This document shows positions 1 through 64,000 of a stretch of DNA of 64,000 nt, in pieces; within the stretch, counting starts at the first letter, position 1; the number at the start of each line of letters is the position of its first letter. The DNA is from a virus: positions 3,969 through 67,968 of IMG/VR virus record IMGVR_UViG_3300048834_000246. The stretch is one strand, 5' to 3'. The notes beneath the pieces were generated by a model, which was not told the DNA's origin, did not search any database, and saw only the letters and a list, made by a program, of their open reading frames with translations. The position numbers were made by a program, and so were the translations under genes.

Positions 1-1
1 G

Positions 2-256
2 GGAGTTGCCCTAACCGGCGCAACTATTTCTCTGTCTTCAAACGTTATTACGTGGGACATTGGTGATGTATCCGTTGGATCGGTTACGGCAACTGGTATT
101 CGAAATATCCACATTGTTGACAAAACAAGCGGAAACGCAGCAACAAACCCGCTTATTATGTTTTGCACCCTCGATGGGGATATTAGTCCAAGTGCCGGTA
201 CTCTCGCAGTAACGATTAACGCCGCTGGTGTTTTCACACTTGATTTGGCTCCGTAG
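2..256 (+). CDS. 3' part of a virion/fibre-associated protein (truncated by window edge)
   Basis: Frame 2 is open from the window start to TAG at 254-256 (GVALTGATISLSSNVITWDIGDV...INAAGVFTLDLAP); beta-rich, virion-like composition. Confidence 0.7.
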   Translation, partial: GVALTGATISLSSNVITWDIGDVSVGSVTATGIRNIHIVDKTSGNAATNPLIMFCTLDGDISPSAGTLAVTINAAGVFTLDLAP

Positions 257-258
257 TA

Positions 259-531
259 GTGAGTCAGCGCACCGACACCTACGACGACAAATACGGCGCG
301 GTGGTCACAAGCCGCACCGGAGAGGTTACGGTCACGGTGGACACAATCACCGTGACCGAACCTCGTCGTGCCGGATGGGAAGCGTCGGACGAGCAACGGG
401 CGCTGTTCATCGCACTGGAAACAGCCAAGAGCACCGAGAACCGCAAGGATGCGCGGCTGGCCGCGAAGCACACCTACTGGACTAATGAGCGGTTACGACT
501 GCGGCAACGGGACACGCGAGGCGCACGCTAA
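259..531 (+). CDS. hypothetical protein (90 aa)
   Basis: Fills the gap between flanking genes; its TAA overlaps the ATG of the next gene (TAATG). Confidence 0.65.
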   Translation: MSQRTDTYDDKYGAVVTSRTGEVTVTVDTITVTEPRRAGWEASDEQRALFIALETAKSTENRKDARLAAKHTYWTNERLRLRQRDTRGAR

Positions 532-3500
532 TGGCTCCGGTGACGATTGCGGCGGGCGACAAGAACGCCTACTACGCATCGGGTGATGTAGGCTGGTCAG
601 CTCGGTCGGTCTTTGCGTATCACGGCGTTCTGAATCAACTTGCCGCAAACACGAATATGTCTCTTGCCTCGACTGTAGCGCAAGAGTATGTATCGACGGG
701 CATCACGCCCTCGTCGGCGTTCGATCTCAAATACCTACGTATTGCACTAAGTAAAGTAGGCTCTCCCACAGACTACGTGTATGTTGAGGTGCGATCAGAC
801 GACGGGAGCGACAAGCCGGGATCGACGGTTCTCGCAACGTCGGATCAGGTCAGTTGCGCAAGTCTTACGACCACAGGGACGTGGCGAACCTTTACCTTCC
901 CGACAGCAGTAGCGCTCAGTGCTTCGACGAAGTATTGGTTGGTTGCAAGGCGCACAGGGGCAGTTGACTCGGCGAACTACCCTCGTATCTCGTTTTCGTC
1001 GCTGAGTTCATACGGTGGTGGTGCGTCTTATTACAACTCGTCGACCGGACTATGGACTGGGGCGAATTTAGCTTGGGACTGGGCATGGCAGTTGCTACAG
1101 GAACATCCCGTTTCCCTCTACGCGGTCACACAAGACACGAGTTTGCACGTTTGGAAAAGCACCGATGACGGCGCGACGTGGGGTGAACAGGACGCAGCCG
1201 ACGCCCCGAGCGTAACCAACGCCAACTACCCGTTCGACGCCACCGATACCCGCGCTGGACCGTTTATCATCACCGCCCGTATGACCGGCACGAACACCGC
1301 CGCCGTGCGCGTGTTCAACATGAGTACCGACCAGTGGGACGCCGCTGATTACGGAGTCACGCCACCTTCGACGGTGAGCAACGAACGCAACATCCGGGTT
1401 GACAACCTCAATGCGTTCACGGCGGTGGGGAACGCCGCGATAACGCTGCATTACACCGACTCTGCTGACGATGCCGACATTGGTTATCAGCGGGTGACCG
1501 CAGCCGGGAACGCGTGGGGTTCGAAAGCCTCGGTCCTTTCGATTACTAGTGGCGAAGCCTCCCTTGTCGCCGACACAGTGATGGACCAGACGTCGCCCGG
1601 CTTCCTTCATCGATTCTTTTACGACTGCGCGAACGACGATTTCTCGCACCGCTCTCTCGTTACGACCACGCAGGGCACGCAGGTCGATATTGATACGACG
1701 GCTGCGGCCACGGACACCAAGCACGCCAGCGCCACGTATCAGCCATACCTGTCGTCCGGTGTCACGACGGTTGTCGCCGCCTACATCGACAGCGACGATA
1801 CCATCCGGGAGCGCATCTGTAGCCTCGATGTGACCAGCGCGTCCGTGACGATGGCGTCTGAGGCGCAGATTAGTGCCGCGACCACGACGGCGGGGCGGCA
1901 GCTCTCGACGTGTCGTTACGGGACCACGAACTACGCCGTTGTTGCCGTCTCGGGTACAGGCATCAGTTATCACACGTCCACTGTTGCTGGAACGTGGAGC
2001 AGTGCGACCGCGTGGAAAACGGGTCTGACGAACTGCGTGCTGAGTCGGGCGCTGGCGATCCCCGACGTGGGAGTCCTGGTCGTCTACACCGACAACGGTG
2101 ACGCGAAGATCGACTGGATCGTCGGGCCATTCGCCGGATCGGTCGATGGAATCGCAGATACCCAACCGGCCCTGCTCGAACTGACGGCACATTCCGTCAC
2201 CGCGACCGGCCAGCGCAACGAAACCGCCACCACCGAACCGGCGCTCCTGGAGTTCACCGGCCAAACCCTCGTGGCTTCAGCCGGGGCAACCGCCGCCACT
2301 GCACCCGCCCTGCTGGAGTTGACCGGCCAGTCGGTCACCGCCACCGGGCAACGCAATGAAACCGCTGCGGTCGATGAAGCGGCCCTGACGCTCACCGGGC
2401 AATCGGTGGTAGGGTCTGCGTCTGTTACGGCTGCTATTGGTCAAGCCCTCTTTAGCCTTATTGGACAAGCGGTTGAAGCAACCGGGCAAGTAAACGAAAC
2501 CGCCGTTATAGACGAGTCAGTGCTTACTCTCACTGGACAGTCCGTAGAAACGTCTGCGGGTACAACGGTAAGTATCTCCCAATCCGATTTAGCCCTAACT
2601 GGTCAATCCGTAGAAGCTACCGGTCAACGTAATGAAGACGCGGTTGTTGATTCGGCGGCGTTCGTTCTTACCGGTCAAACGGTCAATGTAACGGCAACCG
2701 TTACCGTAACGGCTGAAACAAGCGCCGCAAGCCTAACACTAACCGGTCAACCTGTGTCAGCGACCGGACAACGTAACGAAAACTCGGTGACGCTTCCAGC
2801 TACGTTAGCCATTACAGGACAAACAACGACAGCGACCGGCCAACGAAATGAAGTAGCTGAACTAACAAACGCAACAATAACCATCACCGGTCAACCGCTT
2901 ACGGCGTCGTCTGGTGTTACTGCAAGTGTTGATACGCCCACATTAGCCTTGACAGGACAAACCACTACCGCAACCGGACAGCGAAATGAAACCGCGTCTC
3001 TTGATATTGCTGCGTTCGTTCTTACGGGACAATCGGTTACAGCCACCGGTACAGCAAGCCAGGATGTAGAAACTGATCCGGCACAACTAACGCTAGTTGG
3101 TCAATCGGTAGAAGCAACCGGACAACGAAACGAGCTTGCTGACGTAGACCAATCCGTTCTGCAGCTACTCGGACAGCCCGTATCCGTTACGGCGTCTACA
3201 ACGGCAAGTATAAGCCAAGCTCCATTAATTCTTACCGGTCAGTTGGTGGACGTTAGCGGTCAACGGAATGAAACAGCAATAGTTGGTCAAAGTGCGTTCT
3301 CATTGGTGGGACACACCGTTACCGTTGAAGCTATGTCCGGGGCGAACGCCGATACAGATACCGCATCGTTCACCTTCACCGGTCAAGCCGTTGTTGCAAC
3401 CGGGCAGCGGAACGTTAGTGTAGCAACAAGCCCAACCGAATTTGTTCTCACCGGACAGCCGGTTTCGGCAACGGGACAACGAAATGAAACCGCCGAACCA

Positions 3501-3818
3501 CTACCAACGCCGTTTGTGGTTGAAGGAAAAGGCGTCGAAGTAACCGGCGAAACGAATATCCTACCTCTCACCGGCTCTTTTACCTTAACAGGACTCTCGG
3601 TAGTTGCGACCGGGGAAATGGTCGTTACGGACGTAACCCTGGTCGGTCAGGTAGCTGTCTATCCGTACTTTAGGGGATCGGTTGATGTAGAACCTGAGCT
3701 GTCTTCTATAGTAACTATTACAACGGAACTTGAAGGAGCCGTGTCTGTAACATCGGAATTTTTAGCAACAGTCAGCGTAGAACCTGTGCTAGTGGCGAGT
3801 ATGGAGATTGAACCATGA
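531..3818 (+). CDS. large virion fibre/adhesin-like protein with C-terminal LTGQxVxATGQRNE repeats
   Basis: 1095 aa, T/A/S/G/V-rich; N-terminal carbohydrate-binding-like region, a BNR-like motif (KSTDDGATW), and more than 20 repeats of about 20 aa. Confidence 0.7.
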   Translation: MAPVTIAAGDKNAYYASGDVGWSARSVFAYHGVLNQLAANTNMSLASTVAQEYVSTGITPSSAFDLKYLRIALSKVGSPTDYVYVEVRSDDGSDKPGSTVLATSDQVSCASLTTTGTWRTFTFPTAVALSASTKYWLVARRTGAVDSANYPRISFSSLSSYGGGASYYNSSTGLWTGANLAWDWAWQLLQEHPVSLYAVTQDTSLHVWKSTDDGATWGEQDAADAPSVTNANYPFDATDTRAGPFIITARMTGTNTAAVRVFNMSTDQWDAADYGVTPPSTVSNERNIRVDNLNAFTAVGNAAITLHYTDSADDADIGYQRVTAAGNAWGSKASVLSITSGEASLVADTVMDQTSPGFLHRFFYDCANDDFSHRSLVTTTQGTQVDIDTTAAATDTKHASATYQPYLSSGVTTVVAAYIDSDDTIRERICSLDVTSASVTMASEAQISAATTTAGRQLSTCRYGTTNYAVVAVSGTGISYHTSTVAGTWSSATAWKTGLTNCVLSRALAIPDVGVLVVYTDNGDAKIDWIVGPFAGSVDGIADTQPALLELTAHSVTATGQRNETATTEPALLEFTGQTLVASAGATAATAPALLELTGQSVTATGQRNETAAVDEAALTLTGQSVVGSASVTAAIGQALFSLIGQAVEATGQVNETAVIDESVLTLTGQSVETSAGTTVSISQSDLALTGQSVEATGQRNEDAVVDSAAFVLTGQTVNVTATVTVTAETSAASLTLTGQPVSATGQRNENSVTLPATLAITGQTTTATGQRNEVAELTNATITITGQPLTASSGVTASVDTPTLALTGQTTTATGQRNETASLDIAAFVLTGQSVTATGTASQDVETDPAQLTLVGQSVEATGQRNELADVDQSVLQLLGQPVSVTASTTASISQAPLILTGQLVDVSGQRNETAIVGQSAFSLVGHTVTVEAMSGANADTDTASFTFTGQAVVATGQRNVSVATSPTEFVLTGQPVSATGQRNETAEPLPTPFVVEGKGVEVTGETNILPLTGSFTLTGLSVVATGEMVVTDVTLVGQVAVYPYFRGSVDVEPELSSIVTITTELEGAVSVTSEFLATVSVEPVLVASMEIEP

Positions 3819-4123
3819 AATTATACCCAGGAATGACGGTAAGCCTGTGGCTTAACGGTTTAGCACCGGTCTTCGGTGGAGATAGTCTTGACCTTAATGA
3901 GGTAGATGTGACGTTTGCAATTGCCGATAGTGAGGATACTATTGTTGTTGCGTCCGGAGTCGCTACCCAAATCGGAGAATCGTTTCGTCGGATTGTGACC
4001 CTTCCTAGTTCTCCCGGTAGGTACGTTGTATTGACTCGGGCTGTGTCCGGAACGTCGGTGTATCGGTCAGCAACAGATATTCGTATCTTACCTGCGGCGG
4101 ACGAAATCGTAGAAAACCCTTGA
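3815..4123 (+). CDS. small Ig-like virion protein (paralog of 14132-14458)
   Basis: ATGA overlap with the previous gene; shared TF..D...T....LTLP...G.Y pattern with 14132-14458. Confidence 0.65.
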   Translation: MKLYPGMTVSLWLNGLAPVFGGDSLDLNEVDVTFAIADSEDTIVVASGVATQIGESFRRIVTLPSSPGRYVVLTRAVSGTSVYRSATDIRILPAADEIVENP

Positions 4124-4148
4124 CAGCAATGGAATAGGTGTGTATACT
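4120..4148 (+). promoter_or_regulatory. sigma70-type promoter of the tRNA/ncRNA operon
   Basis: TTGACA-17 bp-TATACT directly upstream of the RNA array. Confidence 0.85.
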
Positions 4149-4225
4149 ATGAATGTTGGACGAGGATGTTTCCTCCTTTCTGCCTCGCACAACATGACTC
4201 GGGCGGTGGCAAGCCGTCCGATCAC

Positions 4226-4300
4226 AGTCCTTTCGCCAAGCGGTAAGGCATCGGGTTTACATCCCGACATTCAGAGGTTCGAATCCTCTAAGGACTACCA
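4226..4300 (+). tRNA. tRNA-Val(TAC)
   Basis: AGTCCTT/AAGGACT acceptor stem, loop TTTACAT, TTCGAAT T-loop, encoded ACCA. Confidence 0.85.
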
Positions 4301-4463
4301 GCTTTCAGGGTGCTTGCACTCGCCGTAAGATATAGGCGCTAAAACTATCTTCTGGTAAAGTTCACCAGGCTGTTCAGTCTGTACGAGACGGCAAGAGCTT
4401 ACATAGCTTCGAGCCTAGATAGCTAGGCGGTACAGAGTTCGTTAGAATTACAAACTCGAAGCT
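4301..4463 (+). ncRNA. candidate pseudoknotted structured RNA
   Basis: CGCC/GGCG with AAGATA/TATCTT (H-type pseudoknot); GCTGT/ACGGC with TCTGTAC/GTACAGA; hairpins CTGGT/ACCAG and GCCTAG/CTAGGC. Confidence 0.5.
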
Positions 4464-4469
4464 TTTCTT

Positions 4470-4552
4470 GGGGGTGACAGGTTTGCCTAACAGAAGGGTA
4501 TAAAAACTTTGCGCTGTTAGAAACTCCGGTTCGAATCCGGACACTTCCACCA
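4470..4552 (+). ncRNA. minimal tmRNA-like tRNA-like domain (no mRNA-like domain)
   Basis: GGGGGTG/CACTTCC-ACCA acceptor with G3.U70; stemless D-loop ACAGGTTTGC; helix CTAACAG/CTGTTAG; T-arm TCCGG-TTCGAAT-CCGGA. Confidence 0.75.
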
Positions 4553-4605
4553 AGCTCTACAGAGACGAAATAGAGCAAAAATCTAAAAGTCTTAGGAGTA
4601 ACAAC

Positions 4606-4779
4606 ATGGCTAGACGGAGAAAAGTAACACAGAAACAGACACAGGAAACTGTAGAAGAAACTGTAGAAGAAATTGTAGAAGAAACTGTAGAAGAAACTGT
4701 AGAAGAAACATCGCAGGAGCCTCTTGTAATGACCGCGGCGGGTCTTCAACGGATGGGTGCCCAACGTAAAACAACCTAA
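4606..4779 (+). CDS. small protein (57 aa) with a basic N-terminus and ETVE repeats
   Basis: AGGAG RBS then ATG; MARRRKVTQKQTQETVEETVEEIVEETVEETVEETS...; absent from the ORF track. Confidence 0.7.
   Translation: MARRRKVTQKQTQETVEETVEEIVEETVEETVEETSQEPLVMTAAGLQRMGAQRKTT
4645..4709 (+). repeat. 12-bp tandem repeat GAAACTGTAGAA, about 5 copies
   Basis: Visible directly; in frame within 4606-4779. Confidence 0.9.
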
Positions 4780-4796
4780 GAATTTTTTATGAAAGG

Positions 4797-5000
4797 ATGT
4801 GCGGTATAACGAACGAAGAGCGAATTGCAAATTTAGAAACAGCGTTGTACCAAGCGCTATTTGCAATTGGGTACCTTTTAGGGTATAGTTTATCTAAGGC
4901 GGAAACCGACGAAGAAAAGCAAACACTTCAAGAACAAGTTCTCGGTCGGTTTCCCCCCGCAATGCACGATGAAATTATTGCATTGTTAGTATCGGAATAA
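4797..5000 (+). CDS. hypothetical protein (67 aa)
   Basis: Plausible helical protein; its stop overlaps the 5' end of tRNA-Pro. Confidence 0.55.
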   Translation: MCGITNEERIANLETALYQALFAIGYLLGYSLSKAETDEEKQTLQEQVLGRFPPAMHDEIIALLVSE

Positions 5001-5065
5001 GGCCGAACTGGTGAGGCGCGGCGTTTGGGACGCTGAAATAGTAGGTTCGAGTCCTGCTATTCCGA
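4993..5065 (+). tRNA. tRNA-Pro(TGG)
   Basis: CGGAATA/TATTCCG stem, loop TTTGGGA, TTCGAGT T-loop. Confidence 0.9.
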
Positions 5066-5069
5066 CCGT

Positions 5070-5157
5070 GGAAAAGTGGCAGAGCGGGTGGTTGCTTTTG
5101 TCTTGAAAACAAACGTAGATGACGAATCTACCGTGGGTTCGAATCCCACCTTTTCCT
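5070..5157 (+). tRNA. tRNA-Ser(TGA)
   Basis: GGAAAAG/CTTTTCC stem, loop CTTGAAA, long variable arm. Confidence 0.9.
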
Positions 5158-5162
5158 CTTAT

Positions 5163-5236
5163 TCGGGAGTCGTCCAACGGTAAGACGAGTGACTTTGGAT
5201 CATTCTATCGGGGTTCGAATCCCTGCTCCCGATCCA
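5163..5236 (+). tRNA. tRNA-Gln(TTG)
   Basis: TCGGGAG/CTCCCGA stem, loop CTTTGGA, encoded CCA. Confidence 0.9.
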
Positions 5237-5383
5237 AGCCAAGAAAGGGTGACTCCCTTCCTACGAATGCCTAGTCAGCGACCGTAGAGTAGTGTAAAAG
5301 GCACGGGCGTTTGAACTGACCCTGAGGTAAAAAGACTACGACTTGGAAGATGCCAGACTGTAGGGTATTTAATAAGGGTCTTT

Positions 5384-5461
5384 ATCAGAGTAGTTTCTGT
5401 TGGTAGAAATCCTCCGCTGTTAACGGAGAGTGCGAAGGTTCGATCCCTTCCTCTGGTGCCA
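5384..5461 (+). tRNA. tRNA-Asn(GTT)
   Basis: ATCAGAG/CTCTGGT stem, loop CTGTTAA, GCCA end. Confidence 0.85.
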
Positions 5462-5618
5462 TGTATAGTTTGCGTGATACCATCTATGCAGTTGCCGAGT
5501 TGCAGCGGGTAAGTAGACAACCTGCAACAGATAGCGATATTATCACTAGGCGCTATCGGTCAGGGGTGGTCCCTGGGTCCGGACACGAGGCCGATTTGGT
5601 ACAAGTGATCCGGATAAA

Positions 5619-5692
5619 AATGATGATATAGTGTAATGGGAGCATAACCGTCTTTATGTCGGTAGGAGAGGTTCGAATCCTCACCATCGTTT
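5619..5692 (+). tRNA. degenerate tRNA-like gene, apparent anticodon TTA
   Basis: D-loop TAATGGGA and T-arm GAGG-TTCGAAT-CCTC; ACCG/CGGT stem around loop TCTTTATGT; irregular acceptor stem. Confidence 0.5.
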
Positions 5693-5696
5693 TCTT

Positions 5697-5780
5697 GGGC
5701 TATTGGTGAAAGTGGCATACACGGTTGGCTTAAAACCAACTTCCTTTACGGGATTGAAGGTTCGAGTCCTTCATGGCCTA
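5697..5780 (+). tRNA. tRNA-Leu(TAA)
   Basis: GGGCTAT/ATGGCCT stem, loop CTTAAAA, variable arm. Confidence 0.9.
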
Positions 5781-5795
5781 CCGAGAAAAAGCTTA

Positions 5796-5876
5796 CGGGG
5801 TATGGTGGAATAAGCAGACACGCTATCCTTAGAAGATAGTGCCTAGAGCGTACAGGTGCAAATCCTGTTACCCTGA
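5796..5876 (+). tRNA. tRNA-Leu(TAG)
   Basis: CGGGGTA/TACCCTG stem, loop CTTAGAA, variable arm. Confidence 0.85.
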
Positions 5877-5895
5877 CTAGATTTGGAGGGATTTT

Positions 5896-6297
5896 GTGCC
5901 GTACGCAGATAGGGCTGTTCAATTAGAATATCAAAAAAAGTGGATGGAAAAACGCCGAAACGATTATTTTTTGGACAAACGATGTGCGGATTGTGGCTCA
6001 AAAGAAAATTTAGAATTAGATCATGTATATAGACAAACTAAAATTACTCATAGAATTTGGTCATGGTCCAAACAACGACAAGAAGAAGAACTTGCAAAAT
6101 GTGTTGCGCGGTGCCATACTTGTCATGTAAAAAAGACGTTGGATAAAGATTTGCCACGAGCTAAGCACGGAACACGAAGTAAATATAATGCAGGTTGCAG
6201 ATGTGCTGAGTGTAGAGAAGCTCTGAGAGTAGATGTTTCTAAATGGAGAGAACAGAAAAAGACTGAGCGAATGTGTAGCACGAATCTTGTTTCATAA
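5896..6297 (+). CDS. HNH endonuclease
   Basis: CADC...LELDHV...CHTCH, plus a C-terminal HG...CRCAEC motif; GGAGG RBS. Confidence 0.85.
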   Translation: MPYADRAVQLEYQKKWMEKRRNDYFLDKRCADCGSKENLELDHVYRQTKITHRIWSWSKQRQEEELAKCVARCHTCHVKKTLDKDLPRAKHGTRSKYNAGCRCAECREALRVDVSKWREQKKTERMCSTNLVS

Positions 6298-6335
6298 GCA
6301 AGAATTTAAGGGGGCGGCACCCTTATTCGCCACCA
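6266..6335 (+). tRNA. degenerate tRNA-Met(CAT)-like gene overlapping the HNH 3' end
   Basis: GCGAAT/ATTCGC stem plus ACCA, CTTGT-TTCATAA-GCAAG anticodon arm; D-arm reduced and T-loop non-canonical. Confidence 0.5.
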
Positions 6336-6427
6336 AACTAGAGGATAATCACGACCTGCTCCGAGGATGTATGCATTAAATCCTTGTGACGTACCTCTAG
6401 CGGAGACTCTGAATCTCCGGGGTCTTT

Positions 6428-6499
6428 ATGAGTGTAGTTCAACGGAAGAACAGCGGCCTCCAAACCCGCTTGTTGAGGGTTCGAATCCTTCCACTCATG
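6428..6499 (+). tRNA. tRNA-Trp(CCA)
   Basis: ATGAGTG/CACTCAT stem, loop CTCCAAA. Confidence 0.9.
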
Positions 6500-6600
6500 C
6501 CGAAAAGCTAAACTCTTCGGGAGGTCCGTGGTTTAGGGAAGTCAGGTCGCCCCTGATGGAAGTATGAGCCTATTGCAGCGCCTCATGCGAACGGACATTT

Positions 6601-6674
6601 GGTTTTATAGCGCAATTGGATAGCGCCCCGGCTTGTCACGCCGGTGGGTACGGGTTCGAATCCCGTTAGAACCG
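6601..6674 (+). tRNA. tRNA-Asp(GTC)
   Basis: GGTTTTA/TAGAACC stem, loop TTGTCAC. Confidence 0.9.
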
Positions 6675-6680
6675 CAGAAG

Positions 6681-6776
6681 ACCCAACAGTGGAACCGTTG
6701 GTTGGGTGAGGAAGAGTACGTGGGGTGAGATTCCCACACCGAAAGGTGCAGATTGCTACTGGCGTGCGAACGGTTC
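6681..6776 (+). ncRNA. candidate permuted-tRNA-like (YrlA/Y-RNA-like) RNA
   Basis: Four-way junction of GTACG/CGTGC, a T-like arm TGGG-GTGAGAT-TCCCA, CACC-GAAA-GGTG and CAG/CTG; outer helix GAACCGTT/AACGGTTC. Confidence 0.4.
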
Positions 6777-6780
6777 ATTT

Positions 6781-6853
6781 GTTCAAGTAGCTCAGCGGAT
6801 AGAGTCACCGTCTTCTAAGCGGTCGGTCATAGGTTCGAATCCTATCTTGAACA
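6781..6853 (+). tRNA. tRNA-Arg(TCT)
   Basis: GTTCAAG/CTTGAAC stem, loop CTTCTAA. Confidence 0.9.
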
Positions 6854-6884
6854 CCGTGCGGGATTAGCTAATGAAGGGAGAAAC

Positions 6885-7259
6885 GTGTACTCTAACGAAC
6901 AAATGAATGAGTATATGAAAAATCGGTGGACGAAACGACGAGAAACCGCTATACTAAGTTTAGGTGGAGTATGTGTTTCTTGTGGAAGTACTGAAAATTT
7001 AGAATTTGACCATATTGATCCTAATACAAAAGAGTTTACTCTAGCGGCGGGATCAGGATTTTCCGAAGAACGATTCTCTAAAGAATTAGCTAAGTGTCAA
7101 CTTCTTTGTGTATCGTGCCATAAACTAAAACACAGGGCACCCCATGGAACGTTAGCTAGAAAACGAGATTGTAACTGTTCTTTGTGTAAAGAAGCTTGGA
7201 ATACGTGGAACCGAGAATATAAACGACGTAGACGACAAGCAAAAAATATCCCGTTGTAG
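6885..7259 (+). CDS. HNH endonuclease (paralog of 5896-6297)
   Basis: CVSC...LEFDHIDP...ELAKCQLLCVSCH, plus HG...CNCSLC. Confidence 0.85.
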   Translation: MYSNEQMNEYMKNRWTKRRETAILSLGGVCVSCGSTENLEFDHIDPNTKEFTLAAGSGFSEERFSKELAKCQLLCVSCHKLKHRAPHGTLARKRDCNCSLCKEAWNTWNREYKRRRRQAKNIPL

Positions 7260-7322
7260 TAGAGTGGCCGCTACACTAGACTTTTAATCTTTGAGACAGA
7301 GGTTCGAATCCTCTCAGCGGGA
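7250..7322 (+). tRNA. tRNA-Lys(TTT)
   Basis: CCCGTTG/CAGCGGG stem, loop CTTTTAA (weak anticodon stem), canonical T-arm. Confidence 0.75.
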
Positions 7323-7333
7323 CTAAATAACTT

Positions 7334-7407
7334 GGGGAAATCGCCTAACGGAATGGCACCTTCTTTGCAAGAAGGAATAATTGTGGATTCGAATTCCACT
7401 TTCTCCA
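7334..7407 (+). tRNA. tRNA-Ala(TGC)
   Basis: GGGGAAA/TTTCTCC stem with G3.U70, loop TTTGCAA. Confidence 0.85.
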
Positions 7408-7548
7408 CCGGGCGCAACCTGCCGAAAGTGGTTGGCTTAGGGTAGTTGGCTGCAATTACCTACGCTCTATATCATAACGAGGCGTCAAATTACCCACGCC
7501 TACCGGGATTCCGGGCATATAGAGGGGGAATAGATACAAGGAGAGATT

Positions 7549-7794
7549 GTGCAACCTGAACCTACCATAACAATTGTTAGTGGAAGTGATTGGACTCAGT
7601 TATATGTTAATGATGACTGTGTTGAAGAAAATCATAGCATTAGTTTAACTCACGGTTTAGATGCGTTGGATATTCCCTACCAAACTATTTCTGTCGATGA
7701 CGATAGTGTTATGGAAGAAATTTCCGGGTATAATTATTCTCTTCGTAAAGTAAAAGATATTATTGAAAACTCAGGACAACTACCGTTGTTCTAA
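7549..7794 (+). CDS. hypothetical acidic protein (81 aa)
   Basis: AAGGAGAG RBS then GTG. Confidence 0.7.
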   Translation: MQPEPTITIVSGSDWTQLYVNDDCVEENHSISLTHGLDALDIPYQTISVDDDSVMEEISGYNYSLRKVKDIIENSGQLPLF

Positions 7795-7799
7795 AATAT

Positions 7800-7872
7800 G
7801 GTGTTCATGGCCGAGCGGATTAGGCACACGTCTGTGGAACGTGGTAGGTGGGTTCAATTCCCACTGAGTACC
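7800..7872 (+). tRNA. tRNA-His(GTG)
   Basis: G-1 plus GTGTTCA/TGAGTAC-C, loop CTGTGGA. Confidence 0.9.
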
Positions 7873-7887
7873 CCCAAAAGTATCTAT

Positions 7888-7959
7888 GTCCGTATGGTGA
7901 AAAGCATATCACCAATGTCTTCGAAACATTAGTTGTGGGTTGGATTCCTACTACGGACA
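7888..7959 (+). tRNA. tRNA-Arg(TCG)
   Basis: GTCCGTA/TACGGAC stem, loop CTTCGAA; T-loop TTGGATT is non-canonical. Confidence 0.8.
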
Positions 7960-7964
7960 CTAAT

Positions 7965-8039
7965 GCGCTAGTCGTATAACGGCTATTACCGCAGTTTTCC
8001 AAACTGCCGATCAGAGTTCGATTCTCTGCTGGCGCTCCA
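7965..8039 (+). tRNA. tRNA-Gly(TCC)
   Basis: GCGCTAG/CTGGCGC stem, loop TTTCCAA, TCCA end. Confidence 0.9.
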
Positions 8040-8040
8040 C

Positions 8041-8118
8041 GCATCCTTAGCTCAGACTGGTCAGAGCGGCTATCTTGTAAATAGCGGGTCAAGTGTTCGA
8101 ATCACTTAGGATGCTCCA
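8041..8118 (+). tRNA. tRNA-Thr(TGT)
   Basis: GCATCCT/AGGATGC stem, loop CTTGTAA, TCCA end. Confidence 0.9.
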
Positions 8119-8120
8119 AT

Positions 8121-8152
8121 AAAAAAAGAAGCCCTCGGGCTTCTTTTTTTTA
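8121..8152. terminator. bidirectional intrinsic terminator
   Basis: A7-GAAGCC-CTCG-GGCTTC-T8 between convergent units. Confidence 0.9.
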
Positions 8153-8154
8153 TT

Positions 8155-8601
8155 TTAAAGAATGATAAGAAGGAAAACTCCTCCCACAAACCACAGCCAT
8201 AAATTTCTCGGTTTTTCTTGTGCTTGCATTGTTGATGTGTACACCTCCCCTCGACGTTTAGCTTTAACTCGTCGTTGGTTGTTGTGATTGTATTTCGGCT
8301 TACGGCTGTTGCGTGACATTCGCTCACGACGGTAATTTGCGATCTTAGCACGCCGGGTACGACCGGAAATAATTCTATTGCTCTTAGCCATATTACACGA
8401 TCTACATGCTGTCGCTAAGTTTCGAGGATGGTCAGAGCCACCCTTAGACCTGGGATGAATATGGTCTAATTGAAGATACATAGTTGAGTCACAGTAAACA
8501 CAACGAAAATCGTCTCGCTCATAAATGGCGAGACGATCTTCACGACTGATCCAACCTGTGCGGCCACCACGATGCTTACTACGATGCTTCCTTAAAATCA
8601 T
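8155..8601 (-). CDS. HNH endonuclease with a C-terminal hydrophobic helix
   Basis: RDDFRCVYC...LDHIHPRSKGG...NLATACRSCN; ends LWLWFVGGVFLLIIL. Confidence 0.8.
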   Translation of the reverse strand: MILRKHRSKHRGGRTGWISREDRLAIYERDDFRCVYCDSTMYLQLDHIHPRSKGGSDHPRNLATACRSCNMAKSNRIISGRTRRAKIANYRRERMSRNSRKPKYNHNNQRRVKAKRRGEVYTSTMQAQEKPRNLWLWFVGGVFLLIIL

Positions 8602-8613
8602 AAGAAATCCTTA

Positions 8614-9189
8614 CTATCTAGTTAAGGAATTAATCGTGTCAAATCCAACCAGAATTTCTTGGTTTGAACGATTGTCCAACGGAAAAATTACGTCTGGTTT
8701 AATATTATCAATCTCTGTTTCCGACGCGTGCTTCTTAAACTCAGTAATATTCGATTCAAATGTTCGTTCAATTTTTACGATAATAAATCCTCGTTTTCGG
8801 AGAAAATCGGCTTCATTGGGAAACCGACAATCATCAATCACGAATTGAACACCTGGGTTTTGTTGCATCTTCTCGTCTAGACGGAGAAGCCAGAAATCTT
8901 CCACCCCCATATATTTACGCCAGAAGTCTGTCCCATACCATTGAAGAAACGGACGAAAAACTTCATTTTTATGTTTCTCAATTGTTCCCCTGGAAATGGC
9001 GGGGAGTGTGAGGTTAAGATCATTTCCCTTAGTCCTAACAGCATAACTGAGCAATTCAACCACATCGTCTTTTACGGCGTCCGCGAAGGACAATCGTTTG
9101 TAATTACGGTAACTAACGAGTAGTTCTGCGGTCGTTGTTTTTCCGACTCCCATTGGTCCAATAATAGCGATGTTCAACGCGTCTTCCAC
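8614..9189 (-). CDS. deoxynucleoside monophosphate kinase
   Basis: GPMGVGKTT P-loop, FAD.VK, R..LQ.YGT, VIDDCRFPNE and HASE motifs. Confidence 0.85.
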   Translation of the reverse strand: MEDALNIAIIGPMGVGKTTTAELLVSYRNYKRLSFADAVKDDVVELLSYAVRTKGNDLNLTLPAISRGTIEKHKNEVFRPFLQWYGTDFWRKYMGVEDFWLLRLDEKMQQNPGVQFVIDDCRFPNEADFLRKRGFIIVKIERTFESNITEFKKHASETEIDNIKPDVIFPLDNRSNQEILVGFDTINSLTR

Positions 9190-9258
9190 CTTTCGTATGT
9201 GTGATAAATATGAAGAATAAGTTTATGAAAAAAATATTTTGAACGCCAACCAATAGGA

Positions 9259-9720
9259 TTAAAAATTCCCACGTCTTGATCCTTCCCATACTCGATACAT
9301 ATACGCTAATGTTGGTAGTTCTTTAGAAGATACGGCTTGAAGAAGTTGCTCAGTGTTGTCCAGACGCCCTACAAAAGGCATATTCTCAAAGAGTTGTTCT
9401 TGTGGTCCGATGACAATACAGCCTTTCTTTAGCGTGTACGCTCGTCCAAACTCCCAAAATTTCCCCCCTCCAACATGATAACGAGGATCATTGCTCGTAA
9501 ACATAATAAACAAATCGCAATTCGCTACGTCTTTTGAATCACGTACTGCGTCGGCTTGCTTGACCTCAAATGTTCGTGTACTTTCTCGGTCATGTGGCCC
9601 GTCTGGATCGTCTAACCAGGAACTAACAGAAATAAGGGTAGGATCATACGAAATTACTTTGTCTCGAATACCTCTAATTTCGTTTTTTCTATACCATGAA
9701 CCGGCAAAATAGATTTTCAC
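9259..9720 (-). CDS. nucleoside 2-deoxyribosyltransferase/N-glycosidase-like protein
   Basis: MKIYFAG, D..DV..CD, G...EFG.A motifs. Confidence 0.7.
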   Translation of the reverse strand: MKIYFAGSWYRKNEIRGIRDKVISYDPTLISVSSWLDDPDGPHDRESTRTFEVKQADAVRDSKDVANCDLFIMFTSNDPRYHVGGGKFWEFGRAYTLKKGCIVIGPQEQLFENMPFVGRLDNTEQLLQAVSSKELPTLAYMYRVWEGSRRGNF

Positions 9721-9914
9721 TAAAAGTTGTCTCCTTCTTCATTCTCTTCCAAAATCTCTGCTAAAGTATCGCGTACTTCCTCTACTCTGTCAATAGTCTC
9801 TATAGATACCCTACTATTCCTATCGAAATCTTTTAAAACATCACAGAGACAAGCATGTGTAATAAGCAGAAATTCCATATCTATGTTTTTTCTAAAAACG
9901 TTATACCGCCTCAT
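9720..9914 (-). CDS. hypothetical protein (64 aa)
   Basis: Packed within the - strand operon. Confidence 0.55.
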   Translation of the reverse strand: MRRYNVFRKNIDMEFLLITHACLCDVLKDFDRNSRVSIETIDRVEEVRDTLAEILEENEEGDNF

Positions 9915-10161
9915 GGTCTAGCTCCTTATCTTTTGCCTTCTTTGTACGAGACATATCTTTATGGTCATTTAATACGAGAGAATAATTAGGTTCAATTGAC
10001 GGCCCTAGATGTTCATCAAAATAGCGAAGAACATCATCGGATGTGAAGGTTACAAGGACATACCTGGGTGGAGCGCCTTGATAGGCAACATGTTCCAACC
10101 AGTCGTCCGGTAACGACCGTAAGAACGGATAGAACTGTGCGGAACGATACCTGTGTGTCAT
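9901..10161 (-). CDS. hypothetical protein (86 aa)
   Basis: Start overlaps the primase stop. Confidence 0.65.
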   Translation of the reverse strand: MTHRYRSAQFYPFLRSLPDDWLEHVAYQGAPPRYVLVTFTSDDVLRYFDEHLGPSIEPNYSLVLNDHKDMSRTKKAKDKELDHEAV

Positions 10162-12653
10162 TATTCACCTCGCTCTAAGGAATCAGGATTTAACATCGTA
10201 AAGCTGTACAAATTTGTGGGATTTCCTTGCCTCATTTCAATCTTCACAATGGATTCTACATCTTTTGCAAGTTCACGAAGCTGCTGTGCAAGCGCTCTCG
10301 CGTTCGAAACTTGATTCTCATATTCTCGTTCAGAACCGACCGCCTTAGCGGTATTCTTTAGTTCTGCATGGAGTCGAGACGCCGAAATCCAAGAACTGTT
10401 GTTTGGGTAAAAAACACTTCCATCCTCCGGCTTTGTTCCCTTTCGCCGCACCCACAAATCAATCATATTCCACAGCGTAGACGAATCTCTCGCAGTCTGT
10501 TTTTGATTGCTTTCAAGTGTTGAGAGAAGGTCAAGCTCCGGCAAGTCTACTGCTTTAGACGCCGCTAACATAAAGTCAGCATACGCGGCCATACGCAGAT
10601 TATGGGTTCCAGGCTTCCATGTTTTTAACACATTGACAATTTTATTGAGGTCGATAAGAAGTTCACCCCAAAGCTCGTTTCGGTTGTCTCGAATTGCATC
10701 AAGAAGAACCGTAGGGCTGATCTTTTCGTCCCGGCGATCTACGTACAGCACCACGATGCGCGTAGACACATCTGACCGGGTGAACCAGTGGTTCCGTGTG
10801 GTCATTCCGAGGTGACACTTCACCTTAAAGGAAACGTGTTCGTTGGTTGTGTACAGCTTCCGTCGGGTGAACTGAATCCCTGTAGCGACCTCACAGAGCG
10901 CGTCTTCAAGCCACTTGTTCGGGGTATCCACATTATCAAGGAACACATGGTGTGCGTTCGATACGGCGGTTTCAAAGGTACTTCGGTCGGTAGGGATAGA
11001 CGATACTGTTGTTTCCGGACCCGTTAGAAGCTCGCCTACTGCCTGTAGTGCGAGAGATTTACCGGAATCGGTTGGTCCCGCAATAATCAGGTGAGGCTGT
11101 GCATCCATGTATTCCGAGAAGAACAGGGAATATACCCATAGACGGAATAAGGCTTCGGCCTGATCCCGAGTGTGCCGTCCTAGCTGTGTGTCGTAATTAG
11201 GAAGCCCGAAGATTGCTTTTTGAAGCGTGGTGTTTCGCCGCTTTCTTGGTGGTTCTGCGACAAAAGGTGTCATGTTTACGGTATCTCGAAAGAGAATACC
11301 GTCCGTTCCGTTTTGCACCGTGTCGATTGCATCACCACCGTCTAGGCGGTAAACCATACCTTCTCCGTTATAAATATAGAGAAGGTGGTTCTCTTTACTC
11401 CAATAGTAAGATGTTTTTGGAACAACCGGAATTCCTCGATCCTGAACAAACGCGGTGAGCGTTTCATTAATCGCTTTAAATTCAGCTTCTCCATCAACAA
11501 CCCAATAACGAATATTGAGCAGCGTTTTCCAACGCTGATTTGTGGCATTCATTGGAATGATATGATAGCCGTCATAATACAGAGCTTCGTGGCGTTCGGT
11601 ATCCCAATACAAACATCCTGTATCATTCAAGTCTTTCATAATATGTTCACTAATTGACCGGCGTTTTTCAGTTGCCGGTGTGTTTGATTGTGCCCGAATC
11701 TGCTTTAGAACCGAAAGCACAGGTGTCTCAGACGGAGTGTTTGAAATCCTAAATCCACGGTAAATATCCTTCCACAAATCTTCATCGCTGTTGTAACGCC
11801 ACTCTTGATGAAATTTGTCGTTTGCTGAGTTGTACACCAGGGAGAAGCATTCTTCCTGTGTCATTCCTAAATGATAGCAAAGAGAGTAGATTCGCCAAAG
11901 AGCCGCTGATCTGTCCGGTCGAGGTCGGTCAAGAAGATCGGTAAGTTCCGTAGAGAAACTATACGACGCTTCAAGCTCTTCCCTTGACGGAAGATCGTCA
12001 ATATGAGGCGTTTCGGGAATTTTCCCCGTATCGAACAACATTTCCGGGGCAGCTTCCAAATTATCAAAATCTGGAAGCGTGTAGACGTTTTGGCTGTTGT
12101 ACTCAATAACGGAAATGTTATGTGGGGTTTGACGTTTATGTGACGTAGACCCTGGAAGACGAAGCCACTTCGAAAGCGCCCATCCCCCTTTATCTTCTTT
12201 TAGTTTGTGTCCATAAGCAAGGCGGTAGTTGATGCGCTCAACATCCTTCGCTGCATATGGGCGGTCAAGAAGCCAGTATAGGTGATAACGCCCCGGAGAC
12301 GTATTAACAATAATGGACGGTTCCGGCTTGAATGTCTTCGGAGGAATATCCGAGTCATCAAGCTCTACCCAAGCTACATCAAGGAGTTCAACGCTATCGT
12401 CTTTCCCCACATCCTTCCCCCGACGTGTGAAGCCGTGCGGGGTAAAATACACATCCTTTCCAACTGTGTTAATACCAAGCCCGGAAATGCCGGATTCGGA
12501 CAGAGAATGAATATTAGAACGACCCAACCAGTGAATCGTTCCGGGGAAAGTTTGTGTTGAATCAACGATTGCAAAACGGATAAGGTCATTACGTCGAGGA
12601 TCATTAACACCGTTCATCGGGAACAGTGTTTGTAGAAACTCTGTTGTTTGCAT
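10161..12653 (-). CDS. primase-helicase (RepB-like primase fused to a P-loop NTPase)
   Basis: WVELD, SPGRYHLYW and LRLPGS primase motifs; GPTDSGKS Walker A and FLDNVD Walker B. Confidence 0.85.
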   Translation of the reverse strand: MQTTEFLQTLFPMNGVNDPRRNDLIRFAIVDSTQTFPGTIHWLGRSNIHSLSESGISGLGINTVGKDVYFTPHGFTRRGKDVGKDDSVELLDVAWVELDDSDIPPKTFKPEPSIIVNTSPGRYHLYWLLDRPYAAKDVERINYRLAYGHKLKEDKGGWALSKWLRLPGSTSHKRQTPHNISVIEYNSQNVYTLPDFDNLEAAPEMLFDTGKIPETPHIDDLPSREELEASYSFSTELTDLLDRPRPDRSAALWRIYSLCYHLGMTQEECFSLVYNSANDKFHQEWRYNSDEDLWKDIYRGFRISNTPSETPVLSVLKQIRAQSNTPATEKRRSISEHIMKDLNDTGCLYWDTERHEALYYDGYHIIPMNATNQRWKTLLNIRYWVVDGEAEFKAINETLTAFVQDRGIPVVPKTSYYWSKENHLLYIYNGEGMVYRLDGGDAIDTVQNGTDGILFRDTVNMTPFVAEPPRKRRNTTLQKAIFGLPNYDTQLGRHTRDQAEALFRLWVYSLFFSEYMDAQPHLIIAGPTDSGKSLALQAVGELLTGPETTVSSIPTDRSTFETAVSNAHHVFLDNVDTPNKWLEDALCEVATGIQFTRRKLYTTNEHVSFKVKCHLGMTTRNHWFTRSDVSTRIVVLYVDRRDEKISPTVLLDAIRDNRNELWGELLIDLNKIVNVLKTWKPGTHNLRMAAYADFMLAASKAVDLPELDLLSTLESNQKQTARDSSTLWNMIDLWVRRKGTKPEDGSVFYPNNSSWISASRLHAELKNTAKAVGSEREYENQVSNARALAQQLRELAKDVESIVKIEMRQGNPTNLYSFTMLNPDSLERGE

Positions 12654-12821
12654 AAAAAAGAAGACTCCTAACTAAACACTTTTATTCATATTACTTGACG
12701 ACGAAAATAATGTATGTTATTATATATCAAGTAGAAAATAATGTCATAGAACAACTCCCCTCTATCTTCTAAGTGTATTAGTTCTATTCTAACCAACAAA
12801 CCTCGTTAGGTCAAGGATTAC

Positions 12822-13370
12822 ATGGATACGCGTATCGCTCATTATACCCGAAAAGCTCCGTCCTTTGACGAAGTTAAGGTCGAACAATTTCTCACATTCG
12901 TAGCTTTGGGTTACTCGTTTTTGGAATCGTGCGAACGGGCTGACCTTAGCAAAGATACGGTTCGCACTTGGATCAACAAAGGGGGAAACCCCAGAGGTCG
13001 TTCTAAACGAGCGTGTGCGTCTCACGTCCACGTAGAACCCTATTATACGTTTGTTCAACGCTATTTGGAAGCAAAAGACAAGGGACTTCGTAGAAACCCT
13101 CCTGGGGCACCTCATGGGCGGCGACCAAAAGAGATTACCGACGAACAAAAAACGCTTCTGCTTAACGCTATTCGTGAAGGCTGGTCGTATCAAGCAGCGT
13201 GTACAAAAGCCGGTGTTTCCCTCTCCACCTTCGTTTCTTATTTACGTTTAGGTGGCTATCCCCGTAAAATCTCTCCGTACAGAACAATCCACGAAGATCA
13301 TGTACAAGAACCCTACAAGTCGTTTGTAAAAGATATTATACAAGCAGAGGACGAATACTTTGTCTCGTAA
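12822..13370 (+). CDS. tandem-HTH protein related to the small terminase
   Basis: Two internal repeats G.S....C..A..S..T......GG...EPY..FV. Confidence 0.65.
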   Translation: MDTRIAHYTRKAPSFDEVKVEQFLTFVALGYSFLESCERADLSKDTVRTWINKGGNPRGRSKRACASHVHVEPYYTFVQRYLEAKDKGLRRNPPGAPHGRRPKEITDEQKTLLLNAIREGWSYQAACTKAGVSLSTFVSYLRLGGYPRKISPYRTIHEDHVQEPYKSFVKDIIQAEDEYFVS

Positions 13371-13890
13371 AAAAACATTCGACCCGGATAAGGTAATTGA
13401 AGATGTAGAACGGACAAGCCCTCTTGCAAAACGAATGGCGTTAGTTAAAGAAGTCCATCCTGAACGCTCACCTGTTTCTGGAACGTTGTTTGGTATTAGC
13501 GCGGAGCAACGAGTATTACTGTGCGATGCGCTACGGGCGGGTAACTTTAGAAAAACGGCTTGTAATCTTGCGGGAGTAAGTTATACAACATTTAATTCGT
13601 GGATGAAGCGTGGTGGTGATGGAGACGACGGTGAATTAGAAGAGTATGATGAACCGTATAAATCCTTTGTGTTAGACGTGCGTGTAGCCGAAGCGGAGGG
13701 GGAAAGTCATCTTCTTTCAATTATCTCTGGTGCGGCGTTGACCGATTGGAAAGCCGCAAGTTGGATTCTAAATAAGCGTAATAAAGAACACTGGTCGGAT
13801 ACCGACAAAACCTCCATCCAGGTAGGAACAACCGGAGGCGTTTCTATTATTCTCCCGAGCAATGGCCGGGAACTTGAAAAGGGCAAGTAA
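13360..13890 (+). CDS. terminase small subunit (putative)
   Basis: HTH ACNLAGVSYTTFNSW, A..DWKAASWIL; upstream of the large terminase. Confidence 0.7.
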   Translation: MSRKKTFDPDKVIEDVERTSPLAKRMALVKEVHPERSPVSGTLFGISAEQRVLLCDALRAGNFRKTACNLAGVSYTTFNSWMKRGGDGDDGELEEYDEPYKSFVLDVRVAEAEGESHLLSIISGAALTDWKAASWILNKRNKEHWSDTDKTSIQVGTTGGVSIILPSNGRELEKGK

Positions 13891-13895
13891 CTTAC

Positions 13896-14132
13896 ATGAC
13901 AAACGTTTTAGAGGATTTTGATTGTTTACTGTGTGGGGATACAGGAAAGTGGGATGGATCACCACAGCCATGCCCCGAATGTGGGGCGTTTTCCCCTCTA
14001 CGACGAAATCAAGTTCCGAAAAAATGGCGGCAAAAAGATAATTACCAACCTATTGACGGCGGGTTCGCTGGTGATAATAGAAAAGAACGTCGGCGTAAAC
14101 AATCAATTGAACGACGTAGTAAGCGAGACTAA
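13896..14132 (+). CDS. small Zn-finger protein
   Basis: CLLCGDTG...PCPEC and a basic tail. Confidence 0.65.
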   Translation: MTNVLEDFDCLLCGDTGKWDGSPQPCPECGAFSPLRRNQVPKKWRQKDNYQPIDGGFAGDNRKERRRKQSIERRSKRD

Positions 14133-14458
14133 TGATGCCGACAATTATTGAAGATGAAGTTTTGTATTTTGTCGAAGAATCGTGTGTTTTTACGACAAAT
14201 GAAATCGAGCATGAATCGTTTACACGTCCGTATCCGGTAGGTTCCTATGAAGAACCTATCGCTACGTTTGAACTTGTCGATAGAGCGGGAACCGTCATTG
14301 ACACAACAACAGGAACCAGGGTTACGGGAACAAATATGTTTGAAGCAACATTAACCCTTCCAAATGTGAAAGGTCAATATTCGTGGAGAGCAGAGGTAAC
14401 AACGGATTCCTTCACCTACCGGCAACGAGAAAAGATTTATGTCTACCCCTTCGAATAA
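14132..14458 (+). CDS. small Ig-like virion protein
   Basis: Beta-rich; paralog of 3815-4123. Confidence 0.6.
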   Translation: MMPTIIEDEVLYFVEESCVFTTNEIEHESFTRPYPVGSYEEPIATFELVDRAGTVIDTTTGTRVTGTNMFEATLTLPNVKGQYSWRAEVTTDSFTYRQREKIYVYPFE

Positions 14459-15860
14459 AGAAGTTCCTTCAATCAGCCCCCAACCAGGGCCGCAAACAGA
14501 CTTTCTTACGACGGAAGCCGATATTGCTATTTATGGTGGTGCGGCTGGTGGTGGGAAGACGTGGGCGATTCTCGCAGAACCGCTACGACACTATGATAAC
14601 CCAAATTTTTCCGGGGTTATTTTTCGTAGAACGTATCCGATGATTGAAAGCGAAGGCGGGTTATGGTCTGAAAGCCATAAAGTGTATCCGGTCGTTCATG
14701 GAAAATCCAGGCAACGAGACTTGAAATGGATTTTTCCGTCCGGTATGAGTATTCGTTTTGCGCACATGCAGCATGAAGACGATAAACACAATTGGCAAGG
14801 CGCTCAGATTCCGTTTATTGGTTTTGATGAGTTAACCCACTTTTCAGAAGAACAGTTCTTTTATCTTATGTCACGTAACCGTTCTGTATCAGCGGGTATT
14901 AAAGGGTACATTCGAGGGACGTGCAACCCCGACGCACTGTCCTGGGTGAAGAAATTCCTTGCCCCGTGGGTAGACCGCTTCTCTCCGATCAAGGCAGAGA
15001 GTGGGGAAATTCTTTACATGGTTCGTGATGGTGGAACCGTAAAGTGGTATCGGTCGAAAGACGAAGCGATCACCGATCCCGCAAACTCCCACCTTATGAA
15101 TATGGGCGTTCCCCCGGAAGCGCTTATTAAATCCGTTACGTTTATTAAGTCTACGATTCACGATAATAAAATTCTTATTCGAGAACAGCCTGAGTATCTT
15201 GGTAGCCTTATGGCCCTTCCAAAAGTGGAACGGATGCGGTTACTTGATGGGGATTGGGATGTTCTACCAGAAGCCGGAAAGATTTTTGATCGAAACTGGT
15301 TTGAAGTTGTTAAAGAAATTCCGGCAGGAAACGATAAAAATAAAGCCTACGATGTTCGTTTTTGGGACTTCGCGGCAACAGAGAAGGCGCTTAAAGGAAA
15401 CGACCCCGACTGGACCGTGGCAACTCGAATGCGGAAGTTTAACGGAGAATATTTTGTTGTAGACGTGCAGCGGTTCCAAGTTGGCCCAGGCGAAATTGAA
15501 AAACTCATTCAAGTCATTGCATCACAAGACGGTCGAGACGTTCCGATTCGTTGGGAAATTGAAGGCGCGTCGTCTGGAAAAATGGTTTCAAACAGACTTA
15601 CGCAACTTCTCGCAGGATACGATGCGAGAGGAATTAGACCACAAGGCGATAAAGTAAAACGAGCGATGCCCCTTTCGGCTCAATCGGAAGCCGGAAACGT
15701 CAAACTTAAACAGGACACATGGAATGAGTATTGGCTTACCGAGCTACATCACTTTCCCGACGCGGCACACGACGACTGTGTAGACAGTGCTTCCGGGGCG
15801 TTCAACTTTATTTCCAGGTTTGGATTTGAAGTGACCTCCGGCGACGATCTTTGGAGTTAA
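14439..15860 (+). CDS. terminase large subunit
   Basis: GGAAGGGKT Walker A, FDELTHF Walker B, TCNP, WDFA and HDDCVDS. Confidence 0.95.
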   Translation: MSTPSNKEVPSISPQPGPQTDFLTTEADIAIYGGAAGGGKTWAILAEPLRHYDNPNFSGVIFRRTYPMIESEGGLWSESHKVYPVVHGKSRQRDLKWIFPSGMSIRFAHMQHEDDKHNWQGAQIPFIGFDELTHFSEEQFFYLMSRNRSVSAGIKGYIRGTCNPDALSWVKKFLAPWVDRFSPIKAESGEILYMVRDGGTVKWYRSKDEAITDPANSHLMNMGVPPEALIKSVTFIKSTIHDNKILIREQPEYLGSLMALPKVERMRLLDGDWDVLPEAGKIFDRNWFEVVKEIPAGNDKNKAYDVRFWDFAATEKALKGNDPDWTVATRMRKFNGEYFVVDVQRFQVGPGEIEKLIQVIASQDGRDVPIRWEIEGASSGKMVSNRLTQLLAGYDARGIRPQGDKVKRAMPLSAQSEAGNVKLKQDTWNEYWLTELHHFPDAAHDDCVDSASGAFNFISRFGFEVTSGDDLWS

Positions 15861-15863
15861 TTT

Positions 15864-17309
15864 ATGGCAGATTATAAACCTCTTGTACACAGTTCGTTAG
15901 GGTTCGGTCTTCCGCAGTCAACAGCGGTAGGAGCCGGAAACCCTCGGATGATGGAAAAAATGGCTATCGCTCGGCAGTCTTACATGGGAGACTTCAAACC
16001 GTCCTTAAAGACAAGGGTTGGCGGTCCTGACGATAATGTAATGATTAATAAGTGTAAAACCGTGGTAGACAAGTCAGTAAGTTACTTGTTTGGTAAGCAT
16101 GTTACATTTGTTACTGATAAAGAAGCAACCCGGTCGCCGCATGAAAAGATTCTTGATGCGATTTGGGCGCGGAATAATCAGGGGGCAACGCTTCAAAAGA
16201 TTGGTACGAACGGAGCTATCTACGGACAGGCGTTTGTAAAACTTCATATCGAAGCGGACTCTATTCGTATTATGGTTCTCGACCCCACAACGGTAACGGT
16301 TTTTACATCCCACTATGACTACACAGAAGTAAACGAATATGTCATTCAGTGGACCGTAACAACGGATGTGTACTCCCAGGCATATCGCCACTATCGACAA
16401 CGAATTACACGCATCCCTTCGATGATGTGGACTGACGAAGTAGGAGAAGTTCAGGAAACCCCGCAAAAGTGGATCGTTGAAGATTCGTTTGCGGATTCGA
16501 TGGGGCATGGTCAACCTATTAAGGGAGACTGGACTGCGACTCAAACAGAGATTTGGGACTTTTCGTTCCCACCAATTCTAGAAGTTCAAAATTTGCCAAC
16601 TCCGAATGAGTATTGGGGGTTGTCTGATATTGAACCGGACGTCATTCACCTGAACGAAACACTTAACCGTGTGTCGTCTAACACGAATAAGATTATTCGA
16701 AATCATGCCCACCCGAAGACAATTGTGTGGGGTTTGACAGATGAACAAGCAAAACGAGTCACCGTTGATTCTGACTCAATGCTCTTTATTCCGGGAAGTA
16801 AAGAAGACGTTGATCTAAAGAACCTGGAAATGAACTCTGACCTTGCTAGTTCTTTGAACTATTTCAAGTCCATTAACGAAGCGTTTTATGAAGTATCACG
16901 GACTCCTGAAATCGCATCTGGTAAAGCTCAGGAAGTTTCCTACCTCTCGGCTATGGCGATGCAAATTCTCTATGGTCCTATGATTGAAAAAACAAACTCC
17001 AAGCAAATGACATATGGACCGTTTCTTTCTGAGCTAAACCGACGCATCCTTATTATTATGGGCGTGCAAACTCCCGACCCTGTTGAAGTTATTTGGCCTG
17101 TGACTTTCCCGAGAGACGCACAAACCGAAGTAATGACCGGGATGAACAAACTGCAAGTTGGGTTCTCTTCTGACACGGTTATCTCGGAACTCGGCGGAAA
17201 CCCTGATTACGAACGTGAACGACGAAAAGACGATCCCGGAACATTGCCAAGTCAACCGGCAGAAGCGACACAAGAAGCGCGAACCCCGGAGATTGGAAAA
17301 ACTAACTAA
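15864..17309 (+). CDS. portal protein (SPP1-like)
   Basis: Follows the terminase; 481 aa; VD....YLFG, YG.A and G.SDIE motifs. Confidence 0.85.
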   Translation: MADYKPLVHSSLGFGLPQSTAVGAGNPRMMEKMAIARQSYMGDFKPSLKTRVGGPDDNVMINKCKTVVDKSVSYLFGKHVTFVTDKEATRSPHEKILDAIWARNNQGATLQKIGTNGAIYGQAFVKLHIEADSIRIMVLDPTTVTVFTSHYDYTEVNEYVIQWTVTTDVYSQAYRHYRQRITRIPSMMWTDEVGEVQETPQKWIVEDSFADSMGHGQPIKGDWTATQTEIWDFSFPPILEVQNLPTPNEYWGLSDIEPDVIHLNETLNRVSSNTNKIIRNHAHPKTIVWGLTDEQAKRVTVDSDSMLFIPGSKEDVDLKNLEMNSDLASSLNYFKSINEAFYEVSRTPEIASGKAQEVSYLSAMAMQILYGPMIEKTNSKQMTYGPFLSELNRRILIIMGVQTPDPVEVIWPVTFPRDAQTEVMTGMNKLQVGFSSDTVISELGGNPDYERERRKDDPGTLPSQPAEATQEARTPEIGKTN

Positions 17310-17569
17310 TGGCAACCGAGACAGTACCGATAAGCGCGGCTGAACGACTAGCTGGAATGGAGCGTTTGGTTCAAGAATTACGCGGAAATATTACAAGCTT
17401 AGATTCGATGGTTGTATCTCTTAGAAATATTATTTCTGGTTTGATTGAAAGCCAAGACTTACTTATTCAAGCTACCAGAAGTGATATGCCCCCGATGAAG
17501 GCACAATACGCGAAGCGGTATAAAGAAAGATTGGAGAATATCAACAATGACCTAACTAATTTAAGGTAA
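17309..17569 (+). CDS. coiled-coil hypothetical protein
   Basis: TAATG overlap with the portal gene. Confidence 0.65.
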   Translation: MATETVPISAAERLAGMERLVQELRGNITSLDSMVVSLRNIISGLIESQDLLIQATRSDMPPMKAQYAKRYKERLENINNDLTNLR

Positions 17570-17575
17570 TTTTGG

Positions 17576-17604
17576 TTGACAGTGAACTTTTAGCATGTTA
17601 TAAT
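17576..17604 (+). promoter_or_regulatory. sigma70 promoter for scaffold/capsid
   Basis: Perfect TTGACA-17 bp-TATAAT. Confidence 0.85.
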
Positions 17605-17624
17605 AGGCATATCCTGAATAACGT

Positions 17625-18374
17625 ATGCCTAAGGAGAATATTTTAGGTATGACAACAGGTGGTAACACTCTTCCCGGTCAGGAACCGGGTATCACTCCAC
17701 AGCCGTCTCCCGGTGAGACACCTGTGACGACCACTACGGCACCAACATCCACACCTCCAACTGAAACGCCTCCCCCATCTTCACCGCCAGCAAGCACGTT
17801 GCCGAATCAGATTCCTGATTTGAACGACGATAGCGCGTGGACAGGTATGCCGAAGTGGGTACGAGATTTACGGTCAGAAGCCGCTGCACGACGGGTAGAA
17901 GCCAATTCTCTCAAAGAAAAGGTTGATACATATGAGCGTGAGAAGCTTACGGAAGTAGAAAAGTTACAGGCGGATATTAGGAAGTTTAACGACGAACTTC
18001 TTCCTGAAAAGGAAAAAACAATTCGACAGTTGCAGGTTCAGGTAGCCGCAGCACAAAGTGGAGTTGTTGATCCTGATGCGGTTGTTCAATTGCTGGACTG
18101 GTCAAAAGTAGACAGTGGTATGTCGATTAATGACGCCATTAATGATTTGCTCGAAAGTAAGCCTTATTTGAGAGCGACGGCACCGACCTCCACCCCACCT
18201 ACACCTACCACCCCGACTACCCCTCCTTCGACTACGGCACCAGGCGCTCCCGGCACTCCTACGACACAACCACAGTCATTTACTCGACAACAAATTGAGA
18301 GTATGTCTGAGGGAGAATACGAGGCGAATAGGGAAGCTATTTTTGCAGCACTCAACTCTGGAAGATTGAAATAA
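17625..18374 (+). CDS. capsid scaffolding protein
   Basis: P/T-rich linkers, LRSEAAARR coiled coil, KPYL; precedes the capsid gene (may start at ATG 17649). Confidence 0.8.
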   Translation: MPKENILGMTTGGNTLPGQEPGITPQPSPGETPVTTTTAPTSTPPTETPPPSSPPASTLPNQIPDLNDDSAWTGMPKWVRDLRSEAAARRVEANSLKEKVDTYEREKLTEVEKLQADIRKFNDELLPEKEKTIRQLQVQVAAAQSGVVDPDAVVQLLDWSKVDSGMSINDAINDLLESKPYLRATAPTSTPPTPTTPTTPPSTTAPGAPGTPTTQPQSFTRQQIESMSEGEYEANREAIFAALNSGRLK

Positions 18375-18431
18375 TAGTTTGTGTGGCGGGTGACTTACCC
18401 GCCATACCCCCACTGGAATAGGAGATTCCAT

Positions 18432-19307
18432 ATGTCCCTTAATAGCTTTATCCCTACAATTTGGAGCAACGAACTTCTTGTTTCGCTAAAGAAAGCTCTT
18501 ATTGCCGGTCAACCTAACGTAGCTAACCGTAACTACGAAGGTACGCTTCGAGCGTATGGCGACACCGTAAAAATCAACGCAATCGGTCCTGTTACCATTG
18601 GTAACTACACCAAGAACACACAGATTTCTGATCCAGAAGTTCTTGACGATGCGCAAACGACTCTTACCATCACTGAACAAAAGTATTTCAACTTCTTCAT
18701 TGATGACATTGATCGGGCGCAACAATTCCCGAAAACGATTATGGCACAAGCCATGCAGGAAGCGGCCTATGGGCTTGCAAACGTGGCCGATCAGTTCCTA
18801 CTCGGTCTTCTTGCGGCGAATTCTGTGGCCGGTAATACAATCGGTACGACAGCCTCTCCGAAAACGGTTGCAGCCTCTACAGATGTGTACGACTATCTAG
18901 TTGACCTTAAAGTTATGCTAGATATTGCTAACGTTCCTACAATGGGTCGTTGGGCGATTGTTCCGCCGTGGGTTATCGGTGAAATGCTGAAAGACGCTCG
19001 GTTTAACTCTAGCCTTGAATCGGTAGGTCCAAACGTGCTTCTTAACGGAGCCGTGGGTCGTGCAGCCGGATTCGACATTCTTACCAGCAACAATCTTACC
19101 AAAGAAGGAACCGGAGCGGTTGGGGAATACTACCACATTCACACAGGTACTTCTATGGCCCTTTCGTTCGCTGAACAAATCAGTGAAGTGGAAGCGTACC
19201 GCCCGGAAAAGCAGTTCGCTAACGCTGTGAAGGGTCTACACGTTTACGGTGGAAAAGTGGTTCGCCCAGAAGCTCTCGCTAACCTGATTGTAGATCGACC
19301 GGCCTAG
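18432..19307 (+). CDS. major capsid protein (P22-coat-like)
   Basis: FIPTIWS, YEG...GDTVKI, E.YRPEKQFA.AVKGLHVYG; AGGAG RBS before ATG 18432. Confidence 0.9.
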   Translation: MSLNSFIPTIWSNELLVSLKKALIAGQPNVANRNYEGTLRAYGDTVKINAIGPVTIGNYTKNTQISDPEVLDDAQTTLTITEQKYFNFFIDDIDRAQQFPKTIMAQAMQEAAYGLANVADQFLLGLLAANSVAGNTIGTTASPKTVAASTDVYDYLVDLKVMLDIANVPTMGRWAIVPPWVIGEMLKDARFNSSLESVGPNVLLNGAVGRAAGFDILTSNNLTKEGTGAVGEYYHIHTGTSMALSFAEQISEVEAYRPEKQFANAVKGLHVYGGKVVRPEALANLIVDRPA

Positions 19308-19380
19308 TAACTGAGGGGGGGGGGGGGGGTAATACCCCCTCAACTTATCTTATCGTAATTAGTATTTAGGAGAAAACCTT

Positions 19381-19752
19381 ATGGCTCGTGTAGTTCTTCC
19401 TGTAACATCCCTTCCGGCGGACACAGCGGTTAACATTGCGTCAGCGTTCACGACAGGTGATGCGACCAATGACCATTATATTGCAGCGGGACCGGCTGCT
19501 GGAAGCCTGATTCTTCTTGTTCGAAATAGTAACGGTGCAGAACAAACCCTAACTATTCTTGCCGGTGACGGTGGAGATACTGGTCCTGCGTGTCGAGCTA
19601 TTCTTGGTGATCTAGCAATTCCGGTTGCTGCAACGTCTGGACAACAAGCTATTCACATTACTGACACAGCGCGGTTTATGCAATCTGATGGAACCATCCA
19701 CGTTGACGTAACACACGCTAATCTTATTACGGCTGTTCTCGGTCTTAGCTAA
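19381..19752 (+). CDS. putative capsid decoration protein
   Basis: Directly after the capsid gene, small and beta-rich. Confidence 0.6.
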   Translation: MARVVLPVTSLPADTAVNIASAFTTGDATNDHYIAAGPAAGSLILLVRNSNGAEQTLTILAGDGGDTGPACRAILGDLAIPVAATSGQQAIHITDTARFMQSDGTIHVDVTHANLITAVLGLS

Positions 19753-19763
19753 GAGAGAATTGA

Positions 19764-20312
19764 ATGGCAGTTCGTACAACTCTTAATTATCTGATCGCTA
19801 AGGTCAGAGCGAATCTAGGAGACAACCTGGGGGCGACGGAAACGTTTGCGGACGAAGAAATTCAGGAAGCACTCGACCACCGCCGAGAGGATGTGTACGA
19901 ACTTCCACTTCTCTCCGCACCGGATGACCGGAACTTCTACTCAGATCGTGGCGGTTGGTGGGAGGACACTGTGGTTCTCACCACTACCAACGATGCAATT
20001 ATTACCAGTGTATCTACCCCGGCTGTGGTCGTGTCAAACCTTGTAAAAGGTCATTGGAGGGTCAACGGAGATTTAACCGAACTCTATTTGACCGGTTCTC
20101 AGTTTGACACGAACGCGGCGACGGCTGATCTTCTAGATGCGTGGTTATCCAAAGTAAAACTTGAATACGACTTTCTTGAACTCGGAAGTACGTTTAAGGC
20201 GTCTCAACAAACCTTTGCGGTTGAAATGGCTATTCGTAAATTCCGTGCTAGACAGTGGGTTCAATCCGCGTATACCGTGAACCGGGATTACGCAGTAGGA
20301 TGGTACTCATAA
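19764..20312 (+). CDS. head-tail adaptor (putative)
   Basis: VR..LGD....F.DEEI..AL motif; gene position. Confidence 0.7.
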   Translation: MAVRTTLNYLIAKVRANLGDNLGATETFADEEIQEALDHRREDVYELPLLSAPDDRNFYSDRGGWWEDTVVLTTTNDAIITSVSTPAVVVSNLVKGHWRVNGDLTELYLTGSQFDTNAATADLLDAWLSKVKLEYDFLELGSTFKASQQTFAVEMAIRKFRARQWVQSAYTVNRDYAVGWYS

Positions 20313-20575
20313 TGACAGAAGTTAGATTTCGCAGATGGTCGGACGGAGTAGAACTCGCGGTTCGATCATTTGAAGCATATAAAGAATTTTATGGCGATGG
20401 TCGTTATTACATTGTCTCGGGCGAACACGCAACCCATACACCAGAAGGTTTCCCGCTTAAAAAAAGACAAGTAAAAAAACCGGCTAAGGTGAAAAAGGAA
20501 CGCAATGAGAACATCCCGGTTGAGTCCGTACCAGATACGAAGAATGACGAAAGCTCAGGAAACGAATCTTCCTGA
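20312..20575 (+). CDS. hypothetical protein
   Basis: ATG 20312 overlaps the previous stop. Confidence 0.55.
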   Translation: MTEVRFRRWSDGVELAVRSFEAYKEFYGDGRYYIVSGEHATHTPEGFPLKKRQVKKPAKVKKERNENIPVESVPDTKNDESSGNESS

Positions 20576-20903
20576 TCGTGCGGTTGTTAAACGGCCCACG
20601 TATGAAGCCAACGAATTTGGCGGAACGGAAGGCACGTATGTCACTATCTACAACAATATACCTATCTATTCTGAGTCTCGTATTCTTCGTGAAATTAAAG
20701 AAGATGTTGCAGGTTCCATTGTACAGTCCGGTGTGCGTTGGGTGTGTCACGTAAAGCGACAATACAACGACATTCGACTAGACGACCGGGTAGAAATTAC
20801 TGAACGGACGACTGGAAAAGTATACAACTTAGACGTAACAAGTCTTCTCTCCCCACAATCGTACTCCACTGTGTTCGGATTCCAATGTATCTTGGTCGAT
20901 TAA
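20505..20903 (+). CDS. head closure/stopper (putative)
   Basis: Position; N..GG and IRLDDRV motifs. Confidence 0.65.
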   Translation: MRTSRLSPYQIRRMTKAQETNLPDRAVVKRPTYEANEFGGTEGTYVTIYNNIPIYSESRILREIKEDVAGSIVQSGVRWVCHVKRQYNDIRLDDRVEITERTTGKVYNLDVTSLLSPQSYSTVFGFQCILVD

Positions 20904-20904
20904 A

Positions 20905-21279
20905 ATGCGTGTGCAACTAGTTGTAAAGAAAAACAAAATCCCCCATCTTCTCGCAAATATTGATAACGCGGCGAAGGATACAGTAAAGAAGTATACAAAT
21001 GTTCTTCGTGAAGAGGCTAAGGAACAGCAACGACCACACATTGATACCGGGGCGTTGAACGCTTCGGGAACGATTATGCTGAACGGTATGTCTGCCTTGC
21101 TCGTATTCTCTGGGGGAGCGCCTGGATGGTATGACGGACTCCCCCGCGTGTACGCATCGTATCACGAATACGGGACACGCGTTACCGGAGAATACCCGTT
21201 TATGCGCCCCGCAATTGCAGAAACATTCCCCGAACAGGTATATCCTATTGCAATAAAAGAAATTATGAGTTATACTTAG
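20905..21279 (+). CDS. HK97 gp10-like tail completion protein
   Basis: P.IDTGAL..S, YASYHEYGT, PFMRPA. Confidence 0.85.
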   Translation: MRVQLVVKKNKIPHLLANIDNAAKDTVKKYTNVLREEAKEQQRPHIDTGALNASGTIMLNGMSALLVFSGGAPGWYDGLPRVYASYHEYGTRVTGEYPFMRPAIAETFPEQVYPIAIKEIMSYT

Positions 21280-21291
21280 GTAAGTAAAAAT

Positions 21292-21735
21292 ATGGCATAT
21301 GATGTAATTTCCGAGGCAGAAGTTTGGTTACGTGAAACGCTTCGAAACGACGCGGACGTTGTAAGCATCTTTGGCGACAGAATTTATGCTTACCCAGGTC
21401 CGCGATACAACGAAACCAGTGATCGCACCGAATACCCAATCCTTACCTATGAATTTCAATATCCTAAGCCCGATCTTCATGTTGTAGGGGCTGTTCGTTT
21501 TTGGTCAACAATTCGTTTTATTGTTCGTGGGACAACCCGAGGAAACGATCAGCGAGAAGTAGCTGAGGGAGCGCGATATATTTACAATGCGCTACAAGGA
21601 AAGTTTGGGTATACAGATGGGGCTGTAATCTCTGCTTGTATTGAAGACCGACCATATAAAGAAGTAGAGCTTCTTAATTCGACCCAATATATTCATCTAG
21701 GTGGTGAATACGAGATTAATATTAATACGATCTAA
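21292..21735 (+). CDS. tail terminator (putative)
   Basis: Position before the tail tube; GDRIY...P...YP motif. Confidence 0.7.
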   Translation: MAYDVISEAEVWLRETLRNDADVVSIFGDRIYAYPGPRYNETSDRTEYPILTYEFQYPKPDLHVVGAVRFWSTIRFIVRGTTRGNDQREVAEGARYIYNALQGKFGYTDGAVISACIEDRPYKEVELLNSTQYIHLGGEYEININTI

Positions 21736-21746
21736 GGAGTTACAGT

Positions 21747-23060
21747 ATGTCTGTACCAAATATTGAACGTTCAGAAGTATTTGAAGTTTCCCAATGGGGT
21801 GTAGAGTCTACGTCTGCTCCCGGTACGGCAGTTCCCGCTCTTAATCGTTTGGAAGCCGTAGGCGTAAAACTTAGCCCGACTATTGAATCTGACCGGTATC
21901 GCCCATTTGGAAATAAGTACGATACGCTTATGATTCCGGGTAAAGATTGGACGGCGGCGGAAATTTCAGGTCGTCTTGATTACAACAATGTTATTTATCC
22001 GCTTTCATCTGTTGTTGCATCACCAACTATTTCCACAGTAGGAACAAACGGACGACGGCACGCCTTTACCTCTAATAGCACACTTCCGGATACACAGCAA
22101 CCATTTACGATTGAGTCTGGTTCGTTTGTTCGGGCACAACGGGCGACCGGTGTGGTTCTGAGCGACTTTGGACTTGCGTTCCGGCGTGGTTCTATTGAAG
22201 TTTCTGGTTCTGGTATTGGACGTCGGTTTACCGATGGAACATATATGACCGGTGACGCTGTGTACTCGGTAACGATTGATCCAACGGTATCCGGGGGAAC
22301 ATTCACGTTAACATATAGCGCACAAACAACAGCCGCAATCGACTTTGATGCAACTGCGACGGAAGTACAAGCAGCACTTGTAGCCCTTAGCAACATCGGA
22401 CCAGGCGACATTCGTGTAACTGGTGGTCCCGGCAACGTTGATCCGTTCATTGTAACCTTCACAGGTTCTCTCGGAGAAGGTCCACAAACGCTTACCGGAA
22501 CCTTTACAGGTCTTACAGCAGCCCCAGGTACGAGTGCCGTTGCTTCTGTACAAACAGGTGTGGCTTTAAGCGTAAAAGAAGCGCTTCCAGTTATTCCAGG
22601 AAACGTAAACATTTACGCAGACGACACCTTTGCGGGAATTGGGACGACAAAGCTTACCCGCGTATTTGAAGCAGACTTCAATATCGCTTCTCGTATCAAC
22701 CCGATGTGGGTTCTCGATAGCACACAAACATCGTTTGCCGCGACGGTAGAAAACGCTCCGGACGTGACAATGCGTCTAAAGGTAGCAGCCAACGGTCAAG
22801 GAATGGCTTTCTTAGAAACCCTTCGAGCAAGTGAAACGGTTTATCTGCGAATCGAAGTAGAAGGACCGGCTATGCCAGCGCCAGATGCCGCAGAAAATTA
22901 TCTGTTTGTTCTAGATATGGCTGGAAAGATTGAATCACCGGATTCCTTTGATGCAACGGACGGAGCTATGTCAGTAGACTGGACATTCCGAGCCGTAGAC
23001 GATGCAGACTTTGGTGGAGCGTTCAGTATCGCTGTACAAAACCTTGTAACTGCGCTATAA
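21747..23060 (+). CDS. major tail tube protein with an inserted extra domain
   Basis: 437 aa; insert GGTFTLTY...TTAAIDFDATATEVQAALVAL. Confidence 0.8.
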   Translation: MSVPNIERSEVFEVSQWGVESTSAPGTAVPALNRLEAVGVKLSPTIESDRYRPFGNKYDTLMIPGKDWTAAEISGRLDYNNVIYPLSSVVASPTISTVGTNGRRHAFTSNSTLPDTQQPFTIESGSFVRAQRATGVVLSDFGLAFRRGSIEVSGSGIGRRFTDGTYMTGDAVYSVTIDPTVSGGTFTLTYSAQTTAAIDFDATATEVQAALVALSNIGPGDIRVTGGPGNVDPFIVTFTGSLGEGPQTLTGTFTGLTAAPGTSAVASVQTGVALSVKEALPVIPGNVNIYADDTFAGIGTTKLTRVFEADFNIASRINPMWVLDSTQTSFAATVENAPDVTMRLKVAANGQGMAFLETLRASETVYLRIEVEGPAMPAPDAAENYLFVLDMAGKIESPDSFDATDGAMSVDWTFRAVDDADFGGAFSIAVQNLVTAL

Positions 23061-23107
23061 TAGAGATATAAGTTAGGGTACATTGGGTGCCCTAACATTT
23101 ATATATT

Positions 23108-23545
23108 GTGTCTACGGACAAGGAGTTTGCAAAACGAATGGCAGTACGACTTTCTGAACTTACGAAGCAGCGTGCGGAAGTGTTTATCGCAACCCCCCTC
23201 GGTGAAGTACGTGTAGTGTATCGTCCTAACGAACGGACAATCGCGGATGAAGCGCGAATGTCTGATGCCGTAGGCGTCGAAGCATACCGAGAAATGTTGT
23301 CTTCAATGGAAAAGATGATTGTTGAGTGGGATTTTGTTGGCCCTGTGTATGACAACGTTTCAGGCGAAATGATTGTTCCAGAAGACGCACAGGTTCCGGC
23401 GCAAAAAGAAATTCTTCAACATATTTCCACGCACATTCTTCAAAGCGTGTTCACCGGAATTATGGATGATATGCGCCCAAACTCCAAGAAGGGTTCTTCG
23501 TCCAAGAACTCGCAGAGTCTCTTCGCTTCGGGTTCAATGAGCTAA
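23108..23545 (+). CDS. tail assembly chaperone (G)
   Basis: Lies between the tail tube and tape measure genes. Confidence 0.8.
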   Translation: MSTDKEFAKRMAVRLSELTKQRAEVFIATPLGEVRVVYRPNERTIADEARMSDAVGVEAYREMLSSMEKMIVEWDFVGPVYDNVSGEMIVPEDAQVPAQKEILQHISTHILQSVFTGIMDDMRPNSKKGSSSKNSQSLFASGSMS

Positions 23546-23718
23546 AGCGAGAACAGTACGAACCATATTTTGTAATACGACGAGCTAAGTATCTTGGCAT
23601 TTCTCCGGTTGAATATATGAACCTTCCTATTTTTTGGAAGGATTGGGCGGCAATCGGAGAAGCCGCAGAGAATCTAGCTGAAAAAGACGCCCACGCAGAA
23701 TCAACCAGGAAAAAATAA
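23476..23718 (+). CDS. tail assembly chaperone GT extension via -1 frameshift at CCCAAAC
   Basis: Slippery C CCA AAC at 23476-23482; the -1 frame is open to TAA 23718 (KLQEGFFVQELAE...RRAKYLGISP...). Confidence 0.8.
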   Translation, partial: PKLQEGFFVQELAESLRFGFNELKREQYEPYFVIRRAKYLGISPVEYMNLPIFWKDWAAIGEAAENLAEKDAHAESTRKK

Positions 23719-23744
23719 TTTACTGCTAATAGATTGGTAACTAT

Positions 23745-26700
23745 ATGGCTACTAGAGTTGCGGAGCTTGAAGTTCTTATTACGGCTAACGCAAGTCAAGC
23801 CAAATCAGAACTGAATGAAGTATCCAGAAGCTTTCACAATATTATCGCCGGAGGCGCTCTACTAGGAGCCGGAAGAGGTATTGTAGGCTGGTTCAAAGAC
23901 GCAATTACATCAGGGGCGGCTTTCGAGCAAACGATGATCCGGGTGGATCAGCTTGCTACGGGAGCCGCTGTTGGCGTTGATGCGCTAACCAAGAAAGCGT
24001 TCCAAGTTGACCAAATGACCATCTATTCTGCACAACAAATTGCCGAAGCGATGGAGCAACTTGCGCGTGAAGGTTTCACCGGCGAACAAATTTTGGGAGA
24101 TTGGACCGACGCGGCGGTTAACTTCGCAGCAGTTATTAATGAAGATGTAGTTTCTTCTGCGAATATTATGGGACAAGTAGCGCGTGTGTTCAAAGAAGAG
24201 GGGTTAGAAGCTGCGGAAGTAGCAGATATTCTTTCCCAAGCTATTCTTCGTTCGGGTCGTTCGGCGGCTGAATTTATGACCGGGTTCCAATACGTCGGGG
24301 CTATCGCATCCGAGCTTGGAATTCCGCTAGAAGAAATGGCTACGTCTCTATCCTATCTCCAATCTATCGGTATTAAAGGTCGGTCTGCTGGTACTGGTCT
24401 TCGTTCTATGTTCTTGGAACTTGCCGCAGGTTCCGATGCGTTCGGAATGAGTCACGGGGTACAAGCGTTTGACCCTGTGACAGGCGACTTCGTAGGTATG
24501 CCGAAAATTATTGACCAATTTGGTCAGTTACTTGATGGTATGTCTAAAGCCGAAGGTCTGCAATTTATTGGGGATATTTTCGGTAAGCCAGCCGCTTCCC
24601 CTTTGTACGCTTTATTTACTGGTGGTATCGAAGCTTACGAAGCGCACAACGAAAAAATGCGTGATCTTGGGTCAGCCGCAACATTCATGGAAAAACTCAT
24701 GGATACGATTGCCGGTTCTCTTGACCGTTTCCAAGCAGCGTCGTCAAACTTTGCGCGTGCGATGGGTGTTATCGCTGGTAATATTCTAAAACCGTTCATC
24801 GATATTATGACAATTCTTCTCGGTGTGATGACAGATGCACCACGGATTGTCCAAATTGCGGCTATCGCAATCACCGGTCTAGCCGGGGCTATGATGATTC
24901 TCTCCGGGGCTATTATGGTCTTTAAAGGACTCGGTGGAATGGCTATTCTCTTTAGTGCTTTCAAGATTATGGGCGTTGTGGCGTTAGCGTCTTCGTTTGG
25001 TCTTCTCGCTCTCATTGGTGCAGTAATCCTCTTCCGAGACAAACTAGGTGGTTGGGGAGAATCAATTAAAGAAGCCTTCGGCCCGTTTATGAATATTCTT
25101 GAATACCTAAGTTCAATTAATCAAGCTAATAACCCTGTGCAAAAGTTCCTCGGAGCTATGGACGACGGCCCCTTAAAGACCTTCGCAATCGGGGCTGGTC
25201 GTGTAGTAGAAGCGTTGGCCGATCTTTGGTACTTCATTAGTCAAGGAGATTGGGACCGATTTTGGCGGCGTCTTCCAGGTGAACTTCGACAAGCAGCCGG
25301 TGGCTTCGATATTATGTTCGACGCTATTGGTGATGTTGATTGGTCTGAAAAGATTCTATCTGCGATCCAATGGACCGGAGAAAATATTGTCTTCCCGATG
25401 ATTGTTGCTACGTTTGAAGTAGGAATGGCTCTTGCGGGTGATCTTGCGAAGTGGGCAGGGAATCTGTGGGGTTGGGTGCAGAGTAAAATATTCGGAGAAG
25501 ATGACGGGGTAGGCGGGGCAGCCCTTGATGCGTTGACAGGTAGAAGAGGAAGAGGGTCTTCCGATACAGAATATAAACTACCGTTTGGAACAGTAAGTAT
25601 TGAAGCGGGAATTCAGCTTACTGGAACAATTCTTGCCGCAGCGGGAAATCTTTGGGGTTGGGTAAAAGCCAATCTTCAAACCGGGGGCACAACATCGTAT
25701 TCTCCAACAGGAATTTATGCTGATGGAGGGACTGGTGAACAAATAATGAGCGGGTCGAAAGACAACACGCTTTTCATCGGAACTGTGTTTATTGATGGTG
25801 TAGTAAGTGCCGCTGAATCTTTACTCACTGGTTTGGAATCTTTTGTTCCTGGTTTAATTACCAAAGTTACCTCCTTTTTTACACTTGATAGCGAAACTGG
25901 AGAAGCATCAATCACGCTCGGTTCCATAAAAATTAATCTTATTCCTGAGCTTGCCGAAGGTGTTGATGATGATTTGTTTGAAACTCTTTCAAGCGTGTTT
26001 CAGGTTACTCCGGAAATGGCAATTGAGATTGAAAACTTCGGTGAAGAACTCGGTACACTGTTAGGAACGGTTCTTGGTTCTGTGCTTGGCGCAGACTTCC
26101 TTAACGAAAATAACGTTGAATTAACCGGCCCGAGTGATGAAGAGTGGGCAAATGCCTTTTCAGCCTTTGCAGATGGTTTTGCTAGAGGCTTTAGAATGGC
26201 GATTAAGAATACACTTGAAGAAGATTTATTAACGTTTCTTAATGAAGACCTCTTAGGGTTCTGGAACGAAATCTTAGGGTTGTTCCAAAAAATCCCGATC
26301 GTCGGGGGTGCCTTTGAAGACAGAGAACTTATGGCGTGGATGGACGAAAACGGAAATGTTATGATCGGGTTTATGGAAGACTACGAACTCTTCCTTCAAG
26401 AACAAGCGGATGGAAACCCACCAGAAGTTATGTTACCACCACCTCTCTTTCTTATGCCTGGAGATATGGGTAATCTTGACGATAGATCATCTAACGCATG
26501 GAACACCATGTTCAATCAAGGTAAATATGGTGGGCCTAGTGATGATAGTGACTATGTGTTCCACTCTCCCGGCGAAGGATATGCTATTCCACAAGCCCCT
26601 TCGTACACACCCCCGCCGATCACAGCTGAGGAACAAGTTATCCCCGCAAGACTAGAGCTTGATACGACAGACGCTTTGGCAAAACTTGCATCGCTTATCG

Positions 26701-27335
26701 GTGGCGGTGGAACATCTAAAGCTAAATATGTTGGTGGAGGTAATACGTTCAAAGCAACTTTTGAACTTGACACCGCAGAAGCAGCGGCGAAGAAAACCGA
26801 AGCCCAAACGTGGGGGCTAACGTGGGCCGGAGCAGTCTATGAATCTGACTTCAATATTAATAGTATTGACGCAACAAATAAAGCAAATACAGCCTTTATG
26901 TCTGGGTTCAATTGGGCTGGGTCACTCTTTACCGCAACGTTTAGTGTTAATATTAGCCCATTAGAAACGGCGCTTGTCCGAGTGAGAGAAATCGCCCAAG
27001 AAATTTCAGACGTGATGCCTCACTCTCCGGCGCGAAAAGGGCCGCTTCGTGAAGAAATTAGTTTCCAGTATATCGCGGATAACTTCGGTTCCGTGGCCGA
27101 TCAGCTTGCGCTTCACGCACAAGCAAGTGCAGCAACAGTGGCCGGAAGCTTTGACCGTGCGTATAATGCACAACCAACAATGGGAGTACGGGCACCGGCA
27201 TCTGCTGTGCATAACACATTCAACTATGCGGTAACAGCGGAAGACCTGGCGCGGCTTCAAAAGAAATCAGAACAAGGTCTTATGACTGTTGCGGAAACTG
27301 ATAAAGAAATTCGTATGACATTGGGAATGGTGTAA
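23745..27335 (+). CDS. tape measure protein
   Basis: 1196 aa, Ala/Gly-rich, TP901-type core (GIKGRSAGTGLR), hydrophobic segments. Confidence 0.9.
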   Translation: MATRVAELEVLITANASQAKSELNEVSRSFHNIIAGGALLGAGRGIVGWFKDAITSGAAFEQTMIRVDQLATGAAVGVDALTKKAFQVDQMTIYSAQQIAEAMEQLAREGFTGEQILGDWTDAAVNFAAVINEDVVSSANIMGQVARVFKEEGLEAAEVADILSQAILRSGRSAAEFMTGFQYVGAIASELGIPLEEMATSLSYLQSIGIKGRSAGTGLRSMFLELAAGSDAFGMSHGVQAFDPVTGDFVGMPKIIDQFGQLLDGMSKAEGLQFIGDIFGKPAASPLYALFTGGIEAYEAHNEKMRDLGSAATFMEKLMDTIAGSLDRFQAASSNFARAMGVIAGNILKPFIDIMTILLGVMTDAPRIVQIAAIAITGLAGAMMILSGAIMVFKGLGGMAILFSAFKIMGVVALASSFGLLALIGAVILFRDKLGGWGESIKEAFGPFMNILEYLSSINQANNPVQKFLGAMDDGPLKTFAIGAGRVVEALADLWYFISQGDWDRFWRRLPGELRQAAGGFDIMFDAIGDVDWSEKILSAIQWTGENIVFPMIVATFEVGMALAGDLAKWAGNLWGWVQSKIFGEDDGVGGAALDALTGRRGRGSSDTEYKLPFGTVSIEAGIQLTGTILAAAGNLWGWVKANLQTGGTTSYSPTGIYADGGTGEQIMSGSKDNTLFIGTVFIDGVVSAAESLLTGLESFVPGLITKVTSFFTLDSETGEASITLGSIKINLIPELAEGVDDDLFETLSSVFQVTPEMAIEIENFGEELGTLLGTVLGSVLGADFLNENNVELTGPSDEEWANAFSAFADGFARGFRMAIKNTLEEDLLTFLNEDLLGFWNEILGLFQKIPIVGGAFEDRELMAWMDENGNVMIGFMEDYELFLQEQADGNPPEVMLPPPLFLMPGDMGNLDDRSSNAWNTMFNQGKYGGPSDDSDYVFHSPGEGYAIPQAPSYTPPPITAEEQVIPARLELDTTDALAKLASLIGGGGTSKAKYVGGGNTFKATFELDTAEAAAKKTEAQTWGLTWAGAVYESDFNINSIDATNKANTAFMSGFNWAGSLFTATFSVNISPLETALVRVREIAQEISDVMPHSPARKGPLREEISFQYIADNFGSVADQLALHAQASAATVAGSFDRAYNAQPTMGVRAPASAVHNTFNYAVTAEDLARLQKKSEQGLMTVAETDKEIRMTLGMV

Positions 27336-27338
27336 TCT

Positions 27339-29945
27339 ATGGCGTCTTTCGGACCTAGAACGTATGGTTATGTAAACAGTGGTACAAGCGAAGGCTATGC
27401 CATTGTTCTCGAAAATTATGCACGCTCATATAGCGAAAATCAAAACTCCGCCCATATGTGGGCGGTTACTTTGCGTGGCCGTGTCGGTAGAGTGTCGGCT
27501 GTGGAAGGCAACCCCTCATTTAGATTTGTTATTTGGGAAAATAATTCTAGTTATGAACCGACTACAACTCGGGCGTATGGGGAAGAGGAAACATCATCAA
27601 CTGATCTTACATCCGGATCGACCGGAGCCGTGTACACTTCTGATATTGTTTCAGCAGCCGGTTCTCCCACGAACGACTCTGCACAGCTTTGGGCTGGTAA
27701 AAGTTATAGTTTAGGTATTCAGTCAGACCATGCAGACCTCCATGTGGCAATGATTTTCGCCGCAAGTATTTCTAAAGTAAACGAGAACATCTACCAACGA
27801 CAGTCTGCGGAAAACGCAACTATTCCGCCAAGCACATTTGGTACGGCATCCGTAGCATACGGTCAAGGGCATCTTACTGTTTGGACAGAAGGATACGCAA
27901 ACGAACCACCTCGCGTGCCGGTTGATCGTGTACCTAGCGGAACTATCAGTGATGCAACTCCTACGTTCACATCAACGTTCCGAGATAGAAACGGGGCGTG
28001 GGGAACGGCGAACTCTGGATATGATTCGGGTGATGTCATCAACCGGTATCGTATTCAAGTTCGTCGTGTTTCTGATGAAACAATTATGTGGGCACCTAGT
28101 TCGTTTAGTGCCACATCTACTGAAAAGACAAACAATGCTACTTCGAAAGTTTATGCTGGTTCGGCTCTTTCGTTGGGAACAACATATGAGTGGAGAATTC
28201 AGCATCAAGATATGTTTGAAGAGTGGGGTGACTATTCCGATTGGTTAGAATTTACCCCGGCACAAGCGGGGTATGTCTTTACCAATGCGTCGTCACCAAC
28301 TGGTAAACAAGAAGTAATTACCGGTATTACGTTCGGTGGTTCATGGACACACCAAAGTTCTACGTCTACAAATGCGGTGCAGGTTCGAATAAAAGAAAAC
28401 GGAACCGTTGTTCAAACAAGCGGAACTATTACTAAAACAGTAGTGTCAGCGGTGTCTCCTGGAACTGCATTTACCGTATCCTGGGCTGATACCGGGTTTA
28501 GCTCGTTGGATTGGGGTAGAAACTATACCTATGAGATTCGGGCACGGGATACTTCAAATGTGTGGTCTGACTGGTCTGATGGAAGAGCATTCAATACAAA
28601 CGCGTCTCCTAGCACACCATCTAACCTTATTCCCTCGAATGGGAGTACCTCTACGAGCTATCCGCTCCTACGATGTAGTGCGTCTGATCCGGACTCTGAC
28701 GACGACGGGGCAAGTCTTACTGTTAAAGCAATTATTACTCGTCCAAATCTATCAACTGTAACTGTAACGCTACCATACGTAAGCGGAGAGTATCAATATC
28801 AAACAACGGGTACGGAAATTACGGCAACTGGAACATATTCCTGGGTAGCATATAGTTATGACGGAACATTATATTCCGGAGAGCAGACAGTAGAAGCGAA
28901 CGCTGATAAATCGTCCGCGGGTACGTTTGTGTATGCGACCGGCCCTACGGTAACTATTACGTCTCCTACGGAGGCGGAAGTTATTGAGACAATTGATCCT
29001 ACGATTACGTTTAGTGTCTCGGGCGGAACTCAGGTTGAGTACCGAGTTATTATCACACAGGTAAGCGATAGTGCAGTTGCGTATGATTCCGGTTGGGTTG
29101 TTGATACAGCAACGTCTCACGATGTTCCATTAGGGTATTTAGATAATGAGACGGAATATACGCTTGTTGTTCAAGTTGAGGATAACTTAGCCTTAATCGG
29201 TATTTCAGGGGAACGAGCGTTCGAAATTGATTACCCCCCTGTGCCAGCACTAACAAACTTCCAAGCTAACCCGATGCAGGTAACAACGGACACTGTTCCA
29301 TCAGCGATTCGCTTGACTTGGGATGCTTCTATTGAACCGGCACCGTGGTTTGTTCGCTATATTCTACGAAGAAGTGACTTAACTAACCCACTTGCATATA
29401 TTTCTAGCCAGTCTCAAACCGAATACGTTGATTATCTCCCGGTGTCCGGGGAGAGCTACACATATACAATTCGACAAGTCAATGTTATCGACGGTCTAAA
29501 CTTGGCTGGTCCTACGGTATCTGCGGAAGCTTCTATTGATTTAGAAGGTGTAGTTCTATGTTCTGTAACAAGCCCAAGCACCCTTCGAGCTAACCTTTCT
29601 TTCGGGGAAAGCCGAAGCCACCGCTTTACGAACAATGACCAAATTTATCTTCCCTGGGGGGCTACGAAACCAACTACGGTACGAGGAAATATTAAATACT
29701 GGACAACATCCGGTCGGTACAAACTTATTGATGATAACCGAATCGGAGTTACCGCAGCACAGCGGGTGCAAGAACTTGAGGATATTCTTAACTCTGGTAA
29801 TATTCTTTGCTACCGAGATTCTCGGGGGCGGAAACGGTTTGTTGTTCCAGAACGAGAAGGTACAGAATTTAGTGACGAATTTTTCCTTCAATCAGAAGTA
29901 ACTTTGGCACTTAGAGAAGAAGCATACGAAGAGGGCGAATCTTAA
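27339..29945 (+). CDS. minor tail protein with Fn3/Ig-like domains
   Basis: TYEWRI and YTYEIRARD..WSDWS Fn3 signatures. Confidence 0.8.
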   Translation: MASFGPRTYGYVNSGTSEGYAIVLENYARSYSENQNSAHMWAVTLRGRVGRVSAVEGNPSFRFVIWENNSSYEPTTTRAYGEEETSSTDLTSGSTGAVYTSDIVSAAGSPTNDSAQLWAGKSYSLGIQSDHADLHVAMIFAASISKVNENIYQRQSAENATIPPSTFGTASVAYGQGHLTVWTEGYANEPPRVPVDRVPSGTISDATPTFTSTFRDRNGAWGTANSGYDSGDVINRYRIQVRRVSDETIMWAPSSFSATSTEKTNNATSKVYAGSALSLGTTYEWRIQHQDMFEEWGDYSDWLEFTPAQAGYVFTNASSPTGKQEVITGITFGGSWTHQSSTSTNAVQVRIKENGTVVQTSGTITKTVVSAVSPGTAFTVSWADTGFSSLDWGRNYTYEIRARDTSNVWSDWSDGRAFNTNASPSTPSNLIPSNGSTSTSYPLLRCSASDPDSDDDGASLTVKAIITRPNLSTVTVTLPYVSGEYQYQTTGTEITATGTYSWVAYSYDGTLYSGEQTVEANADKSSAGTFVYATGPTVTITSPTEAEVIETIDPTITFSVSGGTQVEYRVIITQVSDSAVAYDSGWVVDTATSHDVPLGYLDNETEYTLVVQVEDNLALIGISGERAFEIDYPPVPALTNFQANPMQVTTDTVPSAIRLTWDASIEPAPWFVRYILRRSDLTNPLAYISSQSQTEYVDYLPVSGESYTYTIRQVNVIDGLNLAGPTVSAEASIDLEGVVLCSVTSPSTLRANLSFGESRSHRFTNNDQIYLPWGATKPTTVRGNIKYWTTSGRYKLIDDNRIGVTAAQRVQELEDILNSGNILCYRDSRGRKRFVVPEREGTEFSDEFFLQSEVTLALREEAYEEGES

Positions 29946-31066
29946 TGGCACAGCCGGTTGGCGGAACCGTTACAATTGATGCGCGATTATGGGTATCTGA
30001 TCGGTCAGGAAATCTTATTCGAGATATTACCCGCTATGTAGACTCGGGTTTTGTCGATTGGGATGCTGACCGGTCAGGCGGCTCTCCGATGGGCTGCGAG
30101 TTTGTTTTGTCAAAAACGAATTTACTCACCCCCTGGAAAGACTACCTTATTCCGTTTCAAACACTGACTTACGATTCTGGCGTAACCGTACGTGCGCAAA
30201 TGGGTCACTTTATGGTCATGCCATACGGAGAAACGCATTCGGCTATTGACGAGCGAAGTACCGTAACAGGGCGTGATCTTACAATTGTTCCTGCGTTATC
30301 TAAGTATCTAGACAGAGAAAACTTTTCTGCATCAACAAACCTTGTCACCCTACAAACGGGAATTCTTACCGATTTAGGTTTAACAAAATATAATTTTCCG
30401 TCAACATCAAAGGTTCTTGGGTCAGCTAAAAGTTTTGGAGTTGGGACGACAAAACTTCAAGCAATGAACCACTTCTTTCACCGATTTGGGTGGTATCGGC
30501 TTTTTATGGAGTTGGACGGAACGCTACGCTCTCTACCTTATCGCAAATTATCTACGTCACAGCCTTCTAAACTGTATACCGAAGACCATATTGTTGATTT
30601 GTTAGAAGTAGACACCCCACCAACCGATAAATTTGCGAATATTATTATTCTTCAAAAAGAAATTGAAGGCGGCGGGTCTATTCAGTCTATTGCAAGAGAA
30701 GACAGTCCAACCGTTCCGTGGAGTACCGTTTCATTAGGAATTGATATTGTTCGAGGGCCGGAAACAGTTACCGATGTAGAAGATCAAACATCCCTTGATT
30801 TACTTGCACAGTCTGAACTCGATAACGCTGCTGCGTATGAGAAAATTATTCAACTTCGCACGCTTCCCGATCCAAACCAAGAAATCTACAGAACGGTAGA
30901 CCTTTATCTTACAGGAGCAAAAGAACATCTGAACGGTCGTTATCGTGTCTCGGCGTGGAGAATCGGGTTTACTCCGAACGACGCGTTGGTAGACTTAACT
31001 CTCAGCCGTGTGGCGAGGTTTGTTGATAACTTATTGGTGCCTGGTCAAGGACTATTGGATATATAA
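29945..31066 (+). CDS. minor tail/baseplate hub protein
   Basis: Position, 373 aa, TAATG coupling. Confidence 0.7.
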   Translation: MAQPVGGTVTIDARLWVSDRSGNLIRDITRYVDSGFVDWDADRSGGSPMGCEFVLSKTNLLTPWKDYLIPFQTLTYDSGVTVRAQMGHFMVMPYGETHSAIDERSTVTGRDLTIVPALSKYLDRENFSASTNLVTLQTGILTDLGLTKYNFPSTSKVLGSAKSFGVGTTKLQAMNHFFHRFGWYRLFMELDGTLRSLPYRKLSTSQPSKLYTEDHIVDLLEVDTPPTDKFANIIILQKEIEGGGSIQSIAREDSPTVPWSTVSLGIDIVRGPETVTDVEDQTSLDLLAQSELDNAAAYEKIIQLRTLPDPNQEIYRTVDLYLTGAKEHLNGRYRVSAWRIGFTPNDALVDLTLSRVARFVDNLLVPGQGLLDI

Positions 31067-31067
31067 T

Positions 31068-31670
31068 ATGTCATATGGAAAAAGCCTAGCACAAACTATT
31101 ATCTCCGCTGTGCGACAGGAAATGTCTCGGTACATTGATGTGTATTCGGCGGTTGTTACGGCCATTGACACAATCGGAGACGGCCTTCAAATTCGTAAGC
31201 TTGGCGAAACAACTGCGAGTGAAGAACGATACGCACGATTGTCGGACCATTATGTTATCGTTGACGATGAAGTATTAGTATTAGAAATTCGACAGAAACC
31301 ATACATTCTCGGAAAAATTAAATCCGGGGTAGAGACGGCTCCTACAATTACCGTTCTATCTCCGGCTGGAACCGGGGCTACTGGTCAGATTCTTTCTGGT
31401 GGCACGGATTATGCCGGGGAAATTGAGCTTGAGGCCGGTAGCGCTTCCCTTTCTTCCGGAAATGTTTTGACCTTTAATTTTGGTCAAGAAAAACCCGATG
31501 TAAATTATAATATTCTTCTCTCCCCCACAACAAACGCATCTGGTGACTTGCAAGCCCGATATAATACCGTTTCTCGTACGGTAAATGGATGGAATCTCAA
31601 TTTCCGGGTTGCCCCAACTGCGAAAGCAACCTATAGATTCGCTTATTTTATTCGTCAATCCAAACGATAA
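31068..31670 (+). CDS. minor tail protein
   Basis: N-terminal OB-like region (D.VLVL....PYILGKI) and beta-rich C-terminus. Confidence 0.65.
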   Translation: MSYGKSLAQTIISAVRQEMSRYIDVYSAVVTAIDTIGDGLQIRKLGETTASEERYARLSDHYVIVDDEVLVLEIRQKPYILGKIKSGVETAPTITVLSPAGTGATGQILSGGTDYAGEIELEAGSASLSSGNVLTFNFGQEKPDVNYNILLSPTTNASGDLQARYNTVSRTVNGWNLNFRVAPTAKATYRFAYFIRQSKR

Positions 31671-31731
31671 GAGTTGCTATTTTTAGTAAAGTGTGTTAGA
31701 CTATAATCTATAATTAGGATTATGGGGGTAT

Positions 31732-32376
31732 ATGTCTAACCTATCTTTACAATCGTTAGGGGATGTGTCGTGGGACACCTGGCGAGAAATTCTTAAAGAA
31801 GCAGATAGTCCAATTCTTGAAGAAGGCTCTCTAGCCTATGATGCTGCAAAACCGCACACAGCGGTATGCCTTGCAACGTTGAAAAATACATCGGCGTATG
31901 GATTATCTGGACTTCCAATCGAATATCATAATCCTTTTAATATTAAGTCTACTGGAAGTTTTGCAGGTTATGTAGAGTTTTCTACATATGTCGAAGCCAT
32001 TACACATTGGAAACAAGATTACTTTCCGGATCAAAACATTTATGATACGTCGCTGCTGTGGAGCATCGTAAGAGACACTGAATACTTTCTTTCACTAGAA
32101 TCTAAAAGATTCTATGAAAATAAAGTAGACGGATATTTAGATTCTGATGGATCACCAACAGAATCGACACTATTACGGTGGTGGGGGAATACACCACCTG
32201 CAAGTCAAAAAATTTTTGATTTGTGGAAACGTGTAGGGGCCGACACCGGACTCTATCCCCCGGTATATGCTACTTGTGTTGTAGGAAACGGTCTAGAAGT
32301 TCTTTTTGTTAATGGACTTCGGATTTATGAAGATTATACTACCCACCGACTACGAATATTTGGGGCAACGGTCTAA
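31732..32376 (+). CDS. glucosaminidase-like lysis-module protein, possibly inactive
   Basis: HNPFNIK...Y.EF.T..EAI..W resembles the lysozyme-like glucosaminidase fold. Confidence 0.5.
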   Translation: MSNLSLQSLGDVSWDTWREILKEADSPILEEGSLAYDAAKPHTAVCLATLKNTSAYGLSGLPIEYHNPFNIKSTGSFAGYVEFSTYVEAITHWKQDYFPDQNIYDTSLLWSIVRDTEYFLSLESKRFYENKVDGYLDSDGSPTESTLLRWWGNTPPASQKIFDLWKRVGADTGLYPPVYATCVVGNGLEVLFVNGLRIYEDYTTHRLRIFGATV

Positions 32377-32421
32377 TATGTTGCCTCATACTACAATACA
32401 AGTGGGTTAAGGTAAATAAAG

Positions 32422-32766
32422 ATGCTAAATTATGTGGGATATGTTACAGGGGAACTTAGCCGAATTATCAATACGTCTAATCCCCTTGCTTGGATTCTTG
32501 CGCCTGGCGTTTTTGTGGTTTACTGCATACCCGCTCTTATTAATCGAACGGCGGAAGAACAAAGCCCTGCTCGAAGCAAACAATCAACTTCACGACACAG
32601 TTCAACGAATTTGGGAGCTTACCGAAAAGGTGGACTCGAACAAAAAATTCTCAGACTTAGAAAAGTAGACCCAAATATCTACAACGACCAAGAAGTACAA
32701 CAAGCGTATTTGACCCTTAACAAAGCAAAACAATTAGAGTCGTTGCTTAAATTACAGGGAGAGTAA
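32422..32766 (+). CDS. membrane-associated hypothetical protein (frame ambiguous with 32432-32668)
   Basis: Hydrophobic segment; stop coupled to the endolysin ATG. Confidence 0.5.
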   Translation: MLNYVGYVTGELSRIINTSNPLAWILAPGVFVVYCIPALINRTAEEQSPARSKQSTSRHSSTNLGAYRKGGLEQKILRLRKVDPNIYNDQEVQQAYLTLNKAKQLESLLKLQGE

Positions 32767-34313
32767 TGTATACAACACGTCTTTCAACTACCGGTAAAGG
32801 CCACAGCAAAGCTACTCCGAACGAAGCCCTTAATTACGCACATCAACGAGGTGCGCAGCGTTGGAATGATGTAGTCCGATTCGTAAATACCGTGTGGGAC
32901 TACGCAGAACGAATGAATATTCGCCCCGAGGTTGTATTCGGACAATGGTGCGATGAAACAGACGTAGGGAAATCCTTCTACTGGAATACGCATCTTAACC
33001 CAGGTGGTTTGAGAATTACGTATTCGGGTGAAGCGTCTCGCACATGGGTAAACGGAACAGATGCGGCGTTAGGAATGCTCCACCGGTTAAGTTTATATAT
33101 TTACGGGTATGAACACGAAGCTATTTCGACGTTTAGTGAGTTTGACCCTCTTCCAAATGAAGTTGGAAAAGCCGGTTATTTAGGAATCGCTAAGACAGTT
33201 CAAGATTTATCTGGACGATGGGCTGCGAACCCAAACTATGCGAGACAAATTGTAGCGCATCTTAATAATGCGTTTCCGCTAGGGGACGATCAATCAGACA
33301 GGAGCAACGACAGTATGGATGACGGTCCTATTTTTGGAAACGTAGTTCACCCACCGTTTGTAGATAAGTATATTCCAAACTCTCAAACAAGTGCGTGGGA
33401 TGACCTCGGACAACGAACCCCCCTCGGAGTGTGTCAACACTCGATGATTGGTTCACTTACCGGAACAGACGGATGGTTTCGCCGTGGAACCGCCAGCAAT
33501 GGCCTCACAGACTACGGGATCGGTGGTTCTACTGACGGAAACCTTGACGGCGTTATTTACCGGTGGAACGATCCTAAAGGTCGTCGGAGTGGTTGGGCAA
33601 ACGGTTCCTCAGATGGTTTGGAGGGAGACGGCGTTGCATTCGTTCGTAAGATGGGTATTAATGCGATTAACCGTGATCTTGTTTCGATTGAAAGAAGTGA
33701 CGGCGGAAATATTAACACACCTATGAGTGACCGTCAATTTGCGGCTATCTGTGGGCTTACCGCCTATTGGTTCGACCAAGCAGAGGTGCCGTGGGATCAG
33801 TTTCCTCTTAACCCCCATGTTAATCTCGTAACCCATCTTCTCCATAAAGAAATTGCTACAAAGGATTGCCCGTTCCCCCCTGTGTACAACCGTATTCAGG
33901 AGATTCAAAACCGGGTTCGGTCAATTATGAAAGCGGCACAGGTTCCATCTGTTGTTCCTCCAAAGGAGCTTCCTCCCGAATCTATTCCGGTTCCCGACAC
34001 GGGTTGGCCTAAGGGTTGGACGACTCCGCAGCTTGCTGATCGGTGGGGCACTATTCCTAGATTTGAGCCTAACGGAGGCATTGGAGCGTTTTCATTCAAC
34101 GAAAACCACGCGGTTATCAATGCTTGGGTTGCGCGTGCAGCCGGGGATGCGAACCGAACACACCACACCGACCTTCCACGGCCTATTGCATGGCACCGCT
34201 TAAATGCTGATGATGGGCGTGTAAGCGATGTTATTCTCTTCCACGGCAGCGCAGCACGAGCCTGGGCGCTGTACCGACCAGACGTGAATGTGCGTTGGGT
34301 TTGGGCTAACTAA
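32766..34313 (+). CDS. endolysin (glucosaminidase-like domain plus Zn amidase)
   Basis: HLNPGGLR...RWAANPNY; amidase motifs CQHS, SIE, HKEIATKDCP. Confidence 0.85.
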   Translation: MYTTRLSTTGKGHSKATPNEALNYAHQRGAQRWNDVVRFVNTVWDYAERMNIRPEVVFGQWCDETDVGKSFYWNTHLNPGGLRITYSGEASRTWVNGTDAALGMLHRLSLYIYGYEHEAISTFSEFDPLPNEVGKAGYLGIAKTVQDLSGRWAANPNYARQIVAHLNNAFPLGDDQSDRSNDSMDDGPIFGNVVHPPFVDKYIPNSQTSAWDDLGQRTPLGVCQHSMIGSLTGTDGWFRRGTASNGLTDYGIGGSTDGNLDGVIYRWNDPKGRRSGWANGSSDGLEGDGVAFVRKMGINAINRDLVSIERSDGGNINTPMSDRQFAAICGLTAYWFDQAEVPWDQFPLNPHVNLVTHLLHKEIATKDCPFPPVYNRIQEIQNRVRSIMKAAQVPSVVPPKELPPESIPVPDTGWPKGWTTPQLADRWGTIPRFEPNGGIGAFSFNENHAVINAWVARAAGDANRTHHTDLPRPIAWHRLNADDGRVSDVILFHGSAARAWALYRPDVNVRWVWAN

Positions 34314-34322
34314 GGATTAATT

Positions 34323-34727
34323 ATGGACGATACAACAATTGGCGCAATTACAAACGCTCTCGCAGTTCTCGGTTTACTTTCAATCACGTATGGTAAGTTT
34401 ATCGGGCCTCGACAGACACGCCTGGTGCAAGCGGTTATTGATGGGAAACAAATCGAATCTCGTTACCGCCCTGCGGTAAACTTCGTTACCGGGGTAGGTC
34501 TTGCAGTAGCCCTCTCCGCATTTTTGGCGGTGTGGCTCGGTAGTTGGGAAGTGCTTATCATCGGTGTAGTAGCCGGAGTATTCGCCTCAGAAGAAGCCGC
34601 GTCTACGCACGACGACGCAAGTAATCAACTAGCAACTGTGTTCTCAACTGAACAAACAAACGGCACAACAACCTCTAAAACGACTTCCGCAGGACTGCCC
34701 CTTGAAATGGCTGTAGACGACAAGTAG
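34323..34727 (+). CDS. holin (putative)
   Basis: 2-3 hydrophobic helices, directly after the endolysin. Confidence 0.65.
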   Translation: MDDTTIGAITNALAVLGLLSITYGKFIGPRQTRLVQAVIDGKQIESRYRPAVNFVTGVGLAVALSAFLAVWLGSWEVLIIGVVAGVFASEEAASTHDDASNQLATVFSTEQTNGTTTSKTTSAGLPLEMAVDDK

Positions 34728-34799
34728 TTCTTAGTGTAGTATAATTGACCGGAGATACAAGCGTGTCTCCGGTTTTTATTTTGTAAAAAAGGATAAATA

Positions 34800-35792
34800 A
34801 TGTCTCGTATTTGGTTACTTGAAGAAATAAACGACGCTCATACAATGGACGCCGACGATTTTTTGCGAAAGTATCAAGATCGAACGTTTGATGCGTGGAG
34901 AATTAAGCGTGGTCGCACGCTTCCATCTATTCAAAATCTCCCCCAAGAATTCACATCGAACAAACGTATTGGAGAACTAGACTGGCGAGAAGTAAATGCC
35001 CTTGCATTACAAATGCAGGAGCTAAAGCAACGGGCTAGCTACAGTCAAGACACCGCGGAAATAAAGATCGACACTGATAAGCCGGTGTGTATTGTGGGCT
35101 TATCTGATACACACATTTTATCCTGGGGAACAGACCACGCCCTTCTCGAAGAAATCACCAATGAAATTTTAGAGACAGACGGCTTGTACGTAGCGCTTCT
35201 CGGTGACTTGCAACAAATGTCTATCAAGATGCGTGGTGTGTTAGAAGTATCTGACAATATGTTTCCTCCGGAAATTCAGCACCGGTATCTCGAAGCGTGG
35301 TTGAAAGAAATCTCCCACAAGGTTCTTTTTGCAACGTGGGACAACCACTCAGCTATGCGTGAAGAAGAAGCTAGCGGGTATTCTCGCTACTCAGACATTT
35401 TGAAACGAAATGTTATTTATCACAACGGGATCGGGCATCCAGATGTGACGATTGGAGACGAGACGTATAAGCTAGCCGTTACGCACGCTTTCCCTCGACG
35501 CTCTCAATATAACCCGTGCTATGGGGGTGTGATGTACCTAATGTCTCACGGGCATTCCAGAGAGATTGCTATGTCAGGTGACTCACACGTTCCGGGTATC
35601 TCGTGGTTCACTCACGGAGAAACCCCAAAGCTCGCTACGAACGCAGGAACGATCCAAACAAACTCCGGATACGCAAAACGGTTCTTCACCCTACACACGC
35701 ACCCAAGCTTCCCTGCTGTCATTCTGTGGCCTGACAAGCACCATTTCGAACCTGTGGTAAGTGTCAAAACCTGGAAACAACTTTATACATAA
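34800..35792 (+). CDS. calcineurin-like metallophosphoesterase
   Basis: SDTH, LGD, DNH, TH and GDSH motifs. Confidence 0.85.
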   Translation: MSRIWLLEEINDAHTMDADDFLRKYQDRTFDAWRIKRGRTLPSIQNLPQEFTSNKRIGELDWREVNALALQMQELKQRASYSQDTAEIKIDTDKPVCIVGLSDTHILSWGTDHALLEEITNEILETDGLYVALLGDLQQMSIKMRGVLEVSDNMFPPEIQHRYLEAWLKEISHKVLFATWDNHSAMREEEASGYSRYSDILKRNVIYHNGIGHPDVTIGDETYKLAVTHAFPRRSQYNPCYGGVMYLMSHGHSREIAMSGDSHVPGISWFTHGETPKLATNAGTIQTNSGYAKRFFTLHTHPSFPAVILWPDKHHFEPVVSVKTWKQLYT

Positions 35793-35819
35793 AAAAAGAG
35801 CCGCAAGGCTCTTTTTTTT
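35791..35819. terminator. bidirectional intrinsic terminator
   Basis: A7-GAGCC-GCAA-GGCTC-T8 between convergent genes. Confidence 0.9.
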
Positions 35820-36423
35820 ATCCCCATTGTTCGGCCATAGCATCTGCAATTCCTTGGTAGGTTTTGCTTCGTTCCTTAGCGCGTGTTTCGCTTGGTCCTA
35901 GTCGATTCTGACCACTATCGGTTTGATTCGCCCACCGATTTTTTCCGTTCACAATTCTTGGCTCAATATAGTTTGTTGGCATAAGAATAGGAAGATTCTT
36001 TAACCACAAACATGTAGACTTACTTGCGTCGTCTCCAAACATATACGGTTGGATTATTTGATCTGGCTTACGATAGGCAGAACTGATTCGACCAATAGGG
36101 TTTTCTAGAGCAATTTTAGGGATATTGTGATCGATGAACCCCTCACCCATTAAATTGAAGACAAACAACATCGCTTCATGCGTTAGTTCAGACCGGCCTG
36201 GAACCTTGTTATTCCAATGAAGACCGGACGAACTAAGATACGTACACGGCGGATGTGCAATCATCATATCCCACCCGTCATTGATAATATCAAACACGTC
36301 GCCTTCGTAATGAGGGCCGGGGGATTCAGTCGGAAGCAAATCGCAGGACATTGCGTCGTGACCTTTTCGAATAAAGGCGTCTCTAACAACGCCTGAATAC
36401 TCGCACGCGACAAGAATTTTCAC
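35818..36423 (-). CDS. phage DNA cytosine methyltransferase-like protein
   Basis: ILVACEYSG, HPPCT, ENP, KSTCLWL, RSKTY.GIA.AMA.QWG. Confidence 0.8.
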   Translation of the reverse strand: MKILVACEYSGVVRDAFIRKGHDAMSCDLLPTESPGPHYEGDVFDIINDGWDMMIAHPPCTYLSSSGLHWNNKVPGRSELTHEAMLFVFNLMGEGFIDHNIPKIALENPIGRISSAYRKPDQIIQPYMFGDDASKSTCLWLKNLPILMPTNYIEPRIVNGKNRWANQTDSGQNRLGPSETRAKERSKTYQGIADAMAEQWG

Positions 36424-36971
36424 TATACCCCCCTAATTGAGTACGAGTTAAGAATTGTACACAGAGCCTCGGCGTTCCCCATGGCATCGTCAACCGCACT
36501 ATGCGTGTGCTTGGTTATTCGATACTTCTTGAAGCTCTGCTTGAAATCCGCCCGGAGTCCTTTGTAGAAACTTGTCAGACTAAGCGAACTAAATCCAAAC
36601 GGGTTAGACCCGATGTAATAATGAAAATAAGCATTGACGAACTGCCAATCGAATCCCGCATTGTCTGAAACAAACGAAGGTCTACGAACTCCCTCCGGCG
36701 TTACGTGTTGGACCCACGAATTGAATTTTTCCATTGTAAGCGAGGCACGTGGATAACCTTCAATCTCTGCTCGGCTTCGACCGATAGCTTCTAGAGCATC
36801 ATTACGGGATACGTGATTTGGCAAGGGAGCCATACTTCCGAGAAACGTCGCGCCGATTTCGTACATCGTTTTGTTTGCGGGACGATGAACAACTACCGCC
36901 CCAATCTCGATCATGGAATTGATAAGCGGAGTTGGCCCGTCTGCTTCGACATCTACACAAATAAAAAACAC
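36423..36971 (-). CDS. DEDDh 3'-5' exonuclease
   Basis: DVEADG, SDNAGFDW, H.A.DDA. Confidence 0.85.
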   Translation of the reverse strand: MFFICVDVEADGPTPLINSMIEIGAVVVHRPANKTMYEIGATFLGSMAPLPNHVSRNDALEAIGRSRAEIEGYPRASLTMEKFNSWVQHVTPEGVRRPSFVSDNAGFDWQFVNAYFHYYIGSNPFGFSSLSLTSFYKGLRADFKQSFKKYRITKHTHSAVDDAMGNAEALCTILNSYSIRGV

Positions 36972-36975
36972 GTTA

Positions 36976-37260
36976 CTATCCTTTCACTTCTGTTTCTTGT
37001 TGAGTAGTTGAAATTTCTTCAAAAAAGTTTGTTACGGGTGGCATTCCTGCGACCCAAATAAACAAGGGTTTTGGGAATGTGAACGTTTCTAATTTATATT
37101 GGAGAACGCGCACGCTTGCAAAATATAGTTCTGATTCTTGTTGAATAGTCTCAATAAAATTTAAGACATACGTGCGTATTTGCTCTTTATCAAGCGATGC
37201 GTAGGAAATAACCTCACTTCCCGTACCCGCGTAATCAACCAACACAATATAAACGAACAC
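36976..37260 (-). CDS. hypothetical protein (94 aa)
   Basis: AGGAGG RBS, within the operon. Confidence 0.6.
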   Translation of the reverse strand: MFVYIVLVDYAGTGSEVISYASLDKEQIRTYVLNFIETIQQESELYFASVRVLQYKLETFTFPKPLFIWVAGMPPVTNFFEEISTTQQETEVKG

Positions 37261-37268
37261 GTTCCCTC

Positions 37269-38906
37269 CTATGCTTCACACACTGCGCACGAAAGAATAT
37301 CAGCACTCTGTGTGTACGACTTTGCTGCATTAAAACCAATTTGGTAATACAGCGACTTGACACCCAACCGCCACGCTTCGAGAACAAGCGCGTTCATATC
37401 CTTGGTGGTTGTGCGGTCAGGATCAATCATTAGATTGAGCGACTGGCTTTGGTCAATAAACTTTTGCCGGTCTGCTGCTTGTGTCACAATCTCCATCGGA
37501 GAAATCTCACTAAATGTTTTATACACCATTTTCTCGTAGTCGTCAAGGTCTAAGTGCTGCACGCTTCCTTGATTAGCGAGGATGCTTTCCCACACGGCTT
37601 CTGTATTCAGCCCCCGCCTTTCCAGGGTAGACATCAAATGCGGGTTTCGGATTGTGTACTTGCCTTTTTGCAAATCTTTGATGTAATAGTTCGACGCGTG
37701 CGGCTCAATGCCTTCCGAGATTTGCCCCAGGATAAACGCCGAGGACTTTGTGGGGGCTACCGCCATAGTTGTTGTGTTTCGAAGCACCCCGTCAAATTCG
37801 TTCGCCCCAAACCATGTTGCGAGTTCAGCGGAGGCGAGATAACTTTTCTCTTGAATGTTTTTGAAAATCTGTTTGTTCAACGTTCGTGCAACCACACTCT
37901 CAAACGGAACCATGCGTGATTGCAGGTACGTGTGATACCCCACGGCTCCGATACCGATAGCCCGGTGCCGTTCCGCGAACCGTACAGCACGTTCCATGTA
38001 AGGTAGCTCTCTCGCTTTAGCGATAAAATCAGTCATCACCGCATCGAGAAAGTACGTCAGAATCTCCACCGCATCTGTGTCTTTCCACTCGTCGTATTTT
38101 GAAATGTTCATGCTGGAAAGATTGCAGACGAACGACTCTTCTTCATTCGACGGGAGCGCGATCTCCGCGCACAGGTTGGATGAATTAATAAGTCCTCTAT
38201 AGGATTCCGGTGCTTGATTATTTACGTTGTCAATGAAAATAATATACGGATACCCTGTGCTAAACCTGGAGTCAAGTACCTTCGCCCATAGCACACGCTT
38301 ATCGTGGTCGCCGCCAATCATCGCGTTCAACCACTCGTCGGTAACAGTAATGCCGAAGGAAATATCTTGAAGTGGGTTTCCTTCCGAACGCGTATTAAGA
38401 AATTCGCTGGCGTCTGGATGTTCGATAGGGAGATACGCGGCAAAACTCCCCCGCCGTGCGGACCCCTGAGAAATGACGTTCATCGTTGTTTCAAACAACT
38501 GCATGAAGTGAACGGCTCCAGAAGAATTACCATTGTTGGTAATAGGTGCCCCGCGATGCCGAAGCTTTCCGAAATAAGCTGATGTTCCGCCGCCAAACTT
38601 AGTCATCATGCCGACCTCGGCCTGGGTAGTCAAGATGGATTCGGTAGTGTCATCAATGTACGAACCGAAACAACTGATCGGAAGACCACGACTCGTACCA
38701 AAATTAGCCCAAATGGGTGTACTAAGGGAGTAGTACCCCTCACTCATATATTGGAAGAACTTATCTTCGAACCACGGAAGGTTGAGAATCCTCCCTGCAG
38801 TTTTCGTAATATGAGCAATACGGTCTTCGGCAGATTGCCCGTTAACCAAGTACCCGCGTGATAAAAATTGCCGACTCTCCGGCGTCAACCACTCAAACAT
38901 AGACAA
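37269..38906 (-). CDS. nrdA: class I ribonucleotide reductase alpha subunit
   Basis: LPISCF, SNLCAEI, VCNL, APT.SS, DQSQSLNL, KSLYY, C-terminal CAVC. Confidence 0.95.
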   Translation of the reverse strand: MSMFEWLTPESRQFLSRGYLVNGQSAEDRIAHITKTAGRILNLPWFEDKFFQYMSEGYYSLSTPIWANFGTSRGLPISCFGSYIDDTTESILTTQAEVGMMTKFGGGTSAYFGKLRHRGAPITNNGNSSGAVHFMQLFETTMNVISQGSARRGSFAAYLPIEHPDASEFLNTRSEGNPLQDISFGITVTDEWLNAMIGGDHDKRVLWAKVLDSRFSTGYPYIIFIDNVNNQAPESYRGLINSSNLCAEIALPSNEEESFVCNLSSMNISKYDEWKDTDAVEILTYFLDAVMTDFIAKARELPYMERAVRFAERHRAIGIGAVGYHTYLQSRMVPFESVVARTLNKQIFKNIQEKSYLASAELATWFGANEFDGVLRNTTTMAVAPTKSSAFILGQISEGIEPHASNYYIKDLQKGKYTIRNPHLMSTLERRGLNTEAVWESILANQGSVQHLDLDDYEKMVYKTFSEISPMEIVTQAADRQKFIDQSQSLNLMIDPDRTTTKDMNALVLEAWRLGVKSLYYQIGFNAAKSYTQSADILSCAVCEA

Positions 38907-38909
38907 CTC

Positions 38910-39896
38910 CTAAAACAGATCGTTACTTGTGACCGATTGTGTACGCTTTGTGTACGCAGTCGATTTTTTTGAAAAAAAGTCAATTGCGACCGTAGCTTGA
39001 AGTTCTTCTTCAAACCATCGAAGATTTTCAGGGCACGGGTTATTAAAGTTCGTTGCCTTTAGATTCATTTGATCCAAACTTTTCCAGATACGAAAACGAA
39101 TAAACTCCTTCACATCCTCACTACGGAGAAAACCCAACGCGTCGTCATCCCCAAAAATGAAATCCACGACATTACATTCCGCTTGGTACGCTTGATTTGC
39201 TTGGGTAAGGAACAGATTCACCCACGAAAGAGGGGTAAAGAAAGTACCGGACTCCCGAGAAAGGGTGTCAATGAGCCAGAAACCAAAGTGGGCGTGAACT
39301 GTTTCTTCCTGTTGGGTGGCTTGCACCACGTTATCAATATCTTTTAATACGTTTCTGTATTTATTAAATGACTTGATAATAAGAAACTGAGAAAATAAGC
39401 TTACATTCTCTACAAGCATAGTAAATAAGGAAATAGACAGAAGAATCTTTTCAATATCACCCCCCATGCTTGTTTCTAGTTTCTTTGTAAGGTAGTTAAA
39501 TCGGTTTGACAGGACCGGAGAATTGAGGGATTCCTGAAAGTCGTCCTCGATACCAAGCACCGTTAACAGGTGAGAATACGCATCAGCGTGTCGCACCTCG
39601 GACTCAGCAAACACAGCTCCGACTTGCTCAATTTCTGGCTTCGGAAACATCGTTCCGATGTTTCCCCAAAACCGTTTCACCGCAATCTCTACCTGGGAGA
39701 TAGCGAACAATGCTCGTGTGATAACACCGCGTTCATAGGAACTGATGTTGGTGTAATAATCTTGAATATCACTGGTGAAGCTCCACTCGCTCACAAGCCA
39801 ATAACTGTGTTGAATAGCTTCTTTATAACCGGAAACGTCATATTCAAACGGCTTGAAGCTTTGACGTGGAAGACAAATATTCGGAGTAATAGACAC
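38910..39896 (-). CDS. nrdB: class I ribonucleotide reductase beta subunit
   Basis: EVRHADAY, ENVSLFSQF, EETVH, DFF. Confidence 0.95.
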   Translation of the reverse strand: MSITPNICLPRQSFKPFEYDVSGYKEAIQHSYWLVSEWSFTSDIQDYYTNISSYERGVITRALFAISQVEIAVKRFWGNIGTMFPKPEIEQVGAVFAESEVRHADAYSHLLTVLGIEDDFQESLNSPVLSNRFNYLTKKLETSMGGDIEKILLSISLFTMLVENVSLFSQFLIIKSFNKYRNVLKDIDNVVQATQQEETVHAHFGFWLIDTLSRESGTFFTPLSWVNLFLTQANQAYQAECNVVDFIFGDDDALGFLRSEDVKEFIRFRIWKSLDQMNLKATNFNNPCPENLRWFEEELQATVAIDFFSKKSTAYTKRTQSVTSNDLF

Positions 39897-40002
39897 GAAT
39901 AATCCTTTCTCTACGAAGGTAAGACTTCTATTATAACAAAAGCTAGGGTCAGAATCTAGTACCTAACCCCAGCCATTAGTCCCATAGTTTTAGTTAATTA
40001 TG

Positions 40003-40902
40003 TTAGTCTGTGACAAAACACCCACAACCCCCAACATCTGAAAAATCTATATCTTTCTGGTTCTTTTCTAAACGCTCCCGTAGAGCGTGCAAGGTCAGTG
40101 GTTTTGTATCCCCCCCTCTCCTGTCTCGAAGAATTGCTACCTTGCTACCAATAAACTCTTGAAATTCTAATTCTTTTCGTTCGTGGTAAAGGTACAGTGG
40201 TTTATTTGTTTTCAGTAAATTTGCGAAATGACCGGCTCCCGCTCGGACACAAAACCCCCCGCAATTATTGTGGGTAAACCCTTGTTCGTACAATGCGGGT
40301 AGTTTGATATTGTGTTCGTGAAGAATAGTAATCATTTCTGTTTTCGTCAGAAACGGTTCTTCACACATCGGGAATTCAACCAGGTATGGAAACCAGTTTG
40401 CTGTCGGTGCTTTTTTTCGATGTTGTTCTGTCCAATCTATACCTAAATATAGAACGCTTGTCTCCGGAGCAAAGTTTTTTACGATATATTTCCGAGACAT
40501 ATCTTGCTTTAATACGTGCGAACATTTTGCTAACCGAGAATTTCCTAAAAATCTTGTGTCTTTAAAAACATCCCAAGGATCACGTCCGTCAGATAACCAA
40601 ACAAAATGGTCTAACTTTTCGGTTACAGCGTGAGACAATGCAACCAACTGTTTCTTTCGCTCGTCGGGGTTTTCATGTAACTCTTCCAGAAGAGACACAC
40701 GGGTTAGAAGCTCTAATACATCCGCCCCAAAAAGTAAATTGTACGTTTCTAAAAGAAATGTGTAGAGAGATTTATCTTCAATGAGGGTGTCAGTAAAAAG
40801 AAGATACGTATTGTCTGTTCCATACTTTTCAATCACCCGCTGTGCCGTAATAAAACTTCCAATCCCACCGGAATAAAACACGATATGTTTTGTTTGACTC
40901 AT
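40003..40902 (-). CDS. PAPS-reductase-family (PP-loop) Fe-S protein
   Basis: SGGIGS PP-loop, CS..LK, HNNCGGFC, C-terminal GGCGCF. Confidence 0.75.
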   Translation of the reverse strand: MSQTKHIVFYSGGIGSFITAQRVIEKYGTDNTYLLFTDTLIEDKSLYTFLLETYNLLFGADVLELLTRVSLLEELHENPDERKKQLVALSHAVTEKLDHFVWLSDGRDPWDVFKDTRFLGNSRLAKCSHVLKQDMSRKYIVKNFAPETSVLYLGIDWTEQHRKKAPTANWFPYLVEFPMCEEPFLTKTEMITILHEHNIKLPALYEQGFTHNNCGGFCVRAGAGHFANLLKTNKPLYLYHERKELEFQEFIGSKVAILRDRRGGDTKPLTLHALRERLEKNQKDIDFSDVGGCGCFVTD

Positions 40903-43460
40903 GCTTCCTCCCATACTTTTGTGTTACCCCAATTGGAGCCGACTTTGACTTCAATATCTAACACCGCGCCAGAGGGGTTATCAATCGGCCATGTGGTCAT
41001 ATTCCGACGAATAACCTCAATTGCATCAGCTTCTTTTCCTTCTCGCACTTCACATTCAATAGAGTCGTGAACCAGGAACAAGCCTCGTCCGAGATTCTTT
41101 TCTTGAAGTTCGGTGTTGATCTTAATAAACGCAAGAAGGTTTAAATCGGACGCGAAGCTTTGCACAGGGGCATTCACTGACTGGTTCAACACGTTCTGAC
41201 GGTTCTCCCGTGTAATGAGGTTCCATCGACGTACACGTCCAAACGGGGTTCTGCTTCGGCCTTCGGTCAGCGCGATCTTGTGTTGATTAGCATACCATTC
41301 CCGATACTTCGGCGCAACTTCAAACACGCTATCAATAAGAACCTGTGCCGTTTCTTCTGTGATAGGCACCCCTTCGGCGGAAAGGTTTTTTGCGAGTCCC
41401 ATAGCTGAGATACCATAGAACACTCCGAAGTTGGTTGTTTTCGCAATCTGACGTTGTTCATCAGTAACGTCGTCTACCGGAATTTTGAAAATGCGTGACG
41501 CCATTTCCTTGTGAAAATCTCCGGTCATCACAGCTTGTCCAAGCACATCGTCTCCAGACAAGAACCACGCGCACCGGACTTCAAGCTGTGCAAAGTCACT
41601 CGACACCCAGACGTGACCTGGCGATGGAAGGAAGATACGCTTAATTGAGTCGAAACCCCCCTTCAACGTATTCGACCGGGGAATGGTTTGCAACGGCGGG
41701 TTGTGCATCGCCAAACGACCGGTTACAGCCCCACGCAAATCAATGTTCGGATGTACGCGACCATCTGACTTAATATCGTCCACGATGCCCTTAACATACG
41801 TGTTCATCATATGATTCATCAGCGTGAACTCTTCAAGCATCGTTACGAGAGGATGCCCCTTATGCACGTCTCGAAACGCTTTTCCGGTCGTAAGGTTTTT
41901 TGTATCCTCGTCAAATACTTTTTTGAGTTTTAGTGTTTCATACGCGAACGCTTTGATTTGTCCATCTGAGGCCGGGTTCAACGGCTCTTCTTTGTAAAGT
42001 TGCTCCCACCCGATAAACTTTTCTTTATCAACGGGAACGCTAACCATCTGACCGTGTACTTTCTTCCGCTTTATCTCGGTAACGGTTTCATAGCGACGAA
42101 TCTTTTTGTCCTCAACAACTCGTTTCCACCCGTTATCGGCGGCGTATTGTTGAATTGCCTGGCGAGACGCGGCGATCTTCGGAAGCCAAATTTCCCCAAG
42201 CTGTGCAAGATATGTCTGATCGACAAGAATACCTTTTGATTCTACATCAGCAAAGGTTCGTTGTGCCGGTTCAAGAATGTTCCGTACAAGGTCTACCGTG
42301 CCCTCTTCTTCAATGAGTTGTTGCAAAATAGGTTCAACCCTGGATGTGTACACCACATCTAACCCGGCGTATTTTGCAAGAATAGGTCGGGGTACATTTT
42401 CCCACCCGGACTTTCCAACACCGAGATATTGGTGAACCTCGTCTTCATAATATGGAGAATTAAGCCACTCCCGCGAGAGTGTTTTAAGACCAACCTTCCC
42501 CTTGTGTTCAGTAAGTCCTAAAGCCATACACATTGTATCAATGTCGTTAGCCGGTAAAACGTTGAAATACTTTTCAAACCACTGTCGGTCAAACGACATA
42601 TTGTGAATGATCCATGTAAATCTGCTATCGGATAGTAGATTTGCAAACTTACGCTTCAACACCGGATTATTCAAAACATCGTATTCAAATACAGCGGCTT
42701 TTTCAGTATTTCCGATAGCGACCTGAATAAGATAGTTATCAATAACACTAAGCCCGGACGTTTCTACGTCGATAGAAAGCTTATACCCAGCTCGTCCTGC
42801 TAAGAGCGCGTCTAGCACGCCGTTCGCTTGCTCTACACTCTTCACATGGTTTACTGGAATGTTTTCGGTTCGATCCATAATAGACAGTTTGCCGGTTGAA
42901 ATTCGCACAGCGCGGCGAGTTGAGGAAAGAATATCCTCAAAGTTACTTTCGGCTGTTTTATTATTTGCCATAACAGAAGATGGATTATACGTTGGAAGTA
43001 CAGGGGCAGGGAAGAGGGTTGGAAACTCTACTACCCCTTGCACTTCTTTCAATGTTTGCCGCGTATCTAAGGTGCTTCGTGACGCCGTTGTTCCAAGAGC
43101 AAGAATCATGTTTGGTTGAACAAGTTTCAACTCATGGATTAGGCGAGGACGACAACAATCAATAGCTCCTGATGGTGCCGGAATGTCTGTGTAATGAGCA
43201 TCTTGGTTTTGGCACAGTACGGCGTGAGTGGACCATACTGTTTCGAACGACTCACCTTCACGCTTTAAAACATTCTCAAACACAACACCTGAACGACCGG
43301 CAAGAGGGCGTTTCCCACGCACATCAGCGTAGTGAGGCGAATCCGCTACAACCGCAAGAGAAGCATCTACATTTCCATGCCCTAAAATAGGGTTTCGTTT
43401 GTGTCGCAACGGACACACATCACACTTGGCAAACTTTAATGCTTCTAAAGTCGGGTTCAC
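40899..43460 (-). CDS. polA: family A DNA polymerase with an N-terminal UDG-like domain and 3'-5' exonuclease
   Basis: CDVCPL UDG-like region; DVETSG, HNMSFD and YAGLD exonuclease motifs; DFAQLE, R..AK..NFG..YG and VHDSI polymerase motifs. Confidence 0.95.
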   Translation of the reverse strand: MNPTLEALKFAKCDVCPLRHKRNPILGHGNVDASLAVVADSPHYADVRGKRPLAGRSGVVFENVLKREGESFETVWSTHAVLCQNQDAHYTDIPAPSGAIDCCRPRLIHELKLVQPNMILALGTTASRSTLDTRQTLKEVQGVVEFPTLFPAPVLPTYNPSSVMANNKTAESNFEDILSSTRRAVRISTGKLSIMDRTENIPVNHVKSVEQANGVLDALLAGRAGYKLSIDVETSGLSVIDNYLIQVAIGNTEKAAVFEYDVLNNPVLKRKFANLLSDSRFTWIIHNMSFDRQWFEKYFNVLPANDIDTMCMALGLTEHKGKVGLKTLSREWLNSPYYEDEVHQYLGVGKSGWENVPRPILAKYAGLDVVYTSRVEPILQQLIEEEGTVDLVRNILEPAQRTFADVESKGILVDQTYLAQLGEIWLPKIAASRQAIQQYAADNGWKRVVEDKKIRRYETVTEIKRKKVHGQMVSVPVDKEKFIGWEQLYKEEPLNPASDGQIKAFAYETLKLKKVFDEDTKNLTTGKAFRDVHKGHPLVTMLEEFTLMNHMMNTYVKGIVDDIKSDGRVHPNIDLRGAVTGRLAMHNPPLQTIPRSNTLKGGFDSIKRIFLPSPGHVWVSSDFAQLEVRCAWFLSGDDVLGQAVMTGDFHKEMASRIFKIPVDDVTDEQRQIAKTTNFGVFYGISAMGLAKNLSAEGVPITEETAQVLIDSVFEVAPKYREWYANQHKIALTEGRSRTPFGRVRRWNLITRENRQNVLNQSVNAPVQSFASDLNLLAFIKINTELQEKNLGRGLFLVHDSIECEVREGKEADAIEVIRRNMTTWPIDNPSGAVLDIEVKVGSNWGNTKVWEEA

Positions 43461-43854
43461 TGACAATTTTCTCCTTTGCCATATATGCAAGAATGTGAGC
43501 GAACGCATCAATAGAATGTGGCGTTCGTGTGGTTTGTTCTAAAATATCACGCGCTATACCAACATACGCTTTTCGGGTTTGTGGAGTCTGAATAAAGGTT
43601 CGTATTCGTTTTACATAGTACGAATAATACTCAACAAACCCGAGTAATTTAAGCGTATAGGTTGATTCCGATGTTCGATACCCCCCTCCAATAAAGTTCT
43701 CGATAAGAACAATATCAGAGGGGGCGAGATTCTTGTCAATAATTGCAATAAGTTCGTCCGGTGTTGTTGTTTGTGTGACGTACACACTGTTTGTGTATAC
43801 GTCATACAGAGCAACACCGGTCGTAATTCCAGGATCAATAGACAAGATTCGCAC
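43420..43854 (-). CDS. RuvC-like Holliday junction resolvase
   Basis: ILSIDPG.TTG, IE, H..DA. Confidence 0.75.
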   Translation of the reverse strand: MRILSIDPGITTGVALYDVYTNSVYVTQTTTPDELIAIIDKNLAPSDIVLIENFIGGGYRTSESTYTLKLLGFVEYYSYYVKRIRTFIQTPQTRKAYVGIARDILEQTTRTPHSIDAFAHILAYMAKEKIVSEPDFRSIKVCQV

Positions 43855-43859
43855 AGGGT

Positions 43860-44354
43860 TTACCAGCCCGAACTGGCGTCTGCGTTGTCCGTAAGCGGTT
43901 TGACATTCTTAACTTCGTTCCGTTCTCCGTACTGTTCGCCGTTCGGTCCAGTACGTGCGGGACTTACCGTCACTTCAACAGCAACTTCTTGCTGCATCAT
44001 TTGTTCGATGATGGAGTCAAGTGAAACCCACGTTTCGTTCGGTGAAAGATCGGTTTCCTCTTCTTCGTGACTCCAACCGATAACGGCGTTCTCAACGGTG
44101 AAGAAGCTAGGATCAACCCCGGCAGACGTAGCTACCTGTTTGAATCTCCAAAGGGTACTCGGATGGATAATAAGCCGGTCAAAGACTGACCCACCATCAT
44201 GCAAGCGATACCGAACATTGAGCATCGTCGCTCCATTTGTTTTCGGACCCGTGCTCACACCCGGTGTAATGGTGTGAATAACGGCGGGATACGTACCCGC
44301 AGGGATAATTTCAAAACCGTCGTTCTTGGACAAATCTGCTCGAATCGGTGGCAT
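43860..44354 (-). CDS. DUF669-type ssDNA-binding protein
   Basis: FEIIPAGTY, RNEVK, acidic/aromatic tail. Confidence 0.75.
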   Translation of the reverse strand: MPPIRADLSKNDGFEIIPAGTYPAVIHTITPGVSTGPKTNGATMLNVRYRLHDGGSVFDRLIIHPSTLWRFKQVATSAGVDPSFFTVENAVIGWSHEEEETDLSPNETWVSLDSIIEQMMQQEVAVEVTVSPARTGPNGEQYGERNEVKNVKPLTDNADASSGW

Positions 44355-44410
44355 ATCTTCGGCCCCTCCTTAAGAAGCCTATTGTGTATTCAACTGACCC
44401 TATGTCAGCC

Positions 44411-45166
44411 TTACGCTAGAATTGTATCACCTCTCAACCCATTAATCAAGGTTGCAAGTGATGGATTCTCCATTGAATCTGGAACACGTCGTTCCGTAGG
44501 TGGTTGACGAATCTTTGCGACGAAACGACCCGTACCCGCTAGATGAAGAATACGTTTACCGGTTTTCTCGTTCCAAGTAAGGTAGCCGATAGAGTCTACC
44601 GCCGCTCCAACATTTGTACTAGACCCAGGCGTGAGCGCGGGACCGATTCTGACCGCACCAGTAATCTCGTCTTTTGTCTCACGCTCTAGGGCTGTAAAAA
44701 TCGTATGGATTCCTTTAGTGTGCGTCAGCGTTCGGAAGGAACGAACCAGCGTAAGAATCTTATCGTTCGTCTTCCCCCAATCCTGCTGTGTCACCGCGTC
44801 TTTCTGCCCTATCACTGACTTCAACGCCAATGTCTGTGCCTCAGAAAGCGAATCCAGAATGACCGTCTGAAATGAATGATCCTCTGACACGAGAGCTTGG
44901 TAGATTTTTTGAATATCTTCCCATTGCTTCGGTCTAAATACCGAAATGTTGGGCCGGTCGCCAATCGACATTGTACCTCCTTCTAGGTCGATGTATAGCA
45001 CGTCTCGACCGTGTTCCGTGTCCTCCGCAGTACCACACAGTGTGGTTTTACCTGAGCCGGAGACTCCGTAAATGAGCATATTCATCCCCCACTTTTGGGA
45101 AACCTCGGATGCTTTTAACAGCTCGATGTTTCCGAGCTTGGGGGTTACTACTGTTCGTTCCGACAC
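44411..45166 (-). CDS. AAA_24/Sak4-like ATPase
   Basis: IYGVSGSGKTT, IDLEGG, ILDSLSE, QQDWG. Confidence 0.85.
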   Translation of the reverse strand: MSERTVVTPKLGNIELLKASEVSQKWGMNMLIYGVSGSGKTTLCGTAEDTEHGRDVLYIDLEGGTMSIGDRPNISVFRPKQWEDIQKIYQALVSEDHSFQTVILDSLSEAQTLALKSVIGQKDAVTQQDWGKTNDKILTLVRSFRTLTHTKGIHTIFTALERETKDEITGAVRIGPALTPGSSTNVGAAVDSIGYLTWNEKTGKRILHLAGTGRFVAKIRQPPTERRVPDSMENPSLATLINGLRGDTILA

Positions 45167-45345
45167 TTGATTTCCTCCACACGAAACATAATCGCAGCTC
45201 CCATAAGCATGACCCATCCTACAATATAATCTTGCGTAGTTTCTAGAGTTTTCGTTTCAGCTAAACGTGATGAATATATAAACCACAATCCTAAAACCCC
45301 GAAGACATACGGTACGAGGGCGCTCCAGATTTTAAAGAACAACAT
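45148..45345 (-). CDS. small 2-TM membrane protein
   Basis: Two hydrophobic stretches; GGAGG upstream of ATG 45345. Confidence 0.6.
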   Translation of the reverse strand: MLFFKIWSALVPYVFGVLGLWFIYSSRLAETKTLETTQDYIVGWVMLMGAAIMFRVEEIKCRNEQ

Positions 45346-46390
45346 TCGTAAATTCCACCTCCCGTTCATTCTGATTCTGAAAGGATACATTCCCGTCAGC
45401 TTTTCGATAAGACGTGTCAATAATAGATTGTACATCTTCTTTGTTCTGCATAGCAGCACACAGGTTGCGAACGTTACAGTCCCAGGCGCACGTCATTTGA
45501 AAGTTCGGGTACACAACGGCTTGTTCCATATCCTTGACAATTGAAACCAATTGTTCTTCAAACGACGTGCGTTGATTATGGGAAATCGGGACAAAGAAAC
45601 GGACAAAGAAAGGATTGTTTCCACTATTATCTCGTTCGATAATACGAGCTATGATTTCTTCATAGTCAAAAATATTTCCACCCACGCGCTGAATAGCGGT
45701 TACGTACGTTTCGTAATCAAGGGTATCCGACCACGCTTTCGACAACGTACCATTTTTAAGAACGGCTGGCTCTTTCGGGAGCTTGCGATGAATGCCATCA
45801 TAGAGAACGCCGTTGACCGGCTTGCCGGTAAGGTGGGAGAGCGCCCACGCATACCCAGAGAATTGTAGACGATTCTGCAAATCCTCAAAATTCGGACGCC
45901 GATCAAACGTTTTGATTTCCCCAACAAACGTATCTCCTTTCCCATCTTCCATGATTCGGTCAAATGTTCCGAGAAGAAAATGCTCGGTTCCAGGAATCGG
46001 TACACGAAACGTTTGTTCCGCATGAGTAATCGTATATTTCGGAGCTACAGGATTCGTCCCATACTGATTGATATAGCGACCGACAATTTGTACGGCGTTC
46101 ATATATGTATCAGAAAGAATTCCTAGCTCGGTTGAATCGGGGTGAACACCGACAGCTTTAATATAGGCGTCAACATACCTGTTGTGTTCTTTCAAATACT
46201 CCCGTTCCATTGCGGGGATTACAGGATCGCCAGTAGAGAGCGCATTGAGTCCAGAATGAATAAACGTTCCGGCTGAAAGAATCGGACGAGGGAGCGCAAT
46301 CGGTCGCAACCCCCGTCGATTCATAGACGCTATATCCCACTGTCTCCGACACCGGAGAAACTGCGATACTTCTGAAATTGATACGTCCAC
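45332..46390 (-). CDS. PD-(D/E)XK Cas4/RecB-like exonuclease
   Basis: C.R.W, GTFIH, GTFD, EIKT, Q...Y, CAWDC...C. Confidence 0.85.
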   Translation of the reverse strand: MDVSISEVSQFLRCRRQWDIASMNRRGLRPIALPRPILSAGTFIHSGLNALSTGDPVIPAMEREYLKEHNRYVDAYIKAVGVHPDSTELGILSDTYMNAVQIVGRYINQYGTNPVAPKYTITHAEQTFRVPIPGTEHFLLGTFDRIMEDGKGDTFVGEIKTFDRRPNFEDLQNRLQFSGYAWALSHLTGKPVNGVLYDGIHRKLPKEPAVLKNGTLSKAWSDTLDYETYVTAIQRVGGNIFDYEEIIARIIERDNSGNNPFFVRFFVPISHNQRTSFEEQLVSIVKDMEQAVVYPNFQMTCAWDCNVRNLCAAMQNKEDVQSIIDTSYRKADGNVSFQNQNEREVEFTNVVL

Positions 46391-46597
46391 CTACTTTACC
46401 CTTTCTTCAAGAGCGACGTACTTAATCTGTACCCGGTACTCAGGCTTATCTTTATCGAATACAAAGTCTGCGGTAATCTTTTTAATGTCACCCCCACTTT
46501 CTCGAATATCCCGCATCTGTTCGGCACTCACACGCTGTGATTCATTCCCATAAACACTTGTAATAGTTCGAACTCGATGCTCGGCTATTGTAACCAC
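46391..46597 (-). CDS. hypothetical protein (68 aa)
   Basis: GGGAGAGG RBS, downstream of a promoter. Confidence 0.65.
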   Translation of the reverse strand: MVTIAEHRVRTITSVYGNESQRVSAEQMRDIRESGGDIKKITADFVFDKDKPEYRVQIKYVALEERVK

Positions 46598-46623
46598 TTG
46601 CCTCTCCCTTCATCGTTAATATA

Positions 46624-46652
46624 AGTATACACACAAGTCTTCTACTTGTCAA
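46624..46652 (-). promoter_or_regulatory. sigma70 promoter
   Basis: TTGACA-17-TATACT. Confidence 0.8.
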
Positions 46653-49060
46653 GGGTTTTCTCTAAGCGTTTCAAGAAGTGCGCGTCGAATGTTTGTGTCT
46701 CGGAATGCTAGAGCTTTATTCACAGCGGTATCAATACTATCTTTTGCAAGGACATTGATAACACGAACGCGTGACGTTTGACCAGCACGCCTGGCTCGGG
46801 CGATAGCCTGTTGAATGGTACTCGGTAGGTAATCCTGTTCCGCGAACAGTAACAAGCTGCTGTGCTGCAAGTTCACGCCTTCGGTGAGGGATGCTAACGT
46901 AGCAACAATAATTCCATTATCCCTCGTTTTCCACTCTTCAACAAGTCGGTTACGCTCGGTTGTTGCCATACCGCCACGAATTTCGTACACAGGTCGGTCA
47001 TCGTTTTTCTCACGCAAATGACGTGCAATCATCTGGCACGTTCCTCTGAACCACGTAAACACAATTGCAGGTTCTAGTTCGTGGTCATCCAGGTATTCGG
47101 AGATAATAGAAACCTTTGGATTTTCTTTTAACTCTCCTACAATCGCACCGTCTTCAACCACAAACCCCGCTGTAAGCTGCCTAAGCTTTGCTACCAGGGC
47201 ACCTCCGCTACTAATAGCTACAGGATCGTCCAAATCAGGATGCTCAATAAACCACTCCTTCTTAGCAGTATCATGTGCTTTTCTCATGCTCGGCGGCATA
47301 TCGAATACATGATTTGTTTCTAATGGAAGATCAGTCCACGCAGGAATAACCCCCGTGCGGTTGAATTCTTCGTTGATAACTGTTTCATAGTTACGACGCA
47401 ACATATAGTTGTTAAGCATATCTGCAAACGCTACTTCAAGGTCAGGATTAACACCCTTAATAATCGTTGTCCACGGTGTCGTTTCCGTTTCACACCAAGT
47501 GCCAACAAATTTCCAGTACGAAGAAAACTTCACCCGGTCGATGATACGAAGTAACGGCCACAAATCTCCTGGGTTGTTGACGATAGGGGTACCCGTAAGC
47601 ATCCAAAAGTAGTCGGACTTTATCTTCAATATGTTCTTTGTCCACTGACTCTTTCTTCCTCGAAGACGGTGGGATTCATCAGCGATAACCGCTCCCCACG
47701 CATAGGTAAGAAGTTCAGGGTGTTTCTTCATGCCTTCGTTCATAAACATATGATAGTTGACAATAACCCACCCTGTAAACTCTTTCGGAACCGGCGCATC
47801 TTTCCTGGCGACAATCATCCACGGAACATCCGGAGAATAGGCAGAGATAACAGTGCCCCACTGTTCCAAAAGATACGGTGGGGCAATAATGAGTTTTCTT
47901 TTGTTACTGGCTATATCATTCCCCGCGCTTACCGCCGGGAAGGAATTGTGTGTAACGATAAAATCATTGGTAACGTATAGATGATCTTTAGCATCAACAG
48001 AAATACATTGAGCTTTTTTAGTTCCAACAAACTCAATCCCAGAAACTTTTCTCATAGGAAAATACTTTGTTCGAGGTGAGTATTGACATAATTTTTCGTA
48101 AACAAGAAAAGGCTGTATCGTATTAGGAAGTGAAGGAATAACCCGATATGACGGTAATCCCTGCTTGCGCTCACCCTTGTAGGTAAACCACGAATTAGTT
48201 CGCGGGGTTACTCGTGCAACACCCCCAAGACTTTGAATCAAAAAAACAACCCCCTCGGATAGTTTCTTCGATGTTGTTGAATATTCAATTGTAGAATTAC
48301 CTACAACACTACCATCGCTATCCAATAACCCTTGGAGTAACGAGACTCGACTATTTACCGAATTTAGAAGAAGTTCTTCGGGAATAAATTTATCATAGGA
48401 GTGTTTCTCAGACAAACCAATTGAACGAATATACTCTAGCAATATATTTACAGACACGCCTTTTTTTCGTCTAATTGTATAGTCATAAGAGTTATTTTTG
48501 TTTAGTTCCAAAGTGTTTGGCAAACGTTCAACGATCATGTCCCGCACAGTATCGTTGGGTACTGACACCGACACTCTTTTTCGGCCAAAATGACCGTTTC
48601 CTAAAAGGTACCCCATAACCCACGGGTCAATTACAGTTCGCTTTTCCGTAAACTGTACTGGATCAACCAGAGGTACTTGAATGTTTTGAGGAATTAGTGC
48701 AGCAAGATCGGTTGTTTTTACAATACGGCTACATTTTCCGTCTCTACGCATAGTCTTTGTTGTAACAGACCATAGATGGTCCGCGTCACATTCTGTATGC
48801 GTTCCATCATTGAATAACACGCGGAAAACAGGTCTTTCCCCTTGTGGGTAAACACCAGTAACTGTTGTTGGGTAGCCGTTTTTTCCAATTACTACTGTTC
48901 CAACCTTAACATTCTCCATACGAGTATAACCGGTAGGAGTAAGCACAAGAGCGTCTAATCCTTGTGCTTTCCCCATCCCCGGCTCGTCTGCAAGAATGCT
49001 TGAAGGATGTTTCAGAAGAAACTCTCTCGCCTCCTTCTGATAGTCCCACAACGTAATCAT
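46649..49060 (-). CDS. SNF2-like SF2 helicase (intein-containing)
   Basis: YQ, ADEPGMGK|S, DESH, LTGTP, EGVNLQ, QAIARARRAGQ. Confidence 0.9.
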   Translation of the reverse strand: MITLWDYQKEAREFLLKHPSSILADEPGMGKAQGLDALVLTPTGYTRMENVKVGTVVIGKNGYPTTVTGVYPQGERPVFRVLFNDGTHTECDADHLWSVTTKTMRRDGKCSRIVKTTDLAALIPQNIQVPLVDPVQFTEKRTVIDPWVMGYLLGNGHFGRKRVSVSVPNDTVRDMIVERLPNTLELNKNNSYDYTIRRKKGVSVNILLEYIRSIGLSEKHSYDKFIPEELLLNSVNSRVSLLQGLLDSDGSVVGNSTIEYSTTSKKLSEGVVFLIQSLGGVARVTPRTNSWFTYKGERKQGLPSYRVIPSLPNTIQPFLVYEKLCQYSPRTKYFPMRKVSGIEFVGTKKAQCISVDAKDHLYVTNDFIVTHNSFPAVSAGNDIASNKRKLIIAPPYLLEQWGTVISAYSPDVPWMIVARKDAPVPKEFTGWVIVNYHMFMNEGMKKHPELLTYAWGAVIADESHRLRGRKSQWTKNILKIKSDYFWMLTGTPIVNNPGDLWPLLRIIDRVKFSSYWKFVGTWCETETTPWTTIIKGVNPDLEVAFADMLNNYMLRRNYETVINEEFNRTGVIPAWTDLPLETNHVFDMPPSMRKAHDTAKKEWFIEHPDLDDPVAISSGGALVAKLRQLTAGFVVEDGAIVGELKENPKVSIISEYLDDHELEPAIVFTWFRGTCQMIARHLREKNDDRPVYEIRGGMATTERNRLVEEWKTRDNGIIVATLASLTEGVNLQHSSLLLFAEQDYLPSTIQQAIARARRAGQTSRVRVINVLAKDSIDTAVNKALAFRDTNIRRALLETLRENP
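47945..48967 (-). mobile_element. class 3 intein with a LAGLIDADG endonuclease (341 aa)
   Basis: Starts AQGLD, ends VTHN|S; DHLW, AQCISV and VTHN give the WCT triplet; GYLLGNG and GLLDSDG motifs. Confidence 0.9.
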
Positions 49061-49061
49061 G

Positions 49062-49364
49062 TTAATCCTTTCGAAAACGAAGAAACAACAGGAATCTATT
49101 CCAGGTACGACGATACCACCAATACGGTTCGTGGTCGAATTGCACACCTTGAATCAACGACTCTACAATTGAGTCATAAGGAATATGCCTCCCGCTTTTC
49201 TCGTAAATTTTCGCTGCGTATTCCGTTAACGCAATGGCATTTGCAACCTTTCGCACATCCATTGTGCCGTGTTCAATTGCCAAATGCAACATATCTAGGT
49301 CGCTATATTTTTGCTGGTATGGATTTGACTCGTCATTGAGCCAACGCTCAATGACATTTACCAT
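49062..49364 (-). CDS. hypothetical protein (100 aa)
   Basis: Operon packing. Confidence 0.65.
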   Translation of the reverse strand: MVNVIERWLNDESNPYQQKYSDLDMLHLAIEHGTMDVRKVANAIALTEYAAKIYEKSGRHIPYDSIVESLIQGVQFDHEPYWWYRRTWNRFLLFLRFRKD

Positions 49365-49555
49365 GAAAAGTTCATTCCTGCGTTGAATCCGTACCCAACC
49401 GCGAAGCTAAAGATAACAACGAAAACGAGAATAAACGAGAGATACAGTGCAAAAGTAAGAAAGATACTTAGAAAGAAAATAACTCTTTCCAAAAGTCGAA
49501 AGACCCCTAAAACAATTGCCCATAGCGCCCCTGCGATAGCTAATAGAAAATTCAT
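49358..49555 (-). CDS. small membrane protein
   Basis: Two hydrophobic helices. Confidence 0.65.
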   Translation of the reverse strand: MNFLLAIAGALWAIVLGVFRLLERVIFFLSIFLTFALYLSFILVFVVIFSFAVGYGFNAGMNFSW

Positions 49556-49950
49556 TAGTTTGTTTCGCTTTCCGGCGCTGCTGCAAGAAGTTCTTGACCT
49601 AACGCCAACAGTTTACTTACATTATCAACAATTCCGATTCGGTAATCCTCGGGAAGATTTGAAATTACATCGTCTAGGTCCGCAAGCATAGGCTCAAATA
49701 ACAAGGATCGAACATCGTCTGGTGTATATCCTGCTGCAATAAGAAGCATGTTTCGTTCTCGATCTTCTAAATTTAGTGCGCTAGAAAGACTATACACCAC
49801 AGCCCGACTAGGACTCCCACGTTTGTTTAGCTCTAAAAGCGACACATACGAATCATGCAATCCCGCATCTTCCGCTACGCGCTTTTGCGAGAGTTGTTTA
49901 TCTGTTCGAAACGCGTGAAGAATATTTCCAAAGTTAAGATTCAAATTCAC
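49555..49950 (-). CDS. XRE-family HTH regulator
   Basis: FG..L...R....LSQ..VA..AGL..SYVS.LE...R..PS; AGGAG RBS before GTG 49950. Confidence 0.85.
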   Translation of the reverse strand: MNLNLNFGNILHAFRTDKQLSQKRVAEDAGLHDSYVSLLELNKRGSPSRAVVYSLSSALNLEDRERNMLLIAAGYTPDDVRSLLFEPMLADLDDVISNLPEDYRIGIVDNVSKLLALGQELLAAAPESETN

Positions 49951-50176
49951 TTCTCCTAAGCAGTTTTCTCTGCTTCCTATCTCGCCCGGTGTGGTACTTT
50001 TTACAATAAGAACATCGGTATACATTGTACTTCTGATTGTAAGTTGCTTGAAGCCTTTTCGCTTCTCGTCGCGCTACTTGCTTACTATCGTAATCAACTT
50101 TTGAATAGCATTGTTTATACGCTTTTTGGAATGACCAAGCAGAGAAATAAAGTGTGCTATCCTTAAGCAACGCCAT
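49934..50176 (-). CDS. small basic Zn-binding protein
   Basis: C..K..Y...VYRCSYC..YH. Confidence 0.65.
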   Translation of the reverse strand: MALLKDSTLYFSAWSFQKAYKQCYSKVDYDSKQVARREAKRLQATYNQKYNVYRCSYCKKYHTGRDRKQRKLLRRSEFES

Positions 50177-50403
50177 TAGAATCCTCTCCTACGAACTCCA
50201 TTGATTCGATCTTCTTCTCGTAGCCACATTTCTTCTGGTCGCCACCCGAGAACAAACATCCTGCACAGGCGTCTGTACCCGAGTGTTTCGTAATAACGTT
50301 TGAATACGGCTCTCACATCGTCAGCGGTTTGGCACGCGTTCAAATCTTGCTGTGCCGCTCGTAATGAACCAAATGTAAGCGGTTCTTTTTCTTGTCTCGG
50401 CAT
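50176..50403 (-). CDS. hypothetical protein (75 aa)
   Basis: First gene after the promoter at 50440-50468. Confidence 0.65.
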   Translation of the reverse strand: MPRQEKEPLTFGSLRAAQQDLNACQTADDVRAVFKRYYETLGYRRLCRMFVLGWRPEEMWLREEDRINGVRRRGF

Positions 50404-50439
50404 ACTAACCCTTTCAATTAGTACAATTATTTAAGTGCT

Positions 50440-50468
50440 AGTATACCTTTTCTATTAGAAAATGTCAA
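50440..50468 (-). promoter_or_regulatory. sigma70 promoter
   Basis: TTGACA-17-TATACT. Confidence 0.8.
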
Positions 50469-50471
50469 CAC

Positions 50472-50900
50472 TTACGGATCGTATACACATGTACCGTCTG
50501 ACCGATACTGATTAACGTCGAACTCTAGGAGATACATTAGCCCTAGTGCATCGAACAATTCTCGGTCAGACTCATTTAGAAAATCTTGAAGAGCAATTAT
50601 TTGCACGCTATACCCATGATCCCGTAACCCAATCAACGTGTCTGCAATAAACCGGTATCGGCGGCGGTCTGACAACCCTGGGCCATACTTGTCGAATGCC
50701 TTCGGAATAGAGAGGCAGGAAATACGGTTCTCCGTACACTGTTCACGAATCCTTTCCGATAAACCATCTTCCGGATGAAAAATGACCAACGTATCTGTAT
50801 AGACGCGTTTGATAAGGTTCGTTTCAATAATATCCTCCCACTCTGTCGTCTGTCGTTCATTTGCTGAAACCACGTAGAAGACTTTACGCACGCTACACAC
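50472..50900 (-). CDS. hypothetical protein (142 aa)
   Basis: AGGAGG RBS at the integrase end. Confidence 0.65.
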   Translation of the reverse strand: MCSVRKVFYVVSANERQTTEWEDIIETNLIKRVYTDTLVIFHPEDGLSERIREQCTENRISCLSIPKAFDKYGPGLSDRRRYRFIADTLIGLRDHGYSVQIIALQDFLNESDRELFDALGLMYLLEFDVNQYRSDGTCVYDP

Positions 50901-51795
50901 CTCCTAGTGCCGTGTCCATGAAGTTCGCGGCGTCCACTTTCAGCGAGTCCACCACGCCACCGTAGCGCGAAGTCATGCGAATTGACGTGTGCCCGAACAA
51001 ATCCATCAGCGTCCGCTCTCCAACACCTTGTGCCCGAAGAATCGTACCGAACGCGTGTCGTAGTTGGTGGAGTCCCATTCCAGGAAGTCCCGCGCTGTCA
51101 AGAACATCTTGAAACGCATTATACACCCGGTGTGGATCAATTGGAAGACCCTTAGCCCCCGGAAAAATGTACCCTTCCGTCTTTTCTTGCCCCCACATAC
51201 CGGTGAGTAGGTCATACGTCGTCTTCGTCGTCGGTAGTAGCCGGATACTCGCAGCCGTCTTTGGCTCTTGTACAACGAGTCCCACACCATCGACTCGAAC
51301 CACTTGTCGTACCACACGTAGCGTTTTCTGCTCAAAATCAACATCCTCCCAACGAAGCGCACAGGCTTCTCCACGCCGGAGTCCTTGTGCCAACATGATG
51401 CGGATAACCGCTTCAAACTTGTTTCCTTTGAGCGATGCTAGGATTGCCTGTACATCGCTCATTGGAATTGCATCTACCGACTTACTAGGAACATGTACCT
51501 TTGCGGTCGCCTTCGTTACATTACGATCAATATATCCCCACGCAACCGCATCCTCAAACGCCTTACGGAGAATGGTCTGCATGAGTCGAATCGTGCTTGC
51601 CGCGATCCCCTTGTTTTGCATATACACGACAACCTGTGCCACATCCACCGGTGTAACGGAACTCATTTGCTTATCTCCAATCACCGGGGTAATATAATTA
51701 CGAATGTGGCACAGGTAATTTTGTGCGGTTCGAGTACGAACCGAAGTCTTATGAACCTCGATCCATTCAGCCATAAACTCGTGTACCTGCTTCAC
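50893..51795 (-). CDS. int: tyrosine integrase/recombinase
   Basis: GLRRGEA..L.W.DVDF, PKT, HQLRH, GH, catalytic Y; RBS before GTG 51795. Confidence 0.9.
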   Translation of the reverse strand: MKQVHEFMAEWIEVHKTSVRTRTAQNYLCHIRNYITPVIGDKQMSSVTPVDVAQVVVYMQNKGIAASTIRLMQTILRKAFEDAVAWGYIDRNVTKATAKVHVPSKSVDAIPMSDVQAILASLKGNKFEAVIRIMLAQGLRRGEACALRWEDVDFEQKTLRVVRQVVRVDGVGLVVQEPKTAASIRLLPTTKTTYDLLTGMWGQEKTEGYIFPGAKGLPIDPHRVYNAFQDVLDSAGLPGMGLHQLRHAFGTILRAQGVGERTLMDLFGHTSIRMTSRYGGVVDSLKVDAANFMDTALGGV

Positions 51796-51821
51796 TTGAA
51801 CCTCTCCTTTACTATGTGTCA

Positions 51822-51850
51822 AGTATACACGCTTAGCTGAACGGCGTCAA
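51822..51850 (-). promoter_or_regulatory. sigma70 promoter for the integrase
   Basis: TTGACG-17-TATACT. Confidence 0.75.
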
Positions 51851-51852
51851 GG

Positions 51853-53055
51853 TTATTCGGCGGCTTTCGTGTCGCCTTTAATCGTGATGATCGGTCGTAG
51901 CGTGTGCAGAATCGTCACGAGGTCTGCTTGATTCTCCATCACACGGTCAATGTCCTTGTACGCGCCAGGAGCCTCGTCTAGCGTTTCCCTAGACGCCCGT
52001 GAATAGGTGCCCTCCAATGACAACATAAATTCATCCATACCAATTGATCGCTTTGCAACGTTCCGTCCCATCGTTCTTCCCGCACCATGTGAGCTAGAAT
52101 TGTACGCATCAGCAACCCGTTTACTAGTTACCACATAGCTTTTCGTACCCATTGAGCCGGGAATAAACCCAACTGGAACCGGCGTCATCGCGCCTTTTCG
52201 GTGAACCCAAGAGAGTCCATTCGCCGTTTCTTCTTGAACAGCATAGTTGTGGGGTACATCGCGGATAAGATCGGTGTACTCAGCTCTTTCTAATCCTTTA
52301 TACTGAAGCGTGATCGTAAGTGCTTTCACCATATTTTGCATCATGCGGTACCTGTTCTCACTCGCATATGAAATTGCCCATTGCATATCCCGAGCATACG
52401 CTGACCCATATCCGACCTTTGACGTATCAAGATACGCTAAGTCTTTCGGATAGGACACACCTTTTCCGTCGCTGTAATCTTTCGCGGCCTCAGCATAGAA
52501 CGATGCAATCGTGTGACCGATGTTCCGTGATCCTGAGTGAACCGCCAACCAAATTGTATCCGTTTCAACATCCCGAAGTGCTTCGATGAAGTGGTTTCCC
52601 CCACCGAGCGTTCCGAGTTGGTGCCAGGCGCGGTCGTCTGCTCGTTTTTGAAGGTCCGGAGCGTTCAACCCCCAAACCTTAAACATATCCGGAATTGGCT
52701 GATCGTTCGCGTGGTGTGAAAATCCTACCGGAATAAGTTCCCGAACATGAGACTCCCACAGTTTCCAGAAATCTTCATTCAGCCAACCCGTGAGACGATA
52801 AGGCGTTTTTACATACGAAATTCCGCATCCAATATCAACGCCCACCGCGTTCGGAATGATAATGTTTTGTTTCGTTGGTAGAATCGTTCCAATAGGGACA
52901 CCTACGCCCAGGTGTGTATCCGGCATCACGGCAACGTGTCCGTTCAGATGCGGGTGGGTAGCGACATACTTAATCTGGTCAATCGTACCCGACTCGATTT
53001 CAGTCCAGTCAATCCACGTTTTAATTTTTCCGTCGCTGCTCGTATACATCGTCAC
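51853..53055 (-). CDS. rtcB: RtcB RNA ligase
   Basis: MPDTHLG, GVDIGCG, GTLGGGNHF, HSGSR, HN, HRKGA, PGSMG, SHGAGR, DEAPGAYK. Confidence 0.95.
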   Translation of the reverse strand: MTMYTSSDGKIKTWIDWTEIESGTIDQIKYVATHPHLNGHVAVMPDTHLGVGVPIGTILPTKQNIIIPNAVGVDIGCGISYVKTPYRLTGWLNEDFWKLWESHVRELIPVGFSHHANDQPIPDMFKVWGLNAPDLQKRADDRAWHQLGTLGGGNHFIEALRDVETDTIWLAVHSGSRNIGHTIASFYAEAAKDYSDGKGVSYPKDLAYLDTSKVGYGSAYARDMQWAISYASENRYRMMQNMVKALTITLQYKGLERAEYTDLIRDVPHNYAVQEETANGLSWVHRKGAMTPVPVGFIPGSMGTKSYVVTSKRVADAYNSSSHGAGRTMGRNVAKRSIGMDEFMLSLEGTYSRASRETLDEAPGAYKDIDRVMENQADLVTILHTLRPIITIKGDTKAAE

Positions 53056-53073
53056 GCTCCTTTACTGTAGTTA

Positions 53074-53349
53074 TTAAGAAACGACAAATTCTGCCATTAG
53101 TCGTTTTGTATTGGCAAACTCATGCGTCCACACTGGTCGCCCCATTAACTGTTCCATCCTCTTATGCATTACGTTGAACGGAACTTCGCACGTTTTTCCG
53201 GGTCCAGTGAAGAACCATTCAAGCTCGATCTTGCGTTCGTCTTTAGTCATTGTACCAGGATCAGAGCGGTTTTCCATTTCCTTTGTACAATCTTCACACC
53301 AACTCGGTGAAGCTGCACCGCACCATGAACAAACTCGTACCGTATCCAT
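53074..53349 (-). CDS. hypothetical protein with an N-terminal Zn finger
   Basis: CSWC..CEDC; MGRPVWTHEF motif. Confidence 0.7.
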   Translation of the reverse strand: MDTVRVCSWCGAASPSWCEDCTKEMENRSDPGTMTKDERKIELEWFFTGPGKTCEVPFNVMHKRMEQLMGRPVWTHEFANTKRLMAEFVVS

Positions 53350-53360
53350 GTTAGTCTCCT

Positions 53361-53603
53361 TTACTTGTGTCCGTACCCAGGACGCCCAAAGTACATGACT
53401 TTTCTTGAAATAATCTCGCTTCGAACCACCTCAATATCTTTGTCTAAATTGTACTCCAAGTCGGGGTGGATAGCAAGGATTGTTGGCTCCACCCCATACT
53501 TCTCTTGAAACCGGTACACCCCATATGCAAACGCCTCTTCTAAAGGTTTCTTAATCCGAGGCTGCATTTCAATTGCGAGGTACGTGAGGTCTGGAAGCGA
53601 CAT
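53361..53603 (-). CDS. hypothetical protein
   Basis: ATG overlaps the peptidase stop. Confidence 0.65.
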   Translation of the reverse strand: MSLPDLTYLAIEMQPRIKKPLEEAFAYGVYRFQEKYGVEPTILAIHPDLEYNLDKDIEVVRSEIISRKVMYFGRPGYGHK

Positions 53604-54880
53604 TAGGCAACGACCTTCCCGGTAATAATCGCCTTCGGGGGCCAATCATCCCCGAAGGTATCGTTCCGTCCAAATGTATCCTCGGTCGGAATGTAGTCCT
53701 GGCACACCATACAGAAGAAGTTCTCTTCGGTGGAGTCCCAATTCATGCAATCGTAGCCCTTGCACATCGGGCAAATGCCCACCGATCTATTCCATGCAAG
53801 TGATCGGTCTGTTTCATCATCATCAAACCCGTTCATATAACTGTCACCTTCTGATTCGGGCAGATACTTCTCAATAACCTCGGCTTTCATTTTAGCCGCC
53901 CGTTCCAGAAGTGTATCACGATCTGCGGCAACCACGTCGGCTACCGTCGCGGTTACTTTTGGTTTGGGGAAGGATGCCGGTTTAGATAGTGCCCGTTCCC
54001 ACGCTGCATCTTCTTTCCAGTACGAATCGTAAGAACCTTGTCGTGCGTCAAACATTCCCGTTTTCGGGTTCCACGTTTTGTACGAATAAGACCGCCGCGT
54101 GCTGCGAACCTTATCGACTTTGTGCTTCCACTTACGGAAACTCAGATTCTTACAAATCATGCGGAACAGATTCAGCGTATTTGCTACGTCGCTGATGCTC
54201 ACCATTTCGCTGTTCGTGTGCGGGTTGTAATACCCGGCTGAAACATTGGCACAGCTTACCGCAAGTCCCTTCGATTTCAACTCATACACATCCGTTAGGC
54301 TTCCGGCGTCGTACGGGGTAAACCCAAATTCACGAAGGAACGGTGCGATAGCTTCACCGAACGCGTCACTGTACAATTCGGTTCCACACGCGGTTCGAAC
54401 AAAGTCAGACGAACCTTTTCGATCTGCTTGCAAAACGAAAGACGAGTCCTTGAAGAAGCTCATATCGGCAGCGCCAGAGCCAACGCACCCAATTTCTTCA
54501 TCTACGAAGAAGGCAACCTTCACACTTTTCAACTCCGTAAGCAGTTGGAGAGCGATGAAAATTCCTACTTTGTCGTCTCCGCCAATACCTCTCGGTTGAA
54601 TGTTGACAGGATCAATTGCCAAGAGAATGTCATCTGCCTGAACAACCTTGAAGAAGCTATCCGGAACAATCCTGTGTACCGTATCCATGTGAGCTACGAT
54701 AGTCGGGAATACGTCGGCGGACCCTTTCTTGACATATAGGTTTCCGTCTCGGTCAACTTCCGCAACGAGTCCCATACTAAATACATAGTCCACGATGAAC
54801 TCACTAATCTTATCCATCTTCCCCGTATCGGACTGAATGGAAAGAATCTGCTTTAGCAATTTTGTGTTGATTGTGCTCAT
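53603..54880 (-). CDS. M28/M20-like Zn peptidase with a C-terminal Zn ribbon
   Basis: AHMDTVH, GGDDKVG, EEIGC.G, DRKG, TD, GYY.PH; CPMC...CMVC. Confidence 0.85.
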   Translation of the reverse strand: MSTINTKLLKQILSIQSDTGKMDKISEFIVDYVFSMGLVAEVDRDGNLYVKKGSADVFPTIVAHMDTVHRIVPDSFFKVVQADDILLAIDPVNIQPRGIGGDDKVGIFIALQLLTELKSVKVAFFVDEEIGCVGSGAADMSFFKDSSFVLQADRKGSSDFVRTACGTELYSDAFGEAIAPFLREFGFTPYDAGSLTDVYELKSKGLAVSCANVSAGYYNPHTNSEMVSISDVANTLNLFRMICKNLSFRKWKHKVDKVRSTRRSYSYKTWNPKTGMFDARQGSYDSYWKEDAAWERALSKPASFPKPKVTATVADVVAADRDTLLERAAKMKAEVIEKYLPESEGDSYMNGFDDDETDRSLAWNRSVGICPMCKGYDCMNWDSTEENFFCMVCQDYIPTEDTFGRNDTFGDDWPPKAIITGKVVA

Positions 54881-54907
54881 TCGCACCTCTCTTTCTCTGT
54901 TACTAAC

Positions 54908-54936
54908 AGTATACGCTAATACGTACTTTTTGTCAA
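54908..54936 (-). promoter_or_regulatory. sigma70 promoter
   Basis: TTGACA-17-TATACT. Confidence 0.8.
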
Positions 54937-54939
54937 GGT

Positions 54940-56457
54940 CTAGTGAAGCTGCCCGTACGTTTCAAGCGCTAACCTACAACTCTGACATAGTGATACGAGA
55001 CGCTCTTGGTAGTAAAATTCGTCGCTGTCAATACGGACAATATGGTTCGTTAAGGTTCTACCTGTATTAAGGCACAGGGAACACACCACACAGTCGTGAC
55101 AAAGGTCCATTAGCGGTCCTTCCTCGATGGTAAGTGACGGAAACAACGATGTTCGAATTGTTCGCTCTGAACGGATATTACGACTAAGCGGCTCATATGT
55201 ACCACAACTCTGACAGACGTTGTTCCGTATGCACGTATCACAAAGATAATGACCGTTTAAATCCTCTATAAGTGTCGAAGACACCGGATTTCCACAGTGG
55301 CACGACACTAACCCCGCAACGCTTTGTACGAAACAAGAGCGGCATTGTTTGGTAACACCGTCCCACGTTCGTACATTTCGTGAATCAACGCACTGACACG
55401 TTGAACATACGTGACGGTTTTGGCACGTAGGGCATAGTCCACCTACAATATCGCTTGGTTCGTAGTCCTGATAACACCACGTACAACGACGTGCTTGCAC
55501 ACACGAATAACAATAGTCTCCGTCTCCGTCCCTCACGATACCGCAATCCGCACATCGGCTAAGGCCTGGGTAGCCCTCAGTATTTTGCAGCGTGAACGTA
55601 AGCTCAGAGTCTCGTTGCCGCGAGTAGTTGGTGAGAACCCCCTGTGCCGTGTCTCCCTTTTTTTTCAGGGAAATATATTGAAACGTATCCATGTAAGGGA
55701 ACGCTTCAAACAAAGCATTGTCAATCGTCACACAGAAGGACTTCGTTTCTCTATAACCTTCTGGTGAGTACCATTTACGAGGGCTGTCATACGTTTGGTA
55801 CTGCTTGTGCCAAAACCCCCGCTCTTTCGCCCACGCCTTTACCGCCTCAACTGTGCTTCTTCGTCCATAGATGCGATCAACCAGGGTTTCCCCACTATCG
55901 GCTGTCCACACCAACGCACGCCCAATAATCTTACCGGTATTTGGCTTACTCACAATAAGCATTCGAATTTTATCGGGATTCTTCACGTACACATCAAAAT
56001 ACGGAGCGCACTTGTCGTAGCGCATACAGGAACTACGGAGCGATCCAGTATCTCCACCGCTGTAGTTTGCTCCATTATACCAATAACGAATGTCTTCCCC
56101 GGATACAAGCTCAAAAAAACAGGCTTTCCGTTCAACTACCGAGTCAAGCAGGTAAAGAAACCGCTCAATATCTGCATCCATTAGATAAACAAGAAACAGG
56201 GAACGAATAAGCCGCCCAGGTCGCATTGACTGTCGGCTAGAAGACGTGAAGTTAGCCTCGTCGTTATCAAAAACCTCTTTTGACACCGGAAGATATGAGA
56301 TTTCCCCTATAGAGGATTCCCAATCAAGATAATTTACGCGGTCGGACGTAACAAGGCTTGACGTAGGTGACAACAACGTGCGTGCAATCTGACACCCCCC
56401 ATCAAGTTTATTAACCTCTGTAAGAAGTTCCCGCAACCGATCCGTCATTTTCAACAC
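54940..56457 (-). CDS. SCM/DRIYG/PYMD-motif phage protein with a Cys-rich tail
   Basis: GSLRSSCMRY, GRALVW, DRIYG, FPYMDTF; many CxxC pairs. Confidence 0.8.
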   Translation of the reverse strand: MLKMTDRLRELLTEVNKLDGGCQIARTLLSPTSSLVTSDRVNYLDWESSIGEISYLPVSKEVFDNDEANFTSSSRQSMRPGRLIRSLFLVYLMDADIERFLYLLDSVVERKACFFELVSGEDIRYWYNGANYSGGDTGSLRSSCMRYDKCAPYFDVYVKNPDKIRMLIVSKPNTGKIIGRALVWTADSGETLVDRIYGRRSTVEAVKAWAKERGFWHKQYQTYDSPRKWYSPEGYRETKSFCVTIDNALFEAFPYMDTFQYISLKKKGDTAQGVLTNYSRQRDSELTFTLQNTEGYPGLSRCADCGIVRDGDGDYCYSCVQARRCTWCYQDYEPSDIVGGLCPTCQNRHVCSTCQCVDSRNVRTWDGVTKQCRSCFVQSVAGLVSCHCGNPVSSTLIEDLNGHYLCDTCIRNNVCQSCGTYEPLSRNIRSERTIRTSLFPSLTIEEGPLMDLCHDCVVCSLCLNTGRTLTNHIVRIDSDEFYYQERLVSLCQSCRLALETYGQLH

Positions 56458-56508
56458 TGTGTTATTTCTCCTTTACACGTACCGCGCAACAAAAGCCCTT
56501 GCTTTTGT

Positions 56509-56838
56509 TTATCCCTGCTGTGGTTTATACAGGACAAACACCATATCTGCAACGGTTGTCCGGAATTCAGCAAGATCAATTTCATGGTAGCCGTTTTGTG
56601 CCAGCGTACTTTTTACCGCATTGACCACCTTGTTCGTTGTCACCGTTGACTTTGCGGTATTCAACAACAGACCGTTCACGTCATCAAGCAACACCGGATA
56701 ATGATTGCCATATGAATACAGTCCAGGGCCATACTTACCGTTCAAGTCAATATATAGCGAGTCTCGCTTGACGGACGCTTTCGACGCTCCATCAAGAAAC
56801 TCCTGTGCGATTTTCATTGGTGTTGCATATGAACTCAT
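56509..56838 (-). CDS. hypothetical protein (109 aa)
   Basis: Own promoter and AAGGAGAGG RBS. Confidence 0.75.
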   Translation of the reverse strand: MSSYATPMKIAQEFLDGASKASVKRDSLYIDLNGKYGPGLYSYGNHYPVLLDDVNGLLLNTAKSTVTTNKVVNAVKSTLAQNGYHEIDLAEFRTTVADMVFVLYKPQQG

Positions 56839-56865
56839 GTGGTCCTCTCCTTCTCTGTTACCACA

Positions 56866-56894
56866 AGTATACGCGATGGCTTACTGTGTGTCAA
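56866..56894 (-). promoter_or_regulatory. sigma70 promoter
   Basis: TTGACA-17-TATACT. Confidence 0.8.
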
Positions 56895-56928
56895 GTCCCT
56901 TCAAAAACCCGTGATGTTTCATTCTCCA

Positions 56929-57324
56929 TTACTTACTCCTATTCAATGAATACGTGCCGTCTTCCCATTGAGTACAGCCAAACGACTCCACATAGTTTTT
57001 AAGTTCGACACTGTTTGCCGCGAGTCCTTTGCTTCGATAAGCGCGACGAGCGTGCAGATAACACTCTCCTTCCATGCGCTGATACACCCCTCCGACCAAG
57101 CCGTTATTATCACAACCAATCGTGTGCATAATCGGTGAATCCGGGTAGCCGTCTTCTCCTTCATTGTAGGCCCACCGTTGACATTCGGTATTCGGCTTAC
57201 CGACACGAGTAACAGTAATAGTCACACCCTGACCATACGCTTCGGGGTTTGGATTGGTTGCCAAGAGATAAAACCCCCCAACCATAATCACCAACCACGC
57301 AATCACAATCAACAGCTTTTTCAT
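56929..57324 (-). CDS. secreted or membrane-anchored protein
   Basis: MKK plus hydrophobic signal; four Cys. Confidence 0.75.
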   Translation of the reverse strand: MKKLLIVIAWLVIMVGGFYLLATNPNPEAYGQGVTITVTRVGKPNTECQRWAYNEGEDGYPDSPIMHTIGCDNNGLVGGVYQRMEGECYLHARRAYRSKGLAANSVELKNYVESFGCTQWEDGTYSLNRSK

Positions 57325-57349
57325 TCGTTCTCCCTTTCTTGTTACTACA

Positions 57350-57378
57350 AGTGTAAACGACTACGAGTCAAATGTCAA
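57350..57378 (-). promoter_or_regulatory. sigma70 promoter
   Basis: TTGACA-17-TACACT. Confidence 0.75.
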
Positions 57379-57387
57379 AGGGTTTTG

Positions 57388-57507
57388 CTATGAACCGAGG
57401 ACATATCCTAAGATGAACAGAAGTACCCCGGCTACCCCAATAAAACCCCAAGCAAGAATGATATTTCTATTCCCTGGACCTTCATCAGGTGGTTGATAAA
57501 AGCTCAC
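57388..57507 (-). CDS. small single-TM protein (39 aa)
   Basis: AGGAG upstream of GTG 57507; hydrophobic C-terminus. Confidence 0.55.
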   Translation of the reverse strand: MSFYQPPDEGPGNRNIILAWGFIGVAGVLLFILGYVLGS

Positions 57508-57529
57508 CTCTACTCCTATCGCCGGGGAG

Positions 57530-58236
57530 TTACCCGGCGATGCTTTTAGCTCCGTTGATATTGAACTTCCGACCCTCGGAAAGTCCAGACGCATAGCCAG
57601 AATTGTTTGCGACACGCTGTTGAATGTTTGACGTGCGCGGAAAGAACGTGCGGAACGCTTTCTTAGCTTCGTCTTCTTCAACGAGTACCAACGCACTCCC
57701 GCCAGAAAAGTCCTTTGCGGCTTGTCGTTTTGCTTCTTGAAGTGCCTGATTCAGTCCCGTAACCATTCCGTTGTAGAATGAATTCTTCCAAGACTTCTTT
57801 GAAACGTAGGGCCGAATACCTTCCTGCGTGTACCGGTACTCTCCAATCACCTCCACTTCTTTTTCAAGCCAAGCGAACATCGCTTTCGTTGCTTGAATAT
57901 ACTTCGGTGGCCCCACCCGGTCAATTTTGCGTTACCAGTATGTGAGATAACACAACAGAAGTTGTGGCGTGCCACAATGTTCAGCAAGGATCGACGCCAG
58001 TTTGCAACCGAGCCAATGGTTACATCCTCTTGAATGTGTGCCGTAGAATCATCACGACCCCCCAACCGAGCTCCCACATCAGCCAATTCCAAGCCGTACT
58101 TCGTGAGCAACCGCCCCATCGCATTTGCCGCCGCCTCCATTTCACCTTGCGTTGCCGCACGCTTATGAAGTTCCTGAATTTTCTCCATCTTGTTCAAGAT
58201 AGAATCCCAATTCAGTTCGACCGTTCCATCACTCAT
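57530..58236 (-). pseudogene. DUF2786-family protein split by a frameshift near 57915
   Basis: The N-half (KI..L...A...E..AA....L.KYGL, WRRSL...VA) and C-half (SFYNG...GL, GY..G..EG) lie in overlapping frames. Confidence 0.65.
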
Positions 58237-58262
58237 GCGCCTCTCCTTTTCTTGTTACACTC

Positions 58263-58291
58263 AGTATACACGACAATCAGTCAAGTGTCAA
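58263..58291 (-). promoter_or_regulatory. sigma70 promoter
   Basis: TTGACA-17-TATACT. Confidence 0.8.
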
Positions 58292-58749
58292 GGAGTAGGG
58301 CTTCTGAAAGCCCGATGATAATTGTTTAAATCATTTTCTTCGATAAATGCTACTCTAACCGTCCCATCTTCAATAGCGGTTACAATTCCATGACAATTAG
58401 AACAAAGAACAATACACTTATTCATTTCGTCACTCAACGATTTAATACTTCCATAGGAAAGTCCCCGAGACACATTAAATCGCTTATGCGTTCTGTCCAG
58501 GTGATGAAATTCCAACACAGCTAATCTCGTATCTCCACACATCACACACCCACCACTCTCACGTAAGCGAGTGAATACCAGTTCCACATTACGTAGTCTA
58601 TGAAAATCATTAGCTATGCCATGCTGATTTTTTGGTTGCATCTTTATTAAGTTTGAACACTTGATACAACTTTTTTTACGAATATACCCTCGTACTGTTG
58701 TAAATTCAGATAATGGTTTAGTCCCAGCACAATGAATACACGTTCTCAT
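58288..58749 (-). CDS. HNH endonuclease
   Basis: CIHC..KPLSEF..CIKC; CVMC..LEFHH..EMNKCIVLCSNCH; AT-rich. Confidence 0.85.
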   Translation of the reverse strand: MRTCIHCAGTKPLSEFTTVRGYIRKKSCIKCSNLIKMQPKNQHGIANDFHRLRNVELVFTRLRESGGCVMCGDTRLAVLEFHHLDRTHKRFNVSRGLSYGSIKSLSDEMNKCIVLCSNCHGIVTAIEDGTVRVAFIEENDLNNYHRAFRSPTP

Positions 58750-58796
58750 TTACGACCCCCGCTACTATAAACACACAATATTATAGAATATAATCT

Positions 58797-58918
58797 CCGC
58801 GCCCCGAATTGGTCAATATTGTGGGGTAAAAGTCCGCGCCCCATTTTCTAGAAAAATTGCCGCGCCCCAAATTCGGGTTTAGAAAAAAAGTCAAAAGCTG
58901 TAGAAAAAAAGCCGCGCC
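58797..58918. repeat. four CCGCGCC direct repeats with A/T-tract flanks, preceding an AT-rich tract
   Basis: Copies near 58797, 58834, 58860 and 58912. Confidence 0.7.
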
Positions 58919-59423
58919 AGAAATTGAAGACTTCAAAAAAAGTGCATTATCGTACTATGGAGCCAAAAAATAAGATAAGAATGTAGTACATAAGCGTATA
59001 GCAACATCTATGTATATACTGCATACTACACTAGTAGGTAATACCTACTATACATAGTATGTATACACACATATATACTATATAAGAAAAAAAAGGAAGA
59101 AAAGAGGGGAAAATCCAATCAGCAACCCAATTCCAATCAACAGAATTTCTAATTTTTTTTTGATTAAGTGAGCAATAAATCCAGGGGAAATAACTAAACT
59201 TAATATAATTAGGAAATATAAGTAAATAACCTAATATAGAAAACTTAAGATATAACCTTAAACTTAAGGTAAACTTAATCTAAATTAACCCCCCGGAAAT
59301 ACATGAAGCGCTAGCGCTAGCGCTATTATAAATTATTAGGAAATAAACACAAGAGGATGGTTAAGACCAAACAAAACAAAAAACTTTAAAAAAAATAAAA
59401 ATCGGGAAAACCAGGCCGCGAGA

Positions 59424-59752
59424 ATTGGTCCGACAACCGAACCAATTTTCCCAGGTTGTTCATTGGTCCGACCAATATACCAATTTTCAAAATTGGTTCA
59501 TTGGTCCGACAACTGGACCAATTTTCCAGGTTGTTCATTGGTCATACCAATATACCAATTTTTCCAGGTTGTACATTGGTAGGACAACTAGACAAATTAC
59601 CTGGATTGGTTCGGTTGTCCTACCACCGGACCAATTTTCAAAATTGGTACATTGGTATGACCAATAAACCAATTTTTCCAACTGAGAAAATTGGTCTGAC
59701 CAATGTACGATTTGGTACTCGCATGGAAATTGGTCCGGACAACATTGGTTCG
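59424..59752. repeat. array of ATTGGT-N3-AC(C/A)A(A/C)T palindromes, about 38-bp period, 9 units
   Basis: Units at 59424, 59462, 59500, 59537, 59575, 59613 (inverted), 59651, 59690, 59728. Confidence 0.9.
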
Positions 59753-60239
59753 AACATATCGCGTATATCCTGGTAATCGTCCGAACATTTAAACCCGTGC
59801 TAACGAGGTGAGAGACACAGACACAGACACAGACACAGAGAAACCTGGGTAGCGTCTGTACCCTGGTTCGTGTGTCACCTCGTTACCTGGCCAGAGACAA
59901 AACCCCTAAAACCGCATACTCTAAACGTTTCACACAGTGAAACTATGTCTGTAACGCGTGAAAACCGCCCTGGTTCGCGTTTACCCCTAAAACCGCACAA
60001 ACATACCCTAACGCGGTTTAACCTCGTTAGGGTGTCTTTCTGCGTGTCTGATAATGTGTCTGTGTCTCACCTCGTAACGGTTTCTGTGTTTCGGGGTTTA
60101 GGCTGTACCCCGGTTTCGGGGTAAACCCGTGTACGGGGGTTCCCTGGTTCCCTGGTTACGAGGTGAGAGACACAGAGAAACCCCTAACCCGTAGGGGTTA
60201 GGGGTTCGCGGGTTACGCGGGTTACGCGGGTTACGCGGG

Positions 60240-62462
60240 TTACGCGAACGATAGTTGTACTGGGGTTTCGTTCCACACCCTACTGCTGTAGCGGTTTTGA
60301 TATGCACGATGATTGCGTATCACCGATGCCACATCATACCCAGCGTTAGCGGTTTCTTCATCGTTTCGCGGCTGTGTGTGTGCATATCGCCCGTCAAGTC
60401 TCACATACGAAGAGTATCCGCTATACCCGAACATTGACAGGCTACGCGGTTTACAGACGGTGCAATAGGCGCCGTCTTCAAAACGCGAACGAGGTTCGCC
60501 ACAATGTAAACACGGGGTAGCGTTCATGCACTCGTTACACAGTGGCGTGCTGTCGGTTTCATCGCCGCACATTTCACAGTGCGTTGCGTAACACGCTGGG
60601 CATACGTCACCCGACAACTCCGCGTGCCATTGCAAAACGTCTGCGTCGTTTTGCAATTCCCCACACTGCGAACACGTAGACGTATCCGCACAGACTTCAC
60701 AGAGATTGCGATAATCGCCCGTAACGGTTTCTCGTTCCTCGGTGCTGTACTCGTACTCCCCACACGATTCACAGATACCGCTACCGTAGCAGTCTTCACA
60801 GAGATAATCGCCGTGCGGGGTAAACATATCGTCGCGGTCGCCCGTGTACCCGCACTGCGAACACTCTACCCCGGTAACTTCATAGTTACCGTCTGTGCCA
60901 GTGAGACTGCGGAAACCGACACTGTAGAACGCCTGAAGACGTTCTAAACCGGGGTGGAAGTATGCATACGAGTCCATATAAGGGTAATACCCCGTTTCGG
61001 ACGGTTTCATATGCAACCAGGACTGATATACCCGCGTGCTGTACCCGTGTTCGGATGCAAACGCGTTAATCGCCGCCGTTACGGTTTCGTTACCGTAAAT
61101 GCGATCTATGTAACGGTCGCCGTTCGGGGTAGTCCATAACAGAGAACGTCCGTAAATGGTTCGATCTTCATCGACGCAAACGAGGATAGAAACCGTGCCA
61201 GGGTTTTCCGCGTACCATCGTACATAGTCTTGTGCATAGCCGTATCGCATACACGAACCGTGTAGCGAACCAGTCGTAATCCCGCGAACATAGTTACCCT
61301 CGTGATACGCGTACAGAATGTCATCTCCGGACCATTCTTCGATATGTGTCGGTAGCGGGGTAAACGCTTTCGTAAACCGATGCGCTACGGTTTCGATTGT
61401 GGCGTCTGTCACCGCGATGTTAAGTGTGTTAACCAGTTTTCGTAGAAACCGCCCGTACTTCATTTTCTTTCGGGGTACGGTAGCGGGTTTCGTATCCTCG
61501 TTATACGAAACGTACCCGTCGTCATTGCATCGAAACGCGTACCCGATAGCCGGTGGTATCGAGTTACATACGAGGTCAATCACCTCGTACTCGGCTTCTG
61601 TGTACACGTCCCGCATAAGTGCATCACGAAGGTCGTACACGTCGGGGTTAATCCACTGTCTAATAAACGTACCCGAACCAGGAAACGCTAGGTGATTCTC
61701 ACCCAAGACGGTTTCGCCGTGATTAATCGCCGCATACGCGTATGACGGACCATACACGGGGTCATTGACGGTGCGAACACGCAAGCTATAGACGCGATTA
61801 GCGTCTGTCATTTTCCGATACCCCGAACCCGCTACCGTGTCTTCCCCGAACACGAACACAGACGGGGTAAAACACGCGTCAAAATATGTTTGTATCGCAC
61901 CCTTAGCGGCGTATGTCGCGTCCTCGTATGTCGTCAACGATGGTGCAGAAACGCGCCAGAGGGACGGTAAAACCGCGTCACGTACAAACGTGTACGCGTG
62001 CTGGGTGACCAGCACGGGGTAGGGGTCTTCATATGACCTCCGTGCGGGTTCATCAAACACAGTGATCGTTACCGCATGATTGTCTTTATCTGTAGCGGTT
62101 TTACGCGTGACGATAAACGACCGGTGCCCGCTAGGTTGCAGCGTGAAACCGGTTTCCTGGTTCCACAATTCCGACACGGAAACCCCGTCACCGAACGAAC
62201 CTACATACGCGGTCGCCGCGGTGCGAACGTCGGGGTACTGCGTGTAATCGAGGGTCGTAACGGTTTCGAACGTTTGAAACAGTTGCATGCTTTTCACCTC
62301 GTTAGACGTGTTCGCGGTTTCGTTCGTGAATCCGGTTTCGTTCGCGTTCATTTGTTTTGCCTCCGTTTCTGTGTTCGCGTTTTCGCATTTTTCCGAACAG
62401 AAGTAGCTATACGGTCTAGTGACCTCGTTTCCACATGTCGGGCAGGTCGGTTCTTCGTTCAT
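60240..62462 (-). CDS. SCM/DRIYG/PYMD-motif protein with Zn-ribbon repeats (paralog of 54940-56457)
   Basis: GSLHGSCMRY, GRSLLW, DRIYG, YPYMDSY; many CxxC pairs. Confidence 0.8.
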   Translation of the reverse strand: MNEEPTCPTCGNEVTRPYSYFCSEKCENANTETEAKQMNANETGFTNETANTSNEVKSMQLFQTFETVTTLDYTQYPDVRTAATAYVGSFGDGVSVSELWNQETGFTLQPSGHRSFIVTRKTATDKDNHAVTITVFDEPARRSYEDPYPVLVTQHAYTFVRDAVLPSLWRVSAPSLTTYEDATYAAKGAIQTYFDACFTPSVFVFGEDTVAGSGYRKMTDANRVYSLRVRTVNDPVYGPSYAYAAINHGETVLGENHLAFPGSGTFIRQWINPDVYDLRDALMRDVYTEAEYEVIDLVCNSIPPAIGYAFRCNDDGYVSYNEDTKPATVPRKKMKYGRFLRKLVNTLNIAVTDATIETVAHRFTKAFTPLPTHIEEWSGDDILYAYHEGNYVRGITTGSLHGSCMRYGYAQDYVRWYAENPGTVSILVCVDEDRTIYGRSLLWTTPNGDRYIDRIYGNETVTAAINAFASEHGYSTRVYQSWLHMKPSETGYYPYMDSYAYFHPGLERLQAFYSVGFRSLTGTDGNYEVTGVECSQCGYTGDRDDMFTPHGDYLCEDCYGSGICESCGEYEYSTEERETVTGDYRNLCEVCADTSTCSQCGELQNDADVLQWHAELSGDVCPACYATHCEMCGDETDSTPLCNECMNATPCLHCGEPRSRFEDGAYCTVCKPRSLSMFGYSGYSSYVRLDGRYAHTQPRNDEETANAGYDVASVIRNHRAYQNRYSSRVWNETPVQLSFA

Positions 62463-63233
62463 TTGTTACACCCCGTGTCACTTTGTTACTTTGTGCCGAA
62501 ACCCGACACAAAACGAGGATAAACGAAAACCGGACAAAATGTCAATCTATGCGACCTGGTTTCGGTTTTGTTCGCTTATATGGAAGATACCTCGAAACCC
62601 TGGCCAGACTGAAGCTATCACCTCGTTACTGATATATCGTCTCATTAAGGCTACATCACCCTGGTTTTCACTCCGAAACACGCGTAAACCGTCTGTAAAT
62701 GAAGTAGGGGTATCCGCAGGTCAAATGACACGCGTACACGTTTACAACGCGTCTACGGTGCCTTAAAACGCGTTCTAGGGGTATATCCGGTTGACTGCGT
62801 GTCTGTGTTTCCTGGTTTTAGACGGTTTCGGGGTTTTAGCCTACTTCGGGAAAATAGGCGAAACCGGACTGCCTGGTACGTTTTATGCGGTCGTTACCTG
62901 GTTTTAGCTTAGAAGTATCAGAACCCGCGAAAACCGCGTAGCGTGTTTACCGCGTTTTCTGTGTTCTCTAACCCTGGTTCTAACGAGGTGAGATACAAAA
63001 CCCGAAACCGTTACACACTGTGTAGCGGTTTCGGGTTTCCTGGTTTCGGCGTCACCTCGTTACCGTCGTTTCAATTGACAGAGTGTCCATAGGTCATCTG
63101 ATACGTGCAAACCGGATAACGCGTCTACGGTGCCTTAAAACGCGCCACAGACGCATAGCGGGGTTTCTAACGAGGTAAAAACAAGCACATTTTACCAGGC
63201 AAATTACCGCTTAATGACAGTACCTCTGTCTTT

Positions 63234-63262
63234 TGTGGATATGTGGATAACTTTGTTGATAA
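63234..63262 (-). promoter_or_regulatory. cluster of three DnaA-box-like sites
   Basis: TGTGGATAT, TGTGGATAA (perfect TTATCCACA on the - strand) and TGTTGATAA. Confidence 0.6.
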
Positions 63263-63884
63263 CAATAGTTCTTTATCTCATTGTATAGAATAGTTGTGTA
63301 GCAGCTACTTAAGTATATCCTGGTTATGATTCACTACTCTAATGTTCCGATGTACACAGGGTTCAATACCCTAATGATTTACCCTGGTAACTATCGCCCG
63401 GTTACTATCGCCTGGTTACAATTAGGGTATAGAACGTTTCGGTATCCGTAGGGGTTTTGTACACTAGGCTTAGTATTGTTTCGTTACTTATCCCTGGTTA
63501 CATATTTGTGCTAGTCGCCTGGTTTCGCCTGGTTCTCTGTGTTCTCTGTGTTCTCTGTCCTCGTTACTGCCTGGTTACTATCGCCTGGTTTCGGTTTCGG
63601 TTTCGAGGTATCGCCTGGTTCGGGGTACGTAGGGGTTTAGGTTCGCGGGGTATCTGGCACTCTGTGAAACGAGGTTGATAAAGCGTGCTATACGTAGGGT
63701 TTAGGGTAAAGACTTATCAGGACAAATAAAACAAATTGGTACGCAGGATTGGTACTACTTCTAAACAAGTTAACTAGTTTACTATTTACAGACGCCTATA
63801 CGGTTATATTTAGATATCAGCATATCGTGATATTCATATCATCATATCATCATATCTAGATATACATATATCTTCATATTGTTT

Positions 63885-64000
63885 ATTGGTATGACCAATT
63901 AACAGCTGGCCTGGGCCTGGTACCGGGTCTGACCAATGTACACATATTGTCAGTATGTGTATTGGTAGGACCACTTATGTCAAATTGGTCAATTGGTAGG
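63885..64000. repeat. second ATTGGT-N3-ACCAAT array (runs off the window edge)
   Basis: ATTGGTATGACCAAT at 63885, GGTCTGACCAAT near 63926, ATTGGTAGGACCAC at 63961. Confidence 0.8.

Follow-up and report, generated by a model that had tools for sequence, protein, structure and literature searches.

A tag-less mini-tmRNA and a candidate lineage-specific small RNA share one gap of a phage tRNA operon

Do the gaps between the tRNA genes of a phage operon encode further functional RNAs? The question is raised by a tRNA array in viral DNA of 45% G+C, of which we analysed a window of 64,000 nt (positions 3,969 to 67,968 of IMG/VR record IMGVR_UViG_3300048834_000246; coordinates below refer to the window and, unless stated otherwise, to its plus strand). 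RNase P and tRNA 3′ processing must free the RNA between tRNAs, and an earlier note proposed that the tRNAs of this array release a set of unknown, densely self-complementary RNAs, possibly linked with the RtcB ligase in countering RNA-targeting defences. The boundaries described in that note were confirmed. A sigma-70-type promoter, TTGACA-17-TATACT (4120..4148), has 11 of 12 matches and is the best within 3800-8400, and a hairpin search placed an intrinsic, bidirectional terminator with a 13-bp stem and a T run at 8121..8150. The first tRNA is preceded by a structured 5′ leader of two hairpins (4155..4225), whose folding energy gave a z-score of -3.43 against dinucleotide shuffles (1 of 200 equally good); variants at 4210/4211 in contigs of near relatives fall inside a hairpin loop. 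In a second phage, hereafter the relative, TTGACA-18-TATAGT precedes the first tRNA of the cluster and a 106-nt leader gave z -4.24 (0 of 200 shuffles equally good); no sequence similarity was found between the two leaders. Transcription would thus run from one consensus promoter through a strongly folded leader and the tRNA genes to one terminator.

The operon itself stands, with a corrected gene count: ARAGORN called 17 tRNA-like genes between 4226 and 8118, and Rfam found 16 at gathering score and 17 in a sensitive scan, one more than the 16 noted before. Both programs support tRNA-Val(UAC) (4226..4300, Rfam 65.3 bits), Pro(UGG) (4993..5067), Ser(UGA) (5070..5158), Gln(UUG) (5163..5236), Asn(GUU) (5384..5461), Leu(UAA) (5697..5782), Leu(UAG) (5796..5877), Trp(CCA) (6428..6501), Asp(GUC) (6601..6675), Arg(UCU) (6781..6855), Ala(UGC) (7334..7409), His(GUG) (7800..7876), Arg(UCG) (7888..7960), Gly(UCC) (7965..8039) and, with 62.6 bits in the sensitive Rfam scan, Thr(UGU) (8041..8118). 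ARAGORN assigned the anticodon TTA to two genes: a weak tRNA-like gene with anticodon loop CTTTATG (5620..5691; Rfam 31.7 bits, cut-off 29), and a tRNA with a weak anticodon stem and loop CTTTTAA (7250..7323; 56.1 bits), which can be aligned with Lys tRNAs of the relative and is most likely Lys(UUU).

Interleaved among these genes are five ORFs that are absent from the earlier account. Two are predicted HNH homing endonuclease genes, of 133 aa (5896..6297; phrog_4234, E 6e-34) and 124 aa (6885..7259; Pfam HNH, E 1.6e-5; phrog_4234, E 1e-30). A 57-aa ORF with 12-nt tandem repeats (ETVEE) and an AGGAG ribosome-binding site upstream (4606..4779) is missing, or 12 nt shorter, in near relatives; neither this ORF nor the 67-aa ORF at 4797..5000 matched Pfam or PHROG, and an IMG/VR search found no relative of the latter. 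The last, of 81 aa (7549..7794), matches phrog_19048 (E 8e-7) and has a homologue in the relative by tblastn, there preceded by its own TTGACA/TATACT promoter. The array appears to have been invaded by two free-standing HNH genes and three small protein genes, in the manner of other phage tRNA rows. A close parallel is T4 SegB: PMC2330249 describes a homing endonuclease in the T4 tRNA cluster that drives inheritance of the region. Free-standing endonuclease genes amid tRNA genes are common to both cases, and the cluster here is mosaic among relatives. SegB is described as a GIY-YIG enzyme, whereas the genes here belong to the HNH family.

The seven non-coding gaps, S1-S7, lie where the earlier note had placed them, but self-complementarity beyond chance was not confirmed for S2 (5237..5383), S3 (5462..5619), S4 (6298..6427), S5 (6502..6600), S6 (6676..6780) and S7 (7410..7548). 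Their z-scores against dinucleotide shuffles were -0.85, -1.79, -1.52, -0.04, -0.88 and -1.83, respectively, with similar values in a separate run (S3 gave -2.56 on the opposite strand). These values fall within the background of 60 windows of 130 nt from coding sequence of the same phage (mean -0.59, s.d. 1.16, 17% below -1.5), indicating that S2-S7 fold no better than its coding RNA, with a mean (-1.15) somewhat lower than the coding mean. Since the 17 true tRNAs of the operon average only -1.69, the test is weak in both directions and unable to exclude structure. Other comparisons gave the same picture. Rfam returned nothing for S2-S7 at E up to 10, and alignment detected no similarity to the relatives, to 258 loci or among the gaps themselves, except that S5 and S6 share a 16-nt 3′ end. 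Stems joining the ends of a spacer were found in none of seven (S1a and S2-S7) at z < -1, the S6 duplex having z -0.99. A structured-RNA status is unsupported for S2-S7. S3 contains a promoter-like site (5514-5543, 10/12), S4, located 3′ of an HNH gene, has a terminator-like hairpin (6401-6419), and S7, with a promoter-like site at 7446-7475 (9/12), is probably the promoter and 5′ UTR of the ORF at 7549..7794. In near relatives, part of S2 is swapped for other DNA in one case, S5 and S6 are each missing from one, Trp is joined directly to Arg(UCU) without S5-Asp-S6, and 5612-6427 is exchanged for other DNA; contigs from several runs retain S3, S6 and S7 with 79-99% identity (79-93% for S3, in contigs from 4 runs), which would be compatible with a lineage-specific function. 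S2-S7 may best be regarded as ordinary spacers, UTRs or remnants of recombination that carry no selected RNA fold.

Could the gaps instead be decayed tRNA genes and scars of homing-endonuclease recombination, with no RNA function at all? The relative's cluster is the same mixture of HNH genes, small ORFs and gaps of 119-197 nt, and some of these gaps contain visible tRNA fragments: an HNH gene is followed by a T arm and CCACCA (L008 9809-9879), and pieces of D arms lie between Glu and Val and between Leu and Phe. Mosaicism of the cluster in near relatives, where breakpoints coincide with tRNA ends, the two HNH genes in the array and the inheritance of the T4 cluster as described in PMC2330249 point the same way. 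In our phage, however, no gap resembled 42 t(m)RNAs more than shuffles did (the best was S6, with 16 of 100 shuffles equally good), and the tRNA model added no further tRNA in the gaps at E up to 10. We consider this explanation unlikely for the gaps as a whole, although for S2-S7 it overlaps with our preferred one and differs only in the proposed origin.

Somewhat less probable again is the original proposal in its full form, in which all seven gaps are functional structured RNAs, freed as a cassette and acting with RtcB against RNA-targeting defences. It is consistent with the non-coding nature of the gaps and their position between processing sites, with the slightly low mean folding score, with the retention of S3, S6 and S7 in several near relatives, and with the eight gaps of the stated size in the relative. 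By contrast, S2-S7 fail every test of fold, Rfam membership, conservation, paralogy and closing stems, and near relatives dispense with S5-Asp-S6 and 5612-6427. RtcB is encoded by our phage, by both relatives and by Mycobacterium phage DS6A, which also carries a mini-tmRNA of the kind described below; yet among the listed records of at least 30 kb with a mini-tmRNA candidate only one of 21 has RtcB, and this is our phage's own relative, so that the proposed link finds no general support.

The first gap, S1 (4301..4605), is the one in which an Infernal scan against Rfam gave a match. Its tmRNA hit (37.7 bits, E 1e-12, below the cut-off of 47) corresponds to an 84-nt tag-less mini-tmRNA (4470..4553) that consists of the tRNA-like domain only: a 7-bp acceptor stem with G3:U70, a P2-like helix with a small hairpin as its cap, a T arm and ACCA. 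The Rfam model matches just the two ends of this domain, here and in the relative, where a syntenic copy follows tRNA-Val; the two copies have one common fold despite different helix sequences. At least the 3′ part of the RNA is covered by contigs of three near-relative runs (X1, X2 and X4), with variable neighbours. We scanned IMG/VR with a pattern that left 4 of the 7 acceptor pairs free and obtained at least 120 loci. Among the 120 listed, 82 had all 7 pairs and no ARAGORN call and were taken as candidates; these comprise at least 61 unique sequences, 54 of the 61 being 80-84 nt long. Covariation is seen in the P2 helix and in the T stem across 58 sequences, which are those of our phage, of the relative and of 56 listed unique candidates out of 61. 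A model built from the 56 candidates, R2, from which our phage and the relative were excluded, scored 47.2 bits with the mini-tmRNA, 52.1 with that of the relative and 59.1 with that of DS6A, against 26.3 for the best true tRNA. Tag-less mini-tmRNAs are thus common, yet unannotated, in viral contigs.

Our phage encodes a tyrosine integrase (50893-51822, minus strand), and islands and phages are described as integrating frequently into tmRNA genes (PMC11915505), which would suit an attachment-site copy of the 3′ end of a host tmRNA, or the inactive relic of a complete tmRNA, in place of a gene. We regard this as very improbable: the acceptor stem has both of its strands, the pairs that the pattern left free are retained in the 82 loci, the P2 helix covaries, the RNA lies 46 kb from the integrase within a transcribed tRNA operon, and it keeps its syntenic place in the relative, although the DNA of the two phages cannot otherwise be aligned.

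A CDS-less tmRNA of DS6A was reportedly described by Mao et al. in 2009 (RNA Biol 6:355), and the RNA at 4470-4553, likewise tag-less, belongs with it and is hence of an already-known type. Both RNAs are about 83 nt long, start with GGGG, have G3:U70, a short P2-like helix, a T arm and CCA, and lack an anticodon arm and a tag reading frame; both phages encode RtcB and a tyrosine integrase. They differ in the D-region and the P2 cap, and in gene position, within a tRNA operon here and alone between two protein genes in DS6A, in whose record the RNA is unannotated. The hosts are unrelated, as are the base compositions (45% versus 69% G+C).

Immediately upstream of the mini-tmRNA, and adjacent to it in the relative too, lies a conserved two-domain structured RNA of about 125 nt, element X (4345..4469), which together with the leader accounts for the only clear folding signals in the array. 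X folds with z -2.2 and aligns locally with L008 9509-9640 of the relative (minus strand) with z 5.4, a score reached by 0 of 60 shuffles. In these two distinct sequences, on which the comparison is based, 28 of 28 pairs are kept, 9 of them compensatory, against 0-1 with slid partners, counts that are inflated because the structure was derived from the same two sequences. The apical loop segment TCTGTAC (4378..4384) is predicted to pair with the loop segment GTACAGA (4430..4436) in a loop-loop pseudoknot; the equivalent positions in the relative read CTGCAC/GTGCAG, a compensatory change, so that this pairing covaries. A model of X, R1, found no copies beyond our phage and the relative, and a 19-base motif of X occurs in IMG/VR in relatives only. 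By sequence, X would be a new, lineage-specific small RNA, known only from this phage lineage. Its predicted 3′ end lies where RNase P would cut the mini-tmRNA, and the ends of both RNAs coincide with t(m)RNA processing sites, suggesting that they are released by tRNA processing. The best analogues in position and kind may be T4 RNAC and RNAD, described as non-tRNA small RNAs made within the T4 tRNA cluster from the same transcripts as the tRNAs (PMC3014915, PMC9697503). By this analogy, X could be a stable, processed small RNA, either trans-acting or protein-binding, with its two domains joined by the loop-loop contact and its 3′ end generated by the RNase P cut of the following t(m)RNA. The idea of a tRNA-punctuated set of RNAs is partly supported in that one gap contains two conserved RNAs, and of these X was indeed unknown; the mini-tmRNA was not, and S2-S7 offer no fold signal beyond that of coding sequence, no conservation and no known shape.

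The least credible explanation is that the gaps are self-cleaving ribozymes forming tRNA 3′ ends, like the HDV-like theta ribozymes, which PMC10879173 describes as structured RNAs directly 3′ of phage tRNAs (5 nt or less from their ends, often beside suppressor tRNAs), proposed as 3′-trailer processors and found mainly in gut phages with tRNAs mostly without encoded CCA: several gaps do begin directly at a tRNA 3′ end and the array has the two TTA-anticodon calls, but no gap fits an HDV-like fold, Rfam ribozyme families gave no match at E up to 10, a strict descriptor gave 0 matches, and a relaxed one matched at 75 start sites, within the 64-92 obtained from 10 shuffles, with 0 at gap starts and the 7 near tRNA ends falling within the next tRNA. 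A divergent ribozyme could be missed by these descriptors because they came from general knowledge of HDV-like folds and not from the figure of that paper.

What our analysis establishes by sequence and structure is the layout of these elements, their conservation and covariation, and the families to which they belong; the region is a fairly ordinary phage tRNA row interrupted by selfish endonuclease and small protein genes. The reading as a whole, an operon invaded by HNH genes and ORFs, with plain gaps in S2-S7 and a first gap that holds the mini-tmRNA and X, is in our judgement likely. RNase P would cut the precursor at G4470, 3′ trimming would expose the encoded ACCA, G3:U70 and A73 should permit charging by alanyl-tRNA synthetase, and the tRNA-like domain should bind host SmpB; the binding could be weak because the D-region, ACAGGUUUGCC, deviates from the common GGUUUCGAC-like motif. 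Lacking a tag reading frame, the RNA could not complete trans-translation. The DS6A RNA is described as "TLD only", and a similar molecule as a strong inhibitor of tmRNA in E. coli (PMC4131195, PMC11915505). Mitochondrial and plastid tag-less tmRNAs are likewise reduced to the tRNA-like part, but they are described as having a dedicated SmpB beside them and as probably working for the organelle (PMC11915505), whereas no SmpB gene was found in our phage, whose RNA would act on the SmpB of the host. By analogy with the inhibitory molecule, the mini-tmRNA is most likely a decoy that would block or divert the rescue and tagging of host tmRNA-SmpB.

The viral record, 67,968 bases long, rated 100% complete by CheckV and covered nearly whole by the window, encodes a terminase, a portal, a capsid protein, a tape measure, a ribonucleotide reductase, a family A DNA polymerase, an SNF2 helicase, RtcB and a tyrosine integrase. 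The SNF2-type helicase (46649-49147, minus strand) is interrupted by a LAGLIDADG/Hom_end domain that looks like an intein, and the polymerase (40899-43511, minus strand) carries an N-terminally fused uracil-DNA-glycosylase-superfamily domain. In the tRNA row, ARAGORN called 17 tRNA-like genes on the plus strand (4226-8118), while Rfam recovered 16 at the gathering score and 17/17 in a sensitive scan. The earlier note had placed 16 tRNAs between one promoter and one terminator; the count has to be raised to 17, and the bounds were borne out, TTGACA-17-TATACT at 4120-4148 scoring highest among the promoter-like sites there and a 13-bp terminator lying at 8121-8150. The 71-nt leader before the first tRNA is strongly folded (z -3.4), as is the 106-nt leader of a distant related lineage in IMG/VR (z -4.2; hereafter the relative), the two sequences being unrelated; such a predicted fold would fit a 5' stabilising or processing hairpin. 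ARAGORN labelled two genes tRNA-Stop with anticodon TTA. The one at 7250-7323 is more likely a tRNA-Lys(UUU) with just three good anticodon-stem pairs, judged by its sequence, since it aligns with the Lys tRNAs of the relative and has the loop CTTTTAA. The other, at 5620-5691, is a weak tRNA (31.7 bits, loop CTTTATG), perhaps a degenerate gene, perhaps an ochre-suppressor-like tRNA; in the ORFs of this cluster TAA is an ordinary stop codon.

Seven non-coding gaps in the row had been named as densely self-complementary. The gaps exist, but five ORFs between the tRNAs had been omitted: two HNH homing endonuclease genes (5896-6297 and 6885-7259; phrog_4234, E 6e-34 and 1e-30), a 57-aa ORF with five 12-nt tandem repeats encoding ETVEE (ORF57, 4606-4779), a 67-aa ORF (ORF67, 4797-5000) and an 81-aa ORF matching phrog_19048 (ORF81, 7549-7794). 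This leaves seven stretches without coding sequence, S1 (4301-4605), S2 (5237-5383), S3 (5462-5619), S4 (6298-6427), S5 (6502-6600), S6 (6676-6780) and S7 (7410-7548). We read the row as a tRNA operon such as phages often have, mosaic and endonuclease-ridden. The earlier note had proposed that its tRNAs punctuate a cassette of unknown phage ncRNAs; this was supported in part for the first gap, which holds two structured RNAs, and gained no support for S2-S7, which matched neither Rfam nor the relative.

The first of these RNAs, which we call the mini-tmRNA, occupies 4470-4553 on the plus strand. The Rfam tmRNA model matched both ends of the tRNA-like domain (TLD) at 4470-4552 and skipped the middle (37.7 bits against a cut-off of 47, E 1e-12), and the relative gave the same kind of match (46.4 bits) in the syntenic place after tRNA-Val. 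The 7-bp acceptor stem (GGGGGUG/CACUUCC, followed by ACCA) shows the GGGG start, the G3:U70 pair, A73 and CCA; a T arm with the GGUUCGAnUCC loop is present, and a P2-like helix stands in place of the anticodon arm. This helix (CUAACAG/CUGUUAG) aligns with a covarying helix of 58 sequences, and in both copies its cap is a hairpin of 5 bp that has a 6-nt loop and a 3-nt bulge. The two copies share the same fold with different helix sequences, and end in ACCA or ACCG. A standard tmRNA (Rfam RF00023) was rejected as an identity, the score being below the gathering score, 326 middle model positions being skipped and a tag ORF being absent; the whole molecule is 84 nt long, with just 33 nt between the helix strands, and has neither tag reading frame nor pseudoknots. 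ARAGORN made no tmRNA call at the site, and in the phage's own genome we found one copy only and no SmpB gene.

A degenerate pattern scan of IMG/VR returned at least 120 loci. Among the matches listed, 82 had a complete acceptor stem and no ARAGORN call; they reduced to 61 unique sequences, of which 54 measured 80-84 nt. The remaining listed matches were 20 ordinary tRNAs, nine overlapping long tmRNA calls and nine with an imperfect acceptor stem. Two or more tRNAs lay within 1.5 kb of 14 of the 82 candidates (among the matches listed). Viral contigs commonly carry tag-less mini-tmRNAs of 80-84 nt (loci L014-L133), with at least 61 unique sequences and no ARAGORN call. When the mini-tmRNA and the copy of the relative were aligned with 56 of the 61 unique candidates (58 sequences), the P2 helix and the T stem covaried strongly. 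A covariance model built from the 56 candidates, with these two copies left out, scored the mini-tmRNA at 47.2 bits (E 3e-8), the copy of the relative at 52.1 and the best true tRNA at 26.3. The same model gave 59.1 bits to nucleotides 28478-28560 of phage DS6A, a stretch without annotation in GenBank record JN698994. The mini-tmRNA is a new member of the tag-less (TLD-only) DS6A-type family.

Mao et al. 2009 is reportedly the primary paper on the DS6A TLD-only tmRNA. In the passages of PMC4131195 and PMC11915505 that deal with it, the DS6A tmRNA is described as "TLD only", and a molecule like it is described as strongly inhibiting tmRNA in E. coli, perhaps through SmpB titration. From the G3:U70 pair and these passages, the mini-tmRNA would be expected to be alanylated, to bind SmpB and to inhibit trans-translation, and it is probably a decoy for the host tmRNA-SmpB system. 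Here we infer processing, charging, SmpB binding and stability.

The second RNA, element X (about 125 nt, 4345-4469, plus strand), matches the relative's spacer between the mini-tmRNA and tRNA-Tyr (alignment z 5.4). The two elements are adjacent in both phages with their order swapped, X being upstream of the mini-tmRNA here and downstream in the relative. In either phage X stops a few bases short of the 5' terminus of whichever tRNA or tmRNA follows, at a predicted RNase P site. In the consensus fold 28/28 pairs are kept in the two sequences, with nine compensatory double changes; sliding the partners left 0-1. The apical loop of domain 1 is predicted to pair with a loop of domain 2 over 6-7 bp that covary (TCTGTAC/GTACAGA here, CTGCAC/GTGCAG in the relative). 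A reading of X as the mRNA-like half of a two-piece tmRNA was rejected: the Rfam tmRNA model gave only 18.5 bits on 4301-4552 with a low posterior, tmRNA_permuted gave 16.6 bits, and no tag frame was common to the two copies. On the modelled fold, X is a small and new lineage-specific structured RNA with a predicted tertiary contact.

A 19-base motif of X was found in IMG/VR in the relatives only, and a covariance model of X found no other copy in some 665 kb of loci, among them 80 loci with a mini-tmRNA and 80 bacterial matches to the pattern. The relaxed motif added two loci in IMG/VR and matched at least 120 loci in bacterial genomes, mostly of Streptomyces; none of 82 relaxed-motif loci scored convincingly (best 15.9 bits). 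In the bacterial contigs L140-L219 the relaxed motif falls in a uniform 44-base stretch present in many Streptomyces genomes. Because none of these matches scores with the model, the stretch probably represents a conserved gene and its match is coincidental. In two near-relative contigs the site is bridged by too little sequence to accommodate X, although the mini-tmRNA is retained in its 3' part at least; two others contain part of X. By their setting only, X and the mini-tmRNA may be likened to RNAC and RNAD of phage T4, likewise non-tRNA RNAs inside a phage tRNA operon with predicted processing sites at their bounds. The roles of the T4 RNAs are still unknown in the accounts excerpted from PMC3014915 and PMC9697503.

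The other six gaps gave a different picture. In a first folding test the best gap reached a z of only -1.7 against 200 dinucleotide shuffles, and in a second run S2-S7 gave, in order, -0.85, -1.79, -1.52, -0.04, -0.88 and -1.83, the z-score being a weak test in that the 17 tRNAs themselves average only -1.69. Sixty random 130-nt windows of the coding strand of the same phage had a mean z of -0.59 (sd 1.16), 17% of them below -1.5. The self-complementarity ascribed to S2-S7 is within this background, because their z-scores fall in the range of the coding windows. The Rfam scan that the earlier note had called for returned nothing in S2-S7 at E up to 10. An HDV-like or theta ribozyme (nested P1-P2-P3-P1.1, catalytic C, start at a tRNA 3' end) had no Rfam match; with descriptors written from general knowledge of the fold rather than from a published figure, the strict form gave 0 matches and the relaxed form 75 sites, against 64-92 in shuffles. 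The two ends of a gap did not pair better than chance, the end-to-end duplex z-scores being -0.99 to +1.35 for seven gaps here (S1a and S2-S7) and -0.91 to +1.23 for eight gaps of the relative. As to tRNA remnants, S1a (part of S1) and S2-S7 held no further match to Rfam RF00005 at E up to 10, and none of them beat shuffles when compared with 42 tRNAs and tmRNAs. No two of S2-S7 were alike, except for a 16-nt 3' end common to S5 and S6 (equalled in 3/200 shuffles), TGCGAACGG(T)NCATTT, directly before the next tRNA. Smith-Waterman scores of S2-S7 against the relatives, judged by shuffles, gave no match. The reading that fits S2-S7 best is that they are spacers, remnants of recombination or, as with S4 downstream of an HNH gene and S7 upstream of ORF81, untranslated regions.

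The distant lineage is represented in IMG/VR by three contigs, two of them identical where compared, with a primase-like protein 73% identical to that of this phage. A search with this protein in IMG/VR found only these three at 73%, plus one 97% metagenome contig that ends before the cluster, and scans of IMG/VR seeded with the upstream ORF, ORF67 and ORF81 proteins found no further relatives. The relative's row is syntenic and adjoins a dNMP kinase gene. It is larger, counting 26 tRNAs or more, and like the row here mixes them with HNH-type ORFs (five or more), small ORFs and gaps (eight, of 119-197 nt); its ORF81 homologue has its own promoter. DNA-level alignment covered tRNAs only. An equation of ORF67 with the ORF that lies between Tyr and Ala in the relative, suggested by likeness to the eye, was dropped, BLASTP and tblastn giving no alignment. 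The gaps of the relative hold tRNA fragments, namely a T arm with CCACCA directly after an HNH gene (9809-9879, minus strand, of its contig L008) and D-arm pieces in the Glu-Val and Leu-Phe gaps, a sign that endonucleases may have driven the duplication or decay of tRNA genes.

Four DNA sequencing runs, from wastewater or aquatic samples, yielded contigs of nearer relatives, among which the cluster is mosaic. In one contig tRNA-Trp is joined to tRNA-Arg(UCU) by "TAA", without S5, tRNA-Asp and S6; these three (6502-6780) behave as a single insertion/deletion unit. Another has 1102 other letters in place of 5612-6427. ORF57 is absent from two near-relative contigs and has one repeat fewer in one near relative, and S3, S6 and S7 are present at 79-99% identity in several.

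A link between the RNAs of the row and the RtcB ligase, in countering RNA-targeting defences, had also been suggested. RtcB lies 44 kb from the row. We searched 42 records for it (21 viral records of at least 30 kb with a mini-tmRNA candidate, 20 controls and a second relative). There is no general association between RtcB and the mini-tmRNA, because only two relatives among the 42 encode RtcB; in DS6A both are present. The tyrosine integrase/recombinase gene (50893-51822, minus strand; Pfam Phage_integrase, 88.9 bits) is the immediate neighbour of RtcB (51853-53055, minus strand), and the phage may be temperate.

It is tempting to speculate, at rather long odds, that the tRNA operon acts as the scaffold from which a module of two RNAs is processed, the mini-tmRNA and X jointly acting on host ribosome rescue (tmRNA-SmpB, perhaps RNase R). 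On this view X would be the founding member of a new class of RNA cofactors in phages, and tag-less mini-tmRNAs at large would be anti-rescue decoys of phages, a large family with next to no annotation. Our findings separate real from apparent structure in a phage tRNA row: a hairpin-rich gap need not be an RNA gene, and the gaps fold about as well as coding RNA of the same phage. They also add a clear, syntenic, covariation-backed example of a tag-less mini-tmRNA, a family which routine tools miss, ARAGORN being silent and Rfam scoring below its cut-off, and which yet counts at least 61 unique viral sequences. If it is true that mini-tmRNAs block trans-translation, many phages would interfere with host ribosome rescue, and simple reporter assays can test this.

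Follow-up and report, generated by a model that had tools for sequence, protein, structure and literature searches.

A knotted RNA element beside a tag-less tmRNA-like gene in a phage tRNA operon

At the start of a phage tRNA operon, a tRNA-Val gene and a minimal tmRNA-like gene are separated by a stretch of DNA whose transcript could fold intricately, and this raises the question of what kind of RNA the stretch encodes and whether that RNA belongs with its tmRNA-like neighbor. The locus was analyzed in a window of 64,000 nt, bases 3969–67968 of a 67,968-bp IMG/VR virus record (IMGVR_UViG_3300048834_000246) that CheckV rates as complete; positions are those of the window unless another record is named. 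The phage has no close isolate, and its closest terminase match stands at 48% identity. A first, sequence-only reading had described a chain of pseudoknots directly upstream of a mini-tmRNA and had proposed a possible split tmRNA-like system, in which the knotted RNA would be released by processing of its neighbors and act in trans with the mini-tmRNA.

The setting is that of a tRNA operon. ARAGORN finds 17 tRNA genes on the + strand within 4226–8118, with HNH endonuclease genes dispersed through the array. A sigma-70-like promoter match precedes the array (Table 1), and no terminator-like site was found between this promoter and position 5133. The first three products of the operon would be tRNA-Val, the stretch 4301–4469 and an 83-nt tRNA-like domain (TLD), with the 3′ end of tRNA-Val forming the upstream boundary of the precursor of the knotted element.

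The neighboring mini-tmRNA, on which the earlier proposal depended, is genuine. Its Rfam tmRNA match runs from model position 1 to 374 with 306 positions deleted, and its score lies below the gathering score of 47. The acceptor stem has 7 bp and is of the alanine type, with the G3-U70 pair at G4472/T4546; a T arm, a discriminator A and a CCA end (4550–52) are encoded, and the P2 hairpin stands where the mRNA part and the pseudoknot ring would be. Judged by sequence criteria, with neither a tag frame nor pseudoknots between the P2 strands, the gene belongs to the TLD-only form of phage tmRNA. This form (‘Standard, no CDS’) is known from mycobacteriophage DS6A, and the 2025 tmRNA database counts nine TLD-only sequences (PMC4131195, PMC11915505). 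The same sources describe a DS6A-like molecule that inhibits tmRNA in E. coli, perhaps through titration of SmpB (PMC4131195, PMC11915505). In its alanine-type acceptor stem, T arm, CCA end and hairpin in place of the ring, the TLD of the window is a molecule of the same kind. The difference lies in what accompanies it: the element is not part of the TLD RNA, and the available text on DS6A mentions no companion pseudoknot RNA (PMC4131195, PMC11915505). An SmpB gene was found neither in this phage nor in its relative, so the TLD must use the SmpB of the host.

The element itself (4321–4463) comprises about 145 nt that, on good comparative evidence, would fold into three interlocked pseudoknots and a three-way junction with nine helices in all (Table 1). 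Several parts of this fold had been placed correctly from the single sequence, namely the first pseudoknot, hairpin A and the stems S_a and S_b. Others had to be redrawn. The loose closing helix GCTTT 4301-05/GAAGC 4459-63 is not kept, and GAAGC pairs with 4406–4410 in the conserved stem S_c (7–9 bp). Two hairpins had been seen within the second pseudoknot, of which one (4413–28) holds, whereas the other (4437–55) sits 3′ of the knot, inside S_c. A further pseudoknot stem, S_d, had been missed; it joins the loop of hairpin A to a strand downstream of S_a.

Table 1. Coordinates of annotated and predicted features around the element (window positions)
Feature	Position	Strand	Components	Basis or remark
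Sigma-70-like promoter	4120..4148	+	TTGACA-17 nt-TATACT	11/12 consensus positions; consensus match only
tRNA-Val	4226..4300	+	anticodon TAC, encoded CCA	ARAGORN; Rfam tRNA 65.3 bits
Leader	4301..4320	+	20 nt	no counterpart in L006
Pseudoknot 1, H-type	4321..4351	+	S1 CGCC 4321-24/GGCG 4335-38; S2 AAGATA 4327-32/TATCTT 4346-51; A-rich loop CTAAAAC 4339-45	
Pseudoknot 2	4352..4400	+	hairpin A CTGGT 4352-56/ACCAG 4364-68, 7-nt loop; S_d 4358-63/4395-4400; S_a between	
S_a hairpin	4369..4392	+	GCTGT 4369-73/ACGGC 4388-92; 14-nt loop holding S_b 5′ strand	
Pseudoknot 3 stem S_b	4379..4435	+	4379-84/4430-35; (T)CTGTAC 4378/79-84 with GTACAG(A) 4430-35/36	ties S_a loop into three-way junction
Three-way junction	4405..4463	+	S_c 4405-12/4456-63; hairpin B 4413-18/4423-28; hairpin C 4437-42/4450-55	
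Pyrimidine spacer	4464..4469	+	TTTCTT, 6 nt	up to TLD 5′ end and expected RNase P cut; cleavage predicted
TLD-only mini-tmRNA, tag-less	4470..4552	+		Rfam tmRNA RF00023 37.7 bits, E 2e-13; uncalled by ARAGORN
Possible second PK1-like fold	4554..4593	+	4554-59/4571-76; 4562-66/4589-93; A-rich 4577-88	

Folded on its own, the window sequence is no better than chance, its nested minimum free energy of −49.2 kcal/mol, given by a program that is blind to pseudoknots, corresponding to z = −1.15, with 23 of 200 shuffles folding as well. The case for the structure comes from comparison. A primase search of IMG/VR led to three related records at 73% protein identity. Two of these, L006 (= G002, complete, with terminal repeats) and L007 (= G003), each carry a TLD, which in L006 scores 46.4 bits with the Rfam tmRNA model at 9664–9752 on the minus strand, and a stretch homologous to window 4319–4466 lies directly downstream of the L006 TLD. 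Because they are identical across the element, L006 and L007 count as one sequence. The third record ends inside its tRNA array, and neither TLD nor element is visible there.

Two kinds of evidence indicate that pairing has been conserved between the lineages. A covariance model made from the window sequence aligned with itself, with six nested stems (R1), finds the relative at 9513–9665 on the minus strand of L006 with 45.4 bits (E 3e-10), while the same sequence without structure (R2) scores it at 18.5 bits (E 1e-4); the conserved nested pairing therefore accounts for about 27 bits. In the alignment produced by the model, RNAalifold predicts 31 pairs, 10 of which are changed on both sides and kept. 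A table of the nine helices was compiled by hand from an alignment fitted to the structure; with two independent sequences, its covariation counts are small. It lists 48 pairs that both lineages form, of which 27 are unchanged, 2 are changed on one side and 19 on both. Four other pairs form in the window only and three in L006 only.

The double changes are distributed over most of the fold. All 5 shared pairs of S2 have changed on both sides, as have 2 of 4 in S1, 3 of 5 in hairpin C, 2 of 5 in hairpin B (with 1 one-sided change), 2 of 8 in S_c and 1 of 4 in hairpin A, which starts directly after pseudoknot 1. The stem S_d, also predicted independently by RNAalifold, has 6 shared pairs with 3 double changes and 1 one-sided change, and one of the 6 shared pairs of S_b has passed from T-A to C-G. 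The 5 pairs of S_a are invariant in both lineages, as is the length of its loop (14 nt), and this stem is for that reason uninformative for covariation. Hairpin C has almost the same 7-nt loop in the two lineages, TAGAATT in the window and TAGAAAT in L006. Absence of covariation had been named at the outset among the observations that would refute the proposal; with 19 of the 48 shared pairs doubly compensated in L006, the comparison of two lineages amounts to good evidence of a conserved fold, though not to statistical proof.

The element has a narrow known distribution. It is single-copy per genome and, in searches that covered records other than close relatives of the window, was found in two lineages only, that of the window and that of G002/G003. 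In distant mode, blastn with 4100–4800 against 50,697 phage records matched the tRNA-Val part alone. Exact and gapped DNA patterns drawn from the 5′ half returned G002/G003 and chance matches only: in IMG/VR they gave 2 + 31 stretches, where R1 matched none of 29 loci (the two G002/G003 loci being left out), and in GTDB genomes they gave five stretches, again with no R1 match. A 3′-half pattern returned 50 stretches, and in the 48 searched (without the two of G002/G003) the best R1 hit had an E of 0.33, which is no match. Protein anchors were equally unproductive. The primase alignment recovered from metagenome contigs a single 6.7-kb contig, which stops short of the element. The dNMP-kinase alignment led to 66 loci in IMG/VR, and neither R1 nor a two-sequence covariance model (R3) matched any of the 63 that were searched (G001–G003 being set apart); tRNA arrays occur in 2 of these 63 loci, and a TLD in neither.

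The coupling of element and TLD that the earlier reading had supposed holds in part. They are adjacent in both lineages that have the element, whereas the TLD-only genes of three other phages (L003–L005) stand without it, as apparently does a contig of a close relative. At all three of these loci no element was found within 1.5 kb upstream or in the 0.3–1.5 kb of downstream sequence; in L004 and L005 the TLD is followed by an AT-rich spacer and then by a protein gene, with no separate coding unit.

Close relatives are represented by contigs from four public runs (X1–X4), compared at the DNA level only (the run marked ‘RNA?’ is probably DNA). In X1, a contig of 4,671 nt matches 4020–4305 and 4523–4980, and the element and the 5′ part of the TLD in its window form are absent. 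The element seems dispensable in this relative because 66 other, unrelated nucleotides replace 4306–4522. In X2, the match ends at 4300 and is followed by 15 nt that fit hairpin A at 13 positions, so that this relative seems to be without the leader and pseudoknot 1 (4301–4351). Contigs of X2 and X4 run from 4430/4433 through the TLD as in the window, and an X3 contig spans 4070–4409 with 22 differences and 6 gaps. The one close relative apparently without the element comes from wastewater; small word shares in wastewater, aquatic and compost runs were not taken as evidence of habitat.

Gene order differs between the two lineages. The element precedes the TLD in the window and follows it in L006, on the same strand in both cases, and in L006 it begins directly at the TLD 3′ end. 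In each lineage it fills the entire spacer between two tRNA-type genes, and in L006 a 6-nt spacer, TCACTT, leads from it to tRNA-Tyr. Release of the element as an RNA of its own through processing of the flanking tRNA ends is plausible, since it fills the inter-tRNA spacer and 6 nt lead to the next RNase P site. The element also seems to evolve as one unit with the TLD.

A tandem duplication from which the outer copies were later lost would swap the order and keep the two genes adjacent, and tandem duplication is the usual route invoked for circular permutation. The ancestor would then have had the order TLD-PK1-core, and this phage would carry PK1-core-TLD with a remnant of PK1 at its end. 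A weak candidate for such a remnant is the PK1-like fold just 3′ of the TLD (Table 1), which ends at the ribosome-binding site of ORF 4606–4779 and occupies, seen from the TLD 3′ end, the place that pseudoknot 1 has in L006. The p value for sequence similarity is ∼0.04–0.08, and two changes seen in two close relatives (X1, X3), C4566A and T4590G, break the second stem. Adjacency in two lineages is in any case weak evidence of shared function, because duplication and deletion keep neighbors together without selection.

The explanation favored here, tentatively and at somewhat less than an even chance, is that 4321–4463 encodes a non-coding RNA, about 145 nt long, which is cut out by tRNA processing, evolves with the TLD and, as a working guess, serves as a decoy or scaffold beside it. 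The element would be the second product of the phage tRNA operon, between tRNA-Val and the TLD. Its 3′ end would be created by RNase P cutting at G4470, and its 5′ side would arise when the 3′ end of tRNA-Val matures. Working alongside the TLD, the folded RNA might, on this guess, be a decoy for some host protein involved in ribosome rescue or RNA decay, or a scaffold for it. The TLD itself would be a competitor of host tmRNA for SmpB, an effect reported for the DS6A form.

That the element is a separate small RNA of the phage with a task outside trans-translation, such as an anti-defense decoy, and owes its place next to the TLD to inherited gene order, is rather unlikely but keeps real weight. 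The element has no sequence or structural link to tmRNA models and does not pair with the TLD; TLD-only genes do without it at all three other loci, and the X1 relative seems to retain the 3′ part of the TLD in its absence. There is also a precedent, as phage tRNA clusters carry stable non-tRNA RNAs of obscure function such as T4 species 1 and 2, which are co-transcribed with the phage tRNAs and freed by tRNA-processing enzymes. The present RNA differs from these in being linked to a TLD-only tmRNA mimic. Against independence, TLD and element have stayed adjacent in two lineages despite the swapped order, and in both a PK1-like fold sits immediately 3′ of the TLD, although neither argument is strong.

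It is doubtful that the element is a structured spacer acting in cis, one that keeps the folding of tRNA-Val apart from that of the TLD, directs the cuts of RNase P or RNase E, or stops exonucleases, and that has no role once released. Its position is the one expected of such a device, exactly between tRNA genes and always ending 6 nt before an RNase P site, and its apparent dispensability in a close relative agrees with this. However, nine helices, three of which are pseudoknot stems, and a conserved 7-nt loop go far beyond the other spacers in the arrays, a search of the four records with both covariance models revealed no further copy and no comparable spacer, and the flanking genes differ between the two lineages.

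Similarly improbable is the idea that TLD and element are the two products of a split, tag-less and permutable tmRNA gene, which would reassemble without base pairing, on SmpB, ribosomal protein S1 or the ribosome. If true, it would describe an RNA particle made by the phage that could take over or shut down ribosome rescue in the host, and a fourth form of tmRNA gene beside the standard, intron-containing and permuted ones. A known system that resembles this is the two-piece tmRNA made from circularly permuted ssrA genes, recorded in Alphaproteobacteria, Cyanobacteria, some Betaproteobacteria and marine phages such as Melnitz (PMC11915505, PMC9004378). The likeness is that one locus would yield two RNAs by tRNA-type processing, and that the order is permuted with tandem duplication as the likely route, as these same texts have it for the two-piece form (PMC11915505, PMC9004378). 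In two-piece tmRNA, however, the TLD itself is split, the pieces are held together by pairing in the acceptor stem and P2, and the coding piece carries the tag frame, whereas here the TLD is whole and self-contained, and element and TLD share neither pairing nor a tag frame.

The mechanism at the center of the sequence-only reading, in which the element would be the detached mRNA-like and pseudoknot half of a tmRNA, joining the charged TLD in trans and supplying the tag frame, proved weak and is now very unlikely. Its attractions are the adjacency to the TLD in an order permuted as in known permuted tmRNA genes, the H-type pseudoknot with an A-rich loop that comes first, like PK1 in tmRNA, and a GCT GTT (Ala-Val) frame after hairpin A in both lineages. 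Like the PK1–PK4 ring, the element has several H-type pseudoknots in succession, and in the first of them loop 1 is short and loop 3 is A-rich, but an A-rich third loop is generic to H-type pseudoknots and is not diagnostic. In standard tmRNA the pseudoknots are arranged like beads on a string, and the message follows PK1. In the element, by contrast, the knots interlock through hairpin loops that pair into junctions further downstream, and a single-stranded message is absent.

The search for a reading frame gave a consistent answer. The earlier reading had itself cautioned that a typical tag was lacking, rightly so: among GCN-started frames compared by eye in both lineages none is conserved, and no tag frame with a resume codon and in-frame stop was found to be shared among the relatives. 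In the window the best candidate, the GCT GTT frame, is 17 codons long, while its L006 counterpart has 11 and ends differently; the frame sits within the conserved stems S_a and S_b, where substitutions keep pairs and not codons. A single-stranded resume region is likewise missing after pseudoknot 1, since hairpin A abuts it without an unpaired nucleotide in both lineages.

Nor is there a helix that would tether the element to the TLD. Shuffled elements equal or surpass the real one in 77% of cases for duplex energy and in 20% for the longest helix, and element-TLD helices of at least 8 are present in 97–100% of shuffles. The acceptor stem and P2 are closed within the TLD itself. Rfam models are also silent on the element: with E values up to 10 in window 4100–5000, the tmRNA model matched 4470–4552 only, and in L006 9480–9900 the tmRNA match ends at the TLD (9664). 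The best permuted-tmRNA match, RF04321 on L006 9592–9691, spans the TLD 3′ end and the 5′ part of the element at 14.7 bits (E 0.61) and is not significant. At the gathering threshold Rfam 15 returned tRNAs only in the element region, and the best sub-threshold matches on the element, with scores well short of the gathering scores, had E values of 2.8 and 9.9, those of L006 being similar. With neither a conserved frame nor pairing to the TLD, the element does not qualify as the coding half of a split tmRNA.

A non-functional stretch, whether the decaying remnant of a complete phage tmRNA or a chance fold, would fit the unremarkable single-sequence folding z-scores (−1.15 and −1.27) and the presence/absence variation among close relatives, but it can be set aside almost entirely given 19 double compensatory changes against 7 one-lineage pairs, the 27 bits added by structure and the nine helices, which would not survive decay.

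A companion RNA of this type is represented in no Rfam family and is new to the open-access literature searched, where no paper was found that describes a pseudoknot RNA paired with a TLD-only tmRNA. One report of host tmRNA fragments bound by an anti-CRISPR has no bearing on the element (PMC11662646). Published knowledge of TLD-only mimics comes mainly from one phage, DS6A, and a conserved knotted RNA accompanying such a mimic would add a second actor to the locus. Should element and TLD cooperate, phages would interfere with ribosome rescue by means beyond SmpB titration, and the locus would offer a naturally occurring example of an RNA gene unit that duplication has permuted. Taken alone, the element would be a compact new fold, with three interlocked knots in about 145 nt, and of interest for RNA structure.

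Some further observations concern the TLD. The contigs of all four runs carry G4533A and A4535T in its T loop (tRNA positions 57 and 59), and the window version at these positions is the minority form among the close relatives. Its first 18 nt (4470–4487) are identical in the TLD-only genes of L003–L005 (positions 1501–1518), three unrelated AT-rich IMG/VR phages whose TLD sequences differ beyond this 18-mer; the sharing hints at a phage-specific TLD lineage or at a common constraint. Host tmRNA was considered as the source of the TLD and rejected: the same 18 nt occur in 17 GTDB stretches, none of them a tmRNA (Rfam recognized a TPP riboswitch only), and R1 matched none of the 17.

Within the tRNA array, two genes (5620–5691 and 7250–7323) have the anticodon TTA and would decode the stop codon TAA. 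According to Rfam one is weak (31.7 bits) and the other good (56.1 bits), and no such tRNA is present in the relative L006. TAA is the stop of 41 of the 61 non-overlapping ORFs of at least 90 aa, and, read with the standard code, long ORFs are uninterrupted. Reading through TAA to the ends of mRNAs would stall ribosomes, which might connect these tRNAs with the TLD. Upstream of the operon, ORF 531–3818 (1,095 codons) stands out with 56% G+C, compared with ∼45% elsewhere in the genome, and has no PHROG match.

In L006, two minus-strand stretches, 10394–10361 and 9846–9810, resemble the 5′ and 3′ halves of one tRNA gene, the latter comprising the T arm, acceptor strand and CCA. They lie ∼0.5 kb apart, with complementary acceptor strands and with a complete tRNA-Val and an HNH-type ORF in between; this arrangement could reflect a large intron or an insertion into a tRNA gene. 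Finally, ORF 4606–4779, of 57 codons and just 3′ of the TLD, has no PHROG match and consists mostly of a repeated 12-nt unit, GAAGAAACTGTA, and its variants; close relatives show differences of 12 nt, inserted or deleted, in this ORF.

Follow-up and report, generated by a model that had tools for sequence, protein, structure and literature searches.

A probable tmRNA gene reduced to the tRNA-like domain in a phage tRNA array, and its family in IMG/VR

The tRNA array and the gene at 4470-4552

The window, by which we mean the whole stretch of 64,000 nucleotides analysed here, covers bases 3969-67968 of a 67,968-bp virus record (IMGVR_UViG_3300048834_000246) that is rated 100% complete. Genes for a large terminase, a portal protein, a tape measure protein, a family-A DNA polymerase, a ribonucleotide reductase, RtcB, a tyrosine integrase and an HTH protein were found on the record, and the nearest matches of its TerL (Rhizobium phages at 48%, a Methanoculleus virus at 43%) are not informative for the host. 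The tyrosine integrase gene (50893-51822, minus strand) lies directly beside that of RtcB (51853-53055, minus strand), and near the two are the genes for the HTH protein (49555-50025) and an M42-like peptidase (53603-54886). As judged from its integrase and HTH protein, the phage may be temperate.

An array of 17 tRNA genes called by ARAGORN, 16 of which pass the Rfam tRNA gathering score, occupies positions 4226-8118 on the plus strand, and the 83-nt gene that is the subject of this report, hereafter the mini-tmRNA (4470-4552, plus strand), is embedded in it. A promoter-like site upstream of the array (TTGACA-17-TATACT, 4120-4148, plus strand) agrees with the consensus at 11 of 12 positions, and a terminator-like 13-bp hairpin followed by a T-run (8121-8150, plus strand) stands directly after the last tRNA. 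Both are consensus matches only, and together they bracket the tRNA array including the mini-tmRNA. An ordinary tRNA-Ala(UGC), separate from the mini-tmRNA, is located at 7334-7409 on the plus strand (ARAGORN; 53.8 bits on the Rfam tRNA model), just where a first-pass annotation of this DNA had placed it.

Two of the ARAGORN calls, at 7250-7323 and 5620-5691 (both plus strand), read 'tRNA-Stop(tta)'. The idea of an ochre suppressor was rejected, since among the 40 ORFs with a length of 150 amino acids or more 27 stop at TAA and 7250-7323 aligns with a tRNA-Lys(UUU) of a relative, with which it has the anticodon loop CTTTTAA in common. As TAA is the main stop codon of the phage, there is no sign of TAA recoding, and from the common loop 7250-7323 is probably a lysine tRNA read one base out of register. 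The call at 5620-5691 is a weak tRNA of 31.7 bits.

HNH endonuclease ORFs are situated inside and beside the array (6885-7259, plus strand; 8155-8601, minus strand). In the relative contig L049, described below, an ORF with an HNH-type CPNCH motif and a tRNA 3'-half fragment were read by eye in the DNA between tRNA-Val and the mini-tmRNA (about 9880-10270, minus strand), and homing endonucleases may be reshuffling the tRNA array. Just downstream of the mini-tmRNA, behind an AGGAG, is a 57-aa ORF with a repeated ETVEE motif (4606-4779, plus strand), whose repeat has gained or lost 12 nt in frame among near relatives from public runs; no match to the ORF was found in Pfam or PHROG.

A structured element of about 120 nt (4350-4469, plus strand) lies upstream of the mini-tmRNA, and its copy in L049 (9509-9625, minus strand) lies downstream of the mini there and abuts tRNA-Tyr. 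The two copies have GGCTGTTC..GAGACGGCAAG in common, and 9 of the 28 predicted pairs change on both sides between them. The element matched no Rfam family and was found only in the two contigs of the relative, and a contig of run X1 has 66 other letters in place of 4306-4522. It may be a stable RNA cut from the tRNA operon. Its reading as a separate mRNA-like piece of a tmRNA was rejected, because there is no credible match to the tmRNA model (the flank 4300-4469 scores 19 bits with low posteriors) and just two relative contigs hold it.

The mini-tmRNA itself opens with the 5' strand of an acceptor stem, GGGGGTG (4470-4476), and ends with the 3' strand CACTTCC, a discriminator A and an encoded CCA (4542-4552, of which ACCA is 4549-4552). 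Its 5' strand forms seven pairs with 4542-4548, including G3.U70 and G4.U69. Next comes the D-loop analogue ACAGGTTTGC (4477-4486), which contains the GG, is unpaired and has no D-stem, and which the alignment to the Rfam tmRNA model RF00023 matches to the consensus GAucuGGaUU.CGAC. A P2-like helix of seven perfect pairs, CTAACAG/CTGTTAG (4487-4493 with 4514-4520), is closed by exactly 20 nt (4494-4513), inside which the fold places a weak 5-bp hairpin, AGGGU/ACUUU (4495-4499 with 4506-4510). The linker AAAC leads from this helix to the T arm TCCGG-TTCGAAT-CCGGA (4525-4541). There is no anticodon arm, anticodon or D-stem.

The 83-nt sequence is identical to the one quoted in the first-pass annotation, and the acceptor with G3.U70 and ACCA, the D-loop without a D-stem and the helix closed by about 20 nt that were described there can all be read directly in it, as can the remaining elements listed. 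The 7-bp acceptor with G3.U70, the stemless D-loop analogue, the T arm and the 3' ACCA are the elements of a tmRNA tRNA-like domain (TLD). By its folding energy alone the 83-nt sequence does not stand out significantly from shuffled versions of itself (z = -1.69), of which 11 in 200 fold equally well. On its sequence, the RNA consists of the acceptor stem, D-loop analogue, P2 helix and T arm of a tmRNA, with a 20-nt hairpin cap that replaces the pseudoknots and the tag frame.

RF00023 aligns its positions 1-374 to the 83 nt from end to end, with 306 internal positions skipped and posteriors near 1 at both ends. The match scores 29.2 bits (E 8.6e-11) in a 91-nt search and 37.7 bits (E 3.8e-15) in the 68-kb genome, both under the gathering score of 47. 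On the tRNA model RF00005 these bases score 17.4 bits, short of the cut-off of 29, ARAGORN makes no call at 4470-4552, and the mt-tmRNA model RF02544 finds no match in the phage genome even at E up to 10. With P2 closed by just 20 nt and 306 model positions skipped, an mRNA-like domain (resume codon, tag frame, pseudoknots) is absent. On R1, a covariance model of the family described below, the mini-tmRNA scores 57.3 bits, its sequence being part of the training set of that model, and the tRNAs of the window at most 17.7 bits.

These alignments show the gene to be homologous to tmRNA and not to tRNA. The first-pass annotation had claimed a tmRNA tRNA-like domain without the mRNA-like domain inside a phage tRNA operon, and had allowed that the sequence might score better as a decayed tRNA. 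The end-to-end match to RF00023 within the 17-tRNA array bears out the claim, and the scores on the two models (37.7 against 17.4 bits) run the wrong way for a decayed tRNA. We therefore regard the identification as a TLD-only tmRNA as very probably correct.

Relatives and a family in IMG/VR

In the viral collection no relatives were found for the 1095-aa ORF of the phage (531-3818), and three, 73% identical, for its 830-aa primase-like protein (10161-12653, minus strand). Two of the contigs concerned, L049 and L050, reach the homologous tRNA array and both carry an 89-nt mini-tmRNA; the third, L051, is too short to reach that place. In L049, a 67,645-bp contig with terminal repeats, the mini (9664-9752, minus strand; 49.3 bits on R1) is the next RNA gene after tRNA-Val, with an ORF lying between them. 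It has diverged in its acceptor (GGGGAUG/CAUCUCC) and T stem (GUGGG/CCCAC), in both of them by compensatory changes, and ends in CCACCG; read by eye, it keeps an inner hairpin AGGGU...ACCUU. A full-length ssrA at this place in relatives, which would have pointed to a recent deletion, had been named in the first-pass annotation as grounds against its claim, and it is another mini that L049 and L050 hold instead. As the same array in these relatives, whose primase is 73% identical, contains an 89-nt mini that has diverged, the sequences indicate that the mini-tmRNA is not a recent deletion from a full-length ssrA.

Still closer relatives are present in contigs of wastewater runs, where the changes in the mini are confined to the T loop (4533 G>A, 4535 A>T). 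Among the 24 public runs listed with near relatives, the best contains 0.22 of the words, and the four that were examined (X1, X2, X3 and X21) gave contigs, or probably DNA, or reads on tRNA-Val at 85-90% likeness, and showed no RNA ends. In BLAST searches against isolated phages the array region had no match, nor had the mini of a further contig (L029), and the 83 nt returned merely T-arm or attP-like pieces of at most 39% of the query.

The wider family was collected from IMG/VR with two DNA patterns. The first, in which nothing but GGGG.TGA, GG.TT, the T loop and CCA was prescribed, found 44 loci, of which 38 were kept. The six that were dropped (L007, L009, L013, L031, L033 and L038) have 3' strands that are not complementary to the 5' end; in ARAGORN, L009 comes out as a tRNA-Gln and L013 as a tRNA-Met, and L031 and L038 are the same as L009 and L033, respectively. 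The relaxed pattern found at least 120 stretches. Eighty loci from it were listed, and their R1 scores lie at 39.5-81.8 bits for 78 and at about 29 for the other two. Seven loci on viral contigs, found with the pattern made one N longer, are minis with one extra base. Over the two patterns the family amounts to at least 116 loci, a total in which at least four contigs are counted in both pattern sets, with 91 distinct sequences that fall into 78 clusters at 85% identity and are 66-99 nt long (median 82).

In a MAFFT alignment, 24 distinct sequences and the window fit one structure, for which RNAalifold gives 19 pairs, 11 of them with compensatory changes. The covariance model R1 was built from these sequences, with mycobacteriophage DS6A left out, and ordinary tRNAs score at most 33.8 bits on it. 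When 27 sequences, including DS6A and L049, were realigned to R1, 94.9% of cells were paired as against 69.3% after shuffling, a level that none of 500 shuffles reached. The covariation score was 0.689 as against 0.176 shuffled, and pairing fell to 48-58% when the partners were slid by 1-3 columns. An alignment fitted to R1 favours the structure, and the MAFFT alignment had already given the same picture. Within the 27 sequences all seven P2 pairs and four of the five T-stem pairs show double changes, the T stem is paired in 100% of cells, and the acceptor pair 5:68 covaries (GC 12, AU 9, CG 5, UG 1). All three helices thus covary across the family. Six other family members pass the RF00023 gathering score, at 51.9-73.4 bits and at the mini's own boundaries.

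The pair G3:U70 is kept in 90 of the 91 distinct sequences, though position 70 was left free for C or T in both patterns and for any base in the first, and the pairs 5:68 and 6:67 vary freely. This suggests that charging is under selection. The constancy of the discriminator A, of G1-G4, C71 and C72 and of the T loop is not evidence, because these were fixed by the search patterns. G4:C69 is found in 87 of the 91, the window being one of three with G.U, and 50 of the sequences encode CCA. An inner motif [G/U]AA[A/G]..CC before the small hairpin was found by a loose pattern in 51, and in the 27-sequence alignment DS6A has it and the window and L049 are without it. With the junctions GCC and GAAAC where the consensus has GAC and GGAC, with G4.U69 and without the inner motif, the window copy is a divergent member, for which SmpB binding is accordingly not assured.

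The sole member of the 91 with G3:C70 is that of contig L019 (301-393, minus strand), which at 93 nt is among the longest, and which may be uncharged or charged differently. In three other contigs (L003, L005 and L020) ARAGORN calls a 'tmRNA' of 303-374 nt with an implausible tag peptide and a 3' end in common with the mini. These long calls were rejected as spurious, the Rfam match sitting on the 78-81-nt mini alone, and ARAGORN-based counts of phage tmRNAs may contain such artefacts.

Possible functions and origins

Trans-translation is the main bacterial ribosome-rescue pathway and a drug target. A search for SmpB (PF01668) in the phage's own genome and in 41 other carrier records found none, and from this gene content the mini must work with, or against, the SmpB of the host. 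Bona fide tRNA genes above the Rfam cut-off are present in 10 of the 41 carrier records and an integrase (E up to 0.001) in 7, and an RF-1/ArfB domain in none. Since most of the carrier records are fragments, only four being at least 90% complete, absences from them are weak evidence. RtcB is encoded by both this phage and DS6A, and a general link between it and the mini was considered and rejected, as PF01139 is found in just 1 of 40 other carriers, that one being the close relative. From its genomic company the mini appears to be a self-standing small gene of tRNA-rich and tRNA-free phages, temperate and apparently lytic ones alike.

It has been reported that AlaRS charges the TLD of tmRNA, that this domain binds EF-Tu with a strength close to that of a tRNA, and that SmpB occupies the place where a tRNA has its anticodon arm and promotes charging (PMC8012679). 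A DS6A-like molecule was reported to inhibit E. coli tmRNA, and the idea of SmpB titration was stated, in PMC4131195 and PMC11915505, both with reference to Mao et al. 2009; according to these citing papers, the inhibition did not need charging. We infer that the mini-tmRNA would be made in one transcript with the tRNAs, from which RNase P and 3' trimming would free it, and that with its G3.U70, A73 and encoded CCA it would be charged with alanine by the AlaRS of the host. It would then bind host SmpB and EF-Tu and compete with the host's own tmRNA for both SmpB and stalled ribosomes, and SsrA tagging and degradation would be suppressed during infection. An alanine-charged TLD-only tmRNA in competition with the tmRNA of the host is, taken as a whole, the best explanation of the gene, and one to which we give somewhat better than even credence. 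The inhibitory mechanism by itself, that is an action of the mini against host trans-translation, is drawn by analogy and could fall either way.

A pure SmpB sponge is disfavoured, because G3:U70 is nearly universal while the cited inhibition did not need charging. The constancy of that pair, in 90 of 91 sequences and at a position left free, with 5:68 and 6:67 varying, makes charging seem selected, and it fits a ribosome-based rescue equally well. Under either the inhibition or the rescue reading the mini would probably act at the ribosome.

In a tag-free rescue, the alanine-charged mini with host SmpB and EF-Tu would enter stalled ribosomes and take over the nascent chain, which would be released by drop-off with Pth, by ArfB or after repeated alanine additions, so that phage proteins from broken mRNAs escape the degradation tag. 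Such rescue is how the mitochondrial tmRNAs without a coding sequence are thought to help. The discriminator A and the kept G3:U70 are in line with this proposal, as are the 10 of 41 carriers with bona fide tRNA genes, which point to a gene set for the support of translation, and the persistence of CDS-less tmRNAs in jakobid and oomycete mitochondria with imported SmpB and in two plastids (PMC11915505). However, no release step is known without a resume and a stop codon, none of the 41 carrier records yielded an RF-1/ArfB-type domain, and the outcome of the one experiment reported for a molecule of this sort was inhibition of tmRNA and not rescue (PMC4131195). Tag-free rescue is therefore rather doubtful, even if it deserves to be kept in view.

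Trans-translation might also not be the target at all, if the mini were a decoy for another host factor that recognises the TLD, such as RNase R or a defence system with an SmpB-like sensor. CoCoNuT systems of type II and III-A carry SmpB-like OB folds for which tmRNA binding is predicted (PMC11090510), and the family is spread across many phage lineages, with and without an integrase (7 of 41) or tRNA genes. This proposal is pure inference, for which no genomic association was found, and it leaves the selection for the alanine identity pair unexplained; we consider it unlikely.

An origin as an attP site, or as a remnant of host ssrA acquired by a phage with its integration site in the tmRNA gene, could be suggested by the tyrosine integrase of the phage (50893-51822, minus strand), by the many phages that use ssrA as their integration site and contain its 3' end (PMC10865867) and by four other carrier contigs in which the distance from the mini to an integrase is 2-6 kb. 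Yet the 5' half and the P2 helix, neither of which an attP core needs, are present and covary, and in the window the integrase is about 46 kb from the mini. The 25-nt 3' end of the mini has no exact match in 185,579 species genomes, and 34 of the 41 carrier records, many of them fragments, are without an integrase. DS6A, for its part, integrates at tRNA-Lys-CTT and not at a tmRNA gene (PMC10865867 table), so that its mini is not its attP. An attP site or ssrA remnant is thus quite improbable. A decayed tRNA pseudogene or a chance resemblance, with which the silence of ARAGORN, a score under the Rfam tmRNA gathering threshold and a fold z-score of a mere -1.69 would agree, is very unlikely and close to negligible, given the missing anticodon arm, the 17.4 bits as a tRNA against 37.7 as a tmRNA, and above all the compensatory changes and conservation in the relatives and the 91 distinct sequences.

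Charged competition with host tmRNA thus being preferred, a broader and more tentative reading, which we rate at somewhat less than even, can be put forward. TLD-only tmRNAs would be a large and hitherto overlooked family of RNAs encoded by phages (over 100 loci in IMG/VR and 91 sequences, in genomes with and without tRNA arrays and integrases), strongly selected for chargeability, which act on the ribosome as charged molecules and not as passive SmpB sponges, and which jam or re-route host trans-translation; standard annotation would miss the divergent ones. The annotation gap is visible in the divergent minis missed by ARAGORN and by the Rfam gathering cut-offs and in the spurious long 'tmRNA' calls of three contigs, and R1 now separates TLD-only tmRNAs from tRNAs. 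Whether phages shut down SsrA tagging or use a tag-free rescue has been made a testable question, and the conserved G3:U70 offers a mutational handle, by which a charging-dead RNA can be set against the wild type.

Comparison with known RNAs

With tRNA-Ala the mini-tmRNA of the window has in common the acceptor identity set of G3.U70 and A73, the T arm and the CCA end. It differs in being without a D-stem, an anticodon arm and an anticodon and in its 17.4 bits on RF00005, and the phage has a normal tRNA-Ala at 7334-7409. The likeness to the standard one-piece tmRNA (RF00023) lies in the tRNA-like domain formed by both ends, with G3.U70, A73 and CCA. The window RNA lacks what stands between them in the standard form, pseudoknot 1, the resume codon, the tag frame and pseudoknots 2-4 (306 positions), and its score stays under the threshold.

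Reduced in the same way are the CDS-less tmRNAs of organelles, namely the mt-tmRNA of jakobids and oomycetes (RF02544) and the forms of about 65 bp in Mallomonadaceae plastids (PMC11915505), which likewise have a TLD without a tag frame and an SmpB encoded elsewhere. Whereas these serve the translation of their own genome, the RNA of the window is encoded by a virus without SmpB. As RF02544 finds no match at E up to 10, the reduction in the window is independent of that in mt-tmRNA.

The closest counterpart is that of mycobacteriophage DS6A, which is listed as 'TLD only' by Hudson, Lau and Williams in 2014 (PMC4131195; tmRNA Website tmID 11587). The tmRNA database paper of 2025 (PMC11915505) repeats DS6A and sets it beside the CDS-less mitochondrial and the two plastid forms; the available text of that paper names no phage case besides DS6A, and its supplement is without the terms Phage, DS6A, TLD or virus. 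The statement in the first-pass annotation that no phage example had been described is thus contradicted by both papers. Our literature search found no survey of TLD-only tmRNA genes in phages, nor the term 'mini-tmRNA'. A single phage RNA that mimics just the tRNA-like end of tmRNA had thus been described before. The window adds a second and very different phage lineage, and the searches show dozens of lineages with such genes.

In the DS6A record we found an unannotated 83-nt match to RF00023 (28478-28560, 43.2 bits), and R1, which was built without DS6A, scores it at 58.0 bits. The two RNAs differ in that the DS6A mini stands alone between protein genes, in a genome without a tRNA gene, whereas that of the window lies inside a 17-tRNA array. 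DS6A ends in CCACTA, its CCA not being fully encoded, and carries an inner motif of GAAAACC and a hairpin, whereas the window encodes ACCA and is without the motif; the sequences are far apart, at 69% G+C in DS6A and 49% in the window. Both are phage-encoded RNAs of 83 nt with a G3.U70 acceptor, a D-loop analogue, a short-hairpin P2 and a T arm, without a tag frame or pseudoknots, and both match RF00023 from end to end below its gathering score; neither genome has SmpB, and each has an RtcB-type ligase. The features that mark the DS6A type, a length of 65-100 nt, a complete TLD, a short-hairpin P2 and a place in a phage genome, are all found in the window's RNA. On these sequence features, the mini-tmRNA of the window is to be classed with the 'TLD only' ssrA of DS6A, and the gene is a real, if divergent, member of a kind that was known from a single phage and that is widespread in uncultivated phages.

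Follow-up and report, generated by a model that had tools for sequence, protein, structure and literature searches.

Short repeated words surround and run through a single gene near the contig end of a siphovirus

In a siphovirus contig of 67,968 bp, a single gene near one end has many more 8-mers in common with its flanks than its protein sequence and codon usage would demand, and the same holds for its ortholog in a related phage. The window, meaning the whole stretch of 64,000 nucleotides analysed here, covers contig bases 3969-67968, and positions refer to it unless the contig is named. At the contig end, about 6 kb of nested short-word arrays are arranged around this gene, at the point from which one gene arm runs leftward and the other rightward. 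The layout was read at the positions given in the first-pass annotation and agrees with it: an ATTGGT array, an untranslated word zone (zone L), the gene on the minus strand (P0001, 60240..62462, 740 aa), a second word zone (zone R) and another ATTGGT array. The gene and the two zones form an inner domain of 3.9 kb, bracketed by the two arrays of 15-bp palindromes. Tentatively, we read the region as a conserved, mostly untranslated, protein-bound early control domain, which would be analogous to the untranslated repeat regions in the terminal repeat of phage T5. The domain probably adjoins the physical end of the genome.

The same architecture is present in a syntenic relative from a different sample (G001; the phage studied here is G000), whose TerL is 75% identical. 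The words are mostly different there, and the orthologs in the two phages are only 33-36% identical. Because the layout recurs in this relative, we rejected an assembly chimera, which had been raised as an objection.

The word field was tested against 200 synonymous-codon shuffles, using internal 7-mer repetition and the number of 8-mers common to gene and flanks. The coding sequence of P0001 is internally repetitive (z 19.8) and carries the flank words (z 13.6), and the G001 ortholog shows the same effect (z 25.8 and 16.8); none of the 200 shuffles reached any of these values. The earlier suggestion that the gene is under extra sequence constraint is thus supported. A paralog on the minus strand (P0002, 54940..56457, 505 aa), which had been claimed before and is confirmed by 29% identity over 384 aa (E 2e-29), served as internal control. 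The synonymous-site comparison with this paralog, which had been proposed as a check, gave z 0.7 and -0.1, i.e. no word field. Eight further genes reached z values of at most 4.1, and the control genes, 12 in number, at most 4.5. The excess is present in each half of P0001, and 11 of its 13 Glu-Thr pairs are written GAA-ACC. The words are 7-11 bp long and irregularly spaced, with no extended consensus around them. Their positions turn over between the orthologs: of the positions marked, 36 in G000 and 14 in G001, only 3 columns are shared.

Words were counted on both strands of the whole contig, including both copies of a 223-bp overlap of its ends, and compared with a region of 4.9 kb (window position 59400 onward plus contig bases 1-300). 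This region holds 41 of the 83 copies of ATTGGT, 22 of 31 of CCTGGTT, 15 of 21 of AACGAGG, 21 of 30 of GGTTTCG, 36 of 83 of GAAACC, 48 of 152 of ACGCG and all six of TAACGAGGTGA (two on the plus and four on the minus strand). In a sliding k-mer check, as had been recommended, repeated 8-mers exceeded three times the genome median in nine of nine consecutive 1-kb windows starting at 58533-62533, so that the profile stands out from the genome background. The nested repeats are confirmed and lie far above what chance would give.

Short words with a strand bias fill the entire inner domain, within the gene as well as in the zones, and the domain has a dinucleotide signature that sets it apart; both traits are kept in the distant relative. 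CGGTTTCG and CGGGGTA, both strand-biased, are over-represented in G000 as well as in G001. CGGGGTA occurs 11 times on the plus and 4 times on the minus strand in G000 (12 and 2 in G001) and GGTTTCG 17 and 4 times (11 and 4 in G001), where about 0.3-0.5 copies are expected. CCTGG is likewise biased to the plus strand (25 versus 4 CCAGG in the domain). Common to G000 and G001 are ratios in the domain of 1.50-1.61 for CpG (1.17-1.22 elsewhere), 1.42-1.57 for GT/AC (1.05-1.07 elsewhere) and 0.44-0.68 for AG/CT (0.82-0.85 elsewhere). P0001 has a GC content of 0.52 and a GC3 of 0.58; the GC3 of other ORFs of at least 600 nt is 0.28-0.54, except for w531-3818 at 0.57. The presence of words inside coding sequence and their strand bias are both left unaccounted for by the control-domain reading.

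The words might have no function at all, either as part of an island of foreign composition or as short repeats that multiplied through slippage, template switching or gene conversion and are tolerated at synonymous sites. The domain's own signature and GC3, its many short tandem arrays and the turnover of word positions would fit such an origin. However, a passive signature should have decayed between orthologs as divergent as these, and yet it persists together with two identical words. Moreover, the flanks are not remnants of P0001, as the best tblastn match has an E of 0.005 over 29 aa. We therefore regard this origin as very improbable.

The polarity of the words could also mean that they are read on one strand by an enzyme acting at DNA ends or during translocation. 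They could be Chi-like sites that restrain the RecBCD/AddAB nuclease of the host as it enters at an exposed right end. Alternatively, they could guide translocation in the manner of KOPS, or serve near the end for priming on the template of the lagging strand. The G/T-rich words are strongly biased to the plus strand, whose 3' end is the right end, which would suit the geometry of Chi recognition. The like bias of CGGGGTA and GGTTTCG in both phages and that of CCTGG point the same way, and the turnover of positions fits a function that depends on density. On the other hand, to our knowledge no word of the domain equals a known Chi sequence. Many of the words are also found in reverse orientation and paired in hairpins, there is no mirror-image cluster at the left end, and the right contig end is only a candidate genome end, so that we consider such a role improbable. 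Mycobacteriophage stoperators are described as a short asymmetric word that binds protein and recurs many times within transcribed DNA (PMC9283540); as far as that description goes, they are genome-wide and belong to the immunity repressor, whereas the words seen here are confined to 4 kb.

Zone L (59761..60239) contains CCTGGTT, TAACGAGGTGA in both orientations, (AGACAC)4.5, (GGGTTACGC)5 and long inverted repeats. Its folding z is -6.4 for the minus and -7.0 for the plus strand, and none of its ORFs is conserved in G001. Zone R (62463..63700) has CCTGGT nearly always on the plus strand and contains GGTTTCG, hairpin pairs of TAACGAGGTGA, ACGCGT, (GTTCTCTGT)3 and (GGTTTC)3. Within it lies an AT-rich island (63170..63320), read from the sequence, with a candidate trio of DnaA boxes on the minus strand (63234..63262). 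Of these consensus matches, TTATCCACA is the only perfect box of the genome, and ATATCCACA and TTATCAACA have one mismatch. Boxes 1 and 2 overlap by one base, boxes 2 and 3 are separated by 3 bp, and the 29 bp hold 3 of the 21 matches at no more than one mismatch in 67.7 kb. The counterpart of the island in G001 (L020 8800-8930) carries TTGTCCACA and only one DnaA box, with one mismatch.

This arrangement resembles an iteron-type replication origin, in which P0001 would be a new initiator between binding-site arrays, beside DnaA boxes and an AT-rich unwinding island. Iteron origins have repA between incC and incA in P1 and repE between incB and incC in F, and the lambda origin inside gene O would be a parallel for sites inside P0001. 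The single gene between the arrays, the DnaA trio in an AT-rich stretch and the failure to recognise any other initiator or origin in the genome would all suit an origin. So would a minimum of the cumulative GC skew at about 62 kb, where the two gene arms diverge, but this skew is confounded by gene orientation. The words differ from phased iterons of 17-22 bp, being shorter, irregular, spread over 4 kb and present inside the gene, and the outer and inner arrays differ in kind.

Neither is the protein Rep-like. P0001 has an N-terminal zinc ribbon, a lineage-variable and poorly modelled half (aa 1-330), a GNAT-like domain (aa about 330-500) and about five LIM-like zinc ribbons (aa 530-675). For aa 370-478, VIA-align gave Z scores of 4.8-6.5 (at least 5.0 in ranks 1-43) with an rmsd of 2.8-4.4 over 72-111 residues, where a Z below 8 can reflect a common arrangement; 49 of the best 50 matches were GNAT-type or closely similar chains. 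The best Foldseek match had an E of 0.026. The Pfam GNAT profile matched neither P0001 nor any of 63 aligned family members at E up to 1, and the family consensus near the expected acetyl-CoA-binding position is GRALLW, which we take to be without the glycine-rich acetyl-CoA-binding motif of GNAT. No Pfam, PHROG or NCBIfam profile matched P0001, hence no Rep initiator family. The family, GNAT-like domain included, is virus-only. Uncultured jumbo phages carry it at 5-12 places per genome, and the phage studied here has a word-free paralog, neither of which would be expected of an initiator. An origin of this type is thus quite unlikely.

The left outer array (59424..59750) has 22 ATTGGT/ACCAAT half-sites with a 38-bp period, in which four perfect ATTGGTnnnACCAAT palindromes (59462, 59537, 59651 and 59690) alternate with half-degenerate ATTGGTCCGACAAC units. 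As the contig ends overlap by 223 bp, the right array (63735..64000) runs on into the contig start (contig bases 224-268); it has 13 half-sites in all, with perfect palindromes at 63885 and at contig positions 215-229 and 253-267. All seven perfect copies of ATTGGTnnnACCAAT lie within the two arrays. At no more than one mismatch, seven sites were found in the window against 0.22 expected, and none of 100 shuffles reached seven. The palindrome equals the published box of PdhR, a pyruvate-sensing bacterial repressor: in the 15-bp consensus, which is that of Escherichia coli, 12 bases are specified, and the seven array sites agree with every one of them. A host search with the RNR gave 53-60% identity to many phyla. 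The 17-bp form of the PdhR box is (A)ATTGGTnnnACCAAT(T) (Anzai et al. 2020, PMC7660256), and Table 1 of that paper has just one 14/14 site in E. coli. The LldR box, which is related to the PdhR box and given as AAnTGGTCnGACCAnTT in PMC10272880, is matched as well by two of the seven perfect sites (ATTGGTCCGACCAAT and ATTGGTCTGACCAAT). In E. coli, as far as the PdhR source describes it, the box occurs as single operators at promoters, whereas here it forms two arrays of 38-bp period in a virus that overlap no recognised promoter. The earlier proposal of a protein-coated domain thus gains indirect backing, from exact matches to the consensus of known operators (PdhR box, DnaA-box trio).

PdhR belongs to the FadR subfamily of GntR regulators, and a six-frame search of the phage at E up to 1 found no GntR domain. 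The first rightward gene (contig 827-1315) encodes a predicted winged-helix protein, of which a model with pLDDT 67 matches MarR-family proteins (PefR, E 9.8e-3, probability 0.98) and a RacA-DNA complex (with a target-normalised TM of 0.67 and an rmsd of 2.3 over 60 columns). G001 has neither this gene, another small gene occupying its slot, nor the ATTGGT arrays, which a CCGGAAAG array replaces. That arrays and gene co-vary favours a phage-encoded binder. The whole region may accordingly be a regulatory hub internal to the phage, with the arrays as operators of phage regulators for two divergent early transcription units, the contig 827-1315 protein on the ATTGGT palindromes, PdhR identity by convergence, and no role in entry or at the genome end. 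Further lineage-specific palindromes (CTTTTGCAAAGT) lie directly upstream of the winged-helix gene; they add to this picture, but they are also the more usual place for the operators of that gene itself. We consider such a hub unlikely, since an exact 12/12 match to a known host consensus at seven sites is improbable by chance and since it leaves the word field in P0001 and the DnaA trio unexplained.

Under the control-domain reading, a winged-helix dimer would fill the outer arrays, with a PdhR/LldR-type regulator of the host as first choice and the phage winged-helix protein encoded beside the right array as alternative. The inside would be occupied by DnaA and by one or more other factors that recognise CGGTTTCG and CGGGGTA. 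The bound proteins would make up a nucleoprotein domain, bracketed by the arrays, through which early expression from this end, and possibly the entry of DNA, would be gated; incidentally, the arrays may titrate the regulator off host promoters. We also consider, as an unlikely possibility, a strand-polar word code of about 4 kb near the genome end that overrides synonymous codon choice and is bracketed by about 14 operators of a host pyruvate sensor. If this were true, the metabolic state of the host and a word-reading factor would jointly decide on entry or switch-on of the first gene and of the remaining genome. Such a protein-coated DNA domain would be of a new kind, with a conserved layout and words that co-evolve with their readers.

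A sigma-70-type block for the leftward early and replication genes (TTGACA-17-TATACT, 58259..58293, minus strand, 11/12 consensus match) has 33 of 36 bases in common with G001; among non-coding blocks, only this one and one other are strongly conserved. The candidate promoter of P0001 (TTGACA-18-TATCCT, 62516..62545, minus strand) matches 10 of 12 consensus bases, and TTGACT...TACATT was spotted by eye upstream of the G001 ortholog. The region shows no excess of sigma-70-like matches (5 found, 9.8 expected), which counts against the control-domain reading. Between the leftward promoter and the array, we read from the sequence three to four CCGCGCC(CC) words, each beside an A-run (58800..58945; GCGCGCGCC and A-runs in G001, L020 8110-8250), and a TA/CA-alternating AT-rich block (58980..59090; a TATATA block in G001, L020 8320-8420), followed by 300 bp of AT-rich spacer to 59400. 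The GC content across 59001-60000 is 0.38.

The terminal DNA of T5 is described as untranslated, with nested repeats and palindromes, DnaA boxes in pairs 3 bp apart that include the TTATCAACA variant, and an HNH insertion, and its repeat regions, with an injection-stop signal, have been proposed to gate entry or early expression (bioRxiv 10.1101/866236). As far as that account goes, both phages have kilobase-scale untranslated DNA near an established or, here, probable siphovirus genome end that is packed with nested direct and inverted repeats and palindromes, early genes with host-type promoters between the repeat regions, a layout kept among relatives, and a genome rich in tRNA, HNH and nucleotide-metabolism genes. 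By the same account, T5 has a terminal repeat of 10 kb and eight paired DnaA boxes, whereas here the contig-end repeat is 223 bp, there is one trio, in which a 3-bp gap before TTATCAACA may recall the paired boxes, and the outer arrays are PdhR-type palindromes; words running through a coding gene do not feature in the part of the T5 description consulted. A blastn search of 59300-64000 against 50,697 phage records gave no match to T5 or any other phage, which also counts against the control-domain reading.

The 223-bp stretch (63778..64000) is repeated at the contig start with one mismatch, which can be read as a direct terminal repeat or as an overlap from the assembly. The IMG/VR record is classed as linear and 100% complete. 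Since the overlap has a mismatch and its right end cuts a palindrome mid-way, and since the contigs of relatives also break in these repeats, the contig end could be an assembly artefact; the contig of G001 is broken elsewhere, with a 127-bp overlap. In T7, the terminal repeat measures a few hundred bases and has short imperfect repeat arrays, tens of bases long, beside it. The likeness lies in this position, whereas here several word families extend over 6 kb with a gene inside. An ATATC array with an 8-bp period and about 8.5 copies (63806..63880), recognised as a tandem repeat and by comparison with G001, would be the likeliest packaging or end signal. Its core, GATATCAGCATATCGTGATA, lies 35 bp inside the overlap boundary and is identical in G001 at 20 of 20 positions; no other non-coding DNA of the region is as well conserved.

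The right end of the window consists of nested parts around a single gene. A left ATTGGT/ACCAAT array (59424-59750; 22 half-sites with a 38-bp period) is followed by the word zone L (59761-60239), the 740-codon P0001 ORF on the minus strand (60240-62462), the word zone R (62463-63700) and a right ATTGGT/ACCAAT array, which runs from 63735 to contig position 268 and has 13 half-sites. This is the nested order described in the first-pass annotation, and its coordinates stand. The 4.9-kb region holds 41 of the 83 ATTGGT copies of the whole contig, as well as 22/31 of CCTGGTT, 15/21 of AACGAGG, 6/6 of TAACGAGGTGA, 21/30 of GGTTTCG, 36/83 of GAAACC and 48/152 of ACGCG, where the counts for the region take in both copies of the end overlap. 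Moreover, the k-mer profile is distinct from the background, with repeated 8-mers at more than three times the genome median in 9/9 consecutive 1-kb windows starting from 58533 to 62533. Five windows were flagged elsewhere in our phage, G000; one is the first kilobase of the contig, with the rest of the right array, and the other four fall within the tRNA block and a 1095-codon gene of high GC.

Several other identities for these repeats were rejected. TAACGAGGTGA is not a ribosome-binding site, since the phage genes mostly use AAGGA/AGGAG and no start codon follows the copies. A mobile element with terminal inverted repeats was dismissed because no cross-domain inverted repeat is better than 26 nt at 73% and the gene has the same position in G001, a syntenic IMG/VR relative. 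The flanks are not decayed gene copies either: with P0001-P0005 as tblastn queries, the best match to the two flanks had E 0.005 over 29 aa, and the blastn matches were words of just 12-16 nt. No tRNA genes were found in the region, and the search for RNA families gave just two far sub-threshold miRNA-type matches. At 60202-60246, GGGGTTAGGGGTT is followed by (GGGTTACGC)5, which overlaps the P0001 stop codon; the G3-4 runs of the plus strand here have G-quadruplex potential.

The words also fill the P0001 gene, and the second constraint on its coding sequence is real. When synonymous codons were shuffled within each gene, keeping protein and codon usage (200 shuffles), the P0001 gene had 2362 repeated 7-mer pairs vs 1000 ± 69 (z 19.8) and 377 8-mers in common with its flanks vs 157 ± 16 (z 13.6), and 0/200 shuffles reached either value. 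The extra sequence constraint suspected for the enclosed gene is supported by these values. In the synonymous-site comparison that had been suggested, the gene of the paralog P0002 at 54940 showed no excess (z 0.7 and -0.1), and eight other G000 genes gave z <=4.1. For the G001 ortholog z reached 25.8 and 16.8, with three G001 controls at z <=4.5. The excess is present in both halves of the P0001 gene, the lineage-variable N-terminal and the conserved C-terminal one. GAA-ACC encodes 11 of the 13 Glu-Thr pairs of P0001, where codon usage predicts about a quarter. A word-by-word test, with words picked post hoc, agrees with the shuffles; the unbiased tests are the whole-gene and half-gene synonymous shuffles. 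Synonymous sites are here governed by a word field at the DNA or RNA level that is kept between phages with 33-36% identical orthologs, which makes the P0001 gene a clean, experimentally tractable case of overlapping codes.

The layout is conserved in G001, a 67,645-bp contig that is 75% identical to G000 in the terminase, 71% in the head protein, 64% in the polymerase and 33-70% in most other genes, and whose end overlap of 127 bp lies within the primase gene. Between the orthologs of the G000 gene at 56929 and of ThyX, the same order of parts is found: GCGCGCC/A-run words, a TATATA block, a short-repeat array (CCGGAAAG there) and a word zone, then the 824-codon P0001 ortholog, a second word zone, an ATATC array and a GGGGCACCCCCC motif. 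G001 exceeds three times its own median in a run of 12 adjoining 1-kb windows (47501-53001), and the sole other flagged window starts at 3001. An assembly chimera, which the first-pass annotation had named as fatal to its reading, is ruled out by this same layout in a contig from a separate sample.

Only two non-coding blocks can be aligned between G000 and G001, a leftward promoter TTGACA-17-TATACT (58259-58293; 33/36 bases identical) and the ATATC array core GATATCAGCATATCGTGATA (20/20 identical). In the remaining non-coding parts the position is kept and the words are replaced. None of the small flank ORFs has a match in G001. Repeat-rich windows were not found at the gene in distant members of the P0001 family (L004, L005, L027-L031), and the conservation comparison covers two lineages, G000 and G001. 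In both phages, CCGCGCC(CC) or GCGCGCGCC words that each follow an A-run recur about every 50 bp just upstream of the leftward gene block (window 58800-58945, and 8110-8250 of L020, the G001 stretch around the domain).

Some strand-specific words and a compositional signature are common to both domains. CGGGGTA occurs 11 times on the plus and 4 times on the minus strand in G000 (12 and 2 in G001), and GGTTTCG 17 and 4 times (11 and 4 in G001), where about 0.3-0.5 copies would be expected from the rest of each genome. Words of this kind might also be polar signals for an end-acting enzyme; no extended consensus was found around either of them. Comparing domain with rest, CpG is 1.50 vs 1.22 in G000 and 1.61 vs 1.17 in G001, GT/AC 1.42 vs 1.05 and 1.57 vs 1.07, AG/CT 0.68 vs 0.85 and 0.44 vs 0.82, and TA 1.14 vs 0.82 and 0.99 vs 0.75. 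Alternating purine-pyrimidine runs of >=8, a Z-DNA-like property given here as description only, number 7.6 vs 3.3 per kb in G000 and 12.8 vs 3.7 in G001. In G000, CCTGG (25) outnumbers CCAGG (4) and GATC is depleted. The word positions in the two orthologs are mostly non-homologous (3 shared columns vs 36 marked in G000 and 14 in G001). Neutral spread of repeats is a rival explanation for such a field. We take the word field to be under selection, because a passive foreign signature should not outlast the divergence of these orthologs. The words CGGTTTCG and CGGGGTA would be recognized by a putative protein reader.

The outer arrays match a known operator. Their 38-bp unit consists of the 15-bp palindrome ATTGGT-N3-ACCAAT flanked on both sides, 8 bp outward, by one more half-site, and perfect palindrome units alternate with ATTGGTCCGACAAC units. 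The palindrome equals the published PdhR box of E. coli, (A)ATTGGTnnnACCAAT(T) (PMC7660256); according to the same paper, E. coli has a single 14/14 site, at the pdhR promoter. Two array units also fit the LldR box (PMC10272880). The non-redundant G000 genome has 7 perfect PdhR-type sites, all within the arrays, and the window has 7 sites with <=1 mismatch vs 0.22 expected. Across 2.9 million viral contigs, an exact-pattern scan found a pair of such boxes, 15-45 bp apart, on only 2 others. At 174-240 of L113, an unrelated AT-rich 59-kb viral contig, two perfect ATTGGTnnnACCAAT boxes enclose an AT-rich stretch that precedes a gene close to the contig start. No report linking PdhR to phage DNA was found in the literature searched.

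Either a host regulator or a phage protein may bind the arrays. No GntR domain was detected in any frame of G000. A winged-helix protein is encoded by the gene adjoining the right array (contig 827-1315), and this gene and the ATTGGT arrays are both missing from G001, which speaks for the phage protein as the binder. However, this first rightward gene is preceded by palindromes of its own, CTTTTGCAAAGT / CTTTTACCAAGT, and for this reason we slightly favour the host regulator. The CTTTTGCAAAGT / CTTTTACCAAGT family is operator-like, with 4 copies and inverted partners at 560-790 of the contig-start stretch L026, outside the window. For the region as a whole, the corresponding rival is a purely phage-internal operator hub. 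If a host regulator of PdhR type occupies the arrays, the phage would either sense the carbon status of the host or sequester a repressor of low abundance that acts on pyruvate dehydrogenase and respiration.

An AT-rich island in zone R (63170-63320) holds the genome's only perfect DnaA box, flanked on each side by a one-mismatch box, with the last two boxes 3 bp apart; the trio makes up 3 of the 21 hits with <=1 mismatch in 67.7 kb. The repeats could thus be read as an iteron-type origin, but P0001 does not look like a replication initiator. Among the 68 ORFs, PHROGs revealed no partition or Rep genes. A promoter-like site, TTGACA-18-TATCCT, lies 54 bp upstream of the P0001 start codon (62545-62516, minus strand).

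Searches of Pfam, PHROGs, NCBIfam and, by sequence, the PDB named nothing in P0001 but the LIM-like zinc ribbons that form a string at its C-terminus. Its sole near-full-length homolog is P0003 (52% identity over 95% of the length), on a 16,214-bp contig; a closer relative is known through P0153 alone, on a 31,430-bp contig. The contig of P0003 also carries P0154, and in these relatives the winged-helix protein has 64-89% identity. The central domain (aa ~330-500) is covered by no Pfam family and occurs in 2184 cluster representatives (E up to 1e-3), and in uncultured jumbo phages it is found at 5-12 sites in each record. Among the clusters examined, the Atlas look-alikes of P0001 are all viral. 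PcfJ, a weak Atlas lead besides viral hypothetical clusters, was not confirmed by Pfam and was dropped. AlphaFold models aa 330-670 with confidence but aa 1-270 poorly, and in this model aa 370-478 resemble GNAT folds (Z 4.8-6.5; 49 of the top 50 rows; Foldseek E 0.026). The genes for P0002, an M20-type peptidase/deacylase-like protein (53603-54886) and RtcB (51853-53055) stand in a row at 51853-56457 on the minus strand, in the same order in G001. Such a grouping of a GNAT-like protein with a deacylase-like protein and an RNA ligase could hint at the function of the P0001 family.

By gene content G000 is a tailed phage. The plus strand encodes two small-terminase-like genes, large terminase, portal, major head protein and tape measure, and the minus strand (35.8-58.7 kb) a family-A DNA polymerase, helicase/primase, Sak4-like annealase, exonuclease, ribonucleotide reductase, RtcB and a XerC/D-like tyrosine recombinase; 17 tRNA genes, ThyX and several HNH endonucleases complete the set. 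No near relative was present among 50,697 phage records (large terminase <=48% identical), and a host search by ribonucleotide reductase gave homologs 53-60% identical, spread over many phyla. The window covers bases 3969-67968 of a single contig of 67,968 bp. The first 223 bases of this contig equal the last 223 with one mismatch, and the right-hand ATTGGT array continues across this overlap into contig bases 224-268. The contig of G003, a close relative of G001, stops within the repeat zone (G001 48.1-48.8 kb) and does not have the next 11.5 kb. Since assemblers evidently break in such repeat regions, the case for contig ends as genome ends is weakened.

The anatomy and its conservation, the second code of the gene and the matches to operators are observed. 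For the region we infer a nucleoprotein domain, bracketed by the arrays, at the point of divergence of the two gene arms and probably adjoining a genome end. The arrays would serve as roadblocks or insulators responding to the ligand of the regulator, and would also be a sink for it. The ATATC array, located 35 bp within the boundary of the overlap, is the foremost candidate for a packaging or end signal. By analogy, the domain may be compared with the untranslated repeat regions in the terminal repeat of T5; these regions are described as a Matryoshka-like nest with a conserved layout and with DnaA boxes 3 bp apart (bioRxiv 10.1101/866236). With G000 and G001, a lineage outside T5 joins the few phages that carry extensive, conserved and untranslated repeats close to a genome end.

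Further features were noted elsewhere in the genome. The 1095-codon ORF at 531-3818 (plus strand; GC 0.57) is the other compositional outlier and is internally repetitive (z 4.1 in the synonymous-codon shuffle); it has no PHROG family, only sub-threshold FlgD-tudor/DUF5666 matches and no tblastn match in G001. The tRNA block (4226-8118) is interrupted by HNH endonuclease genes (5896-6297, 6885-7259, 8155-8601), and ARAGORN reported two tRNA-Stop genes with anticodon TTA (5620-5691 and 7250-7323), which are possible ochre suppressors. The small-terminase-like pair is adjacent at 12822-13890 on the plus strand (182 and 176 aa); both belong to phrog_4102, and both are also present in G001.
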